The translations under genes were made by a program, and so were the position numbers. Below are positions 1-64,000 of a DNA stretch of 64,000 nt, piece after piece; within the stretch, counting starts at the first letter, position 1, and every line of letters begins with the position of its first letter. The notes beneath the pieces were generated by a model. That model was given only the letters and a program-made list of their open reading frames with translations, ran no database searches and was not told the origin of the DNA. The stretch comes from a virus. The DNA is taken from positions 1 through 64,000 of the IMG/VR virus record IMGVR_UViG_3300045988_146774. One strand, written 5' to 3'.

Positions 1-1494
1 CGGGAGTATCCCAAAGTTTGTGTAAACCTCCAAACTGATGTAAGATAGAATTACTCAGTTTGGAGGTTTATTTTATGGCAAGAAAAAAGGATTCACCACA
101 AAAAGCAGCGCTTAGAGAACTCATGGGAAACTACCTGAAAGAAAACAATGTAAAAGTAAAAGATGGAACAGATGTTAATTCCATTATGCGGGATATGATG
201 TCTATCATTTTGGAAGGTGCCCTTGATCAGGAACTGGATGAAGAACTGGGATATTCCAAGTATGATTATCGAAATAAAGAAACCGATAATTCCAGGAATG
301 GATATTCCCAGAAAACGTTACATACCAGTTACGGAGATATGGAGATTGATATTCCAAGGGATCGAAAAGGTGACTTCGAACCACAGGTTGTAAAGAAGTA
401 TCAGAATTCGATTACGCAGGACATGGAAGAAAAGATCATTTCCATGTACGCAAAAGGAATGACTACTGCCGATATAGAAAGCCACATGCGTGAATTATAT
501 GATCTTGAGATCTCCGACAGTACTGTCAGCCGGATTACTGATAAGATCCTGCCAATAGTAAAAGAATGGCAGGAAAGGCCATTAGAAAGTGTGTATGCTG
601 TTGTATTTATGGATGCGATCCATTTCCATGCCCGTAATGAGGGGGCGGATTGTAAAACGTGCTGTTTACATTGCGATTGGGATCGATATGGAAGGACGTA
701 AGGATGTCCTCGGAATGTATGTTGGTCAAAATGAAAGTGCCAAGTTCTGGCTCTCCATCCTGAATGGCCTGAAAAACCGGGGTGTAGAAGATATATTGAT
801 TGCGTGTGTGGATGGACTGACCGGTTTTCCACAGGCAATTGAAGCAGTATTTCCCCAGACCGAGATCCAGCAGTGCATCATCCATCAGATCAGGAACACC
901 ACGAAATTTGTTTCTTACAAAGAGATCAAACCACTTATGGCAGATCTGAAGCGTGTATATGCAGCTCCTACAGAAGAAGTTGCATTGGCAGAACTGGACA
1001 GCTTTGACGAAAAATGGAGCGGGAAATACCCTAAGATTGCAAAGTCATGGAAAGATAACTGGGCAAATCTTTCAACGTATTTTAAGTATCCGGAAGCTGT
1101 CAGACGTCTGATCTATACCACGAACACGATTGAAGGATTTAACCGCCAGCTCCGAAAAGTCACCAAATCCAAGACGGTATTTCCATCCGATGACAGTCTC
1201 TTGAAAATGCTGTATCTGGCCATGATAGATATCACCAAGAAATGGACGGGACACCGTCAGGATTGGGGACAGATCCATTCTCAGCTGGAAATTTTCTTCG
1301 AAGAAAGATTGGAAAGGTTATAAGCAGAATGCATGCTAGGCAGGGCTGGCACAGCCAGTCCTGCTTGACATGCCTTAAAACTGCATTATAATACAAACAA
1401 GGACAGAACCCTGAAAAACAGGTTCTGTCCTCGATAACTAATGACATATCTTATATCAGTTTTTTCTGTTTACACAAAACTTGAAACGCTCTCG
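1..1494 (+). mobile_element. IS256-family insertion sequence; left terminus at or beyond the window start
   Basis: IS256/Mutator-type transposase frames bounded by imperfect terminal inverted repeats (c. 1-55 vs reverse complement of c. 1440-1494; shared AAGTTT(T)GTGTAAAC...AACTGAT(G/A)TAAGATA). Confidence 0.8.
75..1323 (+). pseudogene. IS256-family transposase, frame broken by an extra G in a G5 run (641-645)
   Basis: ORFs 60-701 and 589-1323 join into one transposase (..VFMDAIHFHARNEG / RIVKRAVYIAIGIDMEGRKDVLG..). Deleting one G of GGGGG at 641-645 restores a single frame. SD GGAGG lies 8 nt before the ATG at 75. Confidence 0.85.
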
Positions 1495-1761
1495 ATTCTT
1501 CTTAAAACGTTTTCCCTCAAATACGTCTATGAATCCTATATCATCATTATTACCTTTATCGTCTATGATTATACGCTTTCCATTAATATGATTATTTGCT
1601 TCTTCTTCCGTCATAAACAACCGGCTTTCTTTTAATCGGATAGCTCCACACGATCCAACAGTCTGAATTGTATAGAACTCTCCTTGTCTGCTTATTACTT
1701 TAGCAGCTTTTACAGTTCGACTGTTTTCTACGATGAAACACTTGTCTCCTCGCTCAAACAT
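1456..1761 (-). CDS. hypothetical protein; last ~12 codons read into the IS256 right end
   Basis: SD AAGGTGA before ATG 1761. The ORF crosses the IS boundary near 1494, so the native C-terminus was probably replaced. Confidence 0.6.
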   Translation of the reverse strand: MFERGDKCFIVENSRTVKAAKVISRQGEFYTIQTVGSCGAIRLKESRLFMTEEEANNHINGKRIIIDDKGNNDDIGFIDVFEGKRFKKNRERFKFCVNRKN

Positions 1762-1877
1762 TTATCATCACCTTCTGTCTTTAATATTTCTTTTACTTTT
1801 TCTTTGTCTTCAGAATTAGCCTTCCTATAAGATAAGATAAATTCCATTTCTTCTTCTGACAAATATATTTTATTCAT
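1728..1877 (-). CDS. small hypothetical protein (49 aa)
   Basis: Below the ORF-track cutoff. ATG 1877 has SD AAGGAGA 6 nt upstream, and its start overlaps the stop of the upstream ORF (ATGAATAA). Confidence 0.4.
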   Translation of the reverse strand: MNKIYLSEEEMEFILSYRKANSEDKEKVKEILKTEGDDKCLSEETSVSS

Positions 1878-2028
1878 AGCATTTCTCCTTGATAATCTGT
1901 GTTACTTCTTTTGTAGTTATTCCGTATATCTTTGCCACTTTCTTTTTATCCTGATATTTTCTATAATCTTCTACAACGTCTTCAGATGTCCATTTGTGAT
2001 CAATTGGTTCGTTAATATTTATTTTCAT
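1870..2028 (-). CDS. small hypothetical protein (52 aa), possible helix-turn-helix
   Basis: Below cutoff. The ATG overlaps the recombinase stop (TAATG). The segment KKVAKIYGITTKEVTQIIKE looks HTH-like. Confidence 0.45.
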   Translation of the reverse strand: MKININEPIDHKWTSEDVVEDYRKYQDKKKVAKIYGITTKEVTQIIKEKCYE

Positions 2029-2831
2029 TATTTATCGCCTCCATCATAATTTACAAATCCAAAATCTCCATGACCTTCTTCTACACAAATTTTCTTTATG
2101 TTGTCATAAATTTCTTGATCTGTCACACAAATATAAACTAACGTTATTTCTGGGCTTCCATGCCTAAAAATCCTTTCTAATTGAATTAATGCATCCCATT
2201 TATTATCAGCTGCCATATAATATCTTCTACCAAATGTTTTCCTTAATCCATGTGTTCCTATTTTTTGCTGTATCCCCGCTTCTATTCTATATTCTTCAAC
2301 TATATCATACCACGTCTTTTGTTTTATTGAGTTATTTTTTGAAGTTTGAAAAACATAATTTCTTATATCTATATCTTCCCCATTTTCAAGAAGGAACTGC
2401 CTCCATCGCTCAATTGCTCCTTTAAAATTATCATTATATACTAAGCGAACATATTTCCTTTTTATAATTTCTCCTTTATTATTCTTTTTTGTTGTTTTTT
2501 GCGGAACAAAATCTTCCCCATCTTTAATATTCCAATCTTTATCATAAATTGTAAACCACCTCAATTTACAAAAATCACCACCTCGTAATCCAATATTAAT
2601 TGAACATTGATACATGGTCAAGTTTCTAATCGCTTTTTTCTTTCTTTTATAACTATTCGTAATTTGGATATGTCTTACAAATACATCATTTAACTTAGAA
2701 ACCTCTTTGTCATTATAAAGACATTCCATTCTTGTCGATTTATAATTCCAAGGTTCATTATAACCAGGGAAATTTACAATATTGTCAATATTATCATAAT
2801 AATCCTTTTGAACTGCTAACATTCTTCTCAC
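2028..2831 (-). CDS. compact tyrosine recombinase (phage integrase family)
   Basis: Catalytic signature read by eye: GLRGGDFCKLRW (Arg I), QKTTKK (Lys), THGLRKTF (HxxR), RHGSPEITLVYI (His/Tyr). The protein is 267 aa with only a short N-terminal region. Confidence 0.75.
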   Translation of the reverse strand: MRRMLAVQKDYYDNIDNIVNFPGYNEPWNYKSTRMECLYNDKEVSKLNDVFVRHIQITNSYKRKKKAIRNLTMYQCSINIGLRGGDFCKLRWFTIYDKDWNIKDGEDFVPQKTTKKNNKGEIIKRKYVRLVYNDNFKGAIERWRQFLLENGEDIDIRNYVFQTSKNNSIKQKTWYDIVEEYRIEAGIQQKIGTHGLRKTFGRRYYMAADNKWDALIQLERIFRHGSPEITLVYICVTDQEIYDNIKKICVEEGHGDFGFVNYDGGDK

Positions 2832-2974
2832 CCATCTTCCATTCTAAATATTCCCAAACTTCCATTCGCCTGACTTCTTTCTCCTGAACATCCGGATTCT
2901 TTTCATCAATCTTTTTGCACATATCTATCACTTCCTTTCCTATTATTTATTCTCCAAACACCTATTTTTAAGTA

Positions 2975-3011
2975 ACAAAAAAGACAACTAACTTTTTACA
3001 GTTAATTGCCT
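2975..3011 (-). terminator. intrinsic terminator-like hairpin
   Basis: Imperfect 12-bp stem (2982-2993 / 3000-3011) followed by a T-run on the minus strand, just after the stop of 3032-3445. Confidence 0.5.
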
Positions 3012-3031
3012 TAAAGCTGCATTATTTAATT

Positions 3032-3445
3032 TTACTTTTGTTCCCACCAATGTCTTGGATCAACACAGGCAAAGGCGAAAGCTTCTCCACCATCAAAACT
3101 CTCATCCTCATCTTCAAATTTCCAATCTAATATTCCGTAGAATACACCATCAAGTAAATCATTCTGAAATTCAGAAGACATATTTGTGTATTCACTTGTG
3201 AAGAGATTCACAAGTTGTTTTTTCAACAACTCCGGTTGTTTTGCTAAAACAATTCTTGACAGTTCTGCTCTCTTTTTTGTCTGTGTTTCTGAAGACCATT
3301 TTGTTCCATTAAGTATTCTATTCGCCCACAAACCGCAAATATAATACCATTCTTCCATAGTGTTACATCCAAATTCTTTCTTTACAGCTTGTTCAGAAAT
3401 TCTCTTCTGTACATCATCTGCCATAATTCCCATTGATGATTTCAT
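3032..3445 (-). CDS. hypothetical protein
   Basis: 137-aa ORF with SD AGGAGG 8 nt upstream of the ATG. Confidence 0.7.
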   Translation of the reverse strand: MKSSMGIMADDVQKRISEQAVKKEFGCNTMEEWYYICGLWANRILNGTKWSSETQTKKRAELSRIVLAKQPELLKKQLVNLFTSEYTNMSSEFQNDLLDGVFYGILDWKFEDEDESFDGGEAFAFACVDPRHWWEQK

Positions 3446-3567
3446 ATCAAAATCCTCCTAAAATATATTCCGTTTCCGGTGCATCTTATGCTACTGTTTA
3501 TCATTTTGACAGATGATCTTTCTTTTATATTACATCATTCTAAGAAGAAATGCCAGTTTCATCAGCC

Positions 3568-3777
3568 TTACAAAACACCATTTTTCTTAGCAATTGCATT
3601 AAATTGCTTTAAAAACTCCTCAAATACAAAATCCGGCTCAAGATACCTTGAATTTGCCTTATTTATAAGAGTTTTATAGGTATATTCTGCCTCATCTTTG
3701 ATAAGTTCCCTTTCAAAATTAATATCAAATTTTTCTATCATTTTTCCTCTTTTCTGTTGAAATATTGATTTCATCAA
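3568..3777 (-). CDS. hypothetical protein
   Basis: 69-aa ORF. An internal start at 3741 (MIEKF..) has a better SD (AAGAGGA). Confidence 0.55.
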   Translation of the reverse strand: MMKSIFQQKRGKMIEKFDINFERELIKDEAEYTYKTLINKANSRYLEPDFVFEEFLKQFNAIAKKNGVL

Positions 3778-3784
3778 TCGAATT

Positions 3785-3988
3785 CTATCGATTCAAAAAC
3801 CTTTCCATTTCATCAAGAGTATATTCTATCGATTTTCTAAGGTCTTTTACGCACCCTTTGCCTCTTTCAGTTTCATATCCAAGCCTAAGAACTTCTGATA
3901 TTGTATTAATGATTTTATTGTCAATCTCATTTCCTTTATTCATTAGAATATTTACGACTTCATTTGTTGTCATTTCTGATTTACTCAT
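3785..3988 (-). CDS. hypothetical protein
   Basis: 67-aa ORF with SD AAGGTGG upstream. Confidence 0.65.
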   Translation of the reverse strand: MSKSEMTTNEVVNILMNKGNEIDNKIINTISEVLRLGYETERGKGCVKDLRKSIEYTLDEMERFLNR

Positions 3989-4003
3989 AAAATACCACCT
4001 TTT

Positions 4004-4147
4004 CTACATTATAGGTTCATACCAAACCAGATATTTCACTTCACCTGAAAACTGGCTCTCAATCTTCCTCCAACTTTTCTTTCGTTTTCCAAGAGCAAAA
4101 ATACATTTTTCTGCCTTTTCTTGTGTGTTAAATGTTACAAGCTGCAT
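4004..4147 (-). CDS. small hypothetical protein (47 aa)
   Basis: Below cutoff. SD AGAGGTGG; the ATG directly follows the stop of 4148-4366. Confidence 0.5.
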   Translation of the reverse strand: MQLVTFNTQEKAEKCIFALGKRKKSWRKIESQFSGEVKYLVWYEPIM

Positions 4148-4366
4148 TTAATCCACCTCTTTCCTATAATTAACTATTCCAATCTGACTTCCCTGCGTCA
4201 AAACAATTTTCTTTTCCTCGCCATATTCCCAGTCATCAACCATAAGTTCATCTACACCATCAAGTTCTGTAGCAAAATTAGAACCATGTGTCTGAATCAT
4301 TCCAATACATACCGGAAGATCTTCATCATAATCTTCTAATAAACTTTTTAATTCTCCCGCTGTCAT
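4148..4366 (-). CDS. hypothetical protein
   Basis: Start overlaps the upstream stop (TAATG), indicating translational coupling. Confidence 0.65.
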   Translation of the reverse strand: MTAGELKSLLEDYDEDLPVCIGMIQTHGSNFATELDGVDELMVDDWEYGEEKKIVLTQGSQIGIVNYRKEVD

Positions 4367-4572
4367 TATAATATCACTCCATTTGAAATGTCTGATTTAT
4401 TATTTTCAACTTTGTCTCTTATCATATCTATACACTCAAATACCATGTCTTCTGGAATTTTATTAGCTATTTCTTCTACATTATCTGATGTAGCACCAAT
4501 ACAATAGGCAATACAGCAAGCCATTTCACTACACATCTCGACTGGATGTATTTTAATTTTATCTATTTCCAT
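4366..4572 (-). CDS. hypothetical protein
   Basis: 68-aa ORF with SD GAGGAA upstream. Confidence 0.65.
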   Translation of the reverse strand: MEIDKIKIHPVEMCSEMACCIAYCIGATSDNVEEIANKIPEDMVFECIDMIRDKVENNKSDISNGVIL

Positions 4573-4596
4573 AATATATTCCTCATGAAAACAATT

Positions 4597-5130
4597 TTAT
4601 CTATCCAAATATTTTACAGGTACTTCTTTAGTAAGCCAAACATTATTTACAGACAAGAAAAATTTATACCCATCTTTATACATTTGACCTGCGTTTACTT
4701 GATATACAATTTCTTTTCCATGTCTTTTACCAACCTGTTCTGCTGTAGTTATATCTTTTGAGAGATGAACATACAGCCGACTTTTTGGAATTAATCCAAT
4801 CTTATCAATTGATTCAGTATACTTCTCTCCAGTTCCGTGATACAAGAATTCCGGTGGACACTTCTCTTCTAATTCTACATCCACAGGAATAGAATGTCCT
4901 TGATTGGCACGAATTAATGTCATGTCATCATTGAAAGAATAACGCTGTTTGTTGTCTGTCTTCACAATTTCTTCCAACAATTCAAAATTAAATCCATGAT
5001 TATCTTTTTCAATTCCACTTATCAAGTCATTTACATTCGCCCATCCATGCTCATCAAGTTCAATTCCAATAACATCTGGTTTGTGTCTTAGAATTAAACT
5101 CATATATTTACTAATATTATTTAAATCCAT
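4597..5130 (-). CDS. kptA: RNA 2'-phosphotransferase, Tpt1/KptA family
   Basis: Aligns end to end by eye with E. coli KptA: [52 protein letters not shown]. The catalytic R-H-R-R tetrad context is present. Confidence 0.9.
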
Positions 5131-5143
5131 TTATATTTTCCTT

Positions 5144-5506
5144 TCAAATATCTGTTCCATTAAATTCTAAATATGGATTATCTTTCAGACGTTTATCACA
5201 TCCCTTTGCCAAAAGAAACTGTTTCCATTTCCATAATTCTTTATCAGTAAGTGAGAAGTCATGAGTCGTGATTCCTTCTTCTCCAAACGCCGGAACTGTA
5301 AGATCCAAGATATCTGGAATGTCAGGATATTCTTCCATAATATAAATATCACACGAAATCTGATTAAATTGTGGATCTCTTATGATGTTATCAATTTTAG
5401 TAGTATGTGGGAAGATATCTTTGATAATATATTTAATTTCATCATCTGTTAAATCCATAAACTCTCTATATACCATTTCTTCCTCCGTTTGAAAACAATC
5501 TTTCAT
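5144..5506 (-). CDS. hypothetical protein
   Basis: 120-aa ORF with SD AAGGAA upstream. Confidence 0.65.
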   Translation of the reverse strand: MKDCFQTEEEMVYREFMDLTDDEIKYIIKDIFPHTTKIDNIIRDPQFNQISCDIYIMEEYPDIPDILDLTVPAFGEEGITTHDFSLTDKELWKWKQFLLAKGCDKRLKDNPYLEFNGTDI

Positions 5507-5512
5507 TGTTCC

Positions 5513-5767
5513 TTATATGTTCATATTTTTATAGCATATCATTGCTTCGTCCAAATTTAAGAATCTCCCAATATATTCTACATCACTCCTATGGTTATCT
5601 CGTTCAATGGCAAGTCTGACTTTATTCTCAGATTTGTCAAAGACGTAATCACCAATACAATAAGTAAAATTATTCCCTAGCTCTCGTGATCCGCAGTTAT
5701 TGCAATAATATGATTTCTCTTTTTCATCATACCGGACATCTCTATTTCCACAATCCAAACAAACCAT
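5513..5767 (-). CDS. zinc-ribbon protein
   Basis: CLDCGN...CNNCG motif pair. ATG 5767 is preferred over TTG 5773 by GAGGA spacing. Confidence 0.65.
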   Translation of the reverse strand: MVCLDCGNRDVRYDEKEKSYYCNNCGSRELGNNFTYCIGDYVFDKSENKVRLAIERDNHRSDVEYIGRFLNLDEAMICYKNMNI

Positions 5768-5769
5768 AA

Positions 5770-5919
5770 TCAATCCTCGTTAATATATTTTTCTTTAATA
5801 TCGTTGATTGCACATCTATATCCATTTTCATTAGCTTCAAAATCATCATGGAATAATGAATTAGAAAGCTGTTCTTCCAGATATTGTACAATCTCCTGTG
5901 CTTTCCATTTTTCTACCAA
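5770..5919 (-). CDS. small hypothetical protein (49 aa, TTG start)
   Basis: Below cutoff. SD GAGGTGA lies 5 nt before TTG 5919, and the stop sits next to the following ATG. Confidence 0.4.
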   Translation of the reverse strand: MVEKWKAQEIVQYLEEQLSNSLFHDDFEANENGYRCAINDIKEKYINED

Positions 5920-5930
5920 TATTATCACCT

Positions 5931-6278
5931 CTATTCAAGTTTCGTTAAACATTCTGGCTCAAACCAATACCAACCAAATTTACTATGTTTATTATATTTA
6001 TTGTCAATAATTATACCAATTTTATTTCCCGAAATTCCAGCGATTCTTCCTTCCAAACCTATCAAATCCGGATATTCACTCTCAATAGATAATTCTCTTC
6101 TTGGAGTAGACATAATTTTTATTTTTCCTTGATATATGAAATCTCTGACAGTAAGCTCATATTCATTCCCTTGACAATGGCTCTTGCAGTATTTACAAGA
6201 AAAATACTTGCAGTTTTTACAAGTATCTTTACATTCTTCACTGCAAAATTTTATACAATTCATAGATTTACAAGCCAT
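5931..6278 (-). CDS. Cys-rich hypothetical protein
   Basis: N-terminal 35 aa carry 10 Cys (CIKFCSEECKDTCKNCKYFSCKYCKSHC). Confidence 0.65.
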   Translation of the reverse strand: MACKSMNCIKFCSEECKDTCKNCKYFSCKYCKSHCQGNEYELTVRDFIYQGKIKIMSTPRRELSIESEYPDLIGLEGRIAGISGNKIGIIIDNKYNKHSKFGWYWFEPECLTKLE

Positions 6279-6280
6279 GA

Positions 6281-6583
6281 TTACACCGTCATTTCAAATT
6301 CATAAAAATCAAATTCATCATATAGTTGCCATTTATTATCACCGAGATACAAAACATCAATATCTCTCATTCCTCTTGTTAAGTATAATTGATCTCGCTT
6401 TCCATTTACAATCTCTTTCATTCTATTAAGAATTAATTCTGGTGGTTGATCTACCCGAATCGGCATACTTCCAACACCCTTTGAATCTTTCCAATGTAAG
6501 ACAAATAAATTTTCGCCTTTAACCCTTTTTATTCCGTCTAAAGTACAATCATAAACTTTCGGTCTATATCCCATGTTACTCAT
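6281..6583 (-). CDS. hypothetical protein
   Basis: Start placed at ATG 6583 (MSNMGY..; SD GAGGATGAG). The longest ORF to 6652 would overlap the upstream gene by 59 nt. Confidence 0.6.
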   Translation of the reverse strand: MSNMGYRPKVYDCTLDGIKRVKGENLFVLHWKDSKGVGSMPIRVDQPPELILNRMKEIVNGKRDQLYLTRGMRDIDVLYLGDNKWQLYDEFDFYEFEMTV

Positions 6584-6593
6584 ATTCTCATCC

Positions 6594-6830
6594 TCATTTT
6601 GCCAACTTATAATATTTTTCAACCACACGTTCTGCCTGATCCCATGCTCCATTACTCACATCTTTATACGATTCTGCATTTGCAATTATTTCCCAAACAC
6701 TCATATCTCCGGGATGCATTTTCTCACAAGCATAATCAAAATTCTTTCTTCTCACTGCTTTTATTTGTTTATCTTGCCATTTTTTAAGTTGATTATTTAA
6801 CTCATTCTCTTCTTGTATTGAATAACCCAT
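6594..6830 (-). CDS. hypothetical protein
   Basis: Start at ATG 6830 (MGYSIQ..; SD GGAGA 8 nt upstream). The longest ORF extends to 6845. Confidence 0.6.
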   Translation of the reverse strand: MGYSIQEENELNNQLKKWQDKQIKAVRRKNFDYACEKMHPGDMSVWEIIANAESYKDVSNGAWDQAERVVEKYYKLAK

Positions 6831-6866
6831 TATATAATTCTCCATGAAAGCAATTTTTCATTTACC

Positions 6867-7400
6867 TTATAACTTTTCAATCATCTGTTTTACTCGTTCA
6901 ATCTCTTCGTTTGTATGTGGCGTTCCACCAGCATTCATATCAACATACCACTGAAGAACTTCCTTTTCGGTTTTGAGATCGTTTACATTGAAGATTAGGT
7001 CTACACTGAGAGGAATCTTATCTTCAAAATCTTTATAGTAACTGTCAAAAACTTTAATTTCATTTTTTAAGAATTTAGTTACTGCTGTAATTCTCTGTAA
7101 ACCATCAACACATACAAAATCATCGTATCCATTAATAGGTTTAACCATCTGCCAACTTGGTTTATTAAAATAAATTACCTTTGCTGATTTTCCTCCACGT
7201 AGTAAAAATTCAACATATGCAATTTGTTGAATTTCTGTCCATACATGTCCACGTTGAAAATTAGGATTTAATTGTAAATGATAATATTCATCTTCTTCCC
7301 ATTCTGAAAGCGTTTTTAAAATATGAGTTAATGGAATATTAGTATTGTACGTTCCTGCTCTTGTCAATTGAGGAATGTCTTTAAATCTTGTTATTTTCAT
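6867..7400 (-). CDS. DUF262 (GmrSD N-terminal / ParB-superfamily) domain protein
   Basis: FQRGHVWTEIQQIAYVEFLL and VDGLQRITA match the DUF262 QR...W and DGQQR motifs. SD AGGTGA upstream. Confidence 0.8.
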   Translation of the reverse strand: MKITRFKDIPQLTRAGTYNTNIPLTHILKTLSEWEEDEYYHLQLNPNFQRGHVWTEIQQIAYVEFLLRGGKSAKVIYFNKPSWQMVKPINGYDDFVCVDGLQRITAVTKFLKNEIKVFDSYYKDFEDKIPLSVDLIFNVNDLKTEKEVLQWYVDMNAGGTPHTNEEIERVKQMIEKL

Positions 7401-7444
7401 CTATATCACCTGCTTTCCATAACCATGAAATCGTCATTTCTTTA

Positions 7445-7903
7445 TTATATAGCTTCCCACAATAAGTCATCTGTTTTCCCTTGTAAATATTCAAGCACAT
7501 CAGCTCGACCACCATATCTACAATGAATTTCTGTCAGTTTGCCTTGGTCATATAACCATCTTGCTGCTGCATATCTATGCCAGCCATCTACAATAATTGG
7601 TTGTGGAAGAATAAAATTACCACTGCATTCATTATCAATCTCAATATCTCTTATTTCCATTGGATGATTAATAAAATAAATTATTCTTCCAATATGCCAT
7701 TCTCTTGATCTCTGTTCTAACACTGGATGTTCCCATGTATCTCCATATGGATCAGGTATTTCTGGAACGGGTTCGTATATTGCAACCGAGATATCATCCA
7801 GATCAATTTCTCCTGTTTCATCCCAAGACCAATGTTCGGTTGGTAAAAATTCAATCAGTCGGTCAATCCTGATGATATCTCCATTATATTTGTCTAAATC
7901 CAT
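7445..7903 (-). CDS. ParB/sulfiredoxin-fold (ParB-like nuclease domain) protein
   Basis: IIVDGWHRYAAARW resembles the ParB N-terminal DGHHR box. SD AGGTGG upstream. Confidence 0.7.
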   Translation of the reverse strand: MDLDKYNGDIIRIDRLIEFLPTEHWSWDETGEIDLDDISVAIYEPVPEIPDPYGDTWEHPVLEQRSREWHIGRIIYFINHPMEIRDIEIDNECSGNFILPQPIIVDGWHRYAAARWLYDQGKLTEIHCRYGGRADVLEYLQGKTDDLLWEAI

Positions 7904-7912
7904 TTATACCAC

Positions 7913-8233
7913 CTATTCCAATCTTTCAAGTAAATCATTCTTTACTTCAATTATCGTATTCAACCTACCTTTAATCTGTAAATCATATGGACTATCAGTA
8001 TTTTTTAATAAATTCTCAAGCTTATCAATTCCTGTATCAAGCTCACCAATATATTCTTTTATTCTTTCTCTCATATCTGGTTTGTCGCCAAATCTTTTCG
8101 TTTCCGTATAATAGGTAAGATTACCACAATACTGTAAAGCTGCAATCGCTTTCTCAAAAGCTCTCTGTTCAGCCGGACTTGTATGTTGTTTTGATATATC
8201 TTCTATTATTGCTATTGCCTGTCTATTTTTCAA
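7913..8233 (-). CDS. hypothetical protein
   Basis: TTG 8233 sits 6 nt after GGAGG. The longest ORF (TTG 8266) has no SD and abuts the tRNA-like element. Confidence 0.55.
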   Translation of the reverse strand: MKNRQAIAIIEDISKQHTSPAEQRAFEKAIAALQYCGNLTYYTETKRFGDKPDMRERIKEYIGELDTGIDKLENLLKNTDSPYDLQIKGRLNTIIEVKNDLLERLE

Positions 8234-8273
8234 AGCAATACCTCCACTATGAAAGTTAAATTTCAAAGTAAAT

Positions 8274-8383
8274 TGTGGGTGATGGGACTCGAACCCATTC
8301 TTACTTTTGTCAGCCTGGTTACTGATTTACGAGACTTGAACTCGTTTGCTATCGTCATAGCAGCTCCTATATTAGCTACCCAC
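8274..8383 (-). tRNA. atypical 110-nt tRNA-like element (anticodon-like loop CAA)
   Basis: 6-bp acceptor pairing GTGGGT/ACCCAC. Canonical T-arm ATGGG-TTCGAGT-CCCAT. Arm ACGAG-TTCAAGT-CTCGT has U33 and G37. About 13 extra nt lie in the D region and about 15 in the variable region. Confidence 0.4.
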
Positions 8384-8414
8384 ATAATAACAAGGAAATT
8401 AATTTACTTGAGTT

Positions 8415-8624
8415 TTATATTTTTATTATTTCTGGTATTGCATCATTATTTATTAATGCATTTATTAATGTATTTTTATCTCTAAATTTCTTTATATTAG
8501 AAGTTCTCTGTATTCCGTCAATAAATCTTCGTTCTACTTCTTTTCTATCATAAGCAATCCCATTATTATTTCCACATAATAATAATTCTGGTAATTGTAC
8601 AAATAACCGAATTTCTTTCTCCAT
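8415..8624 (-). CDS. hypothetical protein
   Basis: 69-aa ORF with SD AAAGGA upstream. Confidence 0.65.
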   Translation of the reverse strand: MEKEIRLFVQLPELLLCGNNNGIAYDRKEVERRFIDGIQRTSNIKKFRDKNTLINALINNDAIPEIIKI

Positions 8625-8662
8625 AATATTATCCTTTCTTTTTAAAACCTAGATTTCATCAC

Positions 8663-9076
8663 TTATACATACCCAATCATTTTCTCAAAATACATTGCTG
8701 CTTTTCCGTTGCCACCTTCATATTTATATCCAATACATCCAATTAATGCAGAATCTAAAGAAGAATATGAATTATTTGTATCACGATAATTGATATATCC
8801 ATGATAATATGTTTTATTCTCTTTTTTATCAATATACTTTACAACCTGATATTCTCCGATACAATAAACTTTAATCACATTGCCCCATATAAATTCTTTT
8901 TCTATTAATTCCAGTTTTTCATCATGAGTTGCTTCTCTTACATCGTTAGCAGTGATTGTATCTAGATCGCTAAAATAGCATCTTCCAGAATTACGTGGAC
9001 GAAACTTAAAATTATTTTCACTTTTTACTACTGTTCCAATCTGATTTTTATATACAACAATATCTCCATATTTCAT
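8663..9076 (-). CDS. hypothetical protein
   Basis: Start at ATG 9076 (MKYGDIV..), just after the upstream stop. The longest ORF to 9124 overlaps by 44 nt. Confidence 0.65.
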   Translation of the reverse strand: MKYGDIVVYKNQIGTVVKSENNFKFRPRNSGRCYFSDLDTITANDVREATHDEKLELIEKEFIWGNVIKVYCIGEYQVVKYIDKKENKTYYHGYINYRDTNNSYSSLDSALIGCIGYKYEGGNGKAAMYFEKMIGYV

Positions 9077-9080
9077 ATAA

Positions 9081-9416
9081 TCATAACCTTTCTCTAATAA
9101 ACTCACAATCCGGACTGACACCAATTGCTCTCATCCAACACTCTGCTGTTTCGCAACATCCTCTATGAAAGTTATAATTTGCATCTTCTTCTATTTCTTG
9201 TTCGTTCATTTCTGATTCGTATTCATTAAGAATTTGTTTATGGTCAATATATGCCAGCATCATATTCTCAATTGCATTTTTACTTATTTTCATACCATTA
9301 TCCTCCACTACATCTCCGAAAATTTTATCAAATGTATCTGGATCTTCACTATCTTTCACAGAAACTTCAACCCCGAACTTATCTTTGGCATATTTAATAA
9401 AATCATCTAATTCCAT
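9081..9416 (-). CDS. hypothetical protein
   Basis: 111-aa acidic ORF with SD GGGAGGG upstream. Confidence 0.7.
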   Translation of the reverse strand: MELDDFIKYAKDKFGVEVSVKDSEDPDTFDKIFGDVVEDNGMKISKNAIENMMLAYIDHKQILNEYESEMNEQEIEEDANYNFHRGCCETAECWMRAIGVSPDCEFIRERL

Positions 9417-9458
9417 TTTATTTACCCTCCCTACACAACAGGTAAAATTCTGTATCCA

Positions 9459-9707
9459 TTATTCAGCTTCTCTCAACGCATAATCTCTAAACCTATCTGT
9501 GCAAATTTGATTATCATATGTTTCTTTCGGACATTCTCCATATATTTCCTTACAATTATCACACATGAAGATATCTTTCGTATCTATTGGACTTTTTTCA
9601 AAATTATAATCACCAGTAAGCATATCTGAGAAGTTTTCGAACTGATCTACTGTCATATTCTCTATTTGTTTAATAATGTTTCTCTTCATTCTGTCAATAT
9701 TCTTCAT
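9459..9707 (-). CDS. hypothetical protein
   Basis: Start at ATG 9707 (MKNIDR..; SD AGGGAGA 8 nt upstream). The longest ORF extends to 9746. Confidence 0.6.
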   Translation of the reverse strand: MKNIDRMKRNIIKQIENMTVDQFENFSDMLTGDYNFEKSPIDTKDIFMCDNCKEIYGECPKETYDNQICTDRFRDYALREAE

Positions 9708-9805
9708 ATTACAAATCTCCCTTGTGTTATATTTTGAATTAACCATAACACATTAAATATCTTATGCCTACGGACATCGTTACCGTTTTGTGAAGGAATT
9801 AGTTT

Positions 9806-10156
9806 TTAACCAATCATTCTCTGTATCTTGTTATAATCAATTTGCGTATATAATTCTTTATTGAATTTTTCCAAATCTTCTGATTTCTCGCATTGTTCGC
9901 AATATTCATTAACATCTTCAAAGAAATCATTTTCTGTTTCCATGTACCAATCACACCATTCTTTCTCTTCTTCATCCCACATCTGAAGACCACCTACATT
10001 TGAATAGTCTGGTTTTACATTGTTTTGCAACTGAAACAAATCATATGCTGCTAAAATATCCATTATTTTCTTGCCGTCTTCTACTGTCTCCACTGGAATA
10101 TAAAACGTTTGTCCAATACCTATTTGTGGAATCCACCATACTCTTAATTTACTCAT
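9806..10156 (-). CDS. hypothetical protein
   Basis: 116-aa ORF with SD GAAGGGA upstream. Confidence 0.7.
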   Translation of the reverse strand: MSKLRVWWIPQIGIGQTFYIPVETVEDGKKIMDILAAYDLFQLQNNVKPDYSNVGGLQMWDEEEKEWCDWYMETENDFFEDVNEYCEQCEKSEDLEKFNKELYTQIDYNKIQRMIG

Positions 10157-10212
10157 ATTGCATTCTTCCCTTCAATTTCATGAAAACTTGGTTTCATTTG
10201 TTCTTAAATTTC

Positions 10213-10479
10213 CTAGGATTCTACTCCTATTATTTCTATATATTTTGAACAGTCAATAATATGGATTTCAACGAAATATTCTCCACAATTTATATATGCC
10301 ATTTCTTTTTCTATGTTGATTTCTTTTGCTGCTTTAAATTTTTTAGAATACTCAATCATATATCCTATGGCTTTATCATGATTTGAAAAAAATTTTTTAG
10401 AAATATCGAATCCACGAAATACTAGATCTTTATTGTTATTAACTATCAGAACCATATAATTATTTACTTTACATTTCAT
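10213..10479 (-). CDS. hypothetical protein
   Basis: ATG abuts the upstream stop, with SD GGAGA inside the upstream gene. Confidence 0.65.
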   Translation of the reverse strand: MKCKVNNYMVLIVNNNKDLVFRGFDISKKFFSNHDKAIGYMIEYSKKFKAAKEINIEKEMAYINCGEYFVEIHIIDCSKYIEIIGVES

Positions 10480-10665
10480 CTATTTATTCTCCATCATTTC
10501 TTCTACAAGCTGCTTCATATAAGAGATTTCTGACATATCAAATTTTTCGACCGCATTTTTCAATTCAACACTTACAATATCCATTTTTGATAATGTCTCA
10601 ATTGCATTTTCCATATGTTCATATGCTTTATCCAGATCATTCCATACTTTTTGTAATTTGTTCAT
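10480..10665 (-). CDS. hypothetical protein
   Basis: 61-aa ORF. SD GAGGTGA; the ATG abuts the upstream stop. Confidence 0.6.
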   Translation of the reverse strand: MNKLQKVWNDLDKAYEHMENAIETLSKMDIVSVELKNAVEKFDMSEISYMKQLVEEMMENK

Positions 10666-10866
10666 TTATATCACCTCAACTATCTCACAATCAATTAAAT
10701 TGTTATAAACATTGGTATCCATCAGTGTATCCAATGCTATTTGTGCGCCTAAATATGTTTTAAATGCTCTCGCTTCTTCAATTGTTCCAAGAACTTTGTA
10801 TTTTTCGCCACCTACAATATAAGAACCTTTGCAAATATAATCTGTTCCACATTTTATATAATACAT
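10666..10866 (-). CDS. hypothetical protein
   Basis: 66-aa ORF with SD GAGGTGA upstream. Confidence 0.6.
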   Translation of the reverse strand: MYYIKCGTDYICKGSYIVGGEKYKVLGTIEEARAFKTYLGAQIALDTLMDTNVYNNLIDCEIVEVI

Positions 10867-10946
10867 TTATTATCACCTCAATATTATATTCTCTATTATA
10901 TCAGAAATGGAACTGCCTTACGACAATTCCATTATCTTTGAATCTA

Positions 10947-11339
10947 TTATTTCATTTCTAAAATTTTAATTACTTTTGCATTCTCAATAATTATTTCGTT
11001 AATATCATTTCCTTCAGAATAATCATTACCGGCAATTAAGTATAAATATTTTCCATTATAAGATTTCACATCTTCCATAGACTCCTTGATTTTATCTTTA
11101 TCTACATATATAGCTGATGTACCGTTAAGTTCGCCTGCATCATAAAATCCTTTATATATACCTTCTTCTATGTATGGATATAAAAGCTCTGTACATGTAA
11201 AATCTGTATATTGAGGGTCTTGGTAAAGTTGATGAGAATTTGGCAATATATCTCCGATTTTATATTCTAGATCATCTTTTCTAAGTCCAAAAATTTCATA
11301 TCCAAATTCTTGAATTCCTTCGTTCAATTCTTTATACAT
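10947..11339 (-). CDS. hypothetical protein
   Basis: Start at ATG 11339 (MYKELNEG..), preceded by AGGAGGAGG. The longest ORF extends to 11372. Confidence 0.65.
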   Translation of the reverse strand: MYKELNEGIQEFGYEIFGLRKDDLEYKIGDILPNSHQLYQDPQYTDFTCTELLYPYIEEGIYKGFYDAGELNGTSAIYVDKDKIKESMEDVKSYNGKYLYLIAGNDYSEGNDINEIIIENAKVIKILEMK

Positions 11340-11372
11340 TTTACCTCCTCCTATGAAAAATTGTTTCATCAT

Positions 11373-11792
11373 TTACATTCTATTTTCCACTTTTAATACA
11401 TTCATCAAAGCTTCTTGTAAAATCCGTGATACATTCACACCTGCTTGATCTGCTTCATAATTTAACCAACTAGGCAATGCAACATTTCTCCTAACTGTTT
11501 TTGTATCAATCTTTTTCCTATATATAGCCGAATCAATATCAACAAAAGACACTATTGTTTCCCCATCATTCGCAAATGTTCCCTTTGTAATATCTAAATC
11601 TTTTAGATCTGATGGAGATGGAATTTTTTCATTATTATCTTCCATTGATACACATTCTAATTCGATTGCATCTCTAGCCATTTCCATAGCATCATTCATA
11701 TCATTTCCTTCAGTCAGAATACTAAAATCTGGAACTTCAACTAATATATTTTCGTTTGTTTTGGTGAAAAATACAGGATATACATTTTTCAT
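11373..11792 (-). CDS. hicB: HicB-family antitoxin
   Basis: N-terminal YPVFF..ILVEVPDFSILTEGNDMNDAMEMARDAIEL fits the HicB fold. The C-terminus RRNVALPSWLNYEADQAGVNVSRILQEAL is RHH-like. Confidence 0.85.
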   Translation of the reverse strand: MKNVYPVFFTKTNENILVEVPDFSILTEGNDMNDAMEMARDAIELECVSMEDNNEKIPSPSDLKDLDITKGTFANDGETIVSFVDIDSAIYRKKIDTKTVRRNVALPSWLNYEADQAGVNVSRILQEALMNVLKVENRM

Positions 11793-11849
11793 CTATTAAC
11801 AACCTCCATTCAATGTTTTATATAATAAAAATCATTAAAGATTAATGGA

Positions 11850-12023
11850 CTATAAAAGTCCATTTCTCTTTAATATTGCCTTTGCCAACCGTTCATTAAT
11901 CTCTTTGTGTCTTGGGATAGTTTCTTTAACATTTCCTTTTATATAAATATCATGGCTCCCACCATGTCTTTCGAAAATAAATCCGCCATCTTCAAGTTTC
12001 TTTACTAAATCATTTCTCTTCAC
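11850..12023 (-). CDS. hicA: HicA-family mRNA interferase toxin (57 aa, GTG start)
   Basis: Not in the ORF track. Hand translation: VKRNDLVKKLEDGGFIFERHGGSHDIYIKGNVKETIPRHKEINERLAKAILKRNGLL. SD AGAGGTGA upstream; lies directly upstream of hicB. Confidence 0.8.
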   Translation of the reverse strand: MKRNDLVKKLEDGGFIFERHGGSHDIYIKGNVKETIPRHKEINERLAKAILKRNGLL

Positions 12024-12095
12024 GTATAAGTATCACCTCTTTCTACTTATATTATACACAATTAGTGTGTAATGTCAATATTTTTAATACACACT

Positions 12096-12215
12096 TTATA
12101 CACAACGGTTACAAATCCATTTATAATCTCTTTCCGTCATAACAGAAACATTACATCCAATCATAACAGTAATCATTTTCTTTCCATTTGTCTCAAATCT
12201 ACTAATTACTTTCAT
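12096..12215 (-). CDS. small hypothetical protein (39 aa)
   Basis: Below cutoff. SD GGAGG lies 7 nt before ATG 12215. Confidence 0.4.
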   Translation of the reverse strand: MKVISRFETNGKKMITVMIGCNVSVMTERDYKWICNRCV

Positions 12216-12218
12216 ATC

Positions 12219-13364
12219 TTATTCCTCCATTAGTTCTTCAATTGCCTTTGTAAATTTCTTCTGCAAAGACTTTCGTGTATTAATCAAATCTTTCTTGGTT
12301 GGCTTTCCACCGCATTCATTTATATATCTTGTTACAAGATTCTTCCAACCAATCCGGCTATTCTCTTCCATTCTTGTGTACACCTTCTTATATGTAACCA
12401 TAAAACCATTACTGTGATCATCATATTTCTTTACAAGCGGAAGAATCTGTTGATCTGACCAATCAATTTCATTCTTCTTTTCCTTAGCTTCTTTTGCTTT
12501 ATATTCCATATCTGTCAACACAGCTATGAAAATACTTCGGAGATCTTCATTTTGATACACAACCTCAATGGTCTTTGGTGAATAACTGAGATTATTCCGT
12601 TCCTTATAGTCTTTTGCCTCCTGTTCCCAGCAGATACCATAATTCTGTCTCATGTAATCATAAATATGTTTTAAGACGCTTGCTGTTTTACGGAAACTAC
12701 TATTACATACAATGTTTTCCGCTTTTCCGTACACAATCTGTTTCCACGAATCTTCTTCTGAAATTTCTTTTACAGGTATTTTATTTTCCGGCAATTGTGT
12801 TTCTTTTCGTGAACTCATATCAAGAAGCAACTTCGCCATATTTGACATTCCATTGTATAATTTCTGATTCTGTTCTTCCAGGTCGTCTAATTTTGCATAA
12901 AGAATTTCAAATTCTTCTGCATAGTTTGGAACTTCAGGAATAGGAATCTGAATCATATTATTCCTAACTGCCGGAACAATCTCTTTTTTCCTTTTAGAAA
13001 GAAATGCTTCGGCTAACACATCTTTTGCCTTAAGCTGATACTCGATCAATCTATCAACCAATTCCGGATTTTCTCTTTTCATTGTCGGGGTAATGTTGAT
13101 TTTCGCTAACCACAACGGAAGAAAATCAAGCATCAGACATAAAACATCACTGTTTGCGTTGTCTGTGCCTAGGGGAAGAAATTTCTTCCCCTTATTTAAG
13201 ACAACATCTTCTTGTATTCTTTTTCTTTCTGTTTTTATTTTTCCATCATTAAGCCCTAAACCTTGACACACCCATCTAACACCTACATATACAATATCTT
13301 CCACCTGTGCAGCTCTCAATACCGCACCATTAAACTCTACATCTTTTACTGCCAATCCATGCAT
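12219..13364 (-). CDS. phage antirepressor, P22 AR N-terminal-domain type
   Basis: VEFNGAVLRAAQ..VYVGVRWVCQGLGL..GKIKTERKRIQ...LPLWLAKINI...IEYQLKAKDVLAEAF resembles the P22 Ant N-terminal domain. Start at ATG 13364 sits 7 nt after GGAGGA. Confidence 0.7.
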   Translation of the reverse strand: MHGLAVKDVEFNGAVLRAAQVEDIVYVGVRWVCQGLGLNDGKIKTERKRIQEDVVLNKGKKFLPLGTDNANSDVLCLMLDFLPLWLAKINITPTMKRENPELVDRLIEYQLKAKDVLAEAFLSKRKKEIVPAVRNNMIQIPIPEVPNYAEEFEILYAKLDDLEEQNQKLYNGMSNMAKLLLDMSSRKETQLPENKIPVKEISEEDSWKQIVYGKAENIVCNSSFRKTASVLKHIYDYMRQNYGICWEQEAKDYKERNNLSYSPKTIEVVYQNEDLRSIFIAVLTDMEYKAKEAKEKKNEIDWSDQQILPLVKKYDDHSNGFMVTYKKVYTRMEENSRIGWKNLVTRYINECGGKPTKKDLINTRKSLQKKFTKAIEELMEE

Positions 13365-13560
13365 AATCATTTCCTCCATAATATTTCTCATGTAAAATTT
13401 CTGCTTCTACACGCTTCTCACAATAGAAATCCCTTTCTCTGATTTCCAATGCTTTGACTTCCTCTTTACAAAAAGTACACCATTGATTTTTTATATGGTT
13501 CTCTTTTCTCATATTGTGTATCCGCTGTAATCCGTTGCAAGTACATCCTTCTGTTCTCAA
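13330..13560 (-). CDS. hypothetical Cys-containing protein (start uncertain)
   Basis: 76-aa ORF with no clear SD. An alternative ATG is at 13512. Confidence 0.4.
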   Translation of the reverse strand: MRTEGCTCNGLQRIHNMRKENHIKNQWCTFCKEEVKALEIRERDFYCEKRVEAEILHEKYYGGNDYAWIGSKRCRV

Positions 13561-13617
13561 ACATCTTAGACAGATAAATTCCGATGACTTCTTTGGATTC
13601 CCTTTCTTTTGCTCATG

Positions 13618-13686
13618 CTATTCACCTTTAATAATTCCGACCATTCCAAATCCGATGATAAGCAATACTATTCCAAATCCAAACAT
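13618..13686 (-). CDS. micro-ORF, 22-aa hydrophobic peptide
   Basis: MFGFGIVLLIIGFGMVGIIKGE; SD GGTGATAAGA-ATG. Confidence 0.4.
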   Translation of the reverse strand: MFGFGIVLLIIGFGMVGIIKGE

Positions 13687-13695
13687 TCTTATCAC

Positions 13696-13761
13696 CTACC
13701 TGTCTAAAATACATCCGATTAAGTATGCGATTCCGGCTACAATTAATCTAATTATTATCAT
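13696..13761 (-). CDS. micro-ORF, 21-aa hydrophobic peptide
   Basis: MIIIRLIVAGIAYLIGCILDR; SD AAAGGAAAGTGATATAAGA-ATG. Confidence 0.4.
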   Translation of the reverse strand: MIIIRLIVAGIAYLIGCILDR

Positions 13762-13779
13762 TCTTATATCACTTTCCTT

Positions 13780-13866
13780 TTACTGTGCTGCTCCCCACAA
13801 GATACCAATGATAAATCCGACAAAAATTACATATCCAATTATTCTTCCTAATTCGTACATATGCAT
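13780..13866 (-). CDS. micro-ORF, 28-aa hydrophobic peptide
   Basis: MHMYELGRIIGYVIFVGFIIGILWGAAQ; SD AGGAAGGGGA upstream. Confidence 0.45.
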   Translation of the reverse strand: MHMYELGRIIGYVIFVGFIIGILWGAAQ

Positions 13867-13876
13867 TATCCCCTTC

Positions 13877-14128
13877 CTAGACCCAACAAATTTTTAACAT
13901 TATCAATCCAAAAACTATTACAAATATTGCAAAACTGGTAACAAATGAATCACTGATTTCCATTTTCTGCTTATCTTCTTCCGTTTCTTTTTCTTTTCCA
14001 ACGATTGTGAATGGTACATCTACACATTCCTTTGCAGTTTTATTCTGAAAATTCATAATGTCTATTTCTTTAATAGCTGGCTCTAAAATATCATAATCTC
14101 CAAATCCGGCTACTTTCTTATATAACAT
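13877..14128 (-). CDS. small membrane-anchored protein (C-terminal TM)
   Basis: Start at ATG 14128 after AGGAGG. The C-terminus FVTSFAIFVIVFGLIMLKICWV is hydrophobic. Confidence 0.6.
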   Translation of the reverse strand: MLYKKVAGFGDYDILEPAIKEIDIMNFQNKTAKECVDVPFTIVGKEKETEEDKQKMEISDSFVTSFAIFVIVFGLIMLKICWV

Positions 14129-14129
14129 A

Positions 14130-14279
14130 TCAACGCCTCCTATACACTGCCACGTTTGCATTACTGTCTTGATACCAGTGATATTCCGGATATAAACCTG
14201 ACATACCACAATCTTCTAAGTCATATCTTCTTTTCATCTCGCAAAATTTTTCTTCGGTTTCGCAAAATATTTTTTCCAT
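14130..14279 (-). CDS. small hypothetical protein (49 aa)
   Basis: Below cutoff. SD AAAGGA lies 8 nt upstream, and the stop sits next to the following ATG. Confidence 0.45.
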   Translation of the reverse strand: MEKIFCETEEKFCEMKRRYDLEDCGMSGLYPEYHWYQDSNANVAVYRRR

Positions 14280-14384
14280 TGTAATTTTCCTTTCATATTA
14301 AAAATAAGAGTATCGTAATTGACACTCTTATATTCTCTATGTATTTATTCAATTATTATTATTTCATACTGTAAAATCTGGCTT

Positions 14385-14678
14385 TTATTCGCCTGGATAT
14401 TTACCATTGATTTCTTCATTCCACTCACCATTGTAATGCAATAACGACGCTAATATAGATTCTTGACAAGTTTCATATACTCCACACAGAGCAGAATCAC
14501 ATAAACTGCATGGTCGAATTTTCTTTCCACAATCTTTACATTCTATGAAATCCGTTTCCATCGGATTGAAACTTTCAAATGGTGTCTCATATCCACAATT
14601 AGGACAAAGTTCATCTCCATCCCACAAATCATTCATATACTCTTTCTGTGCATTAGATAATGTTAATTTTTGATACAT
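14385..14678 (-). CDS. zinc-ribbon protein
   Basis: CPNCG...CKDCG...CSLC motifs; SD GAGGTGA upstream. Confidence 0.7.
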   Translation of the reverse strand: MYQKLTLSNAQKEYMNDLWDGDELCPNCGYETPFESFNPMETDFIECKDCGKKIRPCSLCDSALCGVYETCQESILASLLHYNGEWNEEINGKYPGE

Positions 14679-14689
14679 ACTTAATCACC

Positions 14690-14866
14690 TCAAATTTCAC
14701 CTTTTACATCTTCTAAACTTCCTCTTACAGAACACCCTTCCGTATCATGTTTTGAAAGAATTTTCCAAATTGCATTTTGTTCTTTTTCGGATAATGTGAA
14801 TCCATTCCAATATCCTACTGTCCCATCACTGTGACCAAACATAATTCCAATGATTTCCGTATCCAT
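14690..14866 (-). CDS. small hypothetical protein (58 aa)
   Basis: Below cutoff. SD AAGGTGA upstream of ATG 14866. Confidence 0.5.
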   Translation of the reverse strand: MDTEIIGIMFGHSDGTVGYWNGFTLSEKEQNAIWKILSKHDTEGCSVRGSLEDVKGEI

Positions 14867-14877
14867 ATTATCACCTT

Positions 14878-15888
14878 TTAAATTAATTCCAACTTCATAA
14901 GTTTCTTATATAATTCCATCAACACAGGAATACAAATACTGTTACCGGCAAGATAACTTATCTGTTGATCTGTCAATCCGCTTTTCTTCATGTGATTATA
15001 ATCTTTATCTTTAAATCCCATTAATCTCAAATGCTCTTTAGATGTAAGCATTCTTAATTTCCCATCATAGTAGATAGCTTGCCTTGGCGCAGTAGTTAAT
15101 GTTTTTGCCACTCCACGACCAACTCTTCCTCTTCTAGTTTTACTACTTGGGAACTCAACATTGATTACATCATACTCATTTACTTCTTTGTATCCAAGTT
15201 TTGTAGCTTCTCTTACACACATCTGTCCATCTTCTCTCGTAAAAAAGATCGCCTTCTCTGCTGGACTGAGCGAATATTTATCCCAATCTACACCCTTTTC
15301 AAGATAATGGCTAATATCTTTTTTTAATTCTACTGCTTTTGGAAACTCAAATTCCTTTTCTCCTAATTTGTCCTCCAGAATGCTAATTGTATATAATCTT
15401 TCTCTTGCTTGTGGGATATTATAATCTGCTGCATTTAAAATCTTGTAATAGTTTTTGTACCCCATTCTTTCCATTTCACTAAGATAATGGTAGTGATGAA
15501 CTCGATGATTAACTTTTTTGCCTTCAGAAAGAAGATTTGGAACGTTCTCCCAAATAACTACTGTGGGTCTTTTTGGAAGTTTGTGATCAATAATTGCCAA
15601 TGTTTCTTCAAATAATATTGAACGTCCTGTATTAATATTGTTTCTTCCATTTTTGCTGAAATCCTGGCAAGGTGAGCCGTGTATAAGAATATCAGGATCT
15701 AAATTCCATCCGACTACACTTTGCGGTTTATACTCAATATCAAATATTGAATTATAAGCTTGGACTGCGAATGGAAGAATTTCCACATAATCAATACTCT
15801 TAATATCGAATCCTAAGTTTTCCAGTGCCTTTCTTGGTGCGCCAATGCCACCAAATAATTCTAAGATTTTTAATGTTTTATTTTCCAT
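14878..15888 (-). CDS. DNA (cytosine-5) methyltransferase
   Basis: Motif I LFGGIGA, motif [10 protein letters not shown], motif VI ENVPNL and a C-terminal GNSI motif. SD GGAGG upstream. Confidence 0.92.
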
Positions 15889-15934
15889 ATGTTATCTGCC
15901 TCCAATCAAATATTTATTCTCCGTTTTATGTACT

Positions 15935-15962
15935 AAAAAACAGACAGCTTTTATACTGTCTG
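15935..15962 (-). terminator. intrinsic terminator
   Basis: CAGACAG-N8-CTGTCTG stem followed by T6 on the minus strand. Confidence 0.6.
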
Positions 15963-16004
15963 CCAATCAAATCCGACTTTCATCAACTTTTATTAAGCTT
16001 TCTT

Positions 16005-16205
16005 TTAAATTTCTGAAAAATATCGATTAATAATACTTTCAGGAATCGCTAATATTCTTCCGTCACTTTTTAATTTATATAAGTTATCCCTAATTAATCT
16101 CTTGTGAATTAGAATAACTATAGATTTTGGCAAAATTTCATAAACTGAACCATCCCATTGATATCCATTTTGGCTACAACCATTTAAAATATATTGTTTT
16201 CCCAA
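16005..16205 (-). CDS. hypothetical protein (TTG start)
   Basis: 66-aa ORF with SD AGGAG 9 nt upstream. Confidence 0.55.
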   Translation of the reverse strand: MGKQYILNGCSQNGYQWDGSVYEILPKSIVILIHKRLIRDNLYKLKSDGRILAIPESIINRYFSEI

Positions 16206-16228
16206 TTCTCTATTCTCCTAAATAATAT

Positions 16229-16690
16229 TTACCATTCCATAGATCTATCTATTTTGAGCATTTTTACATCTTCCGACATAACACCATAATTAGGTCTATT
16301 ATATTTATATCCATGTTCATCTCTGTATTTTTCAAGTGTATTAAACATATCTCGTTCCAACTGTAAAACCCAATCTTCTGATTTCCAATCTACATTTACA
16401 TTGCTTTCCACATAACCATCTGGCTCCCATTCATAATTTTTAACGCAAACAAAGTAATCAACAACAGGTGCTTTGTTGCCAGAACACGGAATACGAGATA
16501 CTTGTTCTTCAGTTAGAATATTTAATTCTATATCTAAATATCCAAACTCCAGAACTGCAACACCTATGTGTCTTTCTCCGTTTTCTTCCATATTTTCCAT
16601 CCAATTTTTACGAAGATCATTAATCAGATTCTCAACTCCGTTTAAGTGAAATTTATACTCTTTAAATTTTTTCGCTTCTTCAAACGTCAT
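16229..16690 (-). CDS. hypothetical protein
   Basis: Start at ATG 16690 (MTFEEAKKF..). The longest ORF to 16810 overlaps the upstream gene. Confidence 0.65.
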   Translation of the reverse strand: MTFEEAKKFKEYKFHLNGVENLINDLRKNWMENMEENGERHIGVAVLEFGYLDIELNILTEEQVSRIPCSGNKAPVVDYFVCVKNYEWEPDGYVESNVNVDWKSEDWVLQLERDMFNTLEKYRDEHGYKYNRPNYGVMSEDVKMLKIDRSMEW

Positions 16691-16718
16691 TCCAATCAAA
16701 CCTCTCTTCCATCTACTA

Positions 16719-16937
16719 TTACTGTAGTAAACACATATATAAATTAAATGCCTCGTTCCGTGTAAGTTTTTCTTTGTTGTATGTAAACCTAGTATCAAAA
16801 TGATAATCATTCATCTTTTCTTTGTTTAATGTAAAAACACCTTTTCTTATCATTTCATTAATTTCGCTTACTCTTACTAATGTTTCTCCATTTTCAGTTA
16901 CAGCCATGTTGAAATCTCTTGGGTACACTTCATCCAT
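16719..16937 (-). CDS. hypothetical protein
   Basis: 72-aa ORF in the same-strand array, with only a weak SD. Confidence 0.6.
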   Translation of the reverse strand: MDEVYPRDFNMAVTENGETLVRVSEINEMIRKGVFTLNKEKMNDYHFDTRFTYNKEKLTRNEAFNLYMCLLQ

Positions 16938-16958
16938 TTTTATCTATCTCTCTTTCAT

Positions 16959-17186
16959 CTACTCAATTCCAATCAGTAACTCTCCAAGCTGCTTTGCATC
17001 CTCAATCTTACAAATTGCCGTTGCCTTACTATCTTCCGTTCCGTTTCTCCGTGTAAAATGCGATACAAGATATACTTTATCCGGCATATCTTTTCCGTCC
17101 ACTTTGTAATGTCCGATTTCCACTATTGTATTTTCTTCAAGCTTTCCGATCTCTTTTACTTTGCTATAAATAAATTCTTTTGCCAT
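16959..17186 (-). CDS. hypothetical protein
   Basis: 75-aa ORF with SD AGGAGG upstream. Confidence 0.65.
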   Translation of the reverse strand: MAKEFIYSKVKEIGKLEENTIVEIGHYKVDGKDMPDKVYLVSHFTRRNGTEDSKATAICKIEDAKQLGELLIGIE

Positions 17187-17220
17187 TTTATCAAACCTCC
17201 TGATTTTATATTCTCTAACT

Positions 17221-17250
17221 TAAAAAGCAGACAACATATTGTTATCTGCT
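17221..17250 (-). terminator. intrinsic terminator
   Basis: AGCAGACAAC / GTTATCTGCT stem followed by a T-run on the minus strand, after the stop at 17254. Confidence 0.55.
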
Positions 17251-17253
17251 TTA

Positions 17254-17853
17254 TTAGTTCAAAAATTCCTTTATAGAAACACCATAACCCTCTTTGAATT
17301 CTTCATCGTCCTCTTCATCGTATCCATCTAAAATATCTTGAATATCTGGATGTTGCCAATCTACTGTGTTAAACAATCTTTCTGCAATGTTTTCAATATC
17401 ATGACATTCTTCCATAAAATCTTTTCCTGTATAGCAATTATGGATAATATCTTCAATATCTTCTTCTGTTGCTTTACTATCTACATTTAATTCATTTAAC
17501 CAAATATCCGGTATATAGATAATATTATCAGATACTTCAAAATCTCCTTTGTAGATTAAACATTCCTGACCATCTGAAAATTCAAAAATATCTTCTAAAT
17601 GTTCTCCATTTTTCAACCGTTCTTTTAGTTGCTCTTTTGTAACTGTAATATTTTTCGAGATGTTACTTTCCTTTTTTGTTTCTTTTACTTCCAATTCTCT
17701 CTTGTAGCCATAATTTCCGCCATCACACGGAAGATCAATCTTGCCATCATTAATCATTGTATCTACTTTGTCATAAGCATCATATCCATTTTCTGCTCGC
17801 ACTTCTATTTCTCTGGTATAAGCTTCTGTAATTTTTACTTTGAATGTTTTCAT
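17254..17853 (-). CDS. hypothetical acidic protein
   Basis: 199-aa ORF with SD AAAGGA. The C-terminal half is very acidic. The N-terminal 55 aa vaguely resemble small DpnD/PcfM-like domains (unverified). Confidence 0.7.
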   Translation of the reverse strand: MKTFKVKITEAYTREIEVRAENGYDAYDKVDTMINDGKIDLPCDGGNYGYKRELEVKETKKESNISKNITVTKEQLKERLKNGEHLEDIFEFSDGQECLIYKGDFEVSDNIIYIPDIWLNELNVDSKATEEDIEDIIHNCYTGKDFMEECHDIENIAERLFNTVDWQHPDIQDILDGYDEEDDEEFKEGYGVSIKEFLN

Positions 17854-17893
17854 ATTTATCCTTTCTTATATTGAAATACGATTTTCATTTGTT

Positions 17894-18040
17894 TTATTTC
17901 ATTGCAATATGAACAATAATACCTTTGAACTGTATTGCCAAATCCTCTTGCGTTACTCCACTTCTTGCAAGTAACATGTTTCTCTTTGCCATTTTATCAA
18001 TTTCTTCAAGTAATTCTTCTACCTTTACATATTCTTTCAT
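17894..18040 (-). CDS. small hypothetical protein (48 aa)
   Basis: Below cutoff. SD AGGAG lies 9 nt upstream. Confidence 0.5.
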   Translation of the reverse strand: MKEYVKVEELLEEIDKMAKRNMLLARSGVTQEDLAIQFKGIIVHIAMK

Positions 18041-18195
18041 AGACTTTTGTCTCCTAAAATGCGATTTTTATCATGCTACAATCTTTATATATCCATGTTT
18101 AATTAAATCAATTAAATCAGATGTATAATAATCCTCTTCTCTTATCACTTCATCATCCGGATATACTGGAACTAAAATGACTTTATAATTCCGTT

Positions 18196-18354
18196 CTACT
18201 TCTCTGTTCCATCTTTCATCAATCTTGCATATCTATCAGTTCCATCTTCTATGTTCAATACAAGAAAACTTCTATCACCATCATTCCACAACATTCTTGC
18301 ATCATGTTCCGGAATAATATCAAACCATTTTGAAAAATATTCTTCTGTAAACAT
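18196..18354 (-). CDS. small hypothetical protein (52 aa)
   Basis: Start at ATG 18354 after GGAGGA. The upstream part of the longest ORF looks non-coding. Confidence 0.5.
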   Translation of the reverse strand: MFTEEYFSKWFDIIPEHDARMLWNDGDRSFLVLNIEDGTDRYARLMKDGTEK

Positions 18355-18376
18355 TTTGATTCCTCCAATGTATGAT

Positions 18377-18577
18377 TTATTTATAAAATTTTGTCTCTCC
18401 TTCATATTTCGGAATACTTCTTTCAAACAATTCTGATATAGGAGCATGACTACTATATTCATAACTTGCCGGAAGCTTCCAATATTTTCGCTTATCATTA
18501 CAAATATAAACATTATTTCCCTTACAATATATTTCTTTTGCTTCTTCTCTTGTGATTTCCATATAGTTATTTTTCAT
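18377..18577 (-). CDS. hypothetical protein (66 aa)
   Basis: Start at ATG 18577 (MKNNYMEI..) after AAAGGA. Confidence 0.5.
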   Translation of the reverse strand: MKNNYMEITREEAKEIYCKGNNVYICNDKRKYWKLPASYEYSSHAPISELFERSIPKYEGETKFYK

Positions 18578-18593
18578 AAAAACTACATCCTTT

Positions 18594-18743
18594 CTAAAAT
18601 TCATACACAGAAGATACTTTTCTCTTCTTTCCGTCTTTCCAGTTACAAGGATTTTCCGCAATTTCCATTGCCTGTTCCTTAGTTCTTGCGTCTACAGATA
18701 TACCTAATTCTTCATTTTCAAAATCAACACACCATGTTCTCAT
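18594..18743 (-). CDS. small hypothetical protein (49 aa)
   Basis: Below cutoff. SD AAGGAG lies 8 nt upstream of ATG 18743. Confidence 0.5.
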   Translation of the reverse strand: MRTWCVDFENEELGISVDARTKEQAMEIAENPCNWKDGKKRKVSSVYEF

Positions 18744-18748
18744 TTTGA

Positions 18749-19444
18749 TTACTCCTTTTCCATATTCATTGCCAAAATATCAACATATGATATATGATAG
18801 TATTTACTTCTTGCATATTTTTTGAAGAATCCATATTCTTTATTTCCATTGCGTTCACTTACCACTTTTATTTTCCCAATCATTCCGCAATAAATTATGG
18901 ATTTCCCAATCAAACTATCACAAATTATTTTCGCTTCTTTTTCTACTTTTTCATTGTTGATAACAGCATTATATTGAATACGACAACCAATATTTTCATA
19001 ATCCATACCTTCTACCAGAGGAATAATTTCTTCCAACAGTTTGATATTCTCTTCTGGTGTTCTATTTTTATTAAAAGATAATTTGAAACAATCCATATAA
19101 TCTTTCCCATTCCATCCCTTATTACTCCAAAAATATAAATCCCAGTTACTTTTGTAATGTTCCATCGTGCTTGTTTCTTCTGAAACTTGATGGATATCAT
19201 ATTTATCCACAAAATGCTTTAAAATGTCATTTAATGATTTTGAAAAGCCTCTTGCGACATCTTCACAATGTTTACTCCATTCCGCATCTGTCATAGATTT
19301 TGCAATCTGACAATTCTCTTCTTTCTGTTCTTCTGAATAATGCCGATTAAAATTAATAGAATGAACCGTTAATTTTCCATATCCTTTTTTAATCAACGTC
19401 ATTCTATTGTTATTGATATAACTATAATCTTTTTTAACATACAT
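18749..19444 (-). CDS. hypothetical protein
   Basis: Start at ATG 19444 sits 8 nt after GGAG. The longest ORF uses GTG 19453. Confidence 0.7.
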   Translation of the reverse strand: MYVKKDYSYINNNRMTLIKKGYGKLTVHSINFNRHYSEEQKEENCQIAKSMTDAEWSKHCEDVARGFSKSLNDILKHFVDKYDIHQVSEETSTMEHYKSNWDLYFWSNKGWNGKDYMDCFKLSFNKNRTPEENIKLLEEIIPLVEGMDYENIGCRIQYNAVINNEKVEKEAKIICDSLIGKSIIYCGMIGKIKVVSERNGNKEYGFFKKYARSKYYHISYVDILAMNMEKE

Positions 19445-19474
19445 AATTTTCACTCCATTTCTATAATGAAATTG

Positions 19475-19885
19475 CTATTTCAGACTTCTCTTGCACGTCC
19501 AATTTCCGTTTATTGATTCACCTCTCATAAAGCATAAGTCACAGATCTTGCAACATCCTGTATTCAAGTCTTCATAAATCAGTGAATCAACAACACCACT
19601 TCCAATTCTCATTTGTAAATCTGCCTCAAATGTTATATAGAACAGTCCTTCGAACGCTTTAACAATAAGATCTAACTCATCCGGATTTCTAAAATACAAT
19701 GTCCCAACTCTTTTGCCTCTTTCTGGATGATTTGCAAGTTCAGTAAGATCATCATATGAACATCTATCAGATGTAATTACAATCTTATAAATATCACGTT
19801 CTTTTCTCCGTTTCATTTTCCGTAACTTGATATATTCTTCATCCGATAAATTGTCACAAATGATATCTCCAAAATATTTACGCAT
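19475..19885 (-). CDS. hypothetical protein
   Basis: Start at ATG 19885 sits 5 nt after GAGGTGA. Confidence 0.65.
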   Translation of the reverse strand: MRKYFGDIICDNLSDEEYIKLRKMKRRKERDIYKIVITSDRCSYDDLTELANHPERGKRVGTLYFRNPDELDLIVKAFEGLFYITFEADLQMRIGSGVVDSLIYEDLNTGCCKICDLCFMRGESINGNWTCKRSLK

Positions 19886-19917
19886 TCTTATCACCTCAAT
19901 CAACTTTTAAAATATAG

Positions 19918-20169
19918 TTAAAACATTGGCGTTTCCGTCTTCTCTTCATCTCTCCAATGCCAACCATCATATCCTAAACCAGATAAAAAACTGACATAAA
20001 TTGTAAACAGCCATTGTTCTCTCATGTCTTTAGTTCCCCTAATTTCACAGAATATATCAAGATTTTCAAACCGTGATTTCTCTTTTTCCGTCAGCCGTTG
20101 CCATGTCCATGATGTCTTAATAATATTCTGGAAGAATTTGTTTGTTACTTCATCTAATTTTTTTGCCAT
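19918..20169 (-). CDS. hypothetical protein
   Basis: 83-aa ORF with SD AGGTGA upstream. Confidence 0.65.
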   Translation of the reverse strand: MAKKLDEVTNKFFQNIIKTSWTWQRLTEKEKSRFENLDIFCEIRGTKDMREQWLFTIYVSFLSGLGYDGWHWRDEEKTETPMF

Positions 20170-20177
20170 AAAATCAC

Positions 20178-20519
20178 CTATTTTCTAAAATAATCTAATG
20201 ATAACCTCTTCCCTGTGTTATAGAAATCAAACCATATACCGTTACATTGTTCCCGTTGCACACCAATAATTTCAAGAAACATACTTTCTGTTTCGTTTAA
20301 CCATCGTCCTGCACTTAATCCGTAATAATATTTATCTTTCGGGACAGTAAATAAGATCTCTATCTGATCATTCCAATCCAAAGGAATTTCTTGAATCTTT
20401 GCATTCTGTGGAATATTTACCATATCCATTAATTTCCGTGCCAATTCACTTTTATTTAGCGACCGGCAATCTGTAGATTCAATGGAACATATTTTTTCTA
20501 CAATTTTCATAAAATTCAT
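20178..20519 (-). CDS. hypothetical protein
   Basis: 113-aa ORF with SD TTGGAG upstream. Confidence 0.65.
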   Translation of the reverse strand: MNFMKIVEKICSIESTDCRSLNKSELARKLMDMVNIPQNAKIQEIPLDWNDQIEILFTVPKDKYYYGLSAGRWLNETESMFLEIIGVQREQCNGIWFDFYNTGKRLSLDYFRK

Positions 20520-20562
20520 TTTAATCGCTCCAATTTATTTCCATTCTTATTGTCAATATATT

Positions 20563-20916
20563 TCAAGCTGCGTTTAATAATATTTCATCAACTTCAGATT
20601 CCGTAAGTTCTCTTACGATTTTCATTTTCTGTGCTAAAATCCAATTTCCGCCCTGGCTTTCCGGTCTATTGTAAGTTGTCCAATCTTCAATTTCACATTC
20701 AACCCACACTCTTTGTTCTCCGCTTGCAAGTCTCATTGATAAGTGTGGCGCAAATGGTATAAAACAGCAATGCCATCCACATCTAACGGCAAATCCTTTC
20801 GTGGGATAACATTTTGCTTGCATCCATTCATTTATTGGTGTTGAATATGTTTTATGTATAAAAAGTGGATATAAATTTCCGTCTGACAGTTTTCTTAGTA
20901 ATTTATACGCTTTCAT
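20563..20916 (-). CDS. hypothetical protein
   Basis: Start at ATG 20916 sits 9 nt after GGGAGA. Confidence 0.65.
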   Translation of the reverse strand: MKAYKLLRKLSDGNLYPLFIHKTYSTPINEWMQAKCYPTKGFAVRCGWHCCFIPFAPHLSMRLASGEQRVWVECEIEDWTTYNRPESQGGNWILAQKMKIVRELTESEVDEILLNAA

Positions 20917-20922
20917 TAACAA

Positions 20923-21135
20923 TCATCTCCCTTCATCAAACACATTATCCATAAACATCAGATCAAGATAATGCGCCAGTATTTCAAATTTTTCCGACCT
21001 CTGCAATTCGTTAAATAACTCCGCAACGTATTCTTTTTCCTGTTCAATTTGATCTTCATCATCTCCCATATCACGGATAAAGTTCATTAATTTTTCCGCT
21101 GACTGACGTGGTGTATGCTCATATTCTTTTGACAT
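20923..21135 (-). CDS. hypothetical protein
   Basis: Start at ATG 21135 sits 6 nt after GGAGGA. Confidence 0.6.
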   Translation of the reverse strand: MSKEYEHTPRQSAEKLMNFIRDMGDDEDQIEQEKEYVAELFNELQRSEKFEILAHYLDLMFMDNVFDEGR

Positions 21136-21137
21136 AA

Positions 21138-21383
21138 TCATTCCTCCTCATCCTCTTTAAAATACAATTCGTAATCAATATTTGCTTCTTCTAATCTCAG
21201 ACCAATCAAATCTCCGTAAGTCATATCACTGTCTTTAATATCTTGATCAGTCCAAAATTCATCATATGCTTTACCGGCAATTTCTTTTGCCTTTTCAAGA
21301 TCTCTATCAGAAACTAAAATGATCACATCCATCCAAGGATTCATAGTAGAAAAAATATTAATACATGTCCGTTCTTCTATCAT
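21138..21383 (-). CDS. hypothetical protein
   Basis: 81-aa ORF with SD AGGGAGA upstream. Confidence 0.65.
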   Translation of the reverse strand: MIEERTCINIFSTMNPWMDVIILVSDRDLEKAKEIAGKAYDEFWTDQDIKDSDMTYGDLIGLRLEEANIDYELYFKEDEEE

Positions 21384-21401
21384 GATTAATCGATCTCCCT
21401 T

Positions 21402-21593
21402 CTATAAATTTCCAAGAATCCACTTTTCTGCAAAGTCAAGTACAGCTTCAGGAACTTTAGGTTCTTCACTATAATTGAATGTATTTCCAACAAGTGTTGT
21501 TTCAATTTCAGTTTCTTCCTGATATGTAATTTTATATGTTCTCAAGTTACCAGTTTCTCTTACCAATTCGATTCTCAATACATTAATTCCCAT
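21402..21593 (-). CDS. hypothetical protein
   Basis: 63-aa ORF with SD GTGAGGA upstream. Confidence 0.6.
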   Translation of the reverse strand: MGINVLRIELVRETGNLRTYKITYQEETEIETTLVGNTFNYSEEPKVPEAVLDFAEKWILGNL

Positions 21594-21633
21594 TTTTTAT
21601 TCCTCACTTTCCGTTTTTGAAATCGTTCTTTTA

Positions 21634-22518
21634 TTAGGACATAATTTCTTCCATTGAATCATATAATGTTTCGCTTATACCGTAGTCTCTTGCAACATCT
21701 TCAATAAGTTCACTACCAAATTTACTATTAAAGAATCCCCAACAACTATCCGTTTCTTCCCAAGTATCATCTTCCGCATCGTATTCTTCTTCTATAATTC
21801 CATAAACTTCACCGGTAAGATATTGATCATATTCTTCAACTTCTCCTTCCATCCACAAGTAAGCTGCCTTCTTCCAGTTGTTCTTTGTTACTTTCGTTGA
21901 TTTCCCTTTTTTATTTCTATAATAGGCATTTAAATCAAGTATTGTCTTTCTATCTGTATAGATATAACCGACCTGACCGGAATCCCAACGACAACTGTAA
22001 CCACAAGTATTCATGGTGATTCCACTGTGGTCGTATAAAAATAATGGCATGAATATAATTTGTGCATGTTTTTCAAGTAGTTTCCATTTGTCTTCCTGTG
22101 GAAGTGCTTCAATAATATCATCAACAAGCCACGTTACATCTTCATATTCTTTGATAATTCCAAATTCTGCATCTCTGATACTCATTAATGGGAATAGGTA
22201 ATATGTTCCCCATAACTGCCACATCTTTTCATGTCTGTCATACCGTAATTCAAGACCATTTGATGTCTTTTTATTTTTAACATAATTGATAAGAGTATTA
22301 TCTTTTATATTTTCTCTTACAAGATCATTAAGAAAATCTTCATTATCTGCAAATTTATTTTCCTTGTAATCTCCAAGCGTATAATTTCTATGCCAGCACA
22401 TCATTTTCCCTATATGACCATCGTAGTCATACCTAGGGTTCGGTGGTGTATCATCGGTTTTAACACTAACCCTTTTTAATTTTCCGTTTTCTTTGTAGTA
22501 TTTATATTCATCAAACAT
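21634..22518 (-). CDS. hypothetical protein
   Basis: 294-aa ORF. ATG 22518 sits 6 nt after GGAGGA. Confidence 0.7.
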   Translation of the reverse strand: MFDEYKYYKENGKLKRVSVKTDDTPPNPRYDYDGHIGKMMCWHRNYTLGDYKENKFADNEDFLNDLVRENIKDNTLINYVKNKKTSNGLELRYDRHEKMWQLWGTYYLFPLMSIRDAEFGIIKEYEDVTWLVDDIIEALPQEDKWKLLEKHAQIIFMPLFLYDHSGITMNTCGYSCRWDSGQVGYIYTDRKTILDLNAYYRNKKGKSTKVTKNNWKKAAYLWMEGEVEEYDQYLTGEVYGIIEEEYDAEDDTWEETDSCWGFFNSKFGSELIEDVARDYGISETLYDSMEEIMS

Positions 22519-22520
22519 AA

Positions 22521-23108
22521 TCAATCCTCCATATTATCTTCTTCGCAAATAAACCAACCGTTTTTATTTCCCTCTTCCATTACATTGTCTTCAAAATCAT
22601 GTTGATATTCGATTATTTCTTCTTCACAAAAATTCTGTTCAAAAGCCTTCATCATTACCATTGCGAATGCTCTGCTAAAATCTAAATCAGAAGTTTTAAG
22701 TGCTATTTCAAATTGTTCTCTTTTATATGGAAAGAACGAAATAAAACCACTGTAAGAACCATAATTCTGTTTTGTCCATTTAAAGAATTCATCATTATAT
22801 TTTGCATTCCTTACATGTTTGATTATTTCGTCTGGTACGATTAAATCAAACTCAATAGAATCATTTTCGTAATTATACCAACATGGACTGTTAAAACTTC
22901 CGTTTTCTGCTTTGCATTTTCCAAACAAAGCAACTATAGAATCCTCTGATAAAATTTCATTTATCTTTTCAATTCCATATTCAAAAATTGCATTTCTAAA
23001 ATCATCAAAATAATCTTCATCAAGGTTCTCCATTGCGTCTCCAAGATTTGTACCATACGTTCCAGGTTCTATCAGATGCAGAAATTGTGTTGTCATTTTT
23101 AGTTTCAT
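22521..23108 (-). CDS. hypothetical protein
   Basis: 195-aa ORF with SD GAGGTGA 6 nt upstream. Confidence 0.7.
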   Translation of the reverse strand: MKLKMTTQFLHLIEPGTYGTNLGDAMENLDEDYFDDFRNAIFEYGIEKINEILSEDSIVALFGKCKAENGSFNSPCWYNYENDSIEFDLIVPDEIIKHVRNAKYNDEFFKWTKQNYGSYSGFISFFPYKREQFEIALKTSDLDFSRAFAMVMMKAFEQNFCEEEIIEYQHDFEDNVMEEGNKNGWFICEEDNMED

Positions 23109-23109
23109 G

Positions 23110-23415
23110 TCATTTCACCTCTTTCCACATATCAATTAATCCTGGCAATATATAACCCAGATCAATTTCTATATATTCATCAAACTCTTCTAACTCTTTC
23201 CGTTCCTCTTTTGTCGGAATTTTTGCTCCCATAATTCTCAGAACATCATCTTCCGTTCCATCAGCTTCAAGAATTCTATGAAGTGTTTCTTCCAATGCTC
23301 CAGATATATCTGTACTTCCTTTTTGTATAATTGCGTTCCGTGTCCAATATTCATGGCACATGTGAAATTCAACAATAGCCTCATCTTCTTCTAACAAGTC
23401 TTTTAATTCAATCAT
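23110..23415 (-). CDS. hypothetical protein
   Basis: Start at ATG 23415 sits 5 nt after AGGTGA. Confidence 0.65.
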   Translation of the reverse strand: MIELKDLLEEDEAIVEFHMCHEYWTRNAIIQKGSTDISGALEETLHRILEADGTEDDVLRIMGAKIPTKEERKELEEFDEYIEIDLGYILPGLIDMWKEVK

Positions 23416-23608
23416 TTTGTTCACCTAACCTTTCTAATAATGTTTTTGCATTTTTAACAAGCTGTTCTTCAGAAATGTTTCTCATACACAATTCATTAAA
23501 ATAACCATCGGGAATTCCACATTTTCTTGCATCTTTTAAAGAAATCTTATTTCCATTTTCAATAATTTTCAGCGCAAACTTCTTCCAATTGTCTTTTGGT
23601 ATTTTCAT
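23408..23608 (-). CDS. hypothetical protein
   Basis: Start at ATG 23608 sits 8 nt after AGGAG. Confidence 0.6.
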   Translation of the reverse strand: MKIPKDNWKKFALKIIENGNKISLKDARKCGIPDGYFNELCMRNISEEQLVKNAKTLLERLGEQND

Positions 23609-23618
23609 TTTCATCTCT

Positions 23619-23784
23619 CCTACAATTCTTCTTTCTTAATCCGTCCATTCTGATAAAACGTTGTTAAAACACCGGTTCCCTTATCAAACTTCACTTTTCC
23701 ATAGGCTACCATTGTAACTTTACCTTTGATGAGTTCTCCAATTGTATAATTAGAAAACCCGTATTTCCGTAATTTTTCTTCCAT
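23619..23784 (-). pseudogene. small ORF interrupted by an apparent 1-nt insertion (near 23760)
   Basis: ATG 23784 with an SD gives MEEKLRKY and then stops. Dropping one C of the CCCGG at 23757-23761 continues as GFSNYTIGELIKGKVTMVAYGKVKFDKGTGVLTTFYQNGRIKKEEL. Confidence 0.35.
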
Positions 23785-23804
23785 TTTGCATTAATTCCTT
23801 CCTA

Positions 23805-23839
23805 TTAAAATAAGACAGATACATTTCTGCATCTGTCTT
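23805..23839 (-). terminator. intrinsic terminator
   Basis: AAGACAGAT-N10-ATCTGTCTT stem followed by a T-rich tail on the minus strand. Confidence 0.55.
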
Positions 23840-23854
23840 TGTTTATTCTCTATA

Positions 23855-24010
23855 TTACTCTTCTTTGACTTCTAAAATCTCGTATTCAACATCACCATTG
23901 TCAAGACCGTAAATTCGCTTACATTCTTCAACAGATGATACTGTACAGCTTTGTGTTCTCCATTCCCAATTACTCATTACATCTTTATATTTGAATGTTA
24001 TATTAAGCAT
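23855..24010 (-). CDS. small hypothetical protein (start uncertain)
   Basis: Start at ATG 24010/24016 after AAGGA. The longest ORF (to 24118) overlaps the upstream gene by 116 nt. Confidence 0.45.
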   Translation of the reverse strand: MLNITFKYKDVMSNWEWRTQSCTVSSVEECKRIYGLDNGDVEYEILEVKEE

Positions 24011-24521
24011 CTGCATTTTCCTTCTTTGGTGTAATAAGTTTCGTAATCTTTTCTCTGAAAAATTCACAATATCCGTTAATACTTCCGTCATTGTAAACCC
24101 AGAACCAATCTTCATCATAATTCCAGAAAATCATTACTTCATGACCTACTGTAACACCGTCAAATACGTACTTGTTTCTCGTTCCATCTGTCGACTTAAA
24201 GCAATCATTCACACTACTTTCTGATGCTCCATTATTTCTTGCTTTAAGATATAAATATCTTCTAAGATTTTCTAAATCTCTTTCTGTCTGTACATCAAAA
24301 ATTTCAACCATATCTTCATCTGGTAAATTATCATTGATTTCACTTTGAGATGTATTGTCTTTTGTCAATCTTTTTAACTCTTTACTAATTGCGAACAATG
24401 CTGATTCCTCATATTTCTTACACTCTTTTTCGCTTCTAAATACAGTTCCATCTTCTGCAATGTATTCAATTTTTACTAATTCCTCGATTGTCTTTGTTTC
24501 TCTTACTTCATTCACTTTCAT
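24003..24521 (-). CDS. hypothetical protein
   Basis: 172-aa ORF with SD AAGGTGGAAGG upstream. Confidence 0.7.
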   Translation of the reverse strand: MKVNEVRETKTIEELVKIEYIAEDGTVFRSEKECKKYEESALFAISKELKRLTKDNTSQSEINDNLPDEDMVEIFDVQTERDLENLRRYLYLKARNNGASESSVNDCFKSTDGTRNKYVFDGVTVGHEVMIFWNYDEDWFWVYNDGSINGYCEFFREKITKLITPKKENADA

Positions 24522-24542
24522 AATATTTACCTTCCACCTTTA

Positions 24543-24836
24543 TTATTTTATATGTTCTTTAAATTTCTTTCTAATCAGCATCCAAAATCCTTTATCTGTT
24601 AGTGGCATTTTAGATACATCACATACCTTGCCACCGTCAAGATAGTTTGGATTTCCATTTGGCTTATACACATCATAATCAATACACCAGTTCCCATCAT
24701 AATCTCTTAATGTAACATCTACGCTGTATTCATCTGTATTGTACTGACCGAGGCTATCGTTTATCAAGTCATATTGTTTTTGCTTTAATGCTTTACGCAA
24801 TTTTGTATAATCTCCATAACATCTTGTTACTTTCAT
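24543..24836 (-). CDS. hypothetical protein
   Basis: Start at ATG 24836 sits 5 nt after GGTGGTGA. Confidence 0.65.
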   Translation of the reverse strand: MKVTRCYGDYTKLRKALKQKQYDLINDSLGQYNTDEYSVDVTLRDYDGNWCIDYDVYKPNGNPNYLDGGKVCDVSKMPLTDKGFWMLIRKKFKEHIK

Positions 24837-24872
24837 CTTAATCACCACCATTCCAAATTACAATTTCTTTGA

Positions 24873-25112
24873 CTATATATATTCAACAATATCCGTGTTC
24901 GTATTTCTAATTTTACCTTCTGATATATAATCAGATTTCTCTCTGCCACTCTTACAGTTTCTGTAATAATTCAGCAACATTACAAGATCGCCATCAGGAA
25001 TATTGTAACTATATTCAATACCTCCATTACTGTCACAATGAATAACTTCTATACTTTGTGATTTATTCTCTAATACAATCTTACATCCATTGTTTACTTC
25101 AATTTCTCTCAT
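24873..25112 (-). CDS. hypothetical protein
   Basis: Start at ATG 25112 sits 6 nt after AAGGAGG. Confidence 0.6.
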   Translation of the reverse strand: MREIEVNNGCKIVLENKSQSIEVIHCDSNGGIEYSYNIPDGDLVMLLNYYRNCKSGREKSDYISEGKIRNTNTDIVEYI

Positions 25113-25123
25113 ACTAGACCTCC

Positions 25124-25855
25124 TTATACCCATGCTGGCTTTACTTTAGTTTCTGGCAAACTTTCCAGCCACTTAATTATATCCTGTGGTACTTCTTCCA
25201 TCTTCCAAGCAGTTCCGTATTTATAGCCGCACACTGGACATTCTCTACCAATAAAACCGAGTTTGTGATCTTTATATAAAATCCAACCTCTTGTCTTATA
25301 TTCTGTATTTGAATGTCCTAAACAATCTTTCTCTTTTAATTCGTATGCTTCTCCATAAGTGACTTCTTCACAATCATAAACATCAATAGAATATTCCATA
25401 TTTGCATATGTTGTTTCCTCTTTAGTTGGATAAAATGGTTCTCCATTTTTCAAACATTCCAATGCTCTTTTCTTTGCGTTATCTTTTTTCTGACACGCTT
25501 CTTTCGTCAAAGTCCATTTCTCAATTTTAACTTTATCCTGAGTGTGCTCTGCCCATCCAAGTTCTCTCATGTGTTCACAATAAGGACGCATATCATTCAA
25601 ATGCCATCTATCCCAAATATCACATAATTTATTAAGCATTTCCGTTGTCCACTCATCTGTTGGTGAACCATTTCTGATTTCATCAACACACTGACCAGCA
25701 GAACCAAGGCAATCTCCGTTTGATAATGGCGCAACTACACCACTCATACTTAATTTTGAATCTTTATATTCAATTCTCACAAATGCATTTCTATCTACTT
25801 CGTTTCCTGTTCTTGTGTAAACCTTACATTTACAAGGGTTAATGATTTTATACAT
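25124..25855 (-). CDS. hypothetical protein with C-terminal CxxC
   Basis: 243-aa ORF with SD AAGGAGG 7 nt upstream. Confidence 0.7.
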   Translation of the reverse strand: MYKIINPCKCKVYTRTGNEVDRNAFVRIEYKDSKLSMSGVVAPLSNGDCLGSAGQCVDEIRNGSPTDEWTTEMLNKLCDIWDRWHLNDMRPYCEHMRELGWAEHTQDKVKIEKWTLTKEACQKKDNAKKRALECLKNGEPFYPTKEETTYANMEYSIDVYDCEEVTYGEAYELKEKDCLGHSNTEYKTRGWILYKDHKLGFIGRECPVCGYKYGTAWKMEEVPQDIIKWLESLPETKVKPAWV

Positions 25856-25857
25856 AA

Positions 25858-26127
25858 TTACGCCTCCTTAATTTCTTTCAACATACTGTCGATACACAAC
25901 ATTAAATTTTCTTCCATATTTTCTTTAACCATTTCCAGATGTTCGTTTACTTGTTTTCTGATTTCTTTTTCTGTTACATTGTGACCGTAATTTGCAATCA
26001 CTTCATCCATAATTTGCCTATATGTAAAACCTAAAAGTAAGTCCTCATTTTCATGTATTGGCAAATTATAAATAAACTCTTTCCCATTCCGTGAATCCGT
26101 TTTAGGATCATATAACCATCTGCTCAT
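25858..26127 (-). CDS. hypothetical protein
   Basis: 89-aa ORF with SD AGGAGG upstream. Confidence 0.65.
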   Translation of the reverse strand: MSRWLYDPKTDSRNGKEFIYNLPIHENEDLLLGFTYRQIMDEVIANYGHNVTEKEIRKQVNEHLEMVKENMEENLMLCIDSMLKEIKEA

Positions 26128-26144
26128 AATCGTTTCCTCCTTGT

Positions 26145-26184
26145 AATAAAATAGGCAGCTAGTAGATTATTCTCCTAACTGCCT
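26145..26184 (-). terminator. intrinsic terminator
   Basis: AGGCAG...CTGCCT stem followed by a T-rich tail on the minus strand, after the stop at 26191. Confidence 0.5.
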
Positions 26185-26190
26185 TTGTGG

Positions 26191-26388
26191 TTATGCATTA
26201 TGATATATTTCTAATGCATCCATATATTCTTTTTCACTTATCCTGCCTTTTCTTGCTGTAGTTCCGTCTTCAAGTTCTGTACTTGAATAAAAATATCTCC
26301 CACAAGTCCAATAATTGAACTGTACTCTCATGTCTTTCTCTTCATCATATGTTTCAATAATGAAGCCGTTCTCTTTTGGCTTTGCCAT
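26191..26388 (-). CDS. hypothetical protein
   Basis: Start at ATG 26388 sits 9 nt after GGAGG. Confidence 0.6.
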   Translation of the reverse strand: MAKPKENGFIIETYDEEKDMRVQFNYWTCGRYFYSSTELEDGTTARKGRISEKEYMDALEIYHNA

Positions 26389-26428
26389 ATAAATCAACCT
26401 CCAATCTTATAATAAAATCTTAGTTTCA

Positions 26429-26629
26429 TTACCAATATTTCGAATTCTCTTCTGCATATTTTTTAAGATTAAGCATTGAATCATCTGTTGATTTTAGCAT
26501 CCAAGAATCAAATCTTTCATTATACATCAACAATTTATATCTCCCTTCATATTCTGAACGTTTATCATTATGATGTATAATGAATAAATTTCCGTCAACC
26601 TTAAACCGTGTATCTAAAATTTTTCTCAT
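26429..26629 (-). CDS. hypothetical protein
   Basis: Start at ATG 26629 sits 5 nt after AGGTGA. Confidence 0.6.
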   Translation of the reverse strand: MRKILDTRFKVDGNLFIIHHNDKRSEYEGRYKLLMYNERFDSWMLKSTDDSMLNLKKYAEENSKYW

Positions 26630-26667
26630 GCTTATCACCTGTCTTTGAAATGCGAATTTATTTTGCG

Positions 26668-26883
26668 TTATAAATCCAGATCATCTTCATCACAGATAGT
26701 CCCACACTGTCCAGCAGATGTAAGTACCACTGCTTTATAATCATCTCCATAGAATGAACATATTCCTTTATAATTGTCTATTCCTTCAATATTATCTCCA
26801 TACATACTATTTTCTGCATGAAATACAACTGGCATATTATCATCATAACAACTTAACATTTCTCTTAATCGTCCTACTGTCAT
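26668..26883 (-). CDS. hypothetical protein
   Basis: 71-aa ORF. The ATG lies 1 nt after the upstream stop. Confidence 0.65.
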   Translation of the reverse strand: MTVGRLREMLSCYDDNMPVVFHAENSMYGDNIEGIDNYKGICSFYGDDYKAVVLTSAGQCGTICDEDDLDL

Positions 26884-26884
26884 T

Positions 26885-27073
26885 TTATCTCATCTCCTCT
26901 CCACCAAAAAGTTCCTCTTTTGGATCAACAAACTCAATCTTCTGTACCCAGATTGTACACTTATATTCCTCTTTCAGATGCTTGTACACAAGTTTTGCAC
27001 TCTCTTTATTATCTACAGTGCGAAGACGCTCTAAACTTCCATCTGTTTTATAACAACCTAATTTATACATCAT
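26885..27073 (-). CDS. hypothetical protein
   Basis: Start at ATG 27073 sits 8 nt after GGAGGG. Confidence 0.55.
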   Translation of the reverse strand: MMYKLGCYKTDGSLERLRTVDNKESAKLVYKHLKEEYKCTIWVQKIEFVDPKEELFGGEEMR

Positions 27074-27311
27074 TGTTATTTCCCTCCTCTGAAATATCGC
27101 TTTCATCCTCTACCCATTCAAGTCCAAATACAGATACATAATATTCTCCATAAGACATTAAATCGTCAGGATTTCTCTTTACTGAAATTTTGCCTATACC
27201 ATGCGTAGGTTCTCTCCAATAAGAAGCAATTGCCTTATCCCCTCTAAAATCTGTAAGAACATCTCCCTTCTGCACTTCTTTGCCTGTAGCTTTATATATT
27301 AATCGAGCCAT
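27063..27311 (-). CDS. hypothetical protein
   Basis: 82-aa ORF with SD GGAGGT upstream. Confidence 0.65.
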   Translation of the reverse strand: MARLIYKATGKEVQKGDVLTDFRGDKAIASYWREPTHGIGKISVKRNPDDLMSYGEYYVSVFGLEWVEDESDISEEGNNNDV

Positions 27312-27313
27312 GT

Positions 27314-27487
27314 TTACACCTCCATTTTCGCTATTGTCTTCACAACTTTCCCTTTATGACATACTGTCACTTTTCTAACTCCGGGAAATTTTACAAACCG
27401 TTTACCGGTATTAACTGCATTCCGTTGCTCTCTGAAATCTCCGGAATGAACTCCATCTGCGTAGATACTGTATTCTTTATTTTGCAT
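27314..27487 (-). CDS. small hypothetical protein (57 aa)
   Basis: Below cutoff. SD GGAGG lies 8 nt upstream. The same AGGAGGAAAGCGAAA leader precedes 27500-27883. Confidence 0.5.
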   Translation of the reverse strand: MQNKEYSIYADGVHSGDFREQRNAVNTGKRFVKFPGVRKVTVCHKGKVVKTIAKMEV

Positions 27488-27499
27488 TTCGCTTTCCTC

Positions 27500-27883
27500 C
27501 TATCTCTGTGGAATACCAAAGAAGTATAATTCCGAATCAGTCATTTCACATTCACTCGTAAAAAATTCTTTGTAACCATCATCTGTCAATGCGAATTCCA
27601 ACGCATCTTCTGCTATCCTGTCTTTGAACTTTGTTGTAAGTTCTTCCAATCTGTACCGTGGTATATAATTATTTTGCGTTTTGTAGCAAAAATAATCTGT
27701 ACTTAAAGCTAATGCTTCAGCCTGTGTAAGATTTGAAAAAGGACTGAAATTGTAATAAACACAAGTATGTGCCCAACTTCCAGTTTCCTTATTCAACCGT
27801 GAAACCACTGCATATTCATTAAGATTAATCCCTCTCTTAATCAATGCATATCCATTCTTTTCCATGATTACTTCATATTTCAT
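27500..27883 (-). CDS. hypothetical protein
   Basis: 127-aa ORF with SD AGGAGGAAAG upstream. Confidence 0.65.
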   Translation of the reverse strand: MKYEVIMEKNGYALIKRGINLNEYAVVSRLNKETGSWAHTCVYYNFSPFSNLTQAEALALSTDYFCYKTQNNYIPRYRLEELTTKFKDRIAEDALEFALTDDGYKEFFTSECEMTDSELYFFGIPQR

Positions 27884-27896
27884 TTTCGCTTTCCTC

Positions 27897-28097
27897 CTAT
27901 TTGTCTTTTAAGTGATACTGCTTTGATAATCTTCTAGCAATACCACCATTAATTTCTTTGCTGTGAATCGGAATAGAGACTGACTGTTTCCGTTCCCAAA
28001 TTTCATGACCGCTATTAGAACGATCGTACTTGAAGCCGTTGTCTTCCAACGTTTTCCTGAATTCCCTTACAGGAACGCCAGGTAGTTTACCACTCAT
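27897..28097 (-). CDS. hicA: HicA-like toxin domain protein (second copy, no adjacent HicB)
   Basis: VREFRKTLEDNGFKYDRSNSGHEIWER..SVSIPIHSKEINGGIARRLSKQ fits the HicA/YcfA pattern. ATG 28097 sits 6 nt after GGAGGA. Confidence 0.7.
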   Translation of the reverse strand: MSGKLPGVPVREFRKTLEDNGFKYDRSNSGHEIWERKQSVSIPIHSKEINGGIARRLSKQYHLKDK

Positions 28098-28099
28098 AA

Positions 28100-28357
28100 T
28101 CATTCCTCCTTCCTAAAATCTTCCATGATTGTGTTCAAGATATCCTCTGGTTCACTATCTGAACTTCTAATAATATCTTCTGTGAGATTTTCGACAAGCG
28201 TTTCCATCGAATGTGTGAATTTTCCATCTGCCTTTGAGATAGAATATTCTTCTGACATTTCTTCCGCTTGTTCTTCAAGCTCCCAATCATACATGTTTGC
28301 TTTCCAGTTTTCGTTTGCATATTTCCCTATCTTTAAAAAGAATTCTTTTGATAACAT
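28100..28357 (-). CDS. hypothetical acidic protein
   Basis: Start at ATG 28357 sits 8 nt after AAGGAGGG. Confidence 0.6.
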   Translation of the reverse strand: MLSKEFFLKIGKYANENWKANMYDWELEEQAEEMSEEYSISKADGKFTHSMETLVENLTEDIIRSSDSEPEDILNTIMEDFRKEE

Positions 28358-28424
28358 TTTGTTTTCCCTCCTTTTGCCTTTGTTATTTGTATATTCTCTA
28401 ACCATTTGCATTTATAATGGTCAC

Positions 28425-28458
28425 ATCAAAACAGACAAGAGATAGTTCCCTTGCCTGT
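28425..28458 (-). terminator. terminator-like hairpin (possibly bidirectional)
   Basis: ACAGACAAG-N10-CTTGCCTGT stem with T-runs on both strands. Confidence 0.45.
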
Positions 28459-28508
28459 TTTATCTAATCATTATATGTATTATGTATATTATGTATTATT
28501 ATATGTAT

Positions 28509-29432
28509 TTACATTGCTTTTGCTTTTGATTTCCTTTTGCCGGTTTTATTTCTGAACGGACTTTCCATTTCGTAGCGAACAATCTCTGAAAGATAATCAA
28601 AGATCTGAGCCTGAGTTTTTGTCATAATATTATCTACAAAGAACTCGGTTCCCTTGCATCTGTTAATCATTGCTTCTTCCATTTCATCTGTTCTGCCTTC
28701 ACAGTATGCGTATAAAGATTTTAATGCACGAATAATCTTTGCGGTGTATGCCTTTCCATTATATGTATCTGCATATCCGTTCCATTCTAACTTTCCAAGT
28801 AATCCAAGCATTGAATCAAGTAGTTCTGCCTTGCCTCCCTTGATCCAATTGATTCCATCAGAGATTGAAGAGAATGTACCAACTACATTTTCTGTTTCAT
28901 CATCTCCCTTGATTGCTACATTGTGTTTTTTACAGATGTCATGTAATGCAACATATTCCGGCTTTTTGGCTGCCAAGGCTGCATGATAAATATCCATTGG
29001 TTGCATTTTCGCTCTATCACTTGACTGACTTAAGAATAAATCAATAGCTTCTTCGAGCGAACACTCCATAACTTCTACTACAACTGCATCTTTCTTTGCC
29101 TTAAAAGCTCCGTAAATTCTATGCTGACCATCAATACAAAGAAGAATTCCCTTGTAAAGCAGAACTTTCGGCTCATCCCATTTATAGGAATTGTAGTTAT
29201 TGCCGATTGAATAAGCCCGTTCAAGTTTGATTCTTCTCTGCCATTCCGGAATATGGATTTCCATTGGATCAATGACCATGAGAAGTTTATCACCAATCCG
29301 TGAGTTATTCTTTGCAGATTTCACAAGATTTTCGATCAACAGCTTTTCATTTTTTCCTGTAAACTCTTTGCTTTCTCTTGCTTCCTGCATTTCCTTTTCT
29401 GCTTCTTTTGCTTTTAAATATACTCTTCTCAT
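28509..29432 (-). CDS. ParB N-terminal-domain / DGQHR-motif protein
   Basis: IHIPEWQRR and LLCIDGQHRIYGAF match ParB/DndB-type boxes. SD AAGAGGT upstream. Confidence 0.75.
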   Translation of the reverse strand: MRRVYLKAKEAEKEMQEARESKEFTGKNEKLLIENLVKSAKNNSRIGDKLLMVIDPMEIHIPEWQRRIKLERAYSIGNNYNSYKWDEPKVLLYKGILLCIDGQHRIYGAFKAKKDAVVVEVMECSLEEAIDLFLSQSSDRAKMQPMDIYHAALAAKKPEYVALHDICKKHNVAIKGDDETENVVGTFSSISDGINWIKGGKAELLDSMLGLLGKLEWNGYADTYNGKAYTAKIIRALKSLYAYCEGRTDEMEEAMINRCKGTEFFVDNIMTKTQAQIFDYLSEIVRYEMESPFRNKTGKRKSKAKAM

Positions 29433-29487
29433 TTTTATACCTCTTTCTTCCTATTTAATATGTATTTATTTTGCCTTTTATTTTTTG

Positions 29488-29522
29488 CATAAAAATAACA
29501 CCCTACTTATTTGTAAGGTGTT
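29488..29522 (-). terminator. intrinsic terminator
   Basis: On the minus strand: AACACCTTAC-N6-GTAGGGTGTT followed by ATTTTTAT. Confidence 0.6.
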
Positions 29523-29772
29523 ACATAATAATCACAATAATATGTGATACTTCCGTTTCCATTTCCGGTTTCCGTTTCTCTGGCTGCTTTTTGATATATC
29601 TGTCACAGAAGTTCGTTACGTCCATTAGATCAATATCATTCGCCAGAAAATAGAACCGTGTAAATGTATCGTACACTTCTACCTTTGTGATTCCGATTCC
29701 ATTTACTGCACAATAGAATCTGAATAAGTCTGCCTTTTTGTTGCTGATATCAAATTTTCTTTCTTTTCTCAT
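29521..29772 (-). CDS. hypothetical protein
   Basis: 83-aa ORF with SD AAGAGGT upstream. Confidence 0.6.
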   Translation of the reverse strand: MRKERKFDISNKKADLFRFYCAVNGIGITKVEVYDTFTRFYFLANDIDLMDVTNFCDRYIKKQPEKRKPEMETEVSHIIVIIM

Positions 29773-29806
29773 ATATTATCTACCTCTTTCTTTTTTTATT
29801 TCTCTT

Positions 29807-29986
29807 TTACAATGACATGATTAACGGCATTAGAATACGTCTTGCACATTCATACCGCCGTGTTGCATCTGGCTCATATTTTCCGACAGATATCCTCTTT
29901 GCCTTTTTAACTGCATCATCAACATCTTTTTTGTCAAGTCCGAAGTCATCAGCTAAGTTCCGAATTTCGATTTCCCAACGTCTCAT
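29807..29986 (-). CDS. small hypothetical protein (59 aa)
   Basis: Below cutoff. Strong SD AAGGAGGG lies 7 nt before ATG 29986. Confidence 0.55.
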   Translation of the reverse strand: MRRWEIEIRNLADDFGLDKKDVDDAVKKAKRISVGKYEPDATRRYECARRILMPLIMSL

Positions 29987-30026
29987 TTAAGCACCCTCCT
30001 TTTTCGCTTTGCCTTATTCGCAAATT

Positions 30027-30167
30027 TTACAGAATGAATAATTTCAGAAAAATCATTCCGTAGATGAATAATACAGTACATAACATGCCGAACCCAGCAC
30101 CAAGCTCCGATTTTCTGTCTTCTGTTTTCTTGCGTCTTCTGATTTCCATTTCTCTTTCCCTTGTCAT
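30027..30167 (-). CDS. small membrane protein (46 aa), type I toxin-like
   Basis: MTREREMEIRRRKKTEDRKSELGAGFGMLCTVLFIYGMIFLKLFIL. SD GGAGGAG lies 5 nt upstream and the 5' leader is structured. Confidence 0.5.
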   Translation of the reverse strand: MTREREMEIRRRKKTEDRKSELGAGFGMLCTVLFIYGMIFLKLFIL

Positions 30168-30404
30168 TTTTACTCCTCCGGAAGTCTGCCTTGTACAAAC
30201 AGACTTGCCTTTTGTACGGGCATCTGTTAAGATTTATGTACAACCCGTTACTGTAATAGTTGCGTGTTGAATGTATTGTATTAAGTGTGCGTTTGCGTTT
30301 AGCTGAGCAAATATTAATGCACACTAAAAAGGACAGGAGGTTTTATTTGCCTTCTGTCTTTTGTACTATGCATTTGTTTTTTTGATTTGCCTTTTAATTT
30401 TGGG

Positions 30405-30448
30405 TATAAAAATAGCACCTAACGTTTTGCCTTTCTTTGTTGGGTGCT
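30405..30448 (-). terminator. intrinsic terminator
   Basis: 10-bp stem AGCACCTAAC / GTTGGGTGCT followed by ATTTTTATA on the minus strand, after the stop at 30457. Confidence 0.55.
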
Positions 30449-30456
30449 GATTTATG

Positions 30457-30759
30457 TTATAAGTTTGCTTTTTCTCTTTCGAGTCTTTCCAATTGAGTTT
30501 GTAAGGATTTTATCTGATTATCTATTTCTATTTTTTTTTCGTAAGTTTCCGTATACTCTTTATCTGGAATCCACTCCATAATGTCCCCTGGCTGTACTTT
30601 TAGGAATTCACACAGACGGTTAATGGTTTCCGTTTTGAACCCCTCATTCTTTGAGATTTTAGAAATAATATTTGTACTAAGCCCAGTTTCTTCTCCGAGT
30701 TTTTTCTTTGTAATATGCCTTTCTTCTAAAAGGCTATCTAATTTATAATATACTATCAT
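30457..30759 (-). CDS. Xre/Cro-CI-type HTH transcriptional regulator with C-terminal coiled coil
   Basis: KLDSLLEERHITKKKLGEETGLSTNIISKISKNEGFKTETINRLCEFLKVQPGDIMEW is a classic HTH_3 pattern. Start at ATG 30759 follows AAGGAGA, and TTGAAA-N17-TATTCT lies upstream. Confidence 0.8.
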   Translation of the reverse strand: MIVYYKLDSLLEERHITKKKLGEETGLSTNIISKISKNEGFKTETINRLCEFLKVQPGDIMEWIPDKEYTETYEKKIEIDNQIKSLQTQLERLEREKANL

Positions 30760-30824
30760 TTTACAATATCTCCTTTGCCTTTTATATAGAATAGCATATA
30801 TTTTGAGTTTTTTCAAGTTCCGTT

Positions 30825-31238
30825 TTAATTCCAGTTTACGCAATACGAACGTGGAAAATCGTGGAGAGGAACTTTTGCACATTCGTAGTCAGTTACAGTT
30901 CCGTTCCATTTTGACAAACGTGTTCCGCCGGAACCTTTTTTCTTTGCTCGTGGATGAGCCATCAAAGATTGTATTTTGCCTTTTGAGTTTAAATTTTGAT
31001 GTTTAAGGAAACATTCATGCATAATGGCAACACAATCATTATTTATATTTGTCTTTATCCAGATATTATTCTGCGGATCATAGATAAAAACTTTATATTT
31101 ATTTCGCTTGTTAGGGCGAAAGTTATTACATACAACTTTTGCTTTGGATTCAAATTTCATAACTATACTATTTGCATAGACCACGAAATCATTTTCCATT
31201 TTAGTTGTAAACCAGATATATTTGCATGAATATTTCAT
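30825..31238 (-). CDS. hypothetical protein
   Basis: 137-aa ORF with only a weak SD. Confidence 0.55.
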   Translation of the reverse strand: MKYSCKYIWFTTKMENDFVVYANSIVMKFESKAKVVCNNFRPNKRNKYKVFIYDPQNNIWIKTNINNDCVAIMHECFLKHQNLNSKGKIQSLMAHPRAKKKGSGGTRLSKWNGTVTDYECAKVPLHDFPRSYCVNWN

Positions 31239-31255
31239 AATATCACTTTACCTTT

Positions 31256-31702
31256 CTATTTAATTCTAGTTCCCTGCTCAGTTGCCTTTACTGACGGATT
31301 TACAGTATATGAATTTCCGTCAGTTGTTGTGATAGTAATTGTACCATCACTTGCCTTTGACATATCCTGGATTTCATCAAATGCGACAAACTGTTTGAAT
31401 TTCGGAGCGTAGATGTTTTCTGTTTTGGTGGCATATAATTCAGTACCATCGGATAACTGAAATGCCATTTCGTCAGAACTTACGTTCCAGTCTACAATTG
31501 TGATTTCGCTTTTGCAGTAATCCTTCCACCAATTGTCAGGATTATGAGAATCTGCAACGGCTTTTTTATTTGTCTTTTTAATTTCTGCTACACTTGTCTT
31601 TGCAGACTGGTTTGTAAGATGTGACATCATTATATATTCACATCCCATGCCAATAATAATACATACTACTACTAAAATAATAATTTCCATTTTCTTTTTC
31701 AT
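31256..31702 (-). CDS. secreted or lipid-anchored protein (signal peptide, possible lipobox IGMGC)
   Basis: Start at ATG 31702 after AAGGAGG. The N-terminus is MKKKMEIIILVVVCIIIGMGC. Confidence 0.65.
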   Translation of the reverse strand: MKKKMEIIILVVVCIIIGMGCEYIMMSHLTNQSAKTSVAEIKKTNKKAVADSHNPDNWWKDYCKSEITIVDWNVSSDEMAFQLSDGTELYATKTENIYAPKFKQFVAFDEIQDMSKASDGTITITTTDGNSYTVNPSVKATEQGTRIK

Positions 31703-31719
31703 TTTCGTTTCCTCCTTAC

Positions 31720-31947
31720 TTAAAAAATCCACTGGTGTTTTCGTTTGTTAGGGATTGCGATTACAGATACTTTACCACCCCAACAATCAGAAATTTCACC
31801 TGTCAGTTCGCAGCCTAATTCATTCGCAGAATCAGACAGAGAGGTGAGATCAGAAATTACTGATGATACTTCATCACCGAATAATTCACTATTGCAAGTA
31901 ATTTTTTCTGCTATTTTTTTGATTTCGCTTTTTCTAAATTTTAACAT
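31720..31947 (-). CDS. hypothetical protein
   Basis: 75-aa ORF with SD GTGAGGAG upstream. Confidence 0.6.
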   Translation of the reverse strand: MLKFRKSEIKKIAEKITCNSELFGDEVSSVISDLTSLSDSANELGCELTGEISDCWGGKVSVIAIPNKRKHQWIF

Positions 31948-31992
31948 AAGAACTCCTCACTTTCTTAATTTGCATTTTGTGAAAATGCTCAC

Positions 31993-32024
31993 TATAAAAA
32001 GGCGGAACTTCTTGCTCCGCCTTT
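31993..32024 (-). terminator. intrinsic terminator (bidirectional shape)
   Basis: AAAGGCGGA-N9-TCCGCCTTT stem flanked by A/T runs, after the stop at 32047. Confidence 0.6.
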
Positions 32025-32046
32025 CGAACTAAACATTTTTTTGTGA

Positions 32047-32883
32047 CTATGCAAAGTAGTGTTTAATTACAATGTTGCTAATGCATGTTGCAAGACCACT
32101 GTAATCATATGTAGTCTTACCAGATTTCTTGTCTTTCTTAACTTTGACAAGTGTGTTAACCTGACGATGGCTGAAATCGACTTTACCAGTCTTGTCGTTT
32201 ACAGAAAATTTATTCTGAAAACCTTTGACATAACAATCATTCAAAAGTTTCTTATCTTCTGCCGTAAGTTTAACACGAGTCTTGTCCGTGTAAGGTGTTT
32301 CAAACGGTAAGCTGAAAGTTTTCTTGATTATAGTCTCAAGCTCTTTAGACGCTGACTTATAAGCGTCCTTTACTTCTTTTGACATTACAATATTGCCGTC
32401 TTCACCAGCTTTAGAATTGATATGAATCGTCTCTAAAGCATTGTAAAGTGCTTCTGATTCGAACGCTGGGATAATCGCATACTTCACAAGTTTAGAGTTA
32501 TCCCATGATGCAAGGACTCTAAGAACAGTCCGTACTACATCTTTGTCATTCTTGAAATGGTCATGATTCTCTGCTGTCATTACAGAGATAACTTTATTGT
32601 ATACCTCTAATGTATCAGCAGAGTTGTTCCGTGCGGTTTCAAGATTAGCCTGAGCCGTTTCGAGTTTGATTGTAAGAGCTTTTTCTTCTACTTCTTTCTG
32701 CTCTGGAGTTTTATCCTTGTTATCTTTGAGGTTCACAAGCTGTTTTTCAATCCGTGAAATGTCAGTCTGTACAAGCTGGATTGTCATTTCATACTCTTCG
32801 TGAGAGATTGCGCTCATAAGTTCTTCTGTCTGTTCAACTGTAGCTTTTTTGTTAAGGAAATTGATTTTTAATGTGTTTTTCAT
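32047..32883 (-). CDS. hypothetical protein; first gene of the leftward arm, monocistronic
   Basis: 278-aa ORF with SD AGAGGT and its own terminator. No motif recognised. Confidence 0.7.
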   Translation of the reverse strand: MKNTLKINFLNKKATVEQTEELMSAISHEEYEMTIQLVQTDISRIEKQLVNLKDNKDKTPEQKEVEEKALTIKLETAQANLETARNNSADTLEVYNKVISVMTAENHDHFKNDKDVVRTVLRVLASWDNSKLVKYAIIPAFESEALYNALETIHINSKAGEDGNIVMSKEVKDAYKSASKELETIIKKTFSLPFETPYTDKTRVKLTAEDKKLLNDCYVKGFQNKFSVNDKTGKVDFSHRQVNTLVKVKKDKKSGKTTYDYSGLATCISNIVIKHYFA

Positions 32884-32949
32884 AATAATACCTCTACTTT
32901 CTTCTGCTATGCAGATATGGATTAATTAGTTTAATGTGTTATGCACACT

Positions 32950-33790
32950 ATAAAAGGGTAGACTGGTAGCGTATACCTGGATTCTACCCCTCTAACTATG
33001 TATAACTTGGTTATGCAAGCGTAAATCTAGCGGTCATGCGGATTGGTTTTACCCAACACCAAGAAGTCAGATGTTACTCTGTACTCTGCCATACTAGATA
33101 ATACTTGTATCTTTATGTGTTGTCTGGCTAGAATAAGTATGGTTATGAACTTCTAACCAAGTCAGCATTTTTTGTTAGCCGAGTTATTAATTGACTGGTT
33201 GTTTTATCTATCATTGAAGCACTACCTAGAATATACCTCTAAGTAAAACCCCTGTGGTCATTGCTACGCTGGGAACTACCCAACACTGTCATATTGACAG
33301 ACGTCCTTCGGATAATAAGTCGGAAGAACTGCACTATTTTTTCGAGACTTTGTGCGTATTGTCTACAATATTAAATTTGTAGTGGGGAAAACCTGTAATA
33401 ATACAGGAAACATTAACATTTTATTAATCATAATGATTACCCACGCAACCTATAAAGCTTATAGTCTTTAGTAGTCCTGTCTAGGACAAGATACTGTACC
33501 TAGTCTACAATACAGACTGTTTATTTAATTATTTGTGGTAATTGTTCACGAACTGTGATAGAATCGAATTGTGGTTACAACTCTATCACAGTTGTCAAAC
33601 TAGGTTATATATTCAAGATATTCTTGCTCGGATGTGAACAACTGGTACTTGTTCTCGTCCGAGATATAACCCATGTACCCAAAGGGTACTATGTAACCTT
33701 TAATCACATGATTCACCACCTTCCATATGATTGTAGGGGTTTTAACGACTTTTCCTTGTCATATTTTTCATATGTTATCATCTTCTTTTT
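32950..33790. ncRNA. candidate large structured RNA or structured leader (strand and ends unknown)
   Basis: No credible ORF in the region. Many perfect stems: 32956-62/32983-89, 33286-33300, 33392-33407, 33553-62/33582-91, nested 33603-33671, 33675-33689, 33724-30/33768-74. Confidence 0.35.
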
Positions 33791-33846
33791 TTAATAATTT
33801 GTGGTTGCTACCCACCTGTAAGCTATAAGTGCCATTCCGTCAATCT

Positions 33847-34049
33847 CTTGACTTATTTCAAGTCTAACATTTTACTTGATGTTTGTCAATATGTTTTCTT
33901 GATTTTTTGTGAAGTATCCGAGCGTTGTTAATCTTACCAGAAAATCAATTGATATATTGAATTATATCAAGTTTTGTTGTCCTCTTGATGTCTCATATAT
34001 TACAGGATATTTTTATAAATGTCAAGCGTCATTCTTGATTTTTTTCAAG
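33847..34049. promoter_or_regulatory. cluster of CTTGA/TCAAG half-sites and palindromes (putative operator array)
   Basis: Nine CTTGA/TCAAG pentamers (33847, 33858, 33875, 33898, 33967, 33984, 34022, 34034, 34045) plus the palindrome TTGATATA-N6-TATATCAA (33949-33970). A TATAAT lies at 34074-34079. Confidence 0.4.
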
Positions 34050-34119
34050 TTTTTATGAAAAAACGTGTTTCTTCTATATAATGCAAAAAAAAGAAAGTTG
34101 TTCATGTAATAACTGAACA

Positions 34120-34320
34120 GGTAGAAAGATAGTTATAGTATATATTTGTATAGTTATATGTATAATATGTATTATTGCTATAATAGTAGGAATATAGATA
34201 ATATTGTATAATGTTAGTATATTGATATATGTATATGGTATATATGATGTATATGTCATAGTATATTATTATATGTATTATAGTATTATTATATAGCGTA
34301 TGGTATATGTTGTATAGTTG
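34120..34320. repeat. TA/TG-rich low-complexity tract, nearly C-free on the plus strand
   Basis: I counted 3 C in 200 nt. The tract is degenerate (G)TATATGTAT-type units. The 16-mer TATTATTATATGTATT also occurs at 28483-28498. Confidence 0.7.
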
Positions 34321-34602
34321 GTAGTGTAGTCGTGTGGCGCGACAGGTTGGGAACTGATTGAGATAGATTAATGTTAGTTATTGATTAATATTTATGGTTG
34401 TATTATTAATTTATTAGTGTATGTCAGGTTAGGGATTGAGCGCAGATTTGAAAAAGTGTGTATTTATGTGATAGTATAGTATGGTTATGTTATTAGTATA
34501 CTGTATTGCGGTATAGGATTGACTGCTAGACTGGATTTTTGAACATTTAGTGTGGGATTAATTTGTATATAGTTTAGCGTTTGATGTATGAATGTTTAGT
34601 AG

Positions 34603-34645
34603 TTATCCACGTAGTATAGTATAGTTTTTCACATTATGTGGATAA
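34603..34645. promoter_or_regulatory. inverted pair of DnaA-box-like 9-mers (candidate origin element)
   Basis: TTATCCACg at 34603-34611. TGTGGATAA at 34637-34645 is a perfect TTATCCACA on the minus strand. Both lie in an AT-rich non-coding hub. Confidence 0.5.
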
Positions 34646-34885
34646 GTATATAAATGATTGTTTACTTATTAGTAATATATAAAAAAGCTATAGCACGATA
34701 TTCTGTTATAGTTTTAAGCTATAGCAACGTCTTCCCCTGTACAGGAAGTACAGAACCCTAAAAATTAATTTCCAATGAAAGAAAATTTTCATTTAGGTAT
34801 CGCTAAAATAAAAAGCCGTTCTTCCCCAGAGCAGACAACAAAAAAATTTTTATATCTATTAGAATATTTTATTTTACTAAATTTT

Positions 34886-34917
34886 CCCGTACTTTTCCCA
34901 TTTTTACGGGTTTTTTT
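34886..34917 (+). terminator. intrinsic terminator inside the non-coding hub
   Basis: CCCGTA-N13-TACGGG stem followed by T7. Confidence 0.6.
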
Positions 34918-35026
34918 AGTATAGAATTTTATACTTTCACTATAAATAAAGACGGGGGTACTTAAAACTCGAACAAACGTTCGCAGTTTGCCAAGACTCA
35001 CTAGCTGATCAATCTACACACCAACT

Positions 35027-35322
35027 CAAAAATTTCACATCCAAAATTCTTCTCCACTCTTCTCCACCAGTCTCCAAAACACCAAAAATCACCATTCAAT
35101 CCTAATCCTCAAAATATCCCTATTCTAAGCCAAAAATTACACTTCCCTCCTTTCCAACCCTTTATCGTACCCCTTATCGTAAAAACTCCCATTTTAAGCC
35201 AAAAATCACGTCTCAAACCTCAAAAATTGATCACACACTTATTCAAAAATTACTCCCACAACCAGACTTCTTCCTATTATATAAGGATTTTTTCGATATC
35301 ACTTTTCTCGTTCAAAAATCAC
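35027..35322 (+). repeat. iteron-like dispersed repeats CAAAAAT(T/C)AC plus two short tandem repeats
   Basis: Exact copies at 35083, 35131, 35200, 35244 and 35313, with variants at 35027 and 35221. Tandem CTTCTCCAC x2 (35048-35066) and CCCTT(T)ATCGTA x2 (35158-35182). Confidence 0.6.
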
Positions 35323-35417
35323 ATTATACATCACATCCAATCTCGCAATCTCATTCAGAGAATATATAAGAGACGCTTAAGAACTACAGATTCATAAAAA
35401 GAAACGGGGAAATAAAT

Positions 35418-36299
35418 ATGCGAAAAACAAACACAACAGAAATAGCAATGGCTGAAACATCGGAAACTAAAACAACATCAACACAGACTCCAATCGAAAT
35501 CGCACTTAAGATTGATGAAAATGGAATGACAACTGCAAGCCAGTTATATTCTTTCTTAGAATTAGATCCTTCTAATTTTTCAAGATGGTGCACTCGTAAT
35601 ATTAAAAATAATAAATTTGCTATAGAAAATACAGATTATATAGTTTTCGTCATGAAGGAAGAAAACTCATCTGGAGGCAGACCAAGAACTGACTATCATC
35701 TCACATCAGACTTTGCAAAGAAATTATCTATGACAGGCAATTCAGAAAGACATGAACAAGCCAGGGATTATTTTATTGCATGTGAACAAGGATTAAAAAT
35801 AGCCACAACCAAATTAAAATCACAACAGAACAATTTAGAACCGCTTTTTGATGCTATTACTACTCTTACGCAAACAATTGCATCCATGCAGCAAGATATT
35901 TCTTCTATCAAAAAATCATCTCAAAAGAAGAAACTTTCGGAAAAGAAATATTCTCGTTGGAAAACAAATACATTCTCAAAGTTAAATACTCTTACGCAAT
36001 ATGTAAATGAGAATTCAGACCAAACATTGCAACTGAAAGATACCATTCATATCACAATCAATGAGTTGGAAGACACATACAACATAGAACTTTCAGATTA
36101 TGTGCAGGCTTATAAATCAGAATTCAATCTTGAAACAGAACCATACGTAATAGATGTTATCAATCATTATAAAGACATCCGTGACATGTATACTCTCGTT
36201 TTAGATCATATTATGGAAAAACTAAATCTAAACACAAGAGATAAATCTACAGATAAAAATATTTTTGATATCCTTGCAGAAAATATGGCGATTGCATAA
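35418..36299 (+). CDS. AntA/AntB-type phage antirepressor
   Basis: ASQLYSFLELDPSNFSRWCTRNI...FAIENTDY...GGRPRTDYHLTSDFAKKLSMTGNSERHEQARDYFIACEQ matches the AntA domain pattern. Confidence 0.8.
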   Translation: MRKTNTTEIAMAETSETKTTSTQTPIEIALKIDENGMTTASQLYSFLELDPSNFSRWCTRNIKNNKFAIENTDYIVFVMKEENSSGGRPRTDYHLTSDFAKKLSMTGNSERHEQARDYFIACEQGLKIATTKLKSQQNNLEPLFDAITTLTQTIASMQQDISSIKKSSQKKKLSEKKYSRWKTNTFSKLNTLTQYVNENSDQTLQLKDTIHITINELEDTYNIELSDYVQAYKSEFNLETEPYVIDVINHYKDIRDMYTLVLDHIMEKLNLNTRDKSTDKNIFDILAENMAIA

Positions 36300-36468
36300 A
36301 CAGATGCTTAAATCACATAAAATGACATCTAAAATCAATTCCACTATCATACCCTACCAATTTACCACCTACCGGCATAAAGTCGCTTAAATCTCTCTCA
36401 GCTCAAAAATACTCCACAGACAGCATGTAAAGAATAATATATTACATACCAAAAAATAGACACAACAT

Positions 36469-36499
36469 AAGACAGGCAACAAAGTCTGTCTTATTTTAT
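36469..36499 (+). terminator. intrinsic terminator
   Basis: AAGACAG-N10-CTGTCTT stem followed by ATTTTAT. Confidence 0.6.
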
Positions 36500-36847
36500 A
36501 TCTATTAAATCACCCAAAAACACATCATTCTATATCCGCCCACCAAATCTTAATAAATGACATCAATTTTAATTCAAACACCCATACCCTACCAACTTTA
36601 CACTAAGCATATAAAAATTAAAATAAGCATCAAATCATTAAGATTTTCTCCACATACACAAGTAAGAAAAATTGATTCTACTCTTCTGTTCCAGAATATA
36701 AATCGCAGAATGAAAATTACACTACAAACAATTCTCTTCACGGAGAATACTATATTGAATCGCTTTATCATTAATATCTACTCATGCAATCACAAACCGA
36801 GAAATTAAAAAATCCAAACACATACAAAAGGAAGGATAAGAAAAAAT

Positions 36848-37666
36848 ATGAAACTAAAATTAATTACAACAGAAACCTTTAATACAGTACCATGTGACTT
36901 CTATAGAAATATGAATGATGACATGTTACTTACAAGAGAACAAATTGGACAAGCATTAGAATACAAAGATCCATCCAAGGCAATTCGTAAGATTCATCTA
37001 AAACACAAGGACAGATTAGAACCATTATGCATAAGGCTGAAATTAGACAATAACCAGAATGGGGCTAACCTGTCAAAAAGCGAAGAACAAGAAAGAGTTT
37101 ATTATACGCAACGAGGAATTATGGAATTATGCAGATGGTCTAGACAACCAAAGGCTGACAAATTCATGGATTGGGCATGGGATATCATTGAATCCTACAG
37201 AAATAATACTCTCTCATCACAGAATATAGATATGAAAGCATTCACGGATATCCTTACATCATTATCCAATACACAGGCTGCAATGGCACAGACATTAAAT
37301 CTGCTCAATGAAAAGATTAATAATACAGAAGAACAACCTAGACCAAAGAGGAAATATTCTTACTGGACTTCTAAGATGTTTCCGAAGTATGAGGAATTAA
37401 TGGATTATCTTGGATATGAATCAAATGGAAAATTATATAAATATCTCTACAAAGAATTCAATGACATGTATCCAGATTATGATTTGCGTCAAGTCGCTGA
37501 TGATTATTGTTACGAGAATAAATTAGAGACATGTTTTACATTGGATGCTATTGAGCATGATAAGACAATCAGAAAATTATTTGAAAGAATGGTAGATAAT
37601 CTTTTGGAAGAATGTAGAAAAGGATATGAAGAAAGAAAATGTGATGTTATTTCTAATCATGGATAG
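36848..37666 (+). CDS. BRO-N/antirepressor-like DNA-binding protein
   Basis: N-terminus ETFNTVPCDFYRN..DMLLTREQIGQALEYKDPSKAIRKIHLKH resembles BRO-N / prophage antirepressor domains. SD AAGGAAGGA upstream. Confidence 0.6.
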   Translation: MKLKLITTETFNTVPCDFYRNMNDDMLLTREQIGQALEYKDPSKAIRKIHLKHKDRLEPLCIRLKLDNNQNGANLSKSEEQERVYYTQRGIMELCRWSRQPKADKFMDWAWDIIESYRNNTLSSQNIDMKAFTDILTSLSNTQAAMAQTLNLLNEKINNTEEQPRPKRKYSYWTSKMFPKYEELMDYLGYESNGKLYKYLYKEFNDMYPDYDLRQVADDYCYENKLETCFTLDAIEHDKTIRKLFERMVDNLLEECRKGYEERKCDVISNHG

Positions 37667-37675
37667 AGAATAGAT

Positions 37676-37892
37676 AAGAAGACAGATTGTTTGATTTATT
37701 AATCTTCAATCCAATCATAAACAATCGAATGAAAAATTACGGAGTAAATGGACGACAGTTCATTTACGGAGTATTAGTCTGTCTTCTTAAATAGTTATAT
37801 ATCTTGTTTCGGTTCGGCAGACGTACCCAAAGGTGACGTCAAAATTCCGATTTTTAGAAATCCGACGTACCCAAAAGTGACGTTTGCCGAAC
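37676..37892. promoter_or_regulatory. nested inverted/direct repeat control region
   Basis: 11-bp IR AAGAAGACAGA/TCTGTCTTCTT (37676-86 / 37778-88) encloses TTACGGAGTA x2 (37737, 37764). 8-bp IR GTTCGGCA/TGCCGAAC (37812-19 / 37885-92) encloses the 20-bp DR GACGTACCCAAA(G/A)GTGACGT (37820-39, 37864-83). Confidence 0.6.
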
Positions 37893-37919
37893 TCACGTAA
37901 AAAACGAAGGAGGTTTGTA

Positions 37920-38726
37920 TTGCAAAAAACAGAATACTTTACTAGATTCCCCAACGAATACATCCAGGGGGATATTAAAACGAAATTTGGAGTTAGTAGG
38001 AAATTTTATATTACTTACATTCTAATTGACAAATATAGATCCTACGAGGACTATAGTTGGATTACTATCAGAAAGGTTCTTGAATTTTATGGTTATAAAA
38101 CCACAAAAAGAAAACCAAAAGCGTTCCAAGAAATATTAGACGTTCTTGAATACATGATAAATAACAAGATGATTGTGGTAAAACAAGATTTAGACTCTAT
38201 CGGCTATGATACTGGAATAGAAATAAAAGTTATTCCAGATAATTTCGAAGCAAGAGAAAATTTTTCTAAAATCACATCGTCTCAATTAGATTTCATTATG
38301 ATGAATGAATCTAGTATCAATAAAGAGAACATATTAATGACATTTCTCTATATCAATTCTTACATATTCTTCAGACCAAAAATTAACAATGAAGAGGTGT
38401 TATATAACCCAGAAGAAAAACCGGAAGCTTTTTTCAGAAGCTTAAAAACGATGGCTGAAGATTTAAAAACATCAAAAGACAGTATAACACAATGTATTAA
38501 ATATCTAACTTCTCAATTTGGAGATATCAATCCACTTCTTATAAAAAAAGAAGTTGGAAGCATCCAACAAGATCCAAATAAGCCACCTAAAAATTTACCA
38601 AACATTTATGTCTTGAATCAGGAGGGATACGAAAAAGAAATAGAATGGGCACTTAAAAAGATGCTGAAAGCATATAATATAGATTCTTTTGGGAAATTGA
38701 AAGGTAGAAATACAAAAACAAAATAA
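37920..38726 (+). CDS. hypothetical protein (TTG start); the position suggests a DNA-binding or replication-initiator role
   Basis: TTG 37920 sits 6 nt after AGGAGG. The longest ORF (37884) starts inside the repeat region. No motif recognised. Confidence 0.55.
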   Translation: MQKTEYFTRFPNEYIQGDIKTKFGVSRKFYITYILIDKYRSYEDYSWITIRKVLEFYGYKTTKRKPKAFQEILDVLEYMINNKMIVVKQDLDSIGYDTGIEIKVIPDNFEARENFSKITSSQLDFIMMNESSINKENILMTFLYINSYIFFRPKINNEEVLYNPEEKPEAFFRSLKTMAEDLKTSKDSITQCIKYLTSQFGDINPLLIKKEVGSIQQDPNKPPKNLPNIYVLNQEGYEKEIEWALKKMLKAYNIDSFGKLKGRNTKTK

Positions 38727-38932
38727 ATATATGGGGAATATATAAGTAGAGAGATGTCATTATAAAACAACACCTCTCATTTGGATGGCGTATGAGAATG
38801 AAAGACGGAATAGAAAAGATTCGTACCTATTTACATTTCGTTCTCATAGTTGATGCTAAAACAATTAATCTCACATCAAGAAAGGATGACCAGAGATGAA
38901 TAATTTTATAAACAAAAAGGAGAACAACAAAT

Positions 38933-39190
38933 ATGACAAACGAAACAGAAACAGTAAACTCACAGAACCATAACACATTACATATCCCAAGCCGTGAAGA
39001 ATTTCATAAGAGATATGGTGGAGAAATCCGGGGGTATGATTTTTGCACAGACTACTACCCCATTTCTATTGGACAAGATAAAGGTTCTAGAATCGCTGAA
39101 CAGATTGAAAGAGATAGAAAGCGTGAAGAGAAATTATATATGGAAGAAGCTGCTAATAAAGAAAGATGTAAAAAATATGAAGAGGAGTAA
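38933..39190 (+). CDS. hypothetical protein
   Basis: 85-aa ORF with SD AAGGAGA upstream. Confidence 0.6.
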   Translation: MTNETETVNSQNHNTLHIPSREEFHKRYGGEIRGYDFCTDYYPISIGQDKGSRIAEQIERDRKREEKLYMEEAANKERCKKYEEE

Positions 39191-39194
39191 GGAT

Positions 39195-39398
39195 ATGGAA
39201 AATTTAGAAGAAAAGTTAGAAGTAATCAAATATGGAGATACCTATTCAAAATGTGTAGATAAAGATTGTGAAAATTGTAGTGATTTAGAAGAATGCTATT
39301 CTCGTACAAATGAAGAATTAAATGATAAATATGCAAAATCCTTGGACTATGGTGGTTTCGATTCTGCTGAAGAATTCTGGGAACAAGTATATAACTAG
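39195..39398 (+). CDS. hypothetical protein (67 aa)
   Basis: ATG 39195 sits 7 nt after GAGGAG. The longer ORF from 38994 overlaps the previous gene. Confidence 0.55.
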   Translation: MENLEEKLEVIKYGDTYSKCVDKDCENCSDLEECYSRTNEELNDKYAKSLDYGGFDSAEEFWEQVYN

Positions 39399-39416
39399 GT
39401 GGTGATAGGATAATAA

Positions 39417-42029
39417 ATGAGTGAATTTGGAATTAAAATAAAGAATATTGAAGCAAGCACTTTATATGAATATAACAATGGTGTCAGAGATCATTATGAA
39501 TACAAAGATGCAATGTTTACCAACAGTCTATTTAGTGATTATCTAAAAGATAACGGATTAAAAGTATGGAAAGAAGAATCTACTAGAGATATTATCTGTT
39601 TAGAATTTAATTTTGGATCAAGATCGTATGAAGAAGAAATTAATCATCTAAAAAAAGTCGCAATTAAAGCTCGTACAGAATATAAATTAGCCAAATCTTT
39701 TAAATATCAAACGCAAATTCAAAAAAAGAAAAATAAGCGTCAAAAATTATCCCAATTATTTAGAGAAGCACAATTGAATAAAGAAAAATATCTAAAGCAT
39801 ACCAAAGAAGATATTCGCACTATTTTTTATAACGATGGTGTAAATGTGGAATATATAACTAGAAAAAAGAATGGGGATATTATAAAACGAGAAACCATTC
39901 ACTACAAAATGTTATATAGAAGCACTGGAAAAGCAAAAAAAGGTTCCTGTATGTTTATATGCGATAGGCTATATAAAAAAGCTATAAAATTCTTATACAT
40001 GGGTATTAAATTGCCAAAGAAGAATTCTCCTATCGTAGAAATTAGTGCCTATGCCCCTCTTATATCTAGTGCAATAGTCGGAAAGGTAAAAATCAATCCT
40101 AAAAATATTTTAATATTAAAAGATGTCGATCGTTATTTTGATACAAAAGTTGTTGCAGTTAAAACAGATGAGAACCGGCAATGTTATGCGGAGCATATTG
40201 ATAATTATAAATTAAAAAATACTCTATTCGACGGACAAGCTCTTATAGATAGTAGTATTTTTCCAGAATGGGGAAATGGATATATCTTATTAAGACATCA
40301 TTTTTGTAAAATGGCTGCATTTAGTACGAACATCCAACAATTTTTTAAAGATTATTTTGGAGATGACTATTACTCTGCTACTGTCAAAGATATGTTTGGG
40401 AATGAACATTATGTAAAAGATATAGAATTGATAACCACAGATAATGCAATGAAGTGGTTAAAATTTGATATATCTTATGAGTATTGGTGCGAAAAAGTTT
40501 ATGAGAATAATTGCATGTTTGGAATTGTTAAGACAGCTCATGAAAGTAAACTCGGGGAAGTTCAAAGAATGAGTTATCAAATGGTCAATTGTTTAGATGA
40601 ATCTATTATGGAGAATGTAGTCAAGGAAAGTGTTGATTATGTTGAAATGCTTAAACAGAATGATGACGAATTTTTAAAGTATCTTGAAAAAAATAAGAAT
40701 TTTTCAAATGATTACGAAGTTTTAATTGCATTATGTGAGCAGAATCGAGATTTCTTAAGAAGCTCATATTTTAGAAGAAGAAAAAGAAAAATTATTGAAA
40801 ATTATGTATTAAATATGAAAAGTGGAAAACTAATACAGAATGCAGAAAATCTTGTCGTAGTTGGTTCTCCATATGCTATGCTCTTATATGCAGCAACGGG
40901 TGAGGAAAATTCTGTTGATGATGATGACACATTTTTTGTAGAATCTGGAACAGTTCAATGTTATACAGAGAGATTTAATAGTGGTGAGCATCTTGCGTTT
41001 TTTAGAAGTCCATTCAATAGTCAAAACAATTTAACATATTTACATAATACTTATCATAAAAAGTTAGATAAATATTTCAATCTTGGACGACAGTGTATTG
41101 CAATTAATATGAATGGGACTGATGCACAAGATAGAAACAATGGGATGGACATGGATTCTGATAGCGGGTATACAACCAATCAACCGGATATAGTTCAACA
41201 TGCAAAAAAATGTTATTCAGACCATCCTACTATTGTAAATCTTATTCCTAGAGATTCAAAAAAATATAATCGATCTATGGATGAATATGCATTGATTGAT
41301 AATAACCTTGCGAATTCACAATTAGATATAGGGTTGTCTAGTAATCTAGCACAAATAGCTAGAACATATTCTTGCAATTTCAATGACGAAAAATATGTAG
41401 ATTACGTTTGTATTTTAAGTGTTTTGGCTCAGGTCGCAATAGACAATGCCAAGCGTCGCTTTGATATTGATCTTGGAGATGAAATAAAACGAATCCAAAA
41501 AGATTTAAATATAAAAACAAACCTTTATCCGTCATTTTGGCTACTTATTAAAAAGAATTTCAAAAAAGACAATATAAATGAAGAATTAAAATGCCCTATG
41601 AATTATTTATATAATTTAGATTTGTCAGAGTTCCATAATTCGACTTCTACTCTTCCAATGTCACATTTTTTCAATAAGTTTGAAATGTCAAATAATATTA
41701 GAACATGTAGAAAAGTTGAAGATCTGATTGCAAAATATTCTTTAAGTCTTTATGATATTAATTCTGGAGATTCTGAAGATAATGATTATTTGTTATTGCG
41801 AAAAGATTTTGATAACTTGATTTCAGATATCCAAAAAATAAAAATATCCAAAAATTATCTAGGATTATTTTCGTGGATGATTGATCGAGCATTTAAAATT
41901 TTGCCAGGAAGTTTAAGAAATCAAAAAAGTATATCTTCTGTTCTAAATAAAAACAAACCCCTTCTTTTAAAAACTTTATACGAAGTAAATTCGTCAAATT
42001 TACTAAAATGTTTCTCAAAAAACTGTTAA
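39417..42029 (+). CDS. putative YonO/RdRP-like single-subunit (two-barrel) RNA polymerase
   Basis: 870 aa. FFRSPFNSQNNL is followed c. 45 aa later by CIAINMNG..NNGMDMDSDSG (Asp578/580/582, nt 41148-41162), mirroring the R-x-P ... G-x-D-x-D-G-D catalytic loop of RdRP/YonO-type polymerases. No search was run. Confidence 0.55.
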   Translation: MSEFGIKIKNIEASTLYEYNNGVRDHYEYKDAMFTNSLFSDYLKDNGLKVWKEESTRDIICLEFNFGSRSYEEEINHLKKVAIKARTEYKLAKSFKYQTQIQKKKNKRQKLSQLFREAQLNKEKYLKHTKEDIRTIFYNDGVNVEYITRKKNGDIIKRETIHYKMLYRSTGKAKKGSCMFICDRLYKKAIKFLYMGIKLPKKNSPIVEISAYAPLISSAIVGKVKINPKNILILKDVDRYFDTKVVAVKTDENRQCYAEHIDNYKLKNTLFDGQALIDSSIFPEWGNGYILLRHHFCKMAAFSTNIQQFFKDYFGDDYYSATVKDMFGNEHYVKDIELITTDNAMKWLKFDISYEYWCEKVYENNCMFGIVKTAHESKLGEVQRMSYQMVNCLDESIMENVVKESVDYVEMLKQNDDEFLKYLEKNKNFSNDYEVLIALCEQNRDFLRSSYFRRRKRKIIENYVLNMKSGKLIQNAENLVVVGSPYAMLLYAATGEENSVDDDDTFFVESGTVQCYTERFNSGEHLAFFRSPFNSQNNLTYLHNTYHKKLDKYFNLGRQCIAINMNGTDAQDRNNGMDMDSDSGYTTNQPDIVQHAKKCYSDHPTIVNLIPRDSKKYNRSMDEYALIDNNLANSQLDIGLSSNLAQIARTYSCNFNDEKYVDYVCILSVLAQVAIDNAKRRFDIDLGDEIKRIQKDLNIKTNLYPSFWLLIKKNFKKDNINEELKCPMNYLYNLDLSEFHNSTSTLPMSHFFNKFEMSNNIRTCRKVEDLIAKYSLSLYDINSGDSEDNDYLLLRKDFDNLISDIQKIKISKNYLGLFSWMIDRAFKILPGSLRNQKSISSVLNKNKPLLLKTLYEVNSSNLLKCFSKNC

Positions 42030-42317
42030 AAATGCTGTTTTTTGTGCAGACTTAATTTATTTGATATGTAAAAAATGCCCATTTTTCAACGTTTTTCAGC
42101 AATATGCTAATGCCCCCTTATGAGGAGAAAGTGGGCAATGATGCTTGTCTAACATGTTCAAGAGTAAATTTGCGTACGAATTTCGTAATACCAACACAAT
42201 TATCCTCTCCGCTATTATTGCAAATGCGGAATATAAGTAAGCGACACGTGTATATTATTACTCCTTCATTGGAGAATATAGGGGGATGTTTTTCATCTCC
42301 CTACTAAGATTAATATA

Positions 42318-42350
42318 TTGGCGGTGGGTAAAACATCTACTGCCAATTTT
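42318..42350 (+). terminator. intrinsic terminator
   Basis: TTGGCGG-N15-CTGCCAA stem followed by TTTT. Confidence 0.55.
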
Positions 42351-42356
42351 CATATG

Positions 42357-42428
42357 CTGGCGGTAAAGGTTGGATCTTGGCGTGGCTCATAACCATGTAA
42401 AAACTCGGTTCAATTCCGGGGCTTCAGC
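42357..42428 (+). tRNA. degenerate tRNA-like sequence with CAU anticodon loop
   Basis: Good anticodon arm CGTGG-CTCATAA-CCATG and T-arm CTCGG-TTCAATT-CCGGG. The acceptor pairs only 5/7, the D-loop is short and there is an extra nt at position 26. Confidence 0.35.
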
Positions 42429-42437
42429 AACTTGTCT

Positions 42438-42510
42438 AGGGATATAGTTCAGTTGGTAGAACGCTTGATTTGGGATCAAGAGGTCGCACGTTCGAGTCGT
42501 GTTATTCCTA
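42438..42510 (+). tRNA. tRNA-Pro (UGG)
   Basis: Complete hand-folded cloverleaf: acceptor AGGGATA/TATTCCT, D-arm GTTC-AGTTGGTA-GAAC, anticodon arm CTTGA-TTTGGGA-TCAAG, T-arm GCACG-TTCGAGT-CGTGT. Confidence 0.85.
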
Positions 42511-42555
42511 TTACTCCTCTCCTATTTCGGAGAGAAAAATGTACGAAAGGAATGA

Positions 42556-42825
42556 ATTACTATTAAAGAAATTAGTAAAAATGATTTAAAAACTCTAGTT
42601 GAGCGTGGAATTATTGGAAGAACTCATGTTAGATCCAATAGTTCAATCGGTGGATATCATTCTTGTGGTTTTTATGATATTGAAAAGTATAAAGACGGGA
42701 AAAAGAAAGAAAAAGGTAATAAGAATTATCTAAAAACTATTTATGCTCATATTGGAGTAGGTATTACCAGAAATCATATCTATATTGAGGATAAATATGC
42801 TGATATGGTTAATGGAATCAAGTAA
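42556..42825 (+). CDS. protein-like ORF (c. 89 codons) with no canonical start codon
   Basis: Open frame ..ITIKEISKNDLKTLVERGIIGRTHVRSNSSIGGYHSCGFYDIEKYKDGKKK..IYAHIGVGITRNHIYIEDKYADMVNGIK. The only candidates are ATT codons after AAAGGAA, or the out-of-frame ATG at 42552. Confidence 0.3.
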   Translation: MTIKEISKNDLKTLVERGIIGRTHVRSNSSIGGYHSCGFYDIEKYKDGKKKEKGNKNYLKTIYAHIGVGITRNHIYIEDKYADMVNGIK

Positions 42826-42842
42826 ATAATACTTATAGAAAG

Positions 42843-44288
42843 GTGGTTAGTGCCATCGCTAAGAAAAAGAAAGAATCAATAAAGGTTTCATTTGTAGACT
42901 CACCTTCTTCGGAGGATGTTACAGGGAGCCTTATTTTTATATCTGCACCAAATCATAAAATTCTGGTAGATGCAGGATTACATCAAACAAATGATAGATA
43001 TGAAGATTTCTTGGTGAATAATCGAAAATATAAGGAGTTCAAACCAAAAGAAATTGATTATATTTTCCTGACCCATAATCATGCGGATCATTGCTTATTA
43101 TGCCCTAAACTTTATAAAGAAGGATGTAAAGCAAAAGTCATCGTTACAGAAGGGTCTTCTATCGTATTAAAAGATATGGCTGAAGATTGTGCAGAAATAA
43201 ATGAACGTGATGTTCTTATAATTAATAGTCAGAATGATAAAAATTATTCACCGTTATATGGATTAGATGACGTATTTAATATGATGAATTATGTATCAGA
43301 ATATGAATATGATAAGAAATTTTTCATTGATGATGAATTGTCATTTATGTTAATACCAAGTGGTCATTTGCTCGGGAGTTGTCAGGTTTTATTATTTTTA
43401 ACAGTGAATAATGTTACAAAATCCATTCTGATCACAGGCGATATTGGAAATAAAATAATTGAGAATAGGTTTGTTGGACATTATGAGCAGGTGAGGACAT
43501 GTGATTATGTAATTGCAGAGTCTACATATGGAGATAAACCAAAATTAAAGACAGGCAAAAAAGAGCGAAAAAATGATTTAGAAAAATTTAAATCTATAAT
43601 TGAGACACAGATTCATGAATTAAAAGGTCGTGTTGTAATCCCAAGCTTTGCACAATCAAGAATTCAGCAATTAGCTCTTATGATATATGAAATATATAAA
43701 GATGAAGAGTGGAAACCAAAAGTCTATATAGATTCTCCATTGTCGATTAAAATCTTCAAAGACTACGCTGAATGTTTGGTTGGTAAAGACAAAGAAGACT
43801 TTGACAAAATGTTAGAAAGTGGAATTTTTACTTTTGTGAAAGAACCAGAAGATAGTAAGGCTTTAGTGTCTAGTGATGAATCATGTTTAATTTTATCTAC
43901 AAGTGGTATGTGTCAAGTTGGAAGAATAAGACATCATTTAAAGAAATGTATTGTTGATCCAAATTCGACGGTATTATTTGTTGGATTTTCTACAGAGGGT
44001 TCGTTAGCTTCTCTGTTAAAAGACAATAAAAGGAGAAGCGTCACAATTGATCAAAAAGAATATTCATGTAGATGTTCTTCATATTCATTAAAATCAATGA
44101 GTGGACATGCGCCATTCTATCAGCTTGTAGAAAATTATACAGATATAAATTGTCAAAAAATTATATTACATCATGGGTCAGATCTTGCTAAAAAAACTTT
44201 AAAACCAGCCTTAGAAAAAGAACTGGAAAGAAAATGTAAATCAACAAGAGTTGTAATAGCAAACTCTAGCCTGAAATTTACACTCTAG
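42843..44288 (+). CDS. metallo-beta-lactamase-fold beta-CASP nuclease (RNase J/CPSF-like)
   Basis: HNHADH (HxHxDH), AESTYG, SGHL, and STSGMCQVGRIRHHLKK, typical of beta-CASP RNA-metabolising MBL proteins. GTG start. Confidence 0.85.
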   Translation: MVSAIAKKKKESIKVSFVDSPSSEDVTGSLIFISAPNHKILVDAGLHQTNDRYEDFLVNNRKYKEFKPKEIDYIFLTHNHADHCLLCPKLYKEGCKAKVIVTEGSSIVLKDMAEDCAEINERDVLIINSQNDKNYSPLYGLDDVFNMMNYVSEYEYDKKFFIDDELSFMLIPSGHLLGSCQVLLFLTVNNVTKSILITGDIGNKIIENRFVGHYEQVRTCDYVIAESTYGDKPKLKTGKKERKNDLEKFKSIIETQIHELKGRVVIPSFAQSRIQQLALMIYEIYKDEEWKPKVYIDSPLSIKIFKDYAECLVGKDKEDFDKMLESGIFTFVKEPEDSKALVSSDESCLILSTSGMCQVGRIRHHLKKCIVDPNSTVLFVGFSTEGSLASLLKDNKRRSVTIDQKEYSCRCSSYSLKSMSGHAPFYQLVENYTDINCQKIILHHGSDLAKKTLKPALEKELERKCKSTRVVIANSSLKFTL

Positions 44289-44300
44289 GAGTAGCTGCCT

Positions 44301-44552
44301 ATGAAAGATAAAAAGTTAATACCATATATATTCGGTCTTATAACTGGTGTCGTATTGTTACCGGTTACAGATGAATTATTAAATGTATTATACTCATGGA
44401 TTGAGGTTATGAAGATCAAACCATCTTCGATTATTGCAAAATGGAATGAAGAAGTCGCATCTAAAAGTGACGGGACTGAACAGACATTTGCAATAGGTTT
44501 TCAAGCACCTGATCCTGAATTAGAAGAATATTATGAAGACGAGGAAGAGTAA
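44301..44552 (+). CDS. small membrane protein
   Basis: SD AGGAG upstream. N-terminal TM LIPYIFGLITGVVLLPV and an acidic C-terminus. Confidence 0.6.
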   Translation: MKDKKLIPYIFGLITGVVLLPVTDELLNVLYSWIEVMKIKPSSIIAKWNEEVASKSDGTEQTFAIGFQAPDPELEEYYEDEEE

Positions 44553-44571
44553 TTACCACTCTTCTATTTTT
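44544..44571 (+). terminator. intrinsic terminator (ACTCTYC family)
   Basis: GAAGAGT-N7-ACTCTTC stem followed by TATTTTT. Confidence 0.6.
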
Positions 44572-44620
44572 GTATCCGAAATATCGGAAATTCAATGAAT
44601 TAAAAGGAGAAAAATAGATT

Positions 44621-44848
44621 ATGGCTACAAGTAAGCTTAGATTTACAAGAACTACAACAGATAAATTGACAGTAAAAGGTGGAGTGCTTTCTGAAGATTG
44701 TACTTCTATTTCATATACAGATGAGAATGATGTTGAGCAGGATATTAAAGTTGGAGATTTACTTTCAGCTTTTAAGAATGAGGTAATTGACTTTTCTGTA
44801 GCACTTAAAACAGACGAGGAGCTTGATGTTCCGGAATCCGAAGAATAA
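44621..44848 (+). CDS. hypothetical protein
   Basis: 75-aa ORF with SD AAGGAGA upstream. Confidence 0.6.
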   Translation: MATSKLRFTRTTTDKLTVKGGVLSEDCTSISYTDENDVEQDIKVGDLLSAFKNEVIDFSVALKTDEELDVPESEE

Positions 44849-44856
44849 GAAGGGAT

Positions 44857-46041
44857 GTGTTTGTTATAACTTCTTATAGACGTTTTAATGGAGAAACAGA
44901 CGAAGAGCTTATCTATCGAATCACAGGTGACAAGGATAAAATAGGTTCTTGGCAGGATGTGGCAGATATATTAAATGAGCTTCTTGGTACAGAATATACC
45001 GAATCAAAATTTAGAAAGCAGAGACAGGCATTTGATAAAATGCTCGCTGCGAATAGAAATAAATTCGTAAACGATTCTGCTCAGTTAGAAGAAATACGAT
45101 TAGCTCAGAGAGAACTAGAGCGTTCAAAGATACAATTTAGAGATGAACGCAGATCTTGGCAAAAACAGAATTATATGGATAGTCGTTTCGATGAAGTAAT
45201 GGATCTTCTTATTGAAAGACTTGATAACTTTGGAAAAACAGAGTTTAGAAGTTTTCCAAGACCTTTAATTGGAACAGGGAAATCAATGATTGTATGTTTG
45301 TCCGATTTACATATTGGTCAGACATTCCATTCCACATTTGGACAATTTGATTGTCAGATTGCTAAAGAACGATTGGATAAATACTTAAGTGAAGTAATTC
45401 AAATCGGCAAAATGAATATGGTTTCTTCAGTACATATTTTCTTGCTCGGAGACAACATTAGTAACTCCTTGCATAAGACAATTGAAGTTTCAAACAAAGA
45501 AAATGTTATTGATCAGCTTAAATTAAGTATTGAATATATCACATCATTTTGTCATGAACTTACGAAACATTTCGATGATGTTTACTTAGCTTCTGCTTCT
45601 GGGAACCACTCAAGATTACAGGCAAAGGATCTTGCACAGCACAGTGAACGTTTAGATGCATTTATTGCATGGGATGTGTGCAGAGTTCTTCAGCATATAG
45701 ATGGATTTCATTCATTGCTAGATTGCAGTATTGATGATGGAATTGCCAAAGTTGATATTTATGGGAAAGATTATCTTCTTATTCATGGAGATTATGATGC
45801 TCCTACTAAACAAGGGTATATGAATCTTGCGTCAATGTGTGGATTCTTCCCGGAGAATATTTTCTGTGGACATAAGCATTTTTGTATGTATAGTCAAGAA
45901 TCGAAATTCGTGCAAAGCGGAAGCCTTGCTGGTTCTGGATGTGATTATACAATCGAAAAAAGATTAAACGGAAAACCGTCACAAATGGTTTGCATTGTTG
46001 ACGAAACTGGATTACTTAATATTAGTCCAGTCATGTTATAA
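44857..46041 (+). CDS. calcineurin-like metallophosphoesterase with N-terminal helical extension
   Basis: Motifs CLSDLHIG, LLGDN, SGNHS, LIHGD and CGHKH appear in canonical order. GTG start. Confidence 0.8.
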   Translation: MFVITSYRRFNGETDEELIYRITGDKDKIGSWQDVADILNELLGTEYTESKFRKQRQAFDKMLAANRNKFVNDSAQLEEIRLAQRELERSKIQFRDERRSWQKQNYMDSRFDEVMDLLIERLDNFGKTEFRSFPRPLIGTGKSMIVCLSDLHIGQTFHSTFGQFDCQIAKERLDKYLSEVIQIGKMNMVSSVHIFLLGDNISNSLHKTIEVSNKENVIDQLKLSIEYITSFCHELTKHFDDVYLASASGNHSRLQAKDLAQHSERLDAFIAWDVCRVLQHIDGFHSLLDCSIDDGIAKVDIYGKDYLLIHGDYDAPTKQGYMNLASMCGFFPENIFCGHKHFCMYSQESKFVQSGSLAGSGCDYTIEKRLNGKPSQMVCIVDETGLLNISPVML

Positions 46042-46047
46042 AGTCGT

Positions 46048-46114
46048 ATAACAGCCCATACTACACCCGGTATAATTCAAACTCTCGTAAATCGGAATTG
46101 TATGGGCTGTTATT
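46048..46114 (+). other. long perfect hairpin (14-bp stem, 39-nt loop)
   Basis: ATAACAGCCCATAC (46048-61) pairs with GTATGGGCTGTTAT (46101-14). The loop contains TATAAT. Confidence 0.6.
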
Positions 46115-46205
46115 ATATATTTCTTGAGAAGAGATGCGACCATTAAACAGGCGTGTACTCTTCTATTTTTGTAAAAAATGATATGGAACGAAAGGAATTA
46201 ATTAA

Positions 46206-46484
46206 ATGAATAAAGTAGAATTAACAAAATCAGTTGCTACAAGAACCGGAGCAACGCAGAAAGATGCTGCTGTGTATGTAGATGCAGTTATCGAATCTAT
46301 TAAAGATGGTATGATTGAGGATGGAAAGGTTCAGATTGTTGGATTTGGAACTTTTGAAGTAAAAGAAAGAGCTGAACGTGAAGGTCGCAACCCACAGACA
46401 GGGGAAACAATGAAGATCGCAGCTTGTAAAACACCAAAATTCAAAGCTGGTAAAGCACTTAAGGATGCCGTTAACGAAGCATAA
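46206..46484 (+). CDS. hup: HU/IHF-family DNA-binding protein
   Basis: MNKVELTKSVA..., GFGTFEVKERAEREGRNPQTGETMKIAACKTPKFKAGKALKDAV is a textbook HU sequence. Confidence 0.92.
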   Translation: MNKVELTKSVATRTGATQKDAAVYVDAVIESIKDGMIEDGKVQIVGFGTFEVKERAEREGRNPQTGETMKIAACKTPKFKAGKALKDAVNEA

Positions 46485-46493
46485 TAAATTGGA

Positions 46494-47084
46494 GTGAATT
46501 ATTTGGATACTTTTACTTTTGAAAGCATTGAGGAATTTTGCGAAATGTTAGATGACGTACTTACAGATTCTACAGAAACCATTTCAGTTGTGGCGAAATA
46601 TAATGATGCAAAAGAAATTATTAAAGAACTTGTTTTATATGGATATGATTTTGGATATATTCACTTAGATTATGAATATCCAAACGAATATGAAGTTATG
46701 ATTATTAACGATCGTATTTATTGCGATAAATTAAAAAGAGATGGAGAATATATTACTTCTTGGGCAACTGCAATTTATGCAATGGAAGATGTAAATTCTA
46801 AGTGCATTTTAAGATCTTATCCTGACGCTAAAACAAAAATTCTTGTTCAGATTGAACCGGATGACGAAGAGTTAGGTGGTCATGATGATGACATTGACTG
46901 TGATATGTGTGAACACAAAGATGATTGTGATGTTAGATTCGTCAAAAACGAAGATGGTGAAGTACATGGTATGACTGTCTCAAGTTCTGATGGAGATAGA
47001 TATATTTCACATAGTATCTATTGTACAGATGCATTTGATCAGAATGAGATGCTAGATTTTCTTGCAGATATTTTTGGATTGTAA
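46494..47084 (+). CDS. hypothetical acidic protein
   Basis: 196-aa ORF with an uncertain start (GTG 46494 or TTG 46503). A terminator follows. Confidence 0.6.
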   Translation: MNYLDTFTFESIEEFCEMLDDVLTDSTETISVVAKYNDAKEIIKELVLYGYDFGYIHLDYEYPNEYEVMIINDRIYCDKLKRDGEYITSWATAIYAMEDVNSKCILRSYPDAKTKILVQIEPDDEELGGHDDDIDCDMCEHKDDCDVRFVKNEDGEVHGMTVSSSDGDRYISHSIYCTDAFDQNEMLDFLADIFGL

Positions 47085-47117
47085 GATAAATATTATTAGA
47101 AATATAGATTTTCTTAG

Positions 47118-47150
47118 GCATTATGAGCGTAAAAACTCATAGTGCTTTTT
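47118..47150 (+). terminator. intrinsic terminator
   Basis: GCATTATGAG-CGTAAAAA-CTCATAGTGC stem followed by TTTTT. Confidence 0.65.
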
Positions 47151-47505
47151 GACGTGAAGTTTTCTTTTTGTGATTACACTCATGTTTTACCTTCCTTTCT
47201 TAGAACCTGTAGGCGTAAAAACTTATGGGTTCTTTTCTTATGCAGCATAAATCCATGAGGTTTGGAACCTACCTGCTAAGTAGTGTGTACGTTAATTCGT
47301 ATTTGCTTCGAGTGCAATGTGCTGCGTTTTAATATTCTCTGTGGTGTTGTTTAGAGAATATATGAGTGTACTCATGATTGGTGTCGTAACTGATTGTGGG
47401 GAATTATGGAGAGATACGAAAGAAGTCATGAGCTTTCGGATAAGTGTAACCTCATTCGCACTTCTCTCCTGTTTTTTATTGAATGGGGAGAAATGAGGAA
47501 AGTTT

Positions 47506-48684
47506 ATGGGAAAACCAAGATCAATAAATTTTGATGTTAAAGATTATGATTATTGGGTTAATGAATACATACAGAAAAGTGAATTATATGGCAAACCGAT
47601 TTCTAATATGTATTTAAGAAAAGATGAATTTAATCTACCAGATTCACGATGGTATGTAAAAAATTGTCCGGATAAAACTATAACGAGTTGGTCTGAATTT
47701 ATAGATTGGTGTGGATTCATTTCAAAAGGCAAAACACCATCTAAAGAAAAAATGACGCATTTAATATATAAAATGCAAAATGAAATTGGTAGACCATTAA
47801 TGTATGATGACTTTAGAGGAATTGGTTGTTATCACCCTCCAATAAAATTTATTAATTTGTATTGGGGAACAATTAATAATATGAAGAAAGAACTTGGTTT
47901 AGAAATAATCAAAGATTCTATGTTGGATAGAAGTCTTTCAAAAGAAGAGTTTGATGCAATGATCATAGATATATGCTCTTATGTAAAAAGTGATGGTAGA
48001 AATTTTATTACAACTTCTGAAATAGACAATAATAATAATTGGCTTAATGCAGATTCTCTAAGAAAAACTTCTAAAAAATATTATAACTGTGATCTTCAAG
48101 AATTATTAAGCGAATACGATGTATCACTTGGCAAACAGGGTCGTGGAACAATTTTTAATTTTGAAGATGGAGAACATGTGACAAGTCAGTTTGAGTATAT
48201 GTTTTCAAAATATTTAAGAGAATTCGGATTGAAATATACGAAGGATTATCAGAGAGATGTTGATTATTCTTCGTTTATTTCTAAATATAATGGACGAATG
48301 AATTGTGATTATGTAATAAATATAAAAGAGAAGAAAATTTATATTGAAATAGCAGGAATTATTGAAGCTTATAAATCATATTTCTTTTCTAATAAAGCAA
48401 TAAAAGCAAGCAAATCTAAAGAGAATTATCGTCAAAAATTATTACAAAAGCAGTCTATGCTAAAAGAAAATAATCTTAATTATTTCATATTATTCCCATG
48501 TGATTTAACAAAAGAAAATGTATATGAAATATTAAATAATGATTCTGTTATGTTACGAAAAAATATAGAATCGTTTATTAAAAATAATATTGATTGGCAA
48601 AGGGTTTCTGAACGCGGAGAATTAAAGTATTTAGATGAAATTAAATGGGGACGCAATGTCATTGATTATAAAGAGGTAGTTTAG
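47506..48684 (+). CDS. putative nuclease: homing-endonuclease-associated-type N-terminal repeats plus C-terminal PD-(D/E)xK-like module
   Basis: Repeated L.....F..P....Y......SW.EF....G-type units (..RWYVKNCPDKTITSWSEFIDWCGF.., ..PIKFINLYWGTINNMKKELGL..). The C-terminus MNCDYVINIKEKKIYIEIAG resembles a D...(D/E)xK core. Confidence 0.5.
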   Translation: MGKPRSINFDVKDYDYWVNEYIQKSELYGKPISNMYLRKDEFNLPDSRWYVKNCPDKTITSWSEFIDWCGFISKGKTPSKEKMTHLIYKMQNEIGRPLMYDDFRGIGCYHPPIKFINLYWGTINNMKKELGLEIIKDSMLDRSLSKEEFDAMIIDICSYVKSDGRNFITTSEIDNNNNWLNADSLRKTSKKYYNCDLQELLSEYDVSLGKQGRGTIFNFEDGEHVTSQFEYMFSKYLREFGLKYTKDYQRDVDYSSFISKYNGRMNCDYVINIKEKKIYIEIAGIIEAYKSYFFSNKAIKASKSKENYRQKLLQKQSMLKENNLNYFILFPCDLTKENVYEILNNDSVMLRKNIESFIKNNIDWQRVSERGELKYLDEIKWGRNVIDYKEVV

Positions 48685-48708
48685 TTAATTGTACTACTTC
48701 TTTTTATT

Positions 48709-49680
48709 TTGAAAGGAAGTGGAAAGTTGGCAGAACGAAGCAAAAGAATACAGATATATGATAAAGAAAAAATGGAGCATATAAATCCAGAAACATTAAA
48801 ATTATTTCAAAAATATCAGATAGATATGTCTATTAGAGATTTATCAGAAAATAGCATACAGGCATATAATGCAGACTTAAAGCAGTGGTTCATCTTTATG
48901 TATGATAATCAATTTAATCTATCTGTTCTTGAAGCTACAGAAGATGATATTACTGAATATTATTATTGGCGAAAGCAAAAAGGCAATAATGTAAATCGCC
49001 AAAAAAGGGTCATGGCTTCAATCTCTGCATTTTATAAATTTCTCAGAAAAAAGAAACTTGTTGTAGAATCTCCTGTGGAATTTATTGATAGACCGAAAGC
49101 AGGACAACCGATTGCTGTACAAACATATCTTACAAAAGAACAAGTGCAATTAATGCGTGAAAAACTCGAAGAATATGGAGATATTCAATTGCAGTTATAT
49201 GCTTTTCTCTCACTAACTACAATGGCAAGAGTTAATGCAATTGCAAGTCTTAAATGGGATCAAGTTGATTTTGATGAAAGAATATGTAGTAACGTATTAG
49301 AAAAAGAAGGAAAAATTGTAGAATTAAGTTTCAGCAAAGAAACTAAAGAATATATGGAAAAATTGATTCAATATCGAAAAGAAAATGGTATTGATGATCA
49401 CGGTAGGTTATTTATTACTCCATATGTCACAGAAGACAAACCGATAAGAAACAGTACATTAAATGATTGGTGTAAAAAGATTGGAAATATGATAGGCGTT
49501 CCGACACTGCACCCACACGATTTTCGCCACAGCTATGCGACACTTTTAAAGAACGAGGGAGTTAGTCTTGAAGATGTATCTACTATGCTCAATCATTCTG
49601 GCACTGATGTCACGAAGAAGTTCTATATTAAGGTTGATACATCAAAAGTACGAAAACTTAAAGATAGTATTGATATTTAA
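48709..49680 (+). CDS. tyrosine recombinase / integrase (XerC/D-like)
   Basis: N-terminal SAM-like core-binding region, ARVNAIASLKWDQVDF (Arg I), HPHDFRHSYATLL (HxxR) and LNHSGTDVTKKFYIKV (His...Tyr). Confidence 0.88.
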   Translation: MKGSGKLAERSKRIQIYDKEKMEHINPETLKLFQKYQIDMSIRDLSENSIQAYNADLKQWFIFMYDNQFNLSVLEATEDDITEYYYWRKQKGNNVNRQKRVMASISAFYKFLRKKKLVVESPVEFIDRPKAGQPIAVQTYLTKEQVQLMREKLEEYGDIQLQLYAFLSLTTMARVNAIASLKWDQVDFDERICSNVLEKEGKIVELSFSKETKEYMEKLIQYRKENGIDDHGRLFITPYVTEDKPIRNSTLNDWCKKIGNMIGVPTLHPHDFRHSYATLLKNEGVSLEDVSTMLNHSGTDVTKKFYIKVDTSKVRKLKDSIDI

Positions 49681-49980
49681 ATAATTTGAAAAATATTTCG
49701 CTGATGGTGGAATCAAAAAGGTTGAACAAAAGTCCCTTTCTGATTTATAAACAACAATCAAGTCATAATATTCAGGTTGTAAGGATAGCATCATATGGTG
49801 TTCTAGTTAGAGAATATTATATTGAACAAAAATCTTCGAGATTTTTACTAGGGATTGTGCTTGCACAAAACTAGATTTGAGCTTATGTTATGACTGCTAT
49901 GCGGTATGGATTTGCTGCGATCCATAAATAAAGCAGAGCGATAAAGCGGTGCTTCACTACCATTAAATGTGAACCTTTAT

Positions 49981-50005
49981 GGAGAGTGTACTACTCTCCT
50001 ATTTT
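49981..50005 (+). terminator. hairpin plus T-tract (ACTCTYC family) abutting tRNA-Tyr
   Basis: GGAGAGT-GTACT-ACTCTCC stem followed by TATTTT. The tRNA starts at the next base. Confidence 0.5.
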
Positions 50006-50088
50006 GGGTAGGTATGCCTAGAGGCGAGGGCAAGGCTCTGTAAAAGCCCCACAAAGAAACACCGCAGGTTCGACTCCTGCTCTGCCCA
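50006..50088 (+). tRNA. tRNA-Tyr (GUA), long-variable-region type
   Basis: Acceptor GGGTAGG/TCTGCCC, anticodon loop CTGTAAA (identical to E. coli tRNA-Tyr), T-arm GCAGG-TTCGACT-CCTGC. The variable region is unpaired and there is an A-C mismatch at 27:43. Confidence 0.7.
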
Positions 50089-50092
50089 CTAT

Positions 50093-50182
50093 GACGCATT
50101 AATCCTAAATGGTAAGGAATTAGTCTTGAAAACTAATAGTAGCCGAGTAATCGGTGTCTCTGTTCGAGTCAGAGATGCGTCG
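50093..50182 (+). tRNA. tRNA-Ser (UGA), class II
   Basis: Perfect acceptor GACGCAT/ATGCGTC, anticodon arm TTAGT-CTTGAAA-ACTAA, variable arm GCCGA-GTAA-TCGGT, T-arm CTCTG-TTCGAGT-CAGAG. Confidence 0.82.
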
Positions 50183-50343
50183 TTTTTGTCATTAAAATGA
50201 CGTAAGAATGATGATAACATTCTGACTTTGGTAGCTCGTCACTGCTAATTAAAAATAAAATATTATAGTAAAGAAATAGGCATTTCATACTTTGTGTGTG
50301 GAATGGCTTTTTATTATGGAATAAATGAAAGGAAGTGATTATT

Positions 50344-51402
50344 ATGGCTAATTTACGACAATCAAAGACTGATGAAGAAATTAAAAAGCTAACTGTGAAT
50401 AATGTAAAAAAAGCATATCATGAATTGGCTATGGATTATAATCATCTTCTTGATTTAGATTATGTCTACTGTCCACATTGCGGAAAATGGAAATCTTCAA
50501 AAACTTTTTATACATCGAAGGAAACTAAAAGTGGCATAGAACATTTTGCTTGTAAAAGTTGCATTTTAGATATGTGTACAGATGTTGATAAAAATGGAAG
50601 TCGTACTGACAATAAACAAAAAACAATTGATACTTTTAGAAGATTGGATTGGAAATTTTCGGATGCTGATTATGAATCGCAATTAGATTCTTTATCAGAA
50701 GGAACAGGGGAAAAAATTAGAGCGACCGCTGCTCAACAGCTTATTGTTATGGTTCGTTCATTACCTCAATATCAGAATAAACATTGGAGTGATTCTGAAT
50801 TTGCTATTGATGATGTAGAAAATAACACAGAGGAAAATGTACGTATTGTGCAAAAGACATTACGAGCTGCAAAAAAAAGATTTGGAACAGATTATAATGA
50901 TGAAGAGTTAATGTTCTTAGAAAATGAATATCAAGATTGGATTTCAAGATATGATTGTTCCCAAAAAGCACAAGAAGAAACTTTTCAAAATTTATCAATT
51001 TTAAAATTGATGAAACGTAACGCTATAAGGAAAGGTGCTTCAACAAAAGACCTAGATTATTCCTACCAACAATGGCTTGATACTGGAAACCTCAAACCAA
51101 AACAAAATACTCTTGATACTTTTTCAGATGCACAGACAATGGGAACATTAATTCAAAAATATGAAGAAACACGCCCTCTTCCTGACGTAGATCCAGAACT
51201 TGCAGATGTAGATAAAATTGGTACATATATCGATGCGTTTTATAGAGGACATGCCTCAAAAATGTTAGGTTTAAAAAATAGATTTTCGAATATATACGAA
51301 AAAGTAATGGCTAAATATGCTGTAAAACAACCATCTTATGATGAAGAAACTGATAGTGAAATCTTATTTGATAAGATTTTTGGAAATAAAGAAGATGAAT
51401 AA
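50344..51402 (+). CDS. hypothetical protein upstream of terL (possible small terminase; zinc-ribbon CPHCG...CKSC)
   Basis: ATG 50344 follows AAAGGAAG. The function is inferred only from its position directly before the large terminase. Confidence 0.45.
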   Translation: MANLRQSKTDEEIKKLTVNNVKKAYHELAMDYNHLLDLDYVYCPHCGKWKSSKTFYTSKETKSGIEHFACKSCILDMCTDVDKNGSRTDNKQKTIDTFRRLDWKFSDADYESQLDSLSEGTGEKIRATAAQQLIVMVRSLPQYQNKHWSDSEFAIDDVENNTEENVRIVQKTLRAAKKRFGTDYNDEELMFLENEYQDWISRYDCSQKAQEETFQNLSILKLMKRNAIRKGASTKDLDYSYQQWLDTGNLKPKQNTLDTFSDAQTMGTLIQKYEETRPLPDVDPELADVDKIGTYIDAFYRGHASKMLGLKNRFSNIYEKVMAKYAVKQPSYDEETDSEILFDKIFGNKEDE

Positions 51403-51404
51403 TT

Positions 51405-53180
51405 ATGGCTACTTCAAAGAAAGATAAAAAGAAATCATTACAAGAAGTATATCATGAAAAATCTGAACGTGTTTTAGAGGGTGTTGCTTACTGGGCTTCA
51501 TTTTATAGAAAAAATCCGCAAAGATTTGTACTTGAATATTTAAATGTGAAATTAAAGTTATTCCAAAAAATATTGATATACATGATGATGATAAGCACGA
51601 ATTTCATGTATATAGCCAGCCGTGGTTCTGGTAAAACATGGCTAACTTCTTTATATTGTGTTGTGCGCTGCATCTTGTACCCTGGGACAAAAATCTGTGT
51701 AGCTTCTGGGTACAAATCCCAATCGCTAGAGGTTATTCAAAAGATCAATGATGATTTTATGAAAAATTATGGTTGGGGTTCTGCTAATCTTCGATCTGAA
51801 ATATTGGAAATATCTACTTCTATTAATAATGCCCATGTTGATTTCCGAAATGGTAGTTGGATAAAAATTGTTAGTTCTAATGACTCAGCTCGCCATAACC
51901 GTGCAACGCTCATAGTTGTGGACGAATTTAGGATGGTTGATTTAAATACAATAAATACAGTTCTTAGAAAATTCTTAACAGCACCTAGACATCCTGGGTA
52001 TCTTGACAATCCCAAATATGAACATTTGCAAGAACGAAATATTGAAATGTATATGAGTTCCGCTTGGTATAAATCCCATTGGAGTTATGAAAAATTAAAA
52101 GCTTATTATGCAAATATGTTAGATGATACTAAACGTTACTTTTGTTGTGGACTTCCTTATAATTTAGCTATAAAAGAAGGTCTTTTGTCTCGTGAGCAAG
52201 TTGAAGATGAAATGTCTGAAGCTGACTTTGATCCAACCGCATTTAAAATGGAAATGGGTGCTGAATGGTTTGGGGATACGGATGGAGCTTTTTTCAAATT
52301 CGATGATATTTCTCCAAGAAGAAAAATTAAGAATTCTTTTTATCCACTTGAAATTTATCGAAATCATAAAATAAAAATCCCAGAATTGGTAACTAATGAA
52401 CGAAGAATATTGTCTGTTGACGTTGCATTATTAGCAAGCAAAAAACATAACAATGACGCAGCTGCATTAATTATAAATTCTGCTATTCCTACAGATAAAA
52501 ATGATTATATATCAAATATAGTTTATATAGAAACACATGAAGGTATGACAACTGATGAGTTGGGAATTCTTACAATGCGTTTATTCTATCAATTTAAATG
52601 CACTGATTTAGTTTTGGATACAAATGGGCAAGGTATTGGTGTTTATGATTTTATTATAAAACCTCAGTACGATGCAGATTATGGCGTTACTTATGATGCA
52701 ATGACATGTATTAATGATGATAATATGGCAGATAGATGTAAAGTCAGAGGTGCAAATAAAGTTATATGGTCTGTAAAAGCAACTGCTGATTTTAATAATA
52801 AGGCAGCATTGGCTCTTAGAGCAGGTTTTCAGAATGGTTCTATTAATCTTTTGACATCAGAATTTGAGGCTGAAGAATTAGTGAAGAAAATTAGGGGATA
52901 TTCAAAAATGTCGTCTATGGAACAATCTATGCTTAAACTTCCATATATACAGACTTCTTTGATGGTAAACGAATTGATTAATCTGGATCACGAAATAAAA
53001 GGTACAAATATTAGAATCATTGAAAGACCAGGCATGAGAAAAGACCGTTTTTCTGCATTGGAGTATAATTTTAAAATATGTCAAGATTTGGCGTTAAAAT
53101 TAAAACCAAAAAACCAGTCATCACAAGATATTTCAAAACTTTTCTCTATACGAGCACCTAAAAAGGTAACAAGATTTTAA
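51405..53180 (+). CDS. terL: terminase large subunit
   Basis: Walker A-like ASRGSGKTW and Walker B LIVVDEF, followed by a C-terminal nuclease-sized domain. A portal-sized gene comes next. Confidence 0.85.
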   Translation: MATSKKDKKKSLQEVYHEKSERVLEGVAYWASFYRKNPQRFVLEYLNVKLKLFQKILIYMMMISTNFMYIASRGSGKTWLTSLYCVVRCILYPGTKICVASGYKSQSLEVIQKINDDFMKNYGWGSANLRSEILEISTSINNAHVDFRNGSWIKIVSSNDSARHNRATLIVVDEFRMVDLNTINTVLRKFLTAPRHPGYLDNPKYEHLQERNIEMYMSSAWYKSHWSYEKLKAYYANMLDDTKRYFCCGLPYNLAIKEGLLSREQVEDEMSEADFDPTAFKMEMGAEWFGDTDGAFFKFDDISPRRKIKNSFYPLEIYRNHKIKIPELVTNERRILSVDVALLASKKHNNDAAALIINSAIPTDKNDYISNIVYIETHEGMTTDELGILTMRLFYQFKCTDLVLDTNGQGIGVYDFIIKPQYDADYGVTYDAMTCINDDNMADRCKVRGANKVIWSVKATADFNNKAALALRAGFQNGSINLLTSEFEAEELVKKIRGYSKMSSMEQSMLKLPYIQTSLMVNELINLDHEIKGTNIRIIERPGMRKDRFSALEYNFKICQDLALKLKPKNQSSQDISKLFSIRAPKKVTRF

Positions 53181-53200
53181 GAAAGGAGGTATGGCAAAAC

Positions 53201-54769
53201 TTGAGTGAAAAAACAAAAGAACCTATTGTACAAAAGGTTTACACAAAAACAGATGAATCTGGCTATGAAGTAGAACGAAAACGAGCGCAAAAAATAAATT
53301 TTGCTAAGTTTCAGGAATTGTTGCAGAGGAATGTTACAAAAACTGTTTCTAAAACTTATACTCAATACACGAGAGATTTATTAGATCAATATGTACAATC
53401 TCCTCTTAATAATATAGATAATATTCGTGAAGTTTCTCGTTTCTTAACAAGAGTATCAATGCTTTATAAGCAGATGATATCTTATTTCTCTACTATGCCT
53501 CTTTATACATATAATATCACCCCCTTGGCAGATTATACTAAAGATTTTGATGTAGAAAAACAACTTAAAAATTATGAAAAGACATTAAAAATATTTCATC
53601 ATTTTAATATGGCAAAAGAATTGCAAAATGTGATTTCTAATACAATACGTGACGGAATGTATGTTGGATGGATGAGTGGTGACGACGAAAATGGAATTTT
53701 TCTTATGCCTTTAGATGTACAATATTGTCGTATTTATGGAAAAACTCAAGAAGGGGAATGGATAACATATTTTGATGCAGCATTTTTTGATAAATCAAAT
53801 AACAAAGATTTTATTAAAGGTGTGAACAATGATGGTGTTGGTGTGTGGGATCAAGTTTTTATTGATGGATATAATCAATATAAAACTGAAGGTAGAAACT
53901 ATGAATTTTTCCGTCTCCCACCAGAAAATACACTAACACTTATAGCAAGTACCGATGATGAATTTTATGTACCTCTTCCGTATTTCTTACCTTTATTCAA
54001 ATCCTTATTGAATCTTCTCGATACAGAAAATCTTGTTGTTGCGAAAGAAGAATTGCAGAATTACAAGTTAATTCTAAATAAAATTCCGTTACTTGATTCT
54101 GAAAACGTAGATGATTTTGCAATTAGTTTAGAACTTGTAAATCAGTTTGATCAAATGATTAAACAAATTCTTCCAGATTTAGTTGGTTGGGGAACAACAC
54201 CTTACGATTTAAGTCAAGTCATAGATTTCGAGAAATCTACTTCCGCTACTGATACAGATAACTTAAATAAAGCAATGAATAATCTTTTCGCAAATGCTGG
54301 AATTAATAAACTTATTGTAAGTTCTGGCGATTCGAGTAATGCGAATGGTATCAAATATTCAAATGCGAATGATCTTGGAAAGATTTCTGTGTACATAAGA
54401 CGAATCGAATCTTGGTTAAATTACTGGATTAAAAATCATATTACAGATGGCGTTTATTTACAGATTTTTGATCAAACACAATATAATCGAGATGATTATA
54501 TAAGTAGAATGAAGGATGCGAGTGCATTTGGTATTGGAAAAATGGATTATATGTGTGCATTAGGTGATGATCCATATGTTGCATACAACAAACTTCGGTT
54601 TGACACATTGGTTTTAAATATCAATCAATATGCTGTTCCATTTAATTCTTCATATACTCAATCATCTGATAATACAGGTGGTCATCCTGAGATTCCAGAT
54701 GATCAGTTGTCAGATGAAGGACAAGCAACTAGAGATTCTGGAAAAAATGAAGATAAAGGTAATAAATAA
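53201..54769 (+). CDS. portal protein (by size and position)
   Basis: 522-aa ORF immediately after terL. TTG start sits 11 nt after GGAGG. Confidence 0.65.
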   Translation: MSEKTKEPIVQKVYTKTDESGYEVERKRAQKINFAKFQELLQRNVTKTVSKTYTQYTRDLLDQYVQSPLNNIDNIREVSRFLTRVSMLYKQMISYFSTMPLYTYNITPLADYTKDFDVEKQLKNYEKTLKIFHHFNMAKELQNVISNTIRDGMYVGWMSGDDENGIFLMPLDVQYCRIYGKTQEGEWITYFDAAFFDKSNNKDFIKGVNNDGVGVWDQVFIDGYNQYKTEGRNYEFFRLPPENTLTLIASTDDEFYVPLPYFLPLFKSLLNLLDTENLVVAKEELQNYKLILNKIPLLDSENVDDFAISLELVNQFDQMIKQILPDLVGWGTTPYDLSQVIDFEKSTSATDTDNLNKAMNNLFANAGINKLIVSSGDSSNANGIKYSNANDLGKISVYIRRIESWLNYWIKNHITDGVYLQIFDQTQYNRDDYISRMKDASAFGIGKMDYMCALGDDPYVAYNKLRFDTLVLNINQYAVPFNSSYTQSSDNTGGHPEIPDDQLSDEGQATRDSGKNEDKGNK

Positions 54770-54869
54770 AATGAATTTTTATTTTGGAAAATAAATATTT
54801 TTATATGAAAAAGATACAGATTTGATAAATAATATAACCAAACAAATAACATGATCAAGAGGTGATGGC

Positions 54870-55055
54870 ATGAGAAATAATGATAATTTTATATTCACCT
54901 CGGATGAGGAAACAAGAAACAATTTATTAAGATTAGGATTTTCAGAAATTCCTTCTGGTAATTCTTTTTTTATATTTATAAACGATTCAATTTTAAAATT
55001 CGATGATACAATCCAAACAGACAAAATTGGGGTTACAAATAAGTTGATGTTTTAG
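54870..55055 (+). CDS. hypothetical protein
   Basis: 61-aa ORF with SD AGAGGTGA upstream. Confidence 0.5.
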   Translation: MRNNDNFIFTSDEETRNNLLRLGFSEIPSGNSFFIFINDSILKFDDTIQTDKIGVTNKLMF

Positions 55056-55081
55056 CCACTCTTCTATTGAGTGGTATTTTT
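55056..55081 (+). terminator. intrinsic terminator (ACTCTYC family)
   Basis: CCACTC-TTCTATT-GAGTGG stem followed by TATTTTT. Confidence 0.55.
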
Positions 55082-55111
55082 GTACCAAAATTTAGGAAAG
55101 GAGGTTAAAAA

Positions 55112-56887
55112 TTGAATAATCGATTACTTACATTAGAAGATTTATATGATTTCTATAGTAAGAAGAAAAAATCTTTAAAATTTAATGCAGAGAAATCTGG
55201 ATATAATATAGCAATTCAGACAAAGGCAACATTTGAAGTAAATGACGATTTATCAGAGGGATTGCTTTACGGAAAAATAAGAGCATTCCATGATTTAACA
55301 AACAACAATAAATCTCATATTGAAACAGATGTGTTGGAAGATAAAATGATGTCTATCAAAGATCGCCCAATTATGGCAGATATTGTTGACACTGGTGAAA
55401 CAGACGAAAATGGAGAGCCGATCAAAGATTTTTCTGGGCACACAATGTATTATGACGAAGATTCTGACAAAATGATTTATAAGGAAATTCCAGTTGGTCA
55501 CTTTATCAATCCTGAAAATATTCATCTGGAATATGATGAAAAACTGGATAGAAATTTTGTATGCTCTGATGTTGTTGTATATGAAGAATATACTGACACA
55601 TGTGAAATTTTGAGAAGGAGAAAAACTGTTGATTGCTCTGTAGAGCTTTGTATACGTGCAATGCATTGGGATAACACAGACAAAACTCTTCATCTCGATG
55701 ATTTCTATGTACAAGGTACAACTCTTCTTGGATCTAATGTTCTGCCCGGAATGAGTGGGAGTAAATTAACTCTTAAAGATTTTTCAGAAGAAAATAATTC
55801 GATCTTCTCTTCTATTTTGGAAGATGAACATTCAAAATTGATTGAAACTTTAGATAAATTAAATAAAACATTATCTAGTCTCAATATAGAACCAAAAACA
55901 AATCAAATCGAAAAATTTGAGAAAGGAGGAAATAAAAAGATAGATATGACGAAATTTGAAGAACTTTTAAAGAAATATAACAAAAAAACTGAAGACATAA
56001 CCTTTGAATATGAAGAATTGTCGGACGAAGAACTTGAAAAGGCATTCTCAACTGCTTTTGCTGAATCTGATAATAACGATGGAAAAGATTCTGACATTGA
56101 AGACGATGACAAGGAAACAAAAGAAAACCACTCGGAAGATGATAAGAAAGATGACACTGATTCTGATACGGATGATGAGCCGGAAAATTCCGATGAGGAT
56201 GCGACAGATGATTCTAATGACTCTGACGATGTAGATTCTGATAAAAAAGATGATGAAAAAAAAGAAAACGAGTCATGTAAAGATAAGGAAAAATATTCAA
56301 AAACTTTTGAATTGTCTCATGATGATATTCGAAGTGCACTTTATAAGTTAGTAGCACCTCTTGAAGAAACATTAAATGAATGCTATTGGATTGTATCTGT
56401 ATATGATAAGTATTTTATTTATCAGTCTTGTTATGGCAATTATTATGAACAGGAATATACGAAAGAAAATGATACAGTAGCATTATCCGGTGAACGTCAG
56501 GAGGTATTTGCCGAGTTTGTTACGACAGAAGAAAAGGCAGAACTTGATGAAATGAGAGCTAACTATTCTTCTATTTCAGAGAAGCTTTCTAAATATGAAG
56601 AAGCGGAGGAAATTGCAGATAAAATGACTGTGTTTGAGGATGCTGCTTATGAAAAATATTTGGACACAGAAGAATTTAAATCTCTTATGAAGAAAGAAAA
56701 TGTAAAGAAATTTACAAAAAAGGAATTAGCTGAAAAAGCTGACGCTGCATTTGGCAAGCTCGTTAAGACAACTAAAAACTTCTCAATGAGTGAAGAAAAA
56801 GAAAAGAAAGAAAACAAACCATCTTTCTTTGCTTTTGCAAAAGTTGAGGATGAATCATCTTTCTTGGATGGTTTATTAAAAAAATAA
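55112..56887 (+). CDS. scaffold-like / head-morphogenesis protein with a long poly-acidic segment
   Basis: 591 aa with a TTG start after AAAGGAGG. It lies between portal and capsid genes. A D/E/S-rich tract of about 75 aa (roughly nt 56070-56290) is followed by a coiled-coil-like C-terminus. Confidence 0.5.
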   Translation: MNNRLLTLEDLYDFYSKKKKSLKFNAEKSGYNIAIQTKATFEVNDDLSEGLLYGKIRAFHDLTNNNKSHIETDVLEDKMMSIKDRPIMADIVDTGETDENGEPIKDFSGHTMYYDEDSDKMIYKEIPVGHFINPENIHLEYDEKLDRNFVCSDVVVYEEYTDTCEILRRRKTVDCSVELCIRAMHWDNTDKTLHLDDFYVQGTTLLGSNVLPGMSGSKLTLKDFSEENNSIFSSILEDEHSKLIETLDKLNKTLSSLNIEPKTNQIEKFEKGGNKKIDMTKFEELLKKYNKKTEDITFEYEELSDEELEKAFSTAFAESDNNDGKDSDIEDDDKETKENHSEDDKKDDTDSDTDDEPENSDEDATDDSNDSDDVDSDKKDDEKKENESCKDKEKYSKTFELSHDDIRSALYKLVAPLEETLNECYWIVSVYDKYFIYQSCYGNYYEQEYTKENDTVALSGERQEVFAEFVTTEEKAELDEMRANYSSISEKLSKYEEAEEIADKMTVFEDAAYEKYLDTEEFKSLMKKENVKKFTKKELAEKADAAFGKLVKTTKNFSMSEEKEKKENKPSFFAFAKVEDESSFLDGLLKK

Positions 56888-56905
56888 ATAAGATAAATAA
56901 CTTTT

Positions 56906-56933
56906 AGATCGCAAATATGCGGTCTTTTTTATT
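56906..56933 (+). terminator. intrinsic terminator
   Basis: AGATCGC-N6-GCGGTCT stem followed by TTTTTTATT. Confidence 0.6.
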
Positions 56934-56961
56934 GTAAAAAATTAATCAAGGAGGAAATGCA

Positions 56962-57549
56962 ATGATTTATACAAATCTTGAAGCAAAAGAAGCAAATAAG
57001 CACGGCATGTTTGAATCAAACCATCTTCTCGCTACAGACGTGGGAGATATCTTTGATGTAGTTGTCCGTGATTCTAGTGAAAACCCAATCGATGTAGATA
57101 ATGGTGTTCCGGTTAAAATTGGAGAATTTACAGGAAATGGATATGAGGAAAGATATGCAACAATCGCAGGAGTAAAAGATGCAATTGCTGTTATTGGTTC
57201 TCCGGCAGAAGTAAAAACAGCTCTTACAACAGAACAGGGACAGGCTTACAACTATGTAAATAAAGCAGGAAAACCTGCAAAGGCATACAGAATTCAGGAT
57301 GATGAGTATCATACAGATATTTTTGCTGTAGCTGATTATCAGTTTACGACAGAATCAGCAGACAAAGTAAAAGTTGGTGCTCTTGTTACAACTGATGGAA
57401 AAGGTATGTATGTCGCACAGGAAGATAGTGCTACTGTTACTACCCTTTCAACAACTAACGGATTCATCGGAAGAGTTCATAGTATTTCAGCTGGTACATA
57501 TTACACAATGGTTCGTATTCAGGTTCTTCAGAATAAGACCGTAGCTTAA
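56962..57549 (+). CDS. capsid-associated protein (decoration/accessory; position-based)
   Basis: 195-aa beta-rich-looking ORF between the scaffold-like gene and the major capsid gene. Strong SD AAGGAGG. Confidence 0.5.
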   Translation: MIYTNLEAKEANKHGMFESNHLLATDVGDIFDVVVRDSSENPIDVDNGVPVKIGEFTGNGYEERYATIAGVKDAIAVIGSPAEVKTALTTEQGQAYNYVNKAGKPAKAYRIQDDEYHTDIFAVADYQFTTESADKVKVGALVTTDGKGMYVAQEDSATVTTLSTTNGFIGRVHSISAGTYYTMVRIQVLQNKTVA

Positions 57550-57569
57550 TTGAAAGGAGGATTAAATAA

Positions 57570-58673
57570 ATGAAAGATATTACATGTTTTAGCGCAAATG
57601 TTTTAGCACAGTTCGATAATAAATATGATAACATTCTTGAATTCAATTCACTTATGATGGATGCAAGTAATGGTATCTATGAGAAATATTCTAAGGAAGA
57701 TACTCAGACTATTCTTAGAAATCAGTTTGATAAGATTATGGGTATCAACTTCAAATCTGCTACAAATATGAAACGTAGACAGGCTTGGAGAGACCACAAC
57801 AAAGAAATTGCATCTCTTATTGAGGATGTAATTGCGGATAAAATGAATTCTGGATGGAATTCAGCAAATGCTCGTTTTATGGAGTATGTTGACGAGAGAA
57901 ATATTGCAGAAGGAGATGCTAATGAGTTCTATGTTGAAGATAATTCCCTTCTGACAGTATCTAAATTTGCTGGAAATCATCATGACTTGCTCCGTCAGTC
58001 AGTAAAACCGGGAAAGGCGTTTTCTATTGATACATCATTCTATGGAGTAAAAGTATACACAGATTTCGTACTTTTCCAGACAGGTAGAGTTGATTTCGCA
58101 GCTCTTGTAGACAAGATGTATAAAGCTATTGAAGAAAATAGATATGCTGCTCTTTACACTGCATTTATGGGAATGGACGCTTCTCTTCCGACAGATATGA
58201 AACTTGAAACAACTGCTGTTGAAGCAAGTAAAGATAATATTATTGCAAAAATCGAAGCTGTTTCTGCTGCTACTGGTAAGGACGTAATTCTTGTTGGTGC
58301 AAGACCGGCTATTCAGAAACTCCAGAACACAGTTACATATAATATGTTCTCTGATGCAATGAAGGATGAAAGAAACAAAAACGGTATTCTTGGAAACTGG
58401 GAAGGATATGAATGTCTTCCGCTTGCAAGAGTAAATAAGGCTGGCACAAGAGAAAGTGTATTCTCAACAGACGATCAGAAAAAGGTATTTATTCTTCCTG
58501 TCGATCCAGAGTTCAAACCAATTAAGAGAGTAAACGAAGGAGACGTTATGTACTACGAAACAGGTATGGATGGTCTTAAGAAAGATATGACTGTTGATGC
58601 AGAGGTAGTATATCAGGAAGGTATTGGAGTTGTAATTAACGAACTCTTTGGAGAAATTAAATTTACATCTTAA
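57570..58673 (+). CDS. major capsid protein (by size, position and expression signals)
   Basis: 367-aa ORF with strong SD AAAGGAGG, followed by a terminator. It occupies the usual slot after the scaffold. Confidence 0.7.
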   Translation: MKDITCFSANVLAQFDNKYDNILEFNSLMMDASNGIYEKYSKEDTQTILRNQFDKIMGINFKSATNMKRRQAWRDHNKEIASLIEDVIADKMNSGWNSANARFMEYVDERNIAEGDANEFYVEDNSLLTVSKFAGNHHDLLRQSVKPGKAFSIDTSFYGVKVYTDFVLFQTGRVDFAALVDKMYKAIEENRYAALYTAFMGMDASLPTDMKLETTAVEASKDNIIAKIEAVSAATGKDVILVGARPAIQKLQNTVTYNMFSDAMKDERNKNGILGNWEGYECLPLARVNKAGTRESVFSTDDQKKVFILPVDPEFKPIKRVNEGDVMYYETGMDGLKKDMTVDAEVVYQEGIGVVINELFGEIKFTS

Positions 58674-58688
58674 GATAGACTAGCACAT

Positions 58689-58718
58689 GGAGAGTGGTTT
58701 TACTACTCTCCTATTTTA
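58689..58718 (+). terminator. intrinsic terminator (ACTCTYC family)
   Basis: GGAGAGT-N9-ACTCTCC stem followed by TATTTTA. Confidence 0.6.
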
Positions 58719-58731
58719 AAGGAGAAAATGG

Positions 58732-59403
58732 ATGAAAGTATTTGAATTGGCAAAAGAATTAAATGTTACTACAAAAGAATTAATTACATTCTTTAAAGAT
58801 AACGAATATAAAGTATCTAGCCATATGCAAAAACTTGATGATGAGCTGATTGATTTTGCACGTAGTAATTTTGTAAAAAATAAATCTTCAGAAGAGGATG
58901 TTCCGGAAGAAGATAAAAAAATTGAAGTTGAAAAAGCAAACTTAACAAAATCCCATAAGACATTTAAACCAGATGAAGAAATTCCGTGCAAAAGTGTAAC
59001 ACCTTGGGAATTAAACGCAACTGGTGTAGATAAAAATACAGTTTATCATTGGGAATATTTTGGTGATATTGAATATGTAAAGTATCGTGATTTACAGGCT
59101 CTTAGAAGAACCGAATATGTAACAAGACCAGCTTTTATAATCTTGGATGAAGATATCGTAAGTCAGTGGAAACGTGAACTTGGAGATAAATATAAATATT
59201 TCAAATCAATTGATTATCCAGAAGAATATTTTGATATGAGTGATGATGAATTTGAAACTATGATAAAAGAGGCTCCAAATTGGCTTGGTGAAATTGTAAA
59301 GTCTACTGCGATGACTATGGTTCGTGCAGAAAACTATCCATCTATTAAGAAAATCCGGATTATTGATGATGTCTTAGGTACATGTATTAAAGAATTTATT
59401 TAA
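58732..59403 (+). CDS. hypothetical protein with IF2-N / Rho-N-like N-terminal motif
   Basis: MKVFELAKELNVTTKELITFFKDNEYKVSSHMQKLDDELIDF resembles the IF-2 N-terminal region pattern. Confidence 0.6.
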   Translation: MKVFELAKELNVTTKELITFFKDNEYKVSSHMQKLDDELIDFARSNFVKNKSSEEDVPEEDKKIEVEKANLTKSHKTFKPDEEIPCKSVTPWELNATGVDKNTVYHWEYFGDIEYVKYRDLQALRRTEYVTRPAFIILDEDIVSQWKRELGDKYKYFKSIDYPEEYFDMSDDEFETMIKEAPNWLGEIVKSTAMTMVRAENYPSIKKIRIIDDVLGTCIKEFI

Positions 59404-59414
59404 GGAGGTGTATT

Positions 59415-59873
59415 ATGCCTTCTATTGAATATGACGATGTATATAAAAGAGCACTCGCTAAAATAAATGACTTAGATTTAGCAAATTATACTGAAGAAGA
59501 CTTTAGAGAATACATGAAAGAATGGTTACACTCTGCTATTTCTAAACCATATTTAAGAAAAAAATTTTCTAACTTTTCTTTTGATGACGATTTAGAAGAA
59601 ATCAATTTTTCATTAGTAGATTCAGTTGATGATAATTATGATAGTCAGTTTGTAATTTCTGCTTTAGCAAAAGGATTGATTGTGAATTATTTGCCATCAA
59701 AACTCGAAACAACTGCTAATCTTGCGATCATGATTGGTGGAAAGGAAGAAAAGAAACTTCTCGATACATACTCTAAAAATATAGAAAGGCTCGATAAGCT
59801 TAGAAAGGAATGGGAACTTGAGTTATCAAGACATTCTTATTATTTTAAAGAGTATGGTGATTCAAATGGATAA
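59415..59873 (+). CDS. head-tail module protein (unknown)
   Basis: 152-aa ORF with SD AAGGAGG upstream. Confidence 0.65.
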   Translation: MPSIEYDDVYKRALAKINDLDLANYTEEDFREYMKEWLHSAISKPYLRKKFSNFSFDDDLEEINFSLVDSVDDNYDSQFVISALAKGLIVNYLPSKLETTANLAIMIGGKEEKKLLDTYSKNIERLDKLRKEWELELSRHSYYFKEYGDSNG

Positions 59874-60213
59874 AATAATTCATCATAAGTATGGAGAATT
59901 TAAAGATGCTCAAATAGACTATTATCAAGAAAAACTTAGAAAAAAAATATTTTGGCTTATATTATATACAGATTCAAAAACAAAAAATGATTTCGATAAT
60001 ATAGATGTTGTTAAATATCATGAAAATTTATTATTAGAAATTTCTAGTTATAATGGATTGCTAGATTTTCCTGATGATTTTGTCGAAATTATAAACTCAC
60101 TCGAATCAGCATTAAATATTTTAAAGTCAAAAGATTTTAATTTTTATAAATATCGAAAACTTGTATTAGATGCAGGTGCTTTATTAGAGCGTATGAAAGT
60201 TGGTGATGAATAA
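59866..60213 (+). CDS. head-tail module protein (unknown)
   Basis: ATG 59866 overlaps the upstream stop (ATGGATAA). The longest ORF starts at 59818. Confidence 0.6.
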   Translation: MDKIIHHKYGEFKDAQIDYYQEKLRKKIFWLILYTDSKTKNDFDNIDVVKYHENLLLEISSYNGLLDFPDDFVEIINSLESALNILKSKDFNFYKYRKLVLDAGALLERMKVGDE

Positions 60214-61502
60214 TGTCATCAGTGTACGACTTTTATAAAAGAAAAATGAATATTCCGTCTTCTAGTGGTCACACAAATTTAACGCTTGGAGACAAACTAA
60301 AATCAGATTCAGATAAAGTTATGGAACTAACTTGGAATAACGATATTCAAGCGAAAAGATGTTATATTTATGATTATCTTCATGATGATCAGCCAGAGAA
60401 AAATATTGGAATGACATATGAAAATACGACTAAAACTGCTATCGATGCAAAAATTTTAATATCAACTTATGGTTCTATTTCAAAAGATCTTCCAACTTTG
60501 CAATGTCAATTCAAACCAAGTCAGAAAGAAAATTTTACAGAAGATGATGAATTATTCTATATGGAAACATATAGGAAGAAATATCATTTAGATGATATTT
60601 TTGTAGGAATGTATCTTGACGTTCCGGATAAAAGGGGCGTTTATCATAGACATCTGATATGTATGAAAGATGTTGAGCAAAATTTTCAGAAGTATTTTAT
60701 TTTGCCATGTGACCACAAGCTTCAGTGGATACAGCAAAAAGGGGAAGTAAGATACAAAAGAAATATGTGGTGTGTCTTAAGAACACAGAGTTCGTACAAT
60801 TCAGGAATTTGGACTGATAGATATTTCTCAGACCAACAAAATCAGGAATTATTATTTATTCCAACGAATGATGTATCTGATACTATTACATACATTTCTG
60901 AAAAAAATGATAAAAATCAAAGAATTATTCTTGATGTTCCTAATTATTCAATTGATAATTGGACTCCTAATACATGGATTGTATCCAAGGTAGAACGGAT
61001 TAATATCAAAGGAAGAACAAAACTTACTTTATATCAAACTCCGTTTAATAGTCACGTAGATTATATCGAAAAGGATAATAATGGAATTATTGTTGGCATG
61101 TGGGCAAATTATTTTGACTCAAACATTTCTCCGTCAGATCCAGATGATATATCTACTCCTCTTCCGTCTCCTGGAACAAATGTAATAGCAGACATTACGG
61201 CATCATCTTACTCTATAAAAGTTGGAGGAACTTATAAAACTATCACATTGAATTTATCTGATGATTCGAAAGATATAACAAAAGATTTCGAAGAAGCTCA
61301 ATTTGAATGGAGATTTCTTGTTGGGTCTATTGACATTAAAGATTTTATTATTAAAAAGGATATTTCTTTTAACAAACTTAAAATCAAATTTATTGATGAT
61401 CCAAAATATATTGGAGAAATAATGACAATTTCTTGTGAGATTTTTAGAGAAGATATTGGATACATTCATAGTAATAAATGTCAAATAGAAATTACAAGTT
61501 AG
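60213..61502 (+). CDS. virion module protein (unknown, 429 aa)
   Basis: Start overlaps the upstream stop (TAATG). Confidence 0.65.
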   Translation: MSSVYDFYKRKMNIPSSSGHTNLTLGDKLKSDSDKVMELTWNNDIQAKRCYIYDYLHDDQPEKNIGMTYENTTKTAIDAKILISTYGSISKDLPTLQCQFKPSQKENFTEDDELFYMETYRKKYHLDDIFVGMYLDVPDKRGVYHRHLICMKDVEQNFQKYFILPCDHKLQWIQQKGEVRYKRNMWCVLRTQSSYNSGIWTDRYFSDQQNQELLFIPTNDVSDTITYISEKNDKNQRIILDVPNYSIDNWTPNTWIVSKVERINIKGRTKLTLYQTPFNSHVDYIEKDNNGIIVGMWANYFDSNISPSDPDDISTPLPSPGTNVIADITASSYSIKVGGTYKTITLNLSDDSKDITKDFEEAQFEWRFLVGSIDIKDFIIKKDISFNKLKIKFIDDPKYIGEIMTISCEIFREDIGYIHSNKCQIEITS

Positions 61503-61514
61503 GAGGTTTATATA

Positions 61515-62147
61515 ATGAAAATGATTTCAAAAACGGATCTCCTTGATAAGCTTAAGGCGTATATAAAAACACCAGACAATGACACTATTCGCTATAAGAA
61601 AAAAATAGAGAAAATGTTAATGTGTTGCCCCGAATTATTATATGCGTTAAATGAAAAGAAATTAGAATCAGAATTATTTGATGAAGATGGGAATTTGAAA
61701 TGGGACGCTGAAACAGGAGAACCATTAGGAGAATGGGATAAGTATTTTGGAAGTGATTCCAATATACGCCCGTTTTTATTTATACCTGATACACAGACAG
61801 AAGCAAAACATTATGTGTGCTATCAAGTAGGTTTTACAAATACTCCAAAATATAACACTATTGAAAAATACAACACTATTACTTTTACTATTTTTGTGCA
61901 TGGTGATGACCGTATAGACAAACTTACCGGCATTCCAAGACATGATTTGATCGCTGCAATTATACAGGAACAAATTAATTGGACAAATCTATTTGGAACG
62001 AAATGCAAAATTGTTTCAGACAAAGAAAGTATGACAGATACGGATTATATTGTTAGAACTTTTGTGTTAGAAACCGTGTCCATGAACTCTATTACCAAAA
62101 CAGAAAATGGCTCAACGAAAATTGTTAATAATATCGGTAAAATATAA
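61515..62147 (+). CDS. virion module protein (unknown)
   Basis: 210-aa ORF with SD AGGAGG upstream. Confidence 0.65.
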   Translation: MKMISKTDLLDKLKAYIKTPDNDTIRYKKKIEKMLMCCPELLYALNEKKLESELFDEDGNLKWDAETGEPLGEWDKYFGSDSNIRPFLFIPDTQTEAKHYVCYQVGFTNTPKYNTIEKYNTITFTIFVHGDDRIDKLTGIPRHDLIAAIIQEQINWTNLFGTKCKIVSDKESMTDTDYIVRTFVLETVSMNSITKTENGSTKIVNNIGKI

Positions 62148-62956
62148 TGAATGACAATTTTGAATCTATATATGATTTTGATGAGCTTAAAATGTTTTTT
62201 GGAAAAGATTATTGGGTTACAGATAAAATAAAAATATCTCAACCGACAATAGGACAAATAGTTGATTTCGGAGATGCAGATTTTTATTCAGTCGTGAATA
62301 AATTATGTGCCAATCCAACATCATATCGGCTATTTTTATGGAAGAATGGAATTGATTGGAACGAGCTAACAGAATATCAATTATTCTGTTTTTTAATTAA
62401 AACAATTACGCCAGATCAATCATACTTATTGTTTGGAGATTTGAATTTATCATGGTTTGAAGTAATACATGATTCAGAAAAACAGGCAGATATTTTAATA
62501 TATGTTCCAAGAAATGAAAATGGTGAGGTTCAGAATTTTGATTATGACGAAGCAATCATAATTGATGAATTTGTATATACAAAAATAGTGAATTATATAA
62601 GGTGTATGTTTAATATATATCCCAAAGTCGAGCGAGCAAAAAATAAAGCAACAAAAGAAGCTATGATTTGGGAAGAAGAAGAAAAATTAAAATTACAAGA
62701 ATTAAAAAAAGAAAAAGAAGATAGAAAAAAATCTTTTTTATTGCCACTTATATCGTCACTTGTCAATCATCCTGGCTTTAAATATAAAACAAATGAGTTA
62801 GAAAACATTGGAATTGTACAATTTATGGATTCGGTTAAACGTTTGTCTATATATGAAAATGCCATTGCTCTTTTGCATGGAAGTTTTAGCGGTATGATAG
62901 ACGTTAGTGGCATAGATAAAAGTGCATTTGATTGGATGAGAGATCTCAACAAATAG
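62147..62956 (+). CDS. virion module protein (unknown)
   Basis: 269-aa ORF. Start overlaps the upstream stop, and a terminator follows. Confidence 0.65.
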   Translation: MNDNFESIYDFDELKMFFGKDYWVTDKIKISQPTIGQIVDFGDADFYSVVNKLCANPTSYRLFLWKNGIDWNELTEYQLFCFLIKTITPDQSYLLFGDLNLSWFEVIHDSEKQADILIYVPRNENGEVQNFDYDEAIIIDEFVYTKIVNYIRCMFNIYPKVERAKNKATKEAMIWEEEEKLKLQELKKEKEDRKKSFLLPLISSLVNHPGFKYKTNELENIGIVQFMDSVKRLSIYENAIALLHGSFSGMIDVSGIDKSAFDWMRDLNK

Positions 62957-62973
62957 TTGAGGTCTTTTTTATT
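62941..62973 (+). terminator. intrinsic terminator
   Basis: AGATCTCAAC-AAAT-(A)GTTGAGGTCT stem followed by TTTTTTATT. Confidence 0.6.
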
Positions 62974-63002
62974 GCAAAAAAATAATTAAGGAGGAAATTA
63001 TA

Positions 63003-63800
63003 ATGGCTTTTAAATTAGATGATATCGTAATCGACCGTATTCAGATTGCTATTGCTGAGAAAACAGATGGAACACCACTGTATACTCTGACACAGCTTTC
63101 AGAAGCAACGATTGAGACAACAGCAGAATCAAAAGAAGCTAAATCAGCAGAAGGTTCGCTGATTAAGAAATTCTATCAGGGTAAGGCTGGTACATTTACA
63201 GCTAAAAATGCAATGATTAACCTTAATGTTATTGGTGCTGCTTCTGGTAATGATAAGATTGTTGCTGATACAAGTAATATGATTCAGATGCCGAAAATTG
63301 TCATTGTTAAGAAAGGACAGACAAGCATTAAGCTTGTAGACGGTACAAATCAGACACTTGTGACTGGAACAGTAAAAGTAAATGCTCTTGGAAACAACGG
63401 TGCTATGGGAAAATCTTACAAACTTGGTTCCGGTGAAGCTAGTGCAACAGATTTTAAACTTGAAGGAGACGTATTAACACTTCCTGTAGATGATACAGCA
63501 GATCGTTTTGTAGTTAAATTTGAAAGAAAAGTTGCTAACGCTGTAAAAGTGCTTAATGCATCTGATAAGTTCCCTGGAACTGTAAAACTTACTCTTAAGG
63601 CACTCGCAGTTGATCCTTGTGAGCCAGACACATTAAGAGCTTGCTATATTATTATTCCATCATTCCAGGTATCTCCTGAGTTGAGTATTACTTTATCAAC
63701 AGAAGGAACTCTGGATTATAAGGGTGATATGCAGATTTCTTACTGTTCAGCAGACAAAGAACTGTATAGTGTAGTAATGTGCGGAGACGATGAGGAGTAA
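63003..63800 (+). CDS. abundant structural protein, possibly the major tail protein
   Basis: 265-aa ORF with a strong SD, bracketed by terminators (62941-62973 and 63805-63835) like the capsid gene. Confidence 0.45.
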   Translation: MAFKLDDIVIDRIQIAIAEKTDGTPLYTLTQLSEATIETTAESKEAKSAEGSLIKKFYQGKAGTFTAKNAMINLNVIGAASGNDKIVADTSNMIQMPKIVIVKKGQTSIKLVDGTNQTLVTGTVKVNALGNNGAMGKSYKLGSGEASATDFKLEGDVLTLPVDDTADRFVVKFERKVANAVKVLNASDKFPGTVKLTLKALAVDPCEPDTLRACYIIIPSFQVSPELSITLSTEGTLDYKGDMQISYCSADKELYSVVMCGDDEE

Positions 63801-63804
63801 TCTT

Positions 63805-63835
63805 GGAGACATAATATTTATGTCTCCTCTTTAAT
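63805..63835 (+). terminator. intrinsic terminator-like hairpin
   Basis: GGAGACAT-N7-ATGTCTCC stem followed by TCTTTAATT. Confidence 0.5.
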
Positions 63836-63846
63836 TGGAGGATTAA

Positions 63847-64000
63847 ATGAGTACAAAAAATAATAGAACGTGCTGCATTTGTCGAAAGATATACTCGTAC
63901 TGTCCAGTATGCAATTCAGAAGATTATAACAAACCTACATGGTATTTTATTTTCCATGATGAGAATTGTAAAAAAATCTATGAAGTTTGTACAGATTATA
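63847..64000 (+). CDS. zinc-ribbon protein, 3'-truncated by the window end
   Basis: SD GGAGG precedes ATG 63847. Translation: MSTKNNRTCCICRKIYSYCPVCNSEDYNKPTWYFIFHDENCKKIYEVC.. Confidence 0.5.
   Translation, partial: MSTKNNRTCCICRKIYSYCPVCNSEDYNKPTWYFIFHDENCKKIYEVCTDY

What the first reader, a model, noticed from the sequence alone, without database searches (positions are those of the whole stretch)
32950..33790. About 0.8 kb ORF-free segment packed with perfect stems: possible large structured RNA
No credible ORF lies between the first leftward gene (start 32883) and the AT-rich tract. The sequence has normal complexity but is unusually rich in perfect helices. Examples are GGGTAGA/TCTACCC (32956/32983) enclosing GGTA/TACC, CTGTCA-tat-TGACAG (33286), CCTGTA-ataa-TACAGG (33392) and the 10-bp CTGTGATAGA/TCTATCACAG (33553/33582). 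There is also a three-tier nested hairpin GGTTATAT..CTCGGA..GAACAA-loop-TTGTTC..TCCGAG-ATATAACC (33603-33671), then GTACCC-aaa-GGGTAC (33675) and CATATGA/TCATATG (33724/33768) ending in a T-run. Possible long-range pairings exist too, such as CTTGGTTA 33006 with TAACCAAG 33157. Large ornate RNAs of unknown function (the GOLLD, ROOL and similar classes) are known mainly from Firmicutes phages and prophages. This could be one of them, a new class, or a very long structured 5' leader of the leftward operon.
Basis: seen in the sequence. Interest (0 to 1): 0.75.

Follow-up and report, generated by a model that had tools for sequence, protein, structure and literature searches.

The report
New large structured phage early RNA
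The flagged segment encodes a roughly 0.6-kb, intricately folded non-coding RNA, conserved with compensatory base-pair changes in a clade of uncultured gut phages and matching no described RNA family, which sits at the very start of the phage's early operon.

Summary
The stems are real and lie at the stated coordinates. Stem density and folding energy alone are only moderately unusual for this genome. Comparative evidence decides the case. The segment is conserved upstream of the same early gene in 33 distinct IMG/VR phage sequences. It folds, on the window's minus strand, into at least 15 helices with heavy compensatory variation. In a three-way junction, 23 of 33 pairs change on both sides, against 3-7 in slid controls. 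RNAalifold energies are far below column shuffles (about 14 and 21 shuffle sd). G-U outnumbers A-C about 5-7 to 1.

The core is window 33591->33013. Tandem TTGACA-N17-TAnnnT promoters (34025, 33889) lie upstream. A conserved long hairpin with a U-run (33006-32938) lies downstream, and that hairpin recurs after the next early genes.

No Rfam 15 family matches, including GOLLD, ROOL, OLE, raiA, HEARO and introns, and no tRNA is nearby.

- 33719-33600 is a real small protein gene, so the "three-tier hairpin" is coding.
- The terminal hairpin is a repeated punctuation element.
- The proposed long-range pairing is not supported.

Best reading: a new class of large structured phage RNA, made first in infection. 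Its function is unknown.

The parts
33997..34025 (-). Distal early promoter, TTGACA-17-TAATAT, pointing leftward toward the RNA.
   Evidence: Every related phage with enough upstream sequence has 1-5 such tandem promoters in the RNA sense, 57-431 nt upstream of the aligned core segment, which starts about 26 nt before P1.
33861..33889 (-). Proximal early promoter, TTGACA-17-TAGACT with a TG extension. The inferred transcription start is near 33854.
33600..33719 (-). Small protein gene of 35-39 aa (motif KGY..P.GYMGY....Y.LF..EQEYLEYI). It is an accessory feature, present in about half of the lineages.
   Evidence: third-position and synonymous changes dominate. No PHROG match for the peptides.
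33553..33591 (-). P1 hairpin (CUGUGAUAGA / UCUAUCACAG). The conserved 5' box AUUCUAUCAC forms its 3' arm.
   Evidence: A long hairpin with the box as its 3' arm is found in most lineages, with very different arm sequences.
33446..33519 (-). P2 domain. An outer helix encloses two inner helices and the conserved apical UCCUAGA.
   Evidence: outer helix: 7 of 7 pairs with compensatory changes; inner helix: 6 of 7.
33382..33444 (-). P3 hairpin (GUGGG / CCCAC base) with a lineage-variable apical extension.
   Evidence: 4 of 5 base pairs covary.
33373..33383 (-). Conserved single-stranded box (U)AUACAAAUU.
   Evidence: nearly invariant columns.
33283..33327 (-).
   Evidence: 5 of 6-7 and 5 of 5 pairs with compensatory changes.
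33220..33235 (-). Near-invariant box UAUAUUCUAGGnAGUG. UCUAGG (33230-33225) is a candidate pseudoknot partner of CCUAGA (33485-33480).
   Evidence: The pair changes to CCUGGA:UCCAGG in the L014 clade and in L035 (read from alignment A3).
33162..33183 (-). Hairpin Ha with an A-rich loop. The stem covaries (CAGC/GCUG, AACCG/CGGUU, ACGC/GCGU).
   Evidence: 5 of 7 pairs with compensatory changes.
33124..33160 (-). Hairpin Hb. A 6-10 bp stem of unrelated sequence in each lineage closes a conserved loop of about 18 nt, UUCAUAACCAUACUUAU.
33013..33110 (-). Three-way junction. A long closing helix encloses two hairpins with conserved GUAANN hexaloops (GGGUAAnnCC).
   Evidence: 91.7% of cells paired against 32-45% when slid; 23 of 33 pairs changed on both sides against 3-7. 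Covariance model R1 hits 33009-33121 on the minus strand at 111.5 bits.
32938..33006 (-). Terminal long irregular hairpin, GUUAUACAUAGUUAGAGGGGUAGA...UCUACCCUUUUAUAGUGUGCAUAAC. It has a G+C-rich top, then a U-run.
31980..32045 (-). Second copy of the punctuation hairpin, just after the 278-aa gene (GGCGGA...UCCGCC UUUUUAUAGUGAGCAU). Its outer stem is AAAAUG/CAUUUU.
   Evidence: Second copies about 945-980 nt downstream occur in 15 related loci.
30312..30385 (-). Third, more degenerate copy of the punctuation hairpin.

Best explanation
The segment encodes a previously undescribed class of large structured RNA. The core is about 580 nt (window 33591->33013, minus strand). The whole transcript to the terminal hairpin would be about 0.9-1.0 kb.

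Shown:
- The RNA-sense strand carries at least 15 helices. They include a three-way junction, and many base pairs are kept through changes on both sides across related phages.
- Several loops and joining strands are near-invariant while the stems around them vary freely.
- Consensus sigma-A/sigma-70-type promoters, in tandem in most relatives, point into the RNA.
- A conserved long hairpin followed by a U-run closes it. That hairpin recurs after the next early cistrons.

Inferred:
- Host RNA polymerase makes this RNA as the first product of the leftward early operon.
- The hairpin ends the RNA, or is cut, so that the RNA is released from the early polycistronic precursor and occupies a gene slot of its own.
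- The compact fold, through its conserved loops, binds a partner during host takeover. That partner could be a host factor or the co-varying first early protein, or the RNA could self-associate as ROOL and GOLLD do.

The biochemical function is not known. The confidence given is for the whole statement, including the inferred free-RNA role; that the segment is a real conserved structured RNA on the minus strand I rate at about 0.9.
For: Conservation. 37 IMG/VR loci hold relatives of the downstream 278-aa protein, and the upstream DNA is conserved in patches. A motif scan gave 44 loci, with 33 clusters at 97% identity.

Covariation.
- RNAalifold energy was -113.5 (group A) and -160.3 (group B). 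Forty column shuffles gave -45.0 +/- 4.7 and -57.9 +/- 4.9.
- Pairs with compensatory change numbered 62 and 67, against 12.5 +/- 3.3 and 26.2 +/- 5.5.
- Three-way junction: 91.7% of cells paired against 32-45% for slid partners, 23 of 33 pairs changed on both sides against 3-7, covariation score 0.591 against at most 0.178, and 0 of 500 shuffles as high.
- 5' half: 86% and 91% paired against 38-49% slid, with 31 and 50 compensatory pairs against 11-20.
- Hb keeps its loop sequence while its stem sequence is replaced completely.

Strand. The sense alignment folds better than its reverse complement (-113.5 vs -99.8; -160.3 vs -134.2). G-U:A-C in the predicted pairs is 165:25 and 229:49. Model R1 hits only the sense strand, once per phage.

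Expression signals. Promoters are present in all relatives with upstream sequence. The terminator-like hairpin appears, and its paralogous copies between early genes.

No described family..

Coupling. The full RNA always precedes a p278 homologue. The short variant precedes other sequence in that slot; the one locus examined (L057) has an unrelated 196-aa protein.
Against: - There are no expression data. The ends, abundance and stability of the RNA are inferred from sequence signals only.
- No separate promoter for the first early gene is evident. The RNA is therefore at least initially the mRNA's 5' leader, and a purely cis-acting role cannot be excluded.
- All examples come from one clade of related, uncultured phages. 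The compensatory changes are many, but they are not phylogenetically independent.
- The structures were predicted on the same alignments on which pairs were counted.
- A global alignment of all lineages was too gappy for RNAalifold. The model built from group A scores group B only 17-27 bits, so helix homology between the groups rests partly on inspection.
- Folding energy and stem density are not extreme for this genome.
- The pseudoknot rests on two double changes, and both motifs are near-palindromic.
Confidence: 0.55

Rival explanations
1. It is a purely cis-acting leader. In this reading the fold exists only to control the early operon it precedes. It could set readthrough of the terminator-like hairpins (processive antitermination in the manner of lambda nut or HK022 put, or a ligand- or protein-sensing attenuator). 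Or it could protect the early mRNA 5' end from host RNases. It would have no function as a free RNA.
For: - The RNA always lies between the early promoters and the first early gene, and no sigma-70-type promoter (TTGACA-N17 spacing) fits between the hairpin and the start codon.
- Terminator-like hairpins punctuate the first three early genes, so some readthrough mechanism is needed.
- The two conserved GUAANN hexaloop hairpins with freely varying stems resemble protein-binding boxB-type hairpins (the resemblance is from my own knowledge of boxB).
- The RNA type changes together with the downstream gene.
Against: - About 580 nt, at least 15 helices and a candidate pseudoknot is far larger than any known cis-regulatory leader or antitermination RNA. 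By my own knowledge, put is about 70 nt, nut about 50 nt, and T-box and riboswitch leaders at most about 300 nt.
- No Rfam leader or riboswitch matched.
- The ribosome-binding site of the first gene lies about 45 nt beyond the hairpin and is not paired with the RNA in any model.
- No boxA-like conserved element is present. The similarity of the window's UUCGUGAACAAUUA to boxA is not conserved in relatives.
Confidence: 0.3
2. It is a DNA-level element. In this reading the inverted repeats work as DNA, for example as cruciforms or protein-binding sites of the nearby replication origin, or as a packaging site, and are not read as RNA.
For: - The segment borders an A+T-rich tract with degenerate iteron-like repeats (34129-34306) at the switch between the two transcription arms. 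That tract is a plausible origin.
- Both strands fold better than shuffles.
Against: - G-U wobble pairs outnumber A-C about 5-7 to 1 in the sense reading. The sense alignment also folds 14-26 kcal/mol better than its reverse complement. DNA symmetry would not give this.
- Helices separated by about 70-100 nt covary.
- The promoters point into the segment.
- The RNA is transcribed away from the A+T-rich tract.
Confidence: 0.04
3. It is a very diverged member of a described class (ROOL, GOLLD, OLE, or an ORF-less group II or group I intron) that the Rfam models cannot reach.
For: - It has a similar size, a phage context and an ornate multi-helix fold with conserved loops.
- ROOL and GOLLD are encoded in phages and prophages (PMC12286853).
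Against: - No hit to any of these models at E<=10 in the window region, or at E<=5 in a group B relative, with permissive filters. Ten related loci gave nothing at gathering thresholds.
- It is not near tRNAs; the nearest is at 42356.
- It does not interrupt any gene.
Confidence: 0.04
4. It is a non-functional hairpin-rich spacer. The stems would be chance features of an A+T-rich intergenic region, conserved only because the phages are close relatives.
For: Stem density ranks only 9th of 76 tiles, and local z-scores are modest.
Against: - Flanking protein identity falls to 54-65% while stems keep pairing through double changes.
- Some stems are replaced entirely around invariant loops.
- Column-shuffle and slid-partner controls are far below the observed values.
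Confidence: 0.02

Closest known systems
ROOL and GOLLD (large ornate RNAs of phages and prophages)
   Same: A non-coding RNA of several hundred nucleotides, encoded by phages of Firmicutes-type hosts. It has many helices, pseudoknot potential, conserved loops and no known function. Such RNAs can act as RNA-only assemblies (PMC12286853).
   Different: There is no sequence or structure match to either Rfam model. It is not next to tRNAs, whereas ROOL and GOLLD are often near tRNA islands (PMC12286853). It sits at the head of an early operon under tandem promoters, whereas GOLLD expression rises during the lysis of infected cells (PMC12286853). Multimerisation is untested.
RNase III processing hairpins between early cistrons of phage T7, and of Bacillus phage SP82 (own knowledge; not checked in a paper here)
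   Same: The terminal element is a long irregular double-stranded stem with conserved sequence. It is repeated between successive early genes that are transcribed from strong host-type promoters.
   Different: This comparison concerns only the 70-nt punctuation hairpin, not the 580-nt core. Each copy also has a G+C-rich top and a U-run, like an intrinsic terminator. Cleavage is untested.
phi29 pRNA
   Same: A structured phage RNA made from an early promoter at the start of a leftward early region. It works as a free RNA through loop-loop contacts (own knowledge; cited as an RNA homomer in PMC12286853).
   Different: pRNA is 120-174 nt and belongs to ~20-kb podoviruses (own knowledge). There is no sequence or structure similarity, and no link to packaging genes here.
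lambda nut (boxB) and HK022 put antitermination RNAs
   Same: They lie just downstream of early promoters. They are hairpins whose loops are conserved while the stems vary, and terminators follow in the operon.
   Different: They are an order of magnitude smaller. No boxA is present, no N-like protein was identified, and the effect on termination is untested.

Membership tests
GOLLD RNA (Rfam RF01998) | Match to the family covariance model, that is, the conserved 3' domain. | tested here: not met
   The whole window at gathering thresholds gave only 3 tRNAs. 32700-35600 at E<=10 gave no GOLLD row. Relatives gave none either.
GOLLD / ROOL | Frequent location beside tRNA genes or islands in phages and prophages (PMC12286853). 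| tested here: not met
   The tRNAs are at 42356-42511 and 50006-50183, at least 8.7 kb from the RNA.
ROOL RNA (Rfam RF03087) | Match to the family covariance model. | tested here: not met
   no hit even at E<=10 in the window region.
OLE, raiA, HEARO and other large bacterial ncRNAs in Rfam 15 | Match to the family covariance model. | tested here: not met
Group I / group II introns | Match to intron models, and interruption of a host gene (flanking exons). | tested here: not met
   No Rfam hit. The element lies between promoters and a complete gene, and no split ORF flanks it.
Conserved structured RNA (generic) | Base pairs maintained by compensatory substitutions, above controls. | tested here: met
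   (column shuffles, 3'-partner shuffles and slid-partner controls).
Conserved structured RNA (generic) | Strand asymmetry, with G-U tolerated and A-C not. | tested here: met
   G-U:A-C is 165:25 and 229:49, and the sense strand folds better than the reverse complement.
Conserved structured RNA (generic) | A detectable stable transcript with defined ends. | not testable with these tools
   No expression data. Only promoter and terminator-like signals are available.
Intrinsic terminator (terminal hairpin only) | A G+C-rich stem directly followed by a U-run. | tested here: met
   GGGGUAGA...UCUACCC + UUUUAU. Copy 2 is GGCGGA...UCCGCC + UUUUUAU. The simple scanner missed them because their loops exceed 8 nt. 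Termination itself is untested.
RNase III-type processing site (terminal hairpin only) | A double-stranded stem of about 20-30 bp with internal loops, repeated between cistrons. | tested here: inconclusive
   The extended stem is predicted in both groups, but its flanks are invariant and so give no covariation within a copy. Paralogous copy 2 keeps the outer stem with a different sequence. Cleavage is not testable here.
Riboswitch / attenuator leader | An aptamer coupled to an expression platform that alternates with the terminator or hides the ribosome-binding site. | tested here: inconclusive
   No Rfam riboswitch hit. No alternative pairing with the terminator or ribosome-binding site appears in the models. 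This was not searched exhaustively.

The most novel reading that the evidence does not exclude
This is a new class of large phage RNA, the first product of infection, that works as a free particle. It would either self-assemble through its conserved loops as ROOL and GOLLD do, or form a ribonucleoprotein with the co-varying first early protein (p278). Its role would be to disable a host function or defence system.
Probability: 0.3. Interest if true: 0.85.

Novelty: new variant of a known kind. Interest (0 to 1): 0.68.

Why it matters
Few bacterial or phage RNA classes larger than about 400 nt are known, and most still lack a function. ROOL and GOLLD were recently shown to form RNA-only nanocages (PMC12286853), which has renewed interest in such RNAs.

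This candidate has clear covariation and a defined genomic role: it is the first transcribed unit of an early operon, under tandem promoters. It also has natural variants (full, short and insert-bearing forms) and a co-varying neighbouring protein. These give concrete handles for experiments on what large phage RNAs do early in infection.

It also shows that the early operons of these gut phages are punctuated by a conserved terminator or processing hairpin.

Tried and rejected
- Stop-codon recoding as an explanation for the ORF-free gap. All three stop codons occur in all six frames.
- BLASTN of the 2.5-kb gap against 50,697 deposited phage genomes. No match.
- One global alignment of all lineages with RNAalifold. 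It was too gappy and recovered only 15 pairs. A combined A+B alignment of the 3' half recovered only 4 short helices. I then worked per lineage group.
- A loose two-hairpin DNA pattern (GGGTAANACC...GGGTAA) scanned over IMG/VR. Nearly all hits were chance; model R1 confirmed only one of the first 100 new loci it returned (L084-L183).
- A motif scan of 185,579 species genomes. It found only a 2.8-kb Lachnoclostridium MAG contig and one chance hit, so there is no evidence of prophages.
- A weak PDB hit of p278 to ribosomal protein S10/NusE (E=0.0015). It looked attractive for an antitermination story but vanished with a 12-sequence profile, leaving only coiled-coil matches. Rejected as spurious.
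- An AlphaFold model of p278 without an alignment. Mean pLDDT was 58.9, too poor for a fold search.
- ColE1 RNA II-type primer RNA. Rejected because transcription runs away from the A+T-rich tract.
- Similarity of the window's UUCGUGAACAAUUA to boxA. It is not conserved in relatives.
- Pfam and PHROG searches of the flanking proteins, and a PHROG search of the small peptide. Nothing informative.
Full report
CONTEXT

The window is part of a large A+T-rich phage genome, about 31% G+C. It carries a large terminase subunit, BRO/AntA-type proteins and four tRNA genes. Genes to the left of 32883 are on the minus strand, and genes from 35418 rightward are on the plus strand. The flagged segment is the left part of a 2.5-kb gap (32884-35417) between these two arms. 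All six frames across the gap (scanned over 32600-35700) contain all three stop codons, so recoding does not explain the lack of ORFs. The 2.5-kb gap has no BLASTN match among deposited phage genomes. An 870-aa protein of the window has its closest relatives in human faecal phage contigs and, more distantly, in Enterocloster phages.

CHECKING THE OBSERVATION

The only slip is TAACCAAG, which starts at 33154 rather than 33157.

The thermodynamic case is real but moderate:
- 32884-33800 folds with z = -6.1 on the plus strand and -8.8 on the minus strand, against 20 dinucleotide shuffles.
- The 680-nt core has z of about -4. Fifteen other 680-nt tiles of the window range from -2.8 to +1.4, apart from two that reach -4.6 to -6.3.
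- In 150-nt windows the minus-strand mean z is -2.15 in the region and -0.66 outside.
- The count of perfect 6-bp local stems is 26, against 11.1 +/- 4.6 in shuffles. It ranks only 9th of 76 equal tiles.

That test is neither clearly passed nor clearly failed, so other evidence is needed.

RELATED SEQUENCES

The 278-aa protein encoded just downstream (32883-32047, minus strand) has relatives in 37 IMG/VR contigs of roughly 8-218 kb, at 56-97% identity. The DNA upstream of the gene is conserved in patches in all of them. ORFs of 80 aa or more are few and inconsistent there. Scanning IMG/VR for the invariant 3' motif CCTTTTATAGTGTGNATAACA gave 44 loci, each with one exact match. Together the sequences form 33 clusters at 97% identity. 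In 185,579 species genomes the motif occurs only in a short Lachnoclostridium MAG contig and in one chance hit. That suggests Lachnospiraceae hosts and gives no sign of prophages.

STRUCTURE AND COVARIATION

I read the sequence in the sense of the leftward genes, that is, the window's minus strand. The alignments show near-invariant boxes:
- AUUCUAUCAC
- UCCUAGA
- UAUACAAAUU
- UAUAUUCUAGGnAGUG
- two GGGUAAnnCC hairpins
- UUAUACAUAGUUAGAAGG...CCUUUUAUAGUGUGCAUAACAC

These boxes are separated by stems whose sequences differ between lineages. A single global alignment was too gappy for RNAalifold. I therefore analysed two lineage groups separately, using sequence-only L-INS-i alignments. Group A has 10 sequences including the window, and group B has 13.

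| Measure | Group A | Group B |
|---|---|---|
| Predicted pairs | 119 | 144 |
| Fraction canonical | 0.89 | 0.92 |
| Pairs with compensatory change | 62 | 67 |
| Same count, 40 column shuffles | 12.5 +/- 3.3 (max 19) | 26.2 +/- 5.5 (max 38) |
| RNAalifold energy | -113.5 | -160.3 |
| Energy, 40 column shuffles | -45.0 +/- 4.7 | -57.9 +/- 4.9 |

The helices themselves are listed.

For the three-way junction in group A, the pair-counting tool gave the following:
- 91.7% of cells paired, against 32-45% when the 3' partners are slid by 1-3 columns.
- 23 of 33 pairs changed on both sides, against 3-7.
- A covariation score of 0.591, against at most 0.178.
- 0 of 500 shuffles as high.

The 5' halves give 86% (A) and 91% (B) paired, against 38-49% when slid. 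Compensatory pairs number 31 and 50, against 11-20.

Hairpin Hb is the clearest single case. A 6-10 bp stem of entirely different sequence in each lineage closes a conserved loop of about 18 nt, UUCAUAACCAUACUUAU.

A candidate pseudoknot joins CCUAGA at the tip of P2 (33485-33480) to UCUAGG in the invariant box (33230-33225). It becomes CCUGGA:UCCAGG in the L014 clade and, apparently independently, in L035 (read). Both motifs are near-palindromic, so I rate this as tentative.

STRAND

The sense alignments fold better than their reverse complements (-113.5 vs -99.8, and -160.3 vs -134.2). Within the predicted pairs, G-U outnumbers A-C by 165:25 and 229:49. A covariance model of the three-way junction, built from group A only, finds exactly one copy per phage, always on this strand:
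- the window at 33009-33121, 111.5 bits
- an unaligned relative, L031, at 80.8 bits
- L033 at 45.9 bits
- group B at 17-27 bits

It finds nothing in a third group of phages, and only one further member of the clade among 100 unrelated loci. This asymmetry argues for RNA rather than DNA cruciforms.

BOUNDARIES AND SIGNALS

Every relative with enough upstream sequence has one to five TTGACA-N17-TAnnnT promoters in the RNA sense. They are tandem in most and lie 57-431 nt upstream of the aligned core segment, which starts about 26 nt before P1. In the window they are at 34025-33997 and at 33889-33861, the latter with a TG extension.

At the 3' end the invariant boxes pair into a long irregular hairpin (33006-32938). 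Its top is GGGGUAGA...UCUACCC, and a UUUUAU run follows it.

The same unit recurs in the window. One copy lies just after the 278-aa gene (32045-31980; GGCGGA...UCCGCC UUUUUAUAGUGAGCAU; outer stem AAAAUG/CAUUUU instead of GUUAU/AUAAC). A third, weaker copy lies near 30385-30312. In 15 related loci a second copy lies about 945-980 nt downstream, in the examined loci just past the first gene.

It is therefore a punctuation element of the early operon: terminator-like, and also long enough to be a double-stranded RNA processing site. The big RNA occupies the first slot of that punctuated operon.

33719-33600 (minus strand) is a small gene of 35-39 aa with motif KGY..P.GYMGY....Y.LF..EQEYLEYI. Several relatives have a GGAGG ribosome-binding site in front of it. 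Substitutions fall mainly at third positions (749/572/1403), and many codon differences are synonymous. The gene is present in about half of the lineages. It is absent from the window's closest relative L001, in which 33600-33800 is replaced. It contains the 'three-tier hairpin' and GTACCC/GGGTAC.

CATATGA/TCATATG lies in the non-conserved 5' UTR. The proposed long-range pairing CTTGGTTA/TAACCAAG conflicts with Hb, which is supported by covariation. CCTGTA/TACAGG is a lineage-specific tip of P3.

VARIANTS

A third group of phages (for example L043, L057, L065, L069) keeps the 5' box, most with a hairpin at P1 (not L043, L059, L069 or L079), and keeps the terminal hairpin. These phages have only about 300-360 nt between those elements. 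They lack the UAUAUUCUAGG box (L043 has only a 2-mismatch match) and the three-way junction.

None of these phages has a detectable p278 homologue in the next slot; L057, the one locus examined, has an unrelated 196-aa protein there. All full-length RNAs precede a p278 homologue. This may reflect functional coupling or simply exchange of a module.

The loop of the terminal hairpin is hypervariable. The same insert of about 270 nt occurs in several different RNA lineages, and a 100-nt insert occurs in others.

COMPARISON WITH KNOWN FAMILIES

Rfam 15 (4227 models) gives only three tRNA hits in the whole window (ARAGORN calls four tRNA genes). It gives no hit to any large RNA, intron, riboswitch or ribozyme in 32700-35600, even at E<=10. 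It gives nothing in ten related loci at gathering thresholds, and nothing in a group B region at E<=5. The nearest tRNA is 8.7 kb away, whereas ROOL and GOLLD are often beside tRNA islands (PMC12286853).

The RNA resembles ROOL and GOLLD in kind: a large, ornate, phage-encoded RNA of unknown function. It is not a member of either family. A literature search found no description of it. It could still be among the thousands of unnamed candidates from human microbiomes (PMC8040213), which I could not check.

MECHANISM

Shown:
- a conserved multi-helix fold on the minus strand
- promoters pointing into it
- a conserved terminator-like hairpin after it
- repetition of that hairpin between early genes

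Inferred:
- Host polymerase makes this RNA first.
- It is released by termination or cleavage at the hairpin.
- It acts through its conserved loops on a protein or on itself.

No separate sigma-70-type promoter is evident for the first gene, so the RNA is at least initially the 5' leader of the early mRNA. A purely cis-acting role (antitermination, stabilisation) is the main rival. A DNA-level role, a diverged known family and chance are each unlikely, for the reasons given under the rivals.

The p278 protein gave no clue. It has an N-terminal coiled coil and an unknown C-terminal domain. A weak S10/NusE hit disappeared with a profile, and the structure model was poor.

VERDICT

The finding is real and interesting. 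It is a new class of large structured RNA in a clade of uncultured gut phages, placed at the head of the early operon. On the left, the last 70 nt should be re-labelled as the punctuation hairpin. Function remains open and needs experiments.

Noticed in passing
window 60-1323 (+): An IS256/Mutator-family transposase is split into two overlapping ORFs (PF00872, E 2e-49 and 4e-66). The stretch has 41.6% G+C over 1-1000 against about 31% elsewhere, and unusually negative folding z-scores.
   Followed up: partly
window 34129-34306, extending to about 34650: An A+T-rich tract of degenerate 9-21-nt repeats (TATATGTATAGTATAT-like) lies between the two divergent gene arms. It is a candidate replication origin.
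   Followed up: partly
window 33846-33863, 33955-33972, 34033-34050: Three copies of the palindrome TCTTGAnTTnTTTCAAGT are interleaved with the tandem leftward promoters. They may be operators for a repressor.
   Followed up: no
window 35082-35322: Direct repeats of the CCAAAAATCAC / AAGCCAAAAAT type, with C-rich 10-12-nt tandem repeats nearby (35048-35181), lie upstream of the rightward AntA-like gene.
   Followed up: no
L024:5640-5905 (also L021, L036, L039, L057); L028, L030, L063, L065, L070, L072: The loop of the terminal hairpin carries the same insert of about 270 nt in phages whose RNAs belong to different lineages. It closes with GGUACAAAA/UUUUGUACC and holds an antisense ORF of 89-95 aa with no Pfam match. 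Its folding z-score is only -1.8. A different insert of about 100 nt occupies the same site in other phages. These may be small mobile elements.
   Followed up: partly
window 39417-42029 (+): An 870-aa protein has no Pfam domain but matches phrog_8308. It is 25.7% identical to a protein annotated as 'RNA-dependent RNA polymerase' in Enterocloster phage PMBT24, so it may be a phage-encoded polymerase.
   Followed up: no
L057:8084-8674 (-) and equivalent loci: Phages with the short RNA variant lack a detectable p278 homologue in the first early gene slot. In L057, the one locus examined, that slot holds an unrelated 196-aa protein. RNA type and first early gene therefore change together.
   Followed up: partly
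window 33600-33719 (-): The small gene's nucleotide sequence keeps nested hairpins with apparent compensatory changes between lineages (GGUUAUAU/AUAUAACC against GGCUAUAU/AUAUAGCC). RNA structure and coding may overlap there (read).
   Followed up: no

Follow-up and report, generated by a model that had tools for sequence, protein, structure and literature searches.

The longest open reading frame (ORF) of the window, as we call the whole 64,000-nt stretch of phage DNA analysed here, very probably encodes a single-polypeptide, DNA-dependent RNA polymerase (RNAP) of the YonO family with a role in late-gene expression. The gene (39417..42029 on the + strand, stop codon included) was identified by its reading frame, its match to the family phrog_8308, hhalign profile comparison, and an AF2 model searched with Foldseek. 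Its product shares homology, fold and conserved catalytic residues with the two-barrel polymerases, and we infer DNA-templated RNA synthesis and late-gene specificity by analogy with YonO of phage SPbeta. To a specialist the polymerase is not surprising: it is an ordinary, new member of an already known family. The initial annotation had proposed a YonO-like two-barrel RNAP, and profile, fold, conservation and genomic context all favour that identity.

The ORF starts with ATG, carries a plausible ribosome-binding site (AGGA) 6 nt 5' of the start codon, and is intact, encoding 870 aa as compared to 591 aa for the next longest ORF in the window. The frame and the positions of the two motifs that had first drawn attention to it were reproduced: FFRSPFNSQNNL occupies residues 528-539 and CIAINMNGTDAQDRNNGMDMDSDSG residues 560-584, with 48 residues from R530 to D578, and simple arithmetic (39417+577*3) places D578-D582 at nt 41148-41162, as originally given. 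The initial annotation had also seen no T7-type polymerase motifs. In agreement with this, a Pfam scan of the 870-aa protein found no T7-type polymerase domain (RNA_pol), and there were no T7-like (Pol I-fold) right-hand polymerase structures among the Foldseek matches of the model.

Homology to YonO, which had been put forward for checking, is evident at the profile level. The protein matches phrog_8308 over residues 6-827 (E 1.2e-89), and since SPbeta YonO matches the same family over positions 2-847 of 847 (E 0), phrog_8308 is the YonO family. When a 69-sequence family profile was compared with YonO by hhalign (99.3% probability, E 2.7e-20, 508 columns), RSP was paired with RSP and DMDSD with the YonO loop DNDGD; pairwise BLASTP gives the same pairing at ~20% identity and E 0.043. 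YonO (Forrest et al. 2017, PMC5467207) has 839 aa and a C-terminal Cys-rich tail that the 870-aa protein lacks. Clostridium phage c-st (CST179/CST177) and Enterocloster phage PMBT24 also encode family members (tblastn E 6e-12 and 1e-16, respectively; 23-26% identity). The PMBT24 homologue matches phrog_8308 at 2e-95 and is annotated 'RNA-dependent RNA polymerase', and the c-st gene has an ORF inserted at the catalytic loop, resulting in separate N- and C-terminal ORFs. A profile search with five sequences returned the same close relatives only, and family diversity was drawn from a search of representatives, which yielded 1290 clusters at 50% identity with E <= 1e-3. Large as the family is, both the 870-aa protein and YonO escape Pfam and NCBIfam, neither of which has a model matching them. 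The comparison with the Pfam RdRP family PF05183 suggested by the initial annotation was accordingly negative for the 870-aa protein (no match at E <= 1), as it was for YonO; it was positive for relative P0248 alone (34.5 bits against a gathering cut-off of 23.8), found when ten members of the 69-sequence alignment A2 were scanned one by one. The link to Pfam RdRP, running through P0248, is thus transitive only. Neither the protein on its own nor the family profile retrieved anything relevant from the PDB sequences, leaving fold comparison as the informative approach, and no phage record matched a 12-kb portion of the window by megablast.

The AF2 model of the 870-aa protein (pLDDT 91.7, pTM 0.87) points to a single chain with two double-psi beta-barrels, in that its whole-chain matches are to two-barrel polymerases only. 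Ranks 1-19 of the Foldseek PDB search are all RDR2 or QDE-1 (E 1e-13 to 7e-10) and ranks 20-23 are the Thermus phage two-barrel RNAPs P74-26 gp62 and P23-45 gp64, so that the structural check called for earlier returned this class of enzyme exclusively through rank 23; no unrelated fold appears in the list below E 0.6. Likeness to multisubunit beta-prime/Rpb1 beyond the barrel, which would include NADFDGD and a trigger loop, amounts to local Rpb1 matches of ~88 residues, with E > 1, from rank 29 onward. The best structural matches, QDE-1 (2j7n, 5fsw, 7y7*) and RDR2 (7w82, E 1.4e-13; 7rqs, TM 0.53), align over ~850-950 columns with TM 0.42-0.53; they too are single two-barrel chains and share the eight active-site residues, although sequence identity is ~10% and Ser replaces Gly in the catalytic loop of the phage protein. 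The Thermus enzymes (8f72, 8f5m; E 2e-5 to 3e-4) are likewise phage single-subunit two-barrel polymerases with a DxDxD loop, but they are ~590 aa long, superimpose with a TM of only 0.25-0.30, and constitute a different family of non-virion RNAPs that transcribe early genes (PMC10770324). In BFVD, the best match is a phage 'RNA dependent RNA polymerase' (E 1.3e-51, TM 0.72).

Could the protein then be primarily an RNA-templated polymerase that, like RDR2 and QDE-1, makes dsRNA or antisense RNA and not mRNA? RDR2 and QDE-1, its best structural matches, also use RNA templates, QDE-1 is reported to have dual DdRP and RdRP activity (PMC9508822), the name RNA-dependent RNA polymerase is attached to the PMBT24 and BFVD relatives, and P0248 matches Pfam RdRP. 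We nevertheless consider this improbable. YonO, the sole characterised member of the family, strongly prefers DNA to RNA as template and is required for the synthesis of late mRNA (PMC5467207), the gene studied here stands at the start of a block of late genes in a phage with dsDNA, and the 'RdRP' names were most likely taken over from the Pfam family name, not from experiments. Unlike QDE-1 and RDR2, the 870-aa protein belongs to a phage with a DNA genome, and DNA templates would be expected for it as for YonO.

Eight residues, namely four Asp, two Arg, one Lys and one Pro, are universal to two-barrel RNAPs and are represented in QDE-1 by D709, R738, K743, R962, P964 and D1007/1009/1011 (PMC2919709). 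Judging by order, spacing and the whole-chain fold match, D272, R293 and K298 of the 870-aa protein appear to correspond to D709, R738 and K743, and pattern and spacing similarly equate R530 and P532 with R962 and P964; the R-x4-K and R-x-P spacings and the 48-residue gap to DxDxD agree with the published list (PMC2919709). YonO has the same residue order (D, R-x4-K, R-S-P, D-x-D-x-D), and its Asp triad is essential, the 3D>3N mutant being inactive (PMC5467207). We counted conservation in alignment A2 and in a set comprising the 870-aa protein, YonO, PMBT24 and 150 representatives of 50%-identity clusters. All eight residues are invariant in A2 and at least 97% conserved across ~130 representatives. 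In the first, beta-like barrel, the residues predicted to belong to the active site (codons within 40230..40310, + strand; assigned by conservation) are D272 (138/138), R293 (139/139) and K298 (137/138). In the second, beta-prime-like barrel, the R-x-P strand R530-S531-P532 (41004..41012, +), assigned by conservation and alignment with the YonO RSP, has R530 in 135/135 and P532 in 134/134 sequences, with Ser or Asn at position 531. The putative metal-binding loop D578-M-D580-S-D582 (41148..41162, +), placed by conservation and alignment with the YonO DNDGD, has its aspartates in 124/127, 128/130 and 128/129 representatives, respectively, and is thereby near-invariant among homologues, a point on which the initial annotation had staked the assignment. 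Going by these alignments, the conserved motifs are more than chance. Directly 3' of the catalytic barrel, DSSP of the model delineates a long helix of residues 621-654 (41277..41378, +) with G639 in 125/125 and N643 in 118/125 representatives, which by its position is possibly the equivalent of the bridge helix.

The 870-aa protein has DMDSD, not the PF05183-type DxDGD loop with Gly at the fourth position. While the Ser was initially regarded as a variant, it turned out to be typical of the clade: position 581 is Ser in 98 representatives, Gly in 16 and Thr in 7, making Ser (98/129) the majority state, with Gly in the loops of YonO and PMBT24. The Gly-to-Ser change, together with the very low identity to YonO, might be taken to indicate a relic that has lost catalysis, or else a protein with a structural or other function that merely keeps the fold. 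We find this scarcely credible: none of the eight catalytic residues varies among relatives that span 27-89% identity, and Ser as the majority state in a family of 1290 clusters argues for purifying selection on a working site. Furthermore, group I introns in relatives are inserted exactly at the catalytic-loop codons of the polymerase gene, and homing introns at such codons are typical of essential conserved sites.

The surroundings of the gene are those of an SPbeta-like phage. The region 3' of the polymerase gene contains tRNA-Met (CAT) and tRNA-Pro (TGG) genes (42356..42511, +; ARAGORN, with an Rfam tRNA match for the second), a YonJ-like exonuclease gene (44857..46041, +; phrog_284 E 2.5e-55, BLASTP to SPbeta YonJ E 3e-15) and a YonN-like gene for an HU-type DNA-binding protein (46206..46484, +; Pfam PF00216, Bac_DNA_binding, E 5e-33) that is 54% identical to SPbeta yonN (tblastn, E 1e-26). 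Lying ~4.2 kb 3' of the polymerase gene, the latter is the HU-like gene that the initial annotation had noted 4 kb downstream; the yonO-yonN neighbourhood that it described is real in SPbeta, and PMBT24 and c-st likewise have an HU gene downstream. The late (packaging) module starts with genes for a YonG-like protein, a YonF-like large terminase and the portal (50335..54769, +; tblastn, PHROG), with tblastn identities to SPbeta of 29% for yonG (E 4e-36) and 47% for yonF (E 1e-162) and additional PHROG matches for terminase and portal. Like yonO, the polymerase gene is linked to genes for HU and a YonJ-like exonuclease and to a co-oriented terminase/portal block, but the gene order is unlike that of SPbeta: here a beta-CASP nuclease gene and the tRNAs separate the polymerase gene from the YonJ/HU genes.

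YonO is a strict DNA-dependent RNAP that transcribes the SPbeta late operon (PMC5467207). By analogy, an early or middle transcript would encode the polymerase described here. Its active site would lie between the two double-psi beta-barrels, the first providing D272, R293 and K298, and the second R530, P532 and the Mg2+-binding loop D578-x-D580-S-D582. The enzyme would then processively transcribe the co-oriented block of tRNAs, nuclease genes, HU, terminase, portal and structural genes, rendering late expression independent of the host polymerase; it is synteny that suggests such dedicated late-operon transcription. An active two-barrel polymerase might instead make replication primers, or confine its transcription to the neighbouring cluster of non-coding RNA and tRNAs, given that a structured RNA and tRNAs follow immediately 3' in most relatives and that the next genes encode a nuclease and HU, not structural proteins. 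Such a different role seems very improbable, as the synteny of the YonO-dependent SPbeta late operon (YonJ, YonN, YonG, YonF) is retained, with all four genes located 3' of the polymerase gene and on the same strand. To our knowledge, nothing ties YonO-type enzymes to priming.

The structured RNA is conserved, begins 85 nt 3' of the polymerase stop codon (42114..42252, +) and consists of helices P1, P1a and P2 followed by a conserved AUAnAAAUAnGG tail. In the short-type loci, a pseudoknot-like element is visible by eye 3' of the modelled part. Covariance model R1, in the seed of which the window is absent, detects it with 54.3 bits (E 1e-8). All 63 R1 matches are on the + strand, one per locus, each directly behind a YonO-like gene, and a pattern scan of viral contigs found 53 of the 54 true, testable motif instances behind such genes. 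Base pairing in the R1 alignment reaches 89.9%, as compared to 71.6% in shuffles, with compensatory changes in 14/14 pairs; in most related loci the tRNAs come after the motif. Rfam 15 matched tRNAs only, both over 41900-51000 at E <= 0.1, with 42114-42252 unmatched, and over the whole window at gathering thresholds. R1 does not find the motif in SPbeta, PMBT24 or c-st. Several structured phage RNAs listed in Rfam sit in the same type of location, 3' of a YonO-like gene with tRNA or HU genes close by: ROOL and RAGATH-18 in the related locus L004, RAGATH-18 in c-st, and DUF3800-VIII in the yonN-yonK gap of SPbeta. The motif described here is, however, unlike all three, having a three-helix consensus of its own. 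A 67-aa ORF overlapping the motif (42104-42307) was rejected as a gene because the length of the region varies by ~60 nt among relatives while base pairing is kept. A 17-nt degenerate pattern of the motif's 5' arm was also discarded as too unspecific, with at least 120 mostly unrelated viral matches.

We tentatively propose, as a possibility that is still doubtful, that 42114-42252 represents an undescribed RNA family working with the YonO-type polymerase. By comparison with P_YonO and the non-coding RNA of SPbeta, the motif might be a mark or 5' leader of a polymerase-dependent late transcript; alternatively, it might bind the polymerase and regulate its synthesis or specificity. A search of the ~90-nt spacer that separates the polymerase stop codon from the RNA motif revealed no conserved promoter-like block, a sigma-A-type -35/-10 pair included; the spacer contains A-run/T-run hairpins, which are variable, and the semi-conserved stretch AAAA..GTAAAATCAAGGGTTTT, the latter not present in the window itself. 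Between the RNA motif and tRNA-Met, a consensus scan located a terminator-like hairpin with a T-run (42317..42355, +), a pattern match only, with a 13-bp stem that is also present in the MFE fold. The window additionally contains a repeated hairpin and T-run motif, TACT[A/C]CTCTCCTATTT. Repeated non-coding motifs had been proposed in the initial annotation as possible promoters or terminators of the polymerase. As a polymerase-specific signal this one seems improbable, since its 12-nt core occurs in only 1/14 loci examined, the distant L005, and is not conserved in relatives; the simplest reading of the repeats is intrinsic terminators that resemble one another.

Lachnospiraceae genomes harbour relatives, one of them inside a 421-kb Coprococcus contig, and one orthologous locus is found in a named, cultured-strain genome, that of Coprococcus ammoniilyticus H1_22. 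At the phage level, integrases and anti-repressors are encoded. With roughly 150-190 kb, the phage or prophage is large; it is temperate, SPbeta-like and belongs to gut Lachnospiraceae, whereas the host of SPbeta is Bacillus.

An unannotated 'hypothetical protein' thus becomes a confident call: a phage of gut Lachnospiraceae with its own minimal two-barrel RNA polymerase, from a family that is of evolutionary interest because it might model the single-chain ancestor from which cellular RNA polymerases arose. The promoter specificity of the family was undefined in 2017, and we found no later paper defining it. Dozens of orthologous loci with a tightly linked RNA motif provide material for this question and, if the proposed partnership is true, the RNA motif and the DNA just upstream of it would be the first comparative handle on recognition by YonO-type enzymes.

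The longest ORF of the window (39417-42029, + strand) starts with an ATG, carries an AGGA ribosome-binding site 6 nt 5′ of it and encodes an 870-aa protein, which the initial annotation had read as a YonO/RdRP-like two-barrel RNA polymerase with a variant catalytic loop. The position, size and rank of this ORF, as well as both of its motifs, were found exactly as described: FFRSPFNSQNNL spans residues 528-539 and the DMDSD loop residues 578-582 (nt 41148-41162, + strand), with 48 residues separating R530 from D578. The HU-like gene reported downstream of the polymerase is likewise present, at 46206-46484 (+ strand; Pfam PF00216, E = 5e-33).

Scanning the protein against Pfam returned no match, and NCBIfam holds a model neither for it nor for YonO, the single-subunit RNA polymerase of the Bacillus subtilis prophage SPbeta. 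In a PHROGs scan the protein matches phrog_8308, for which no function is listed, over its full length (E = 1.2e-89). YonO itself, taken from the SPbeta record NC_001884 and scanned against PHROGs, covers the entire phrog_8308 profile (E = 0, 1220 bits), and phrog_8308 is therefore the YonO family. Pairwise BLASTP aligns the protein only weakly with YonO (21% identity, E = 0.043), nonetheless pairing FFRSP with ILRSP and MDMDSD with FDNDGD. The kinship is borne out by this common family and by profile comparison: hhalign of a profile built from 69 relatives against YonO gives a probability of 99.3% (E = 2.7e-20, 508 columns). The family is large: searched exhaustively with phmmer, 1.84 billion cluster representatives yielded 1290 clusters at E <= 1e-3, 599 of them at E <= 1e-30. 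One family protein (P0248, 31% identity to the query) exceeds the gathering score of the Pfam RdRP model PF05183, which gives a transitive, sequence-level link between the YonO family and eukaryotic-type RdRPs.

The AlphaFold2 model built from the alignment of the 69 relatives (mean pLDDT 91.7, pTM 0.87) was compared with the PDB using Foldseek and, at significant scores, retrieved two-barrel polymerases only. RDR2 of maize and Arabidopsis together with fungal QDE-1 fill ranks 1-19 (735-1013 aligned columns, E = 1.4e-13 to 6.8e-10, TM up to 0.53), and the Thermus phage RNAPs P74-26 gp62 and P23-45 gp64 follow at ranks 20-23 (E = 2e-5 to 3e-4); matches beyond rank 23, among them short barrel-only ones to Pol II Rpb1, all have E > 0.6. 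Among predicted viral structures the best match comes from a phage and carries the name RNA dependent RNA polymerase (E = 1.3e-51, TM 0.72), with P23-45 and crAss-like phage polymerases lower down. An unrelated fold was the alternative to be weighed; since the Foldseek searches of this model returned no competing primase, helicase, tail or other fold, the two-barrel reading stands.

According to Ruprich-Robert and Thuriaux (PMC2919709), eight residues are invariant in all two-barrel RNAPs; in QDE-1 they are D709, R738, K743, R962, P964, D1007, D1009 and D1011. The invariant columns of the 69-relative alignment include D272, R293, K298, R530, P532, D578, D580 and D582, in the same order as in QDE-1 and with agreeing spacings (R-x4-K, R-x-P, 45-48 residues to DxDxD); judging by this pattern and by the whole-chain match of the predicted fold, they would correspond to the QDE-1 residues. 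Residues were counted in a MAFFT alignment that combines the window protein with YonO, its counterpart in the Enterocloster phage PMBT24 and 150 cluster representatives. Conservation is high both for the predicted first-barrel residues (D272 138/138, R293 139/139, K298 137/138) and for the R-x-P motif (R530 135/135, P532 134/134), and the aspartates are conserved among homologues (D578 124/127, D580 128/130, D582 128/129). The loop serine at position 581, by contrast, is not the unusual variant it was taken for: with Ser in 98 sequences versus Gly in 16 (and Thr in 7), DxDSD prevails among the 150 closest clusters and is not peculiar to the window gene. YonO and PMBT24 have the loop Gly, and two ~27%-identical gut-phage homologues carry DFDSD and DYDSD. 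Overall, the evidence supports a YonO-family two-barrel polymerase, as the initial annotation proposed, and only the unusual loop falls away.

Many cluster representatives in the phmmer search are fragments ending or starting at query residues 576-584. In Coprococcus ammoniilyticus (locus L014), a 1.2 kb insertion (11731-12926) lies exactly between residues 577 and 578; it has a group I intron core (Rfam RF00028, 51.6 bits) and, by reading of its sequence, a GIY-YIG-like (homing endonuclease) ORF. The MT837385 locus (L004) carries one insertion at residues 576/577 (4276-4996) and a second group I intron (RF00028, 77 bits) at residues 671/672 (5285-5560), and the gene of Clostridium phage c-st (L006) is split at about residue 580, between CST179 and CST177. 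Because introns interrupt the catalytic-loop codons (576-580), many of the family's database ‘proteins’ represent an N- or a C-terminal half; the window gene is intron-free. The L014 gene also shifts frame at about residue 465 (11395-11401; ORFs 10001-11401 and 11398-11736), which may reflect an error in sequencing, decay to a pseudogene or programmed frameshifting.

YonO is a strict DNA-dependent RNA polymerase that forms stable elongation complexes, pauses little, does not proofread and is inactivated by changing three Asp to Asn; its promoter was left undefined (Forrest et al., PMC5467207). In the window, a divergent gap separates a minus-strand block of small genes (1.4-33 kb; an anti-repressor-like gene, a C5 methylase and a recombinase among them) from the plus-strand block with the polymerase. 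The latter opens with two anti-repressor-like genes, the polymerase, tRNA-Met, tRNA-Pro and a beta-CASP nuclease, continues with a YonJ-like exonuclease (E = 3e-15 to YonJ), the YonN-like HU (54% identity) and a tyrosine recombinase, and then carries another two tRNAs, a protein like YonG (29%), a terminase like YonF (47%, E = 1e-162), a portal and further structural genes. The layout is comparable to that of SPbeta in its YonJ-, YonN-, YonG- and YonF-like genes, and the polymerase-HU linkage holds in both PMBT24 and c-st. Given the function of YonO, this layout and this linkage, we infer by analogy that the window enzyme would transcribe the downstream late block from DNA.

The 481-aa metallo-beta-lactamase/beta-CASP nuclease (42843-44288, + strand; Pfam Beta-Casp E = 2e-24, phrog_36352 E = 1e-94) is encoded downstream of the polymerase and tRNA genes and ahead of the YonJ-like exonuclease, and tblastn at E 1e-3 found no counterpart in the SPbeta record, of which the first 100 kb were searched; beside a tRNA cluster and a phage polymerase, a role in RNA processing is conceivable. 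At the left edge of the window, an IS256/Mutator-family transposase (60-1323, + strand) is split into two overlapping ORFs (PF00872, E = 2e-49 and 4e-66), is probably frameshifted and coincides with raised G+C (0.39 versus ~0.31).

Relatives at 64-86% identity come from Lachnospiraceae/Clostridiales genomes and MAGs (Coprococcus, Waltera, Acetatifactor, Lachnoclostridium). One is embedded in a 421-kb Coprococcus ammoniilyticus contig and is thus a prophage copy. Contigs with identical or near-identical polymerase proteins often reach 150-195 kb, and a megablast search with 12 kb of the window found no DNA-level similarity to any phage record.

Aligning seven genome loci immediately 3′ of the polymerase stop codon uncovered a non-coding block that is conserved and whose stems show apparently compensatory changes. 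A three-helix covariance model (R1; 18 seed sequences, the window not among them) was searched against both strands of 1.1 Mb from 94 sources, yielding 63 matches, one per locus and all on the + strand, that start ~85-110 nt past the end of the YonO-like gene except in a few loci (e.g. 801 nt in L184). The window matches at 42114-42252 (+ strand; 54.3 bits, E = 1e-8), as do loci L008-L014 and over 50 viral ones (L195 at 7910-7992 and L148 at 6706-6790 among them), while SPbeta, PMBT24, c-st, L005 and L007 gave no match to R1 and Rfam 15 gave none to the window instance. The motif consists of three helices that covary, followed by a conserved AUAnAAAUAnGG tail; in the P1/P1a internal loop GAA lies opposite AGUA, which we take to be the sarcin-ricin/loop-E consensus. 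In the R1 alignment (40 distinct rows), 89.9% of cells pair versus 71.6% after shuffling (observed value reached in 0/500 shuffles), and each of the 14 pairs varies on both sides. Covariation scores 0.444, versus 0.167 in shuffles and 0.08-0.12 with slid partners. Because its rows were fitted to R1, the alignment is biased towards the structure, but the slid controls, together with compensatory variants that can be seen in the raw sequences, speak for a real signal.

In the reverse test, all viral contigs were scanned with a pattern for the 3′ half of the motif, giving 67 matches, 63 with enough upstream sequence. In 53 of the 63, a YonO-like gene lies upstream on the same strand, with a median of 127 nt between its end and the pattern. 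R1 does not recognise nine of the ten exceptions, which hence count as chance matches; with these removed, 53 of 54 true, testable instances are linked to a YonO-like gene. Compared with shuffles, the window gap 42100-42356 has the better fold (z = -3.3); a terminator-like hairpin closes it ahead of tRNA-Met, and a search of the stretch from stop codon to motif found no conserved promoter. The motif could be a leader, part of a 3′ UTR or a small RNA in its own right. By eye, a pseudoknot-like GCCU-[x]-AGGC-UUnAUAU-[x'] follows the motif in many relatives, with x/x' arms varying by locus (short-insert examples: L162 about 6735-6765, L010 about 7815-7843, L148 about 6795-6825); the GCCU...UUnAUAU form is absent from the window.

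A comparable position downstream of other YonO-like genes holds other, known phage RNAs: ROOL RNA (271 bits) and RAGATH-18 downstream of the polymerase gene in L004 (8424-9021 and 10421-10481), RAGATH-18 just upstream of the HU gene in c-st (L006 13581-13641), and DUF3800-VIII RNA in the yonN-yonK gap of SPbeta (L003 9409-9474, - strand), the region to which Forrest et al. (PMC5467207) assigned the start site of YonO, along with an unannotated RNA. The window also repeats an intergenic 16-mer, TACT[A/C]CTCTCCTATTT, on the + strand, exactly at 42512-42527, 49989-50004 and 58701-58716 and with 2-3 mismatches at 44554-44569 and 47459-47474 (7 matches at <=3 mismatches versus 1.6 expected in the window). 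At 44543, 49981 and 58686 it serves as the 3′ arm of a hairpin (GGAGAG/CTCTCC) with a T-run behind it, and is thus terminator-like; its 12-nt core occurs in 1 of 14 compared loci (L005).

YonO-like proteins of Firmicutes phages and genomes were already noted in 2003-2010 (PMC2919709), the c-st homologue is annotated as such in its GenBank record, and YonO was characterised in 2017 (Forrest et al., PMC5467207). The window gene is a further member of this known polymerase family, so the protein assignment is of modest interest; the most novel feature seen is the RNA motif linked to it.
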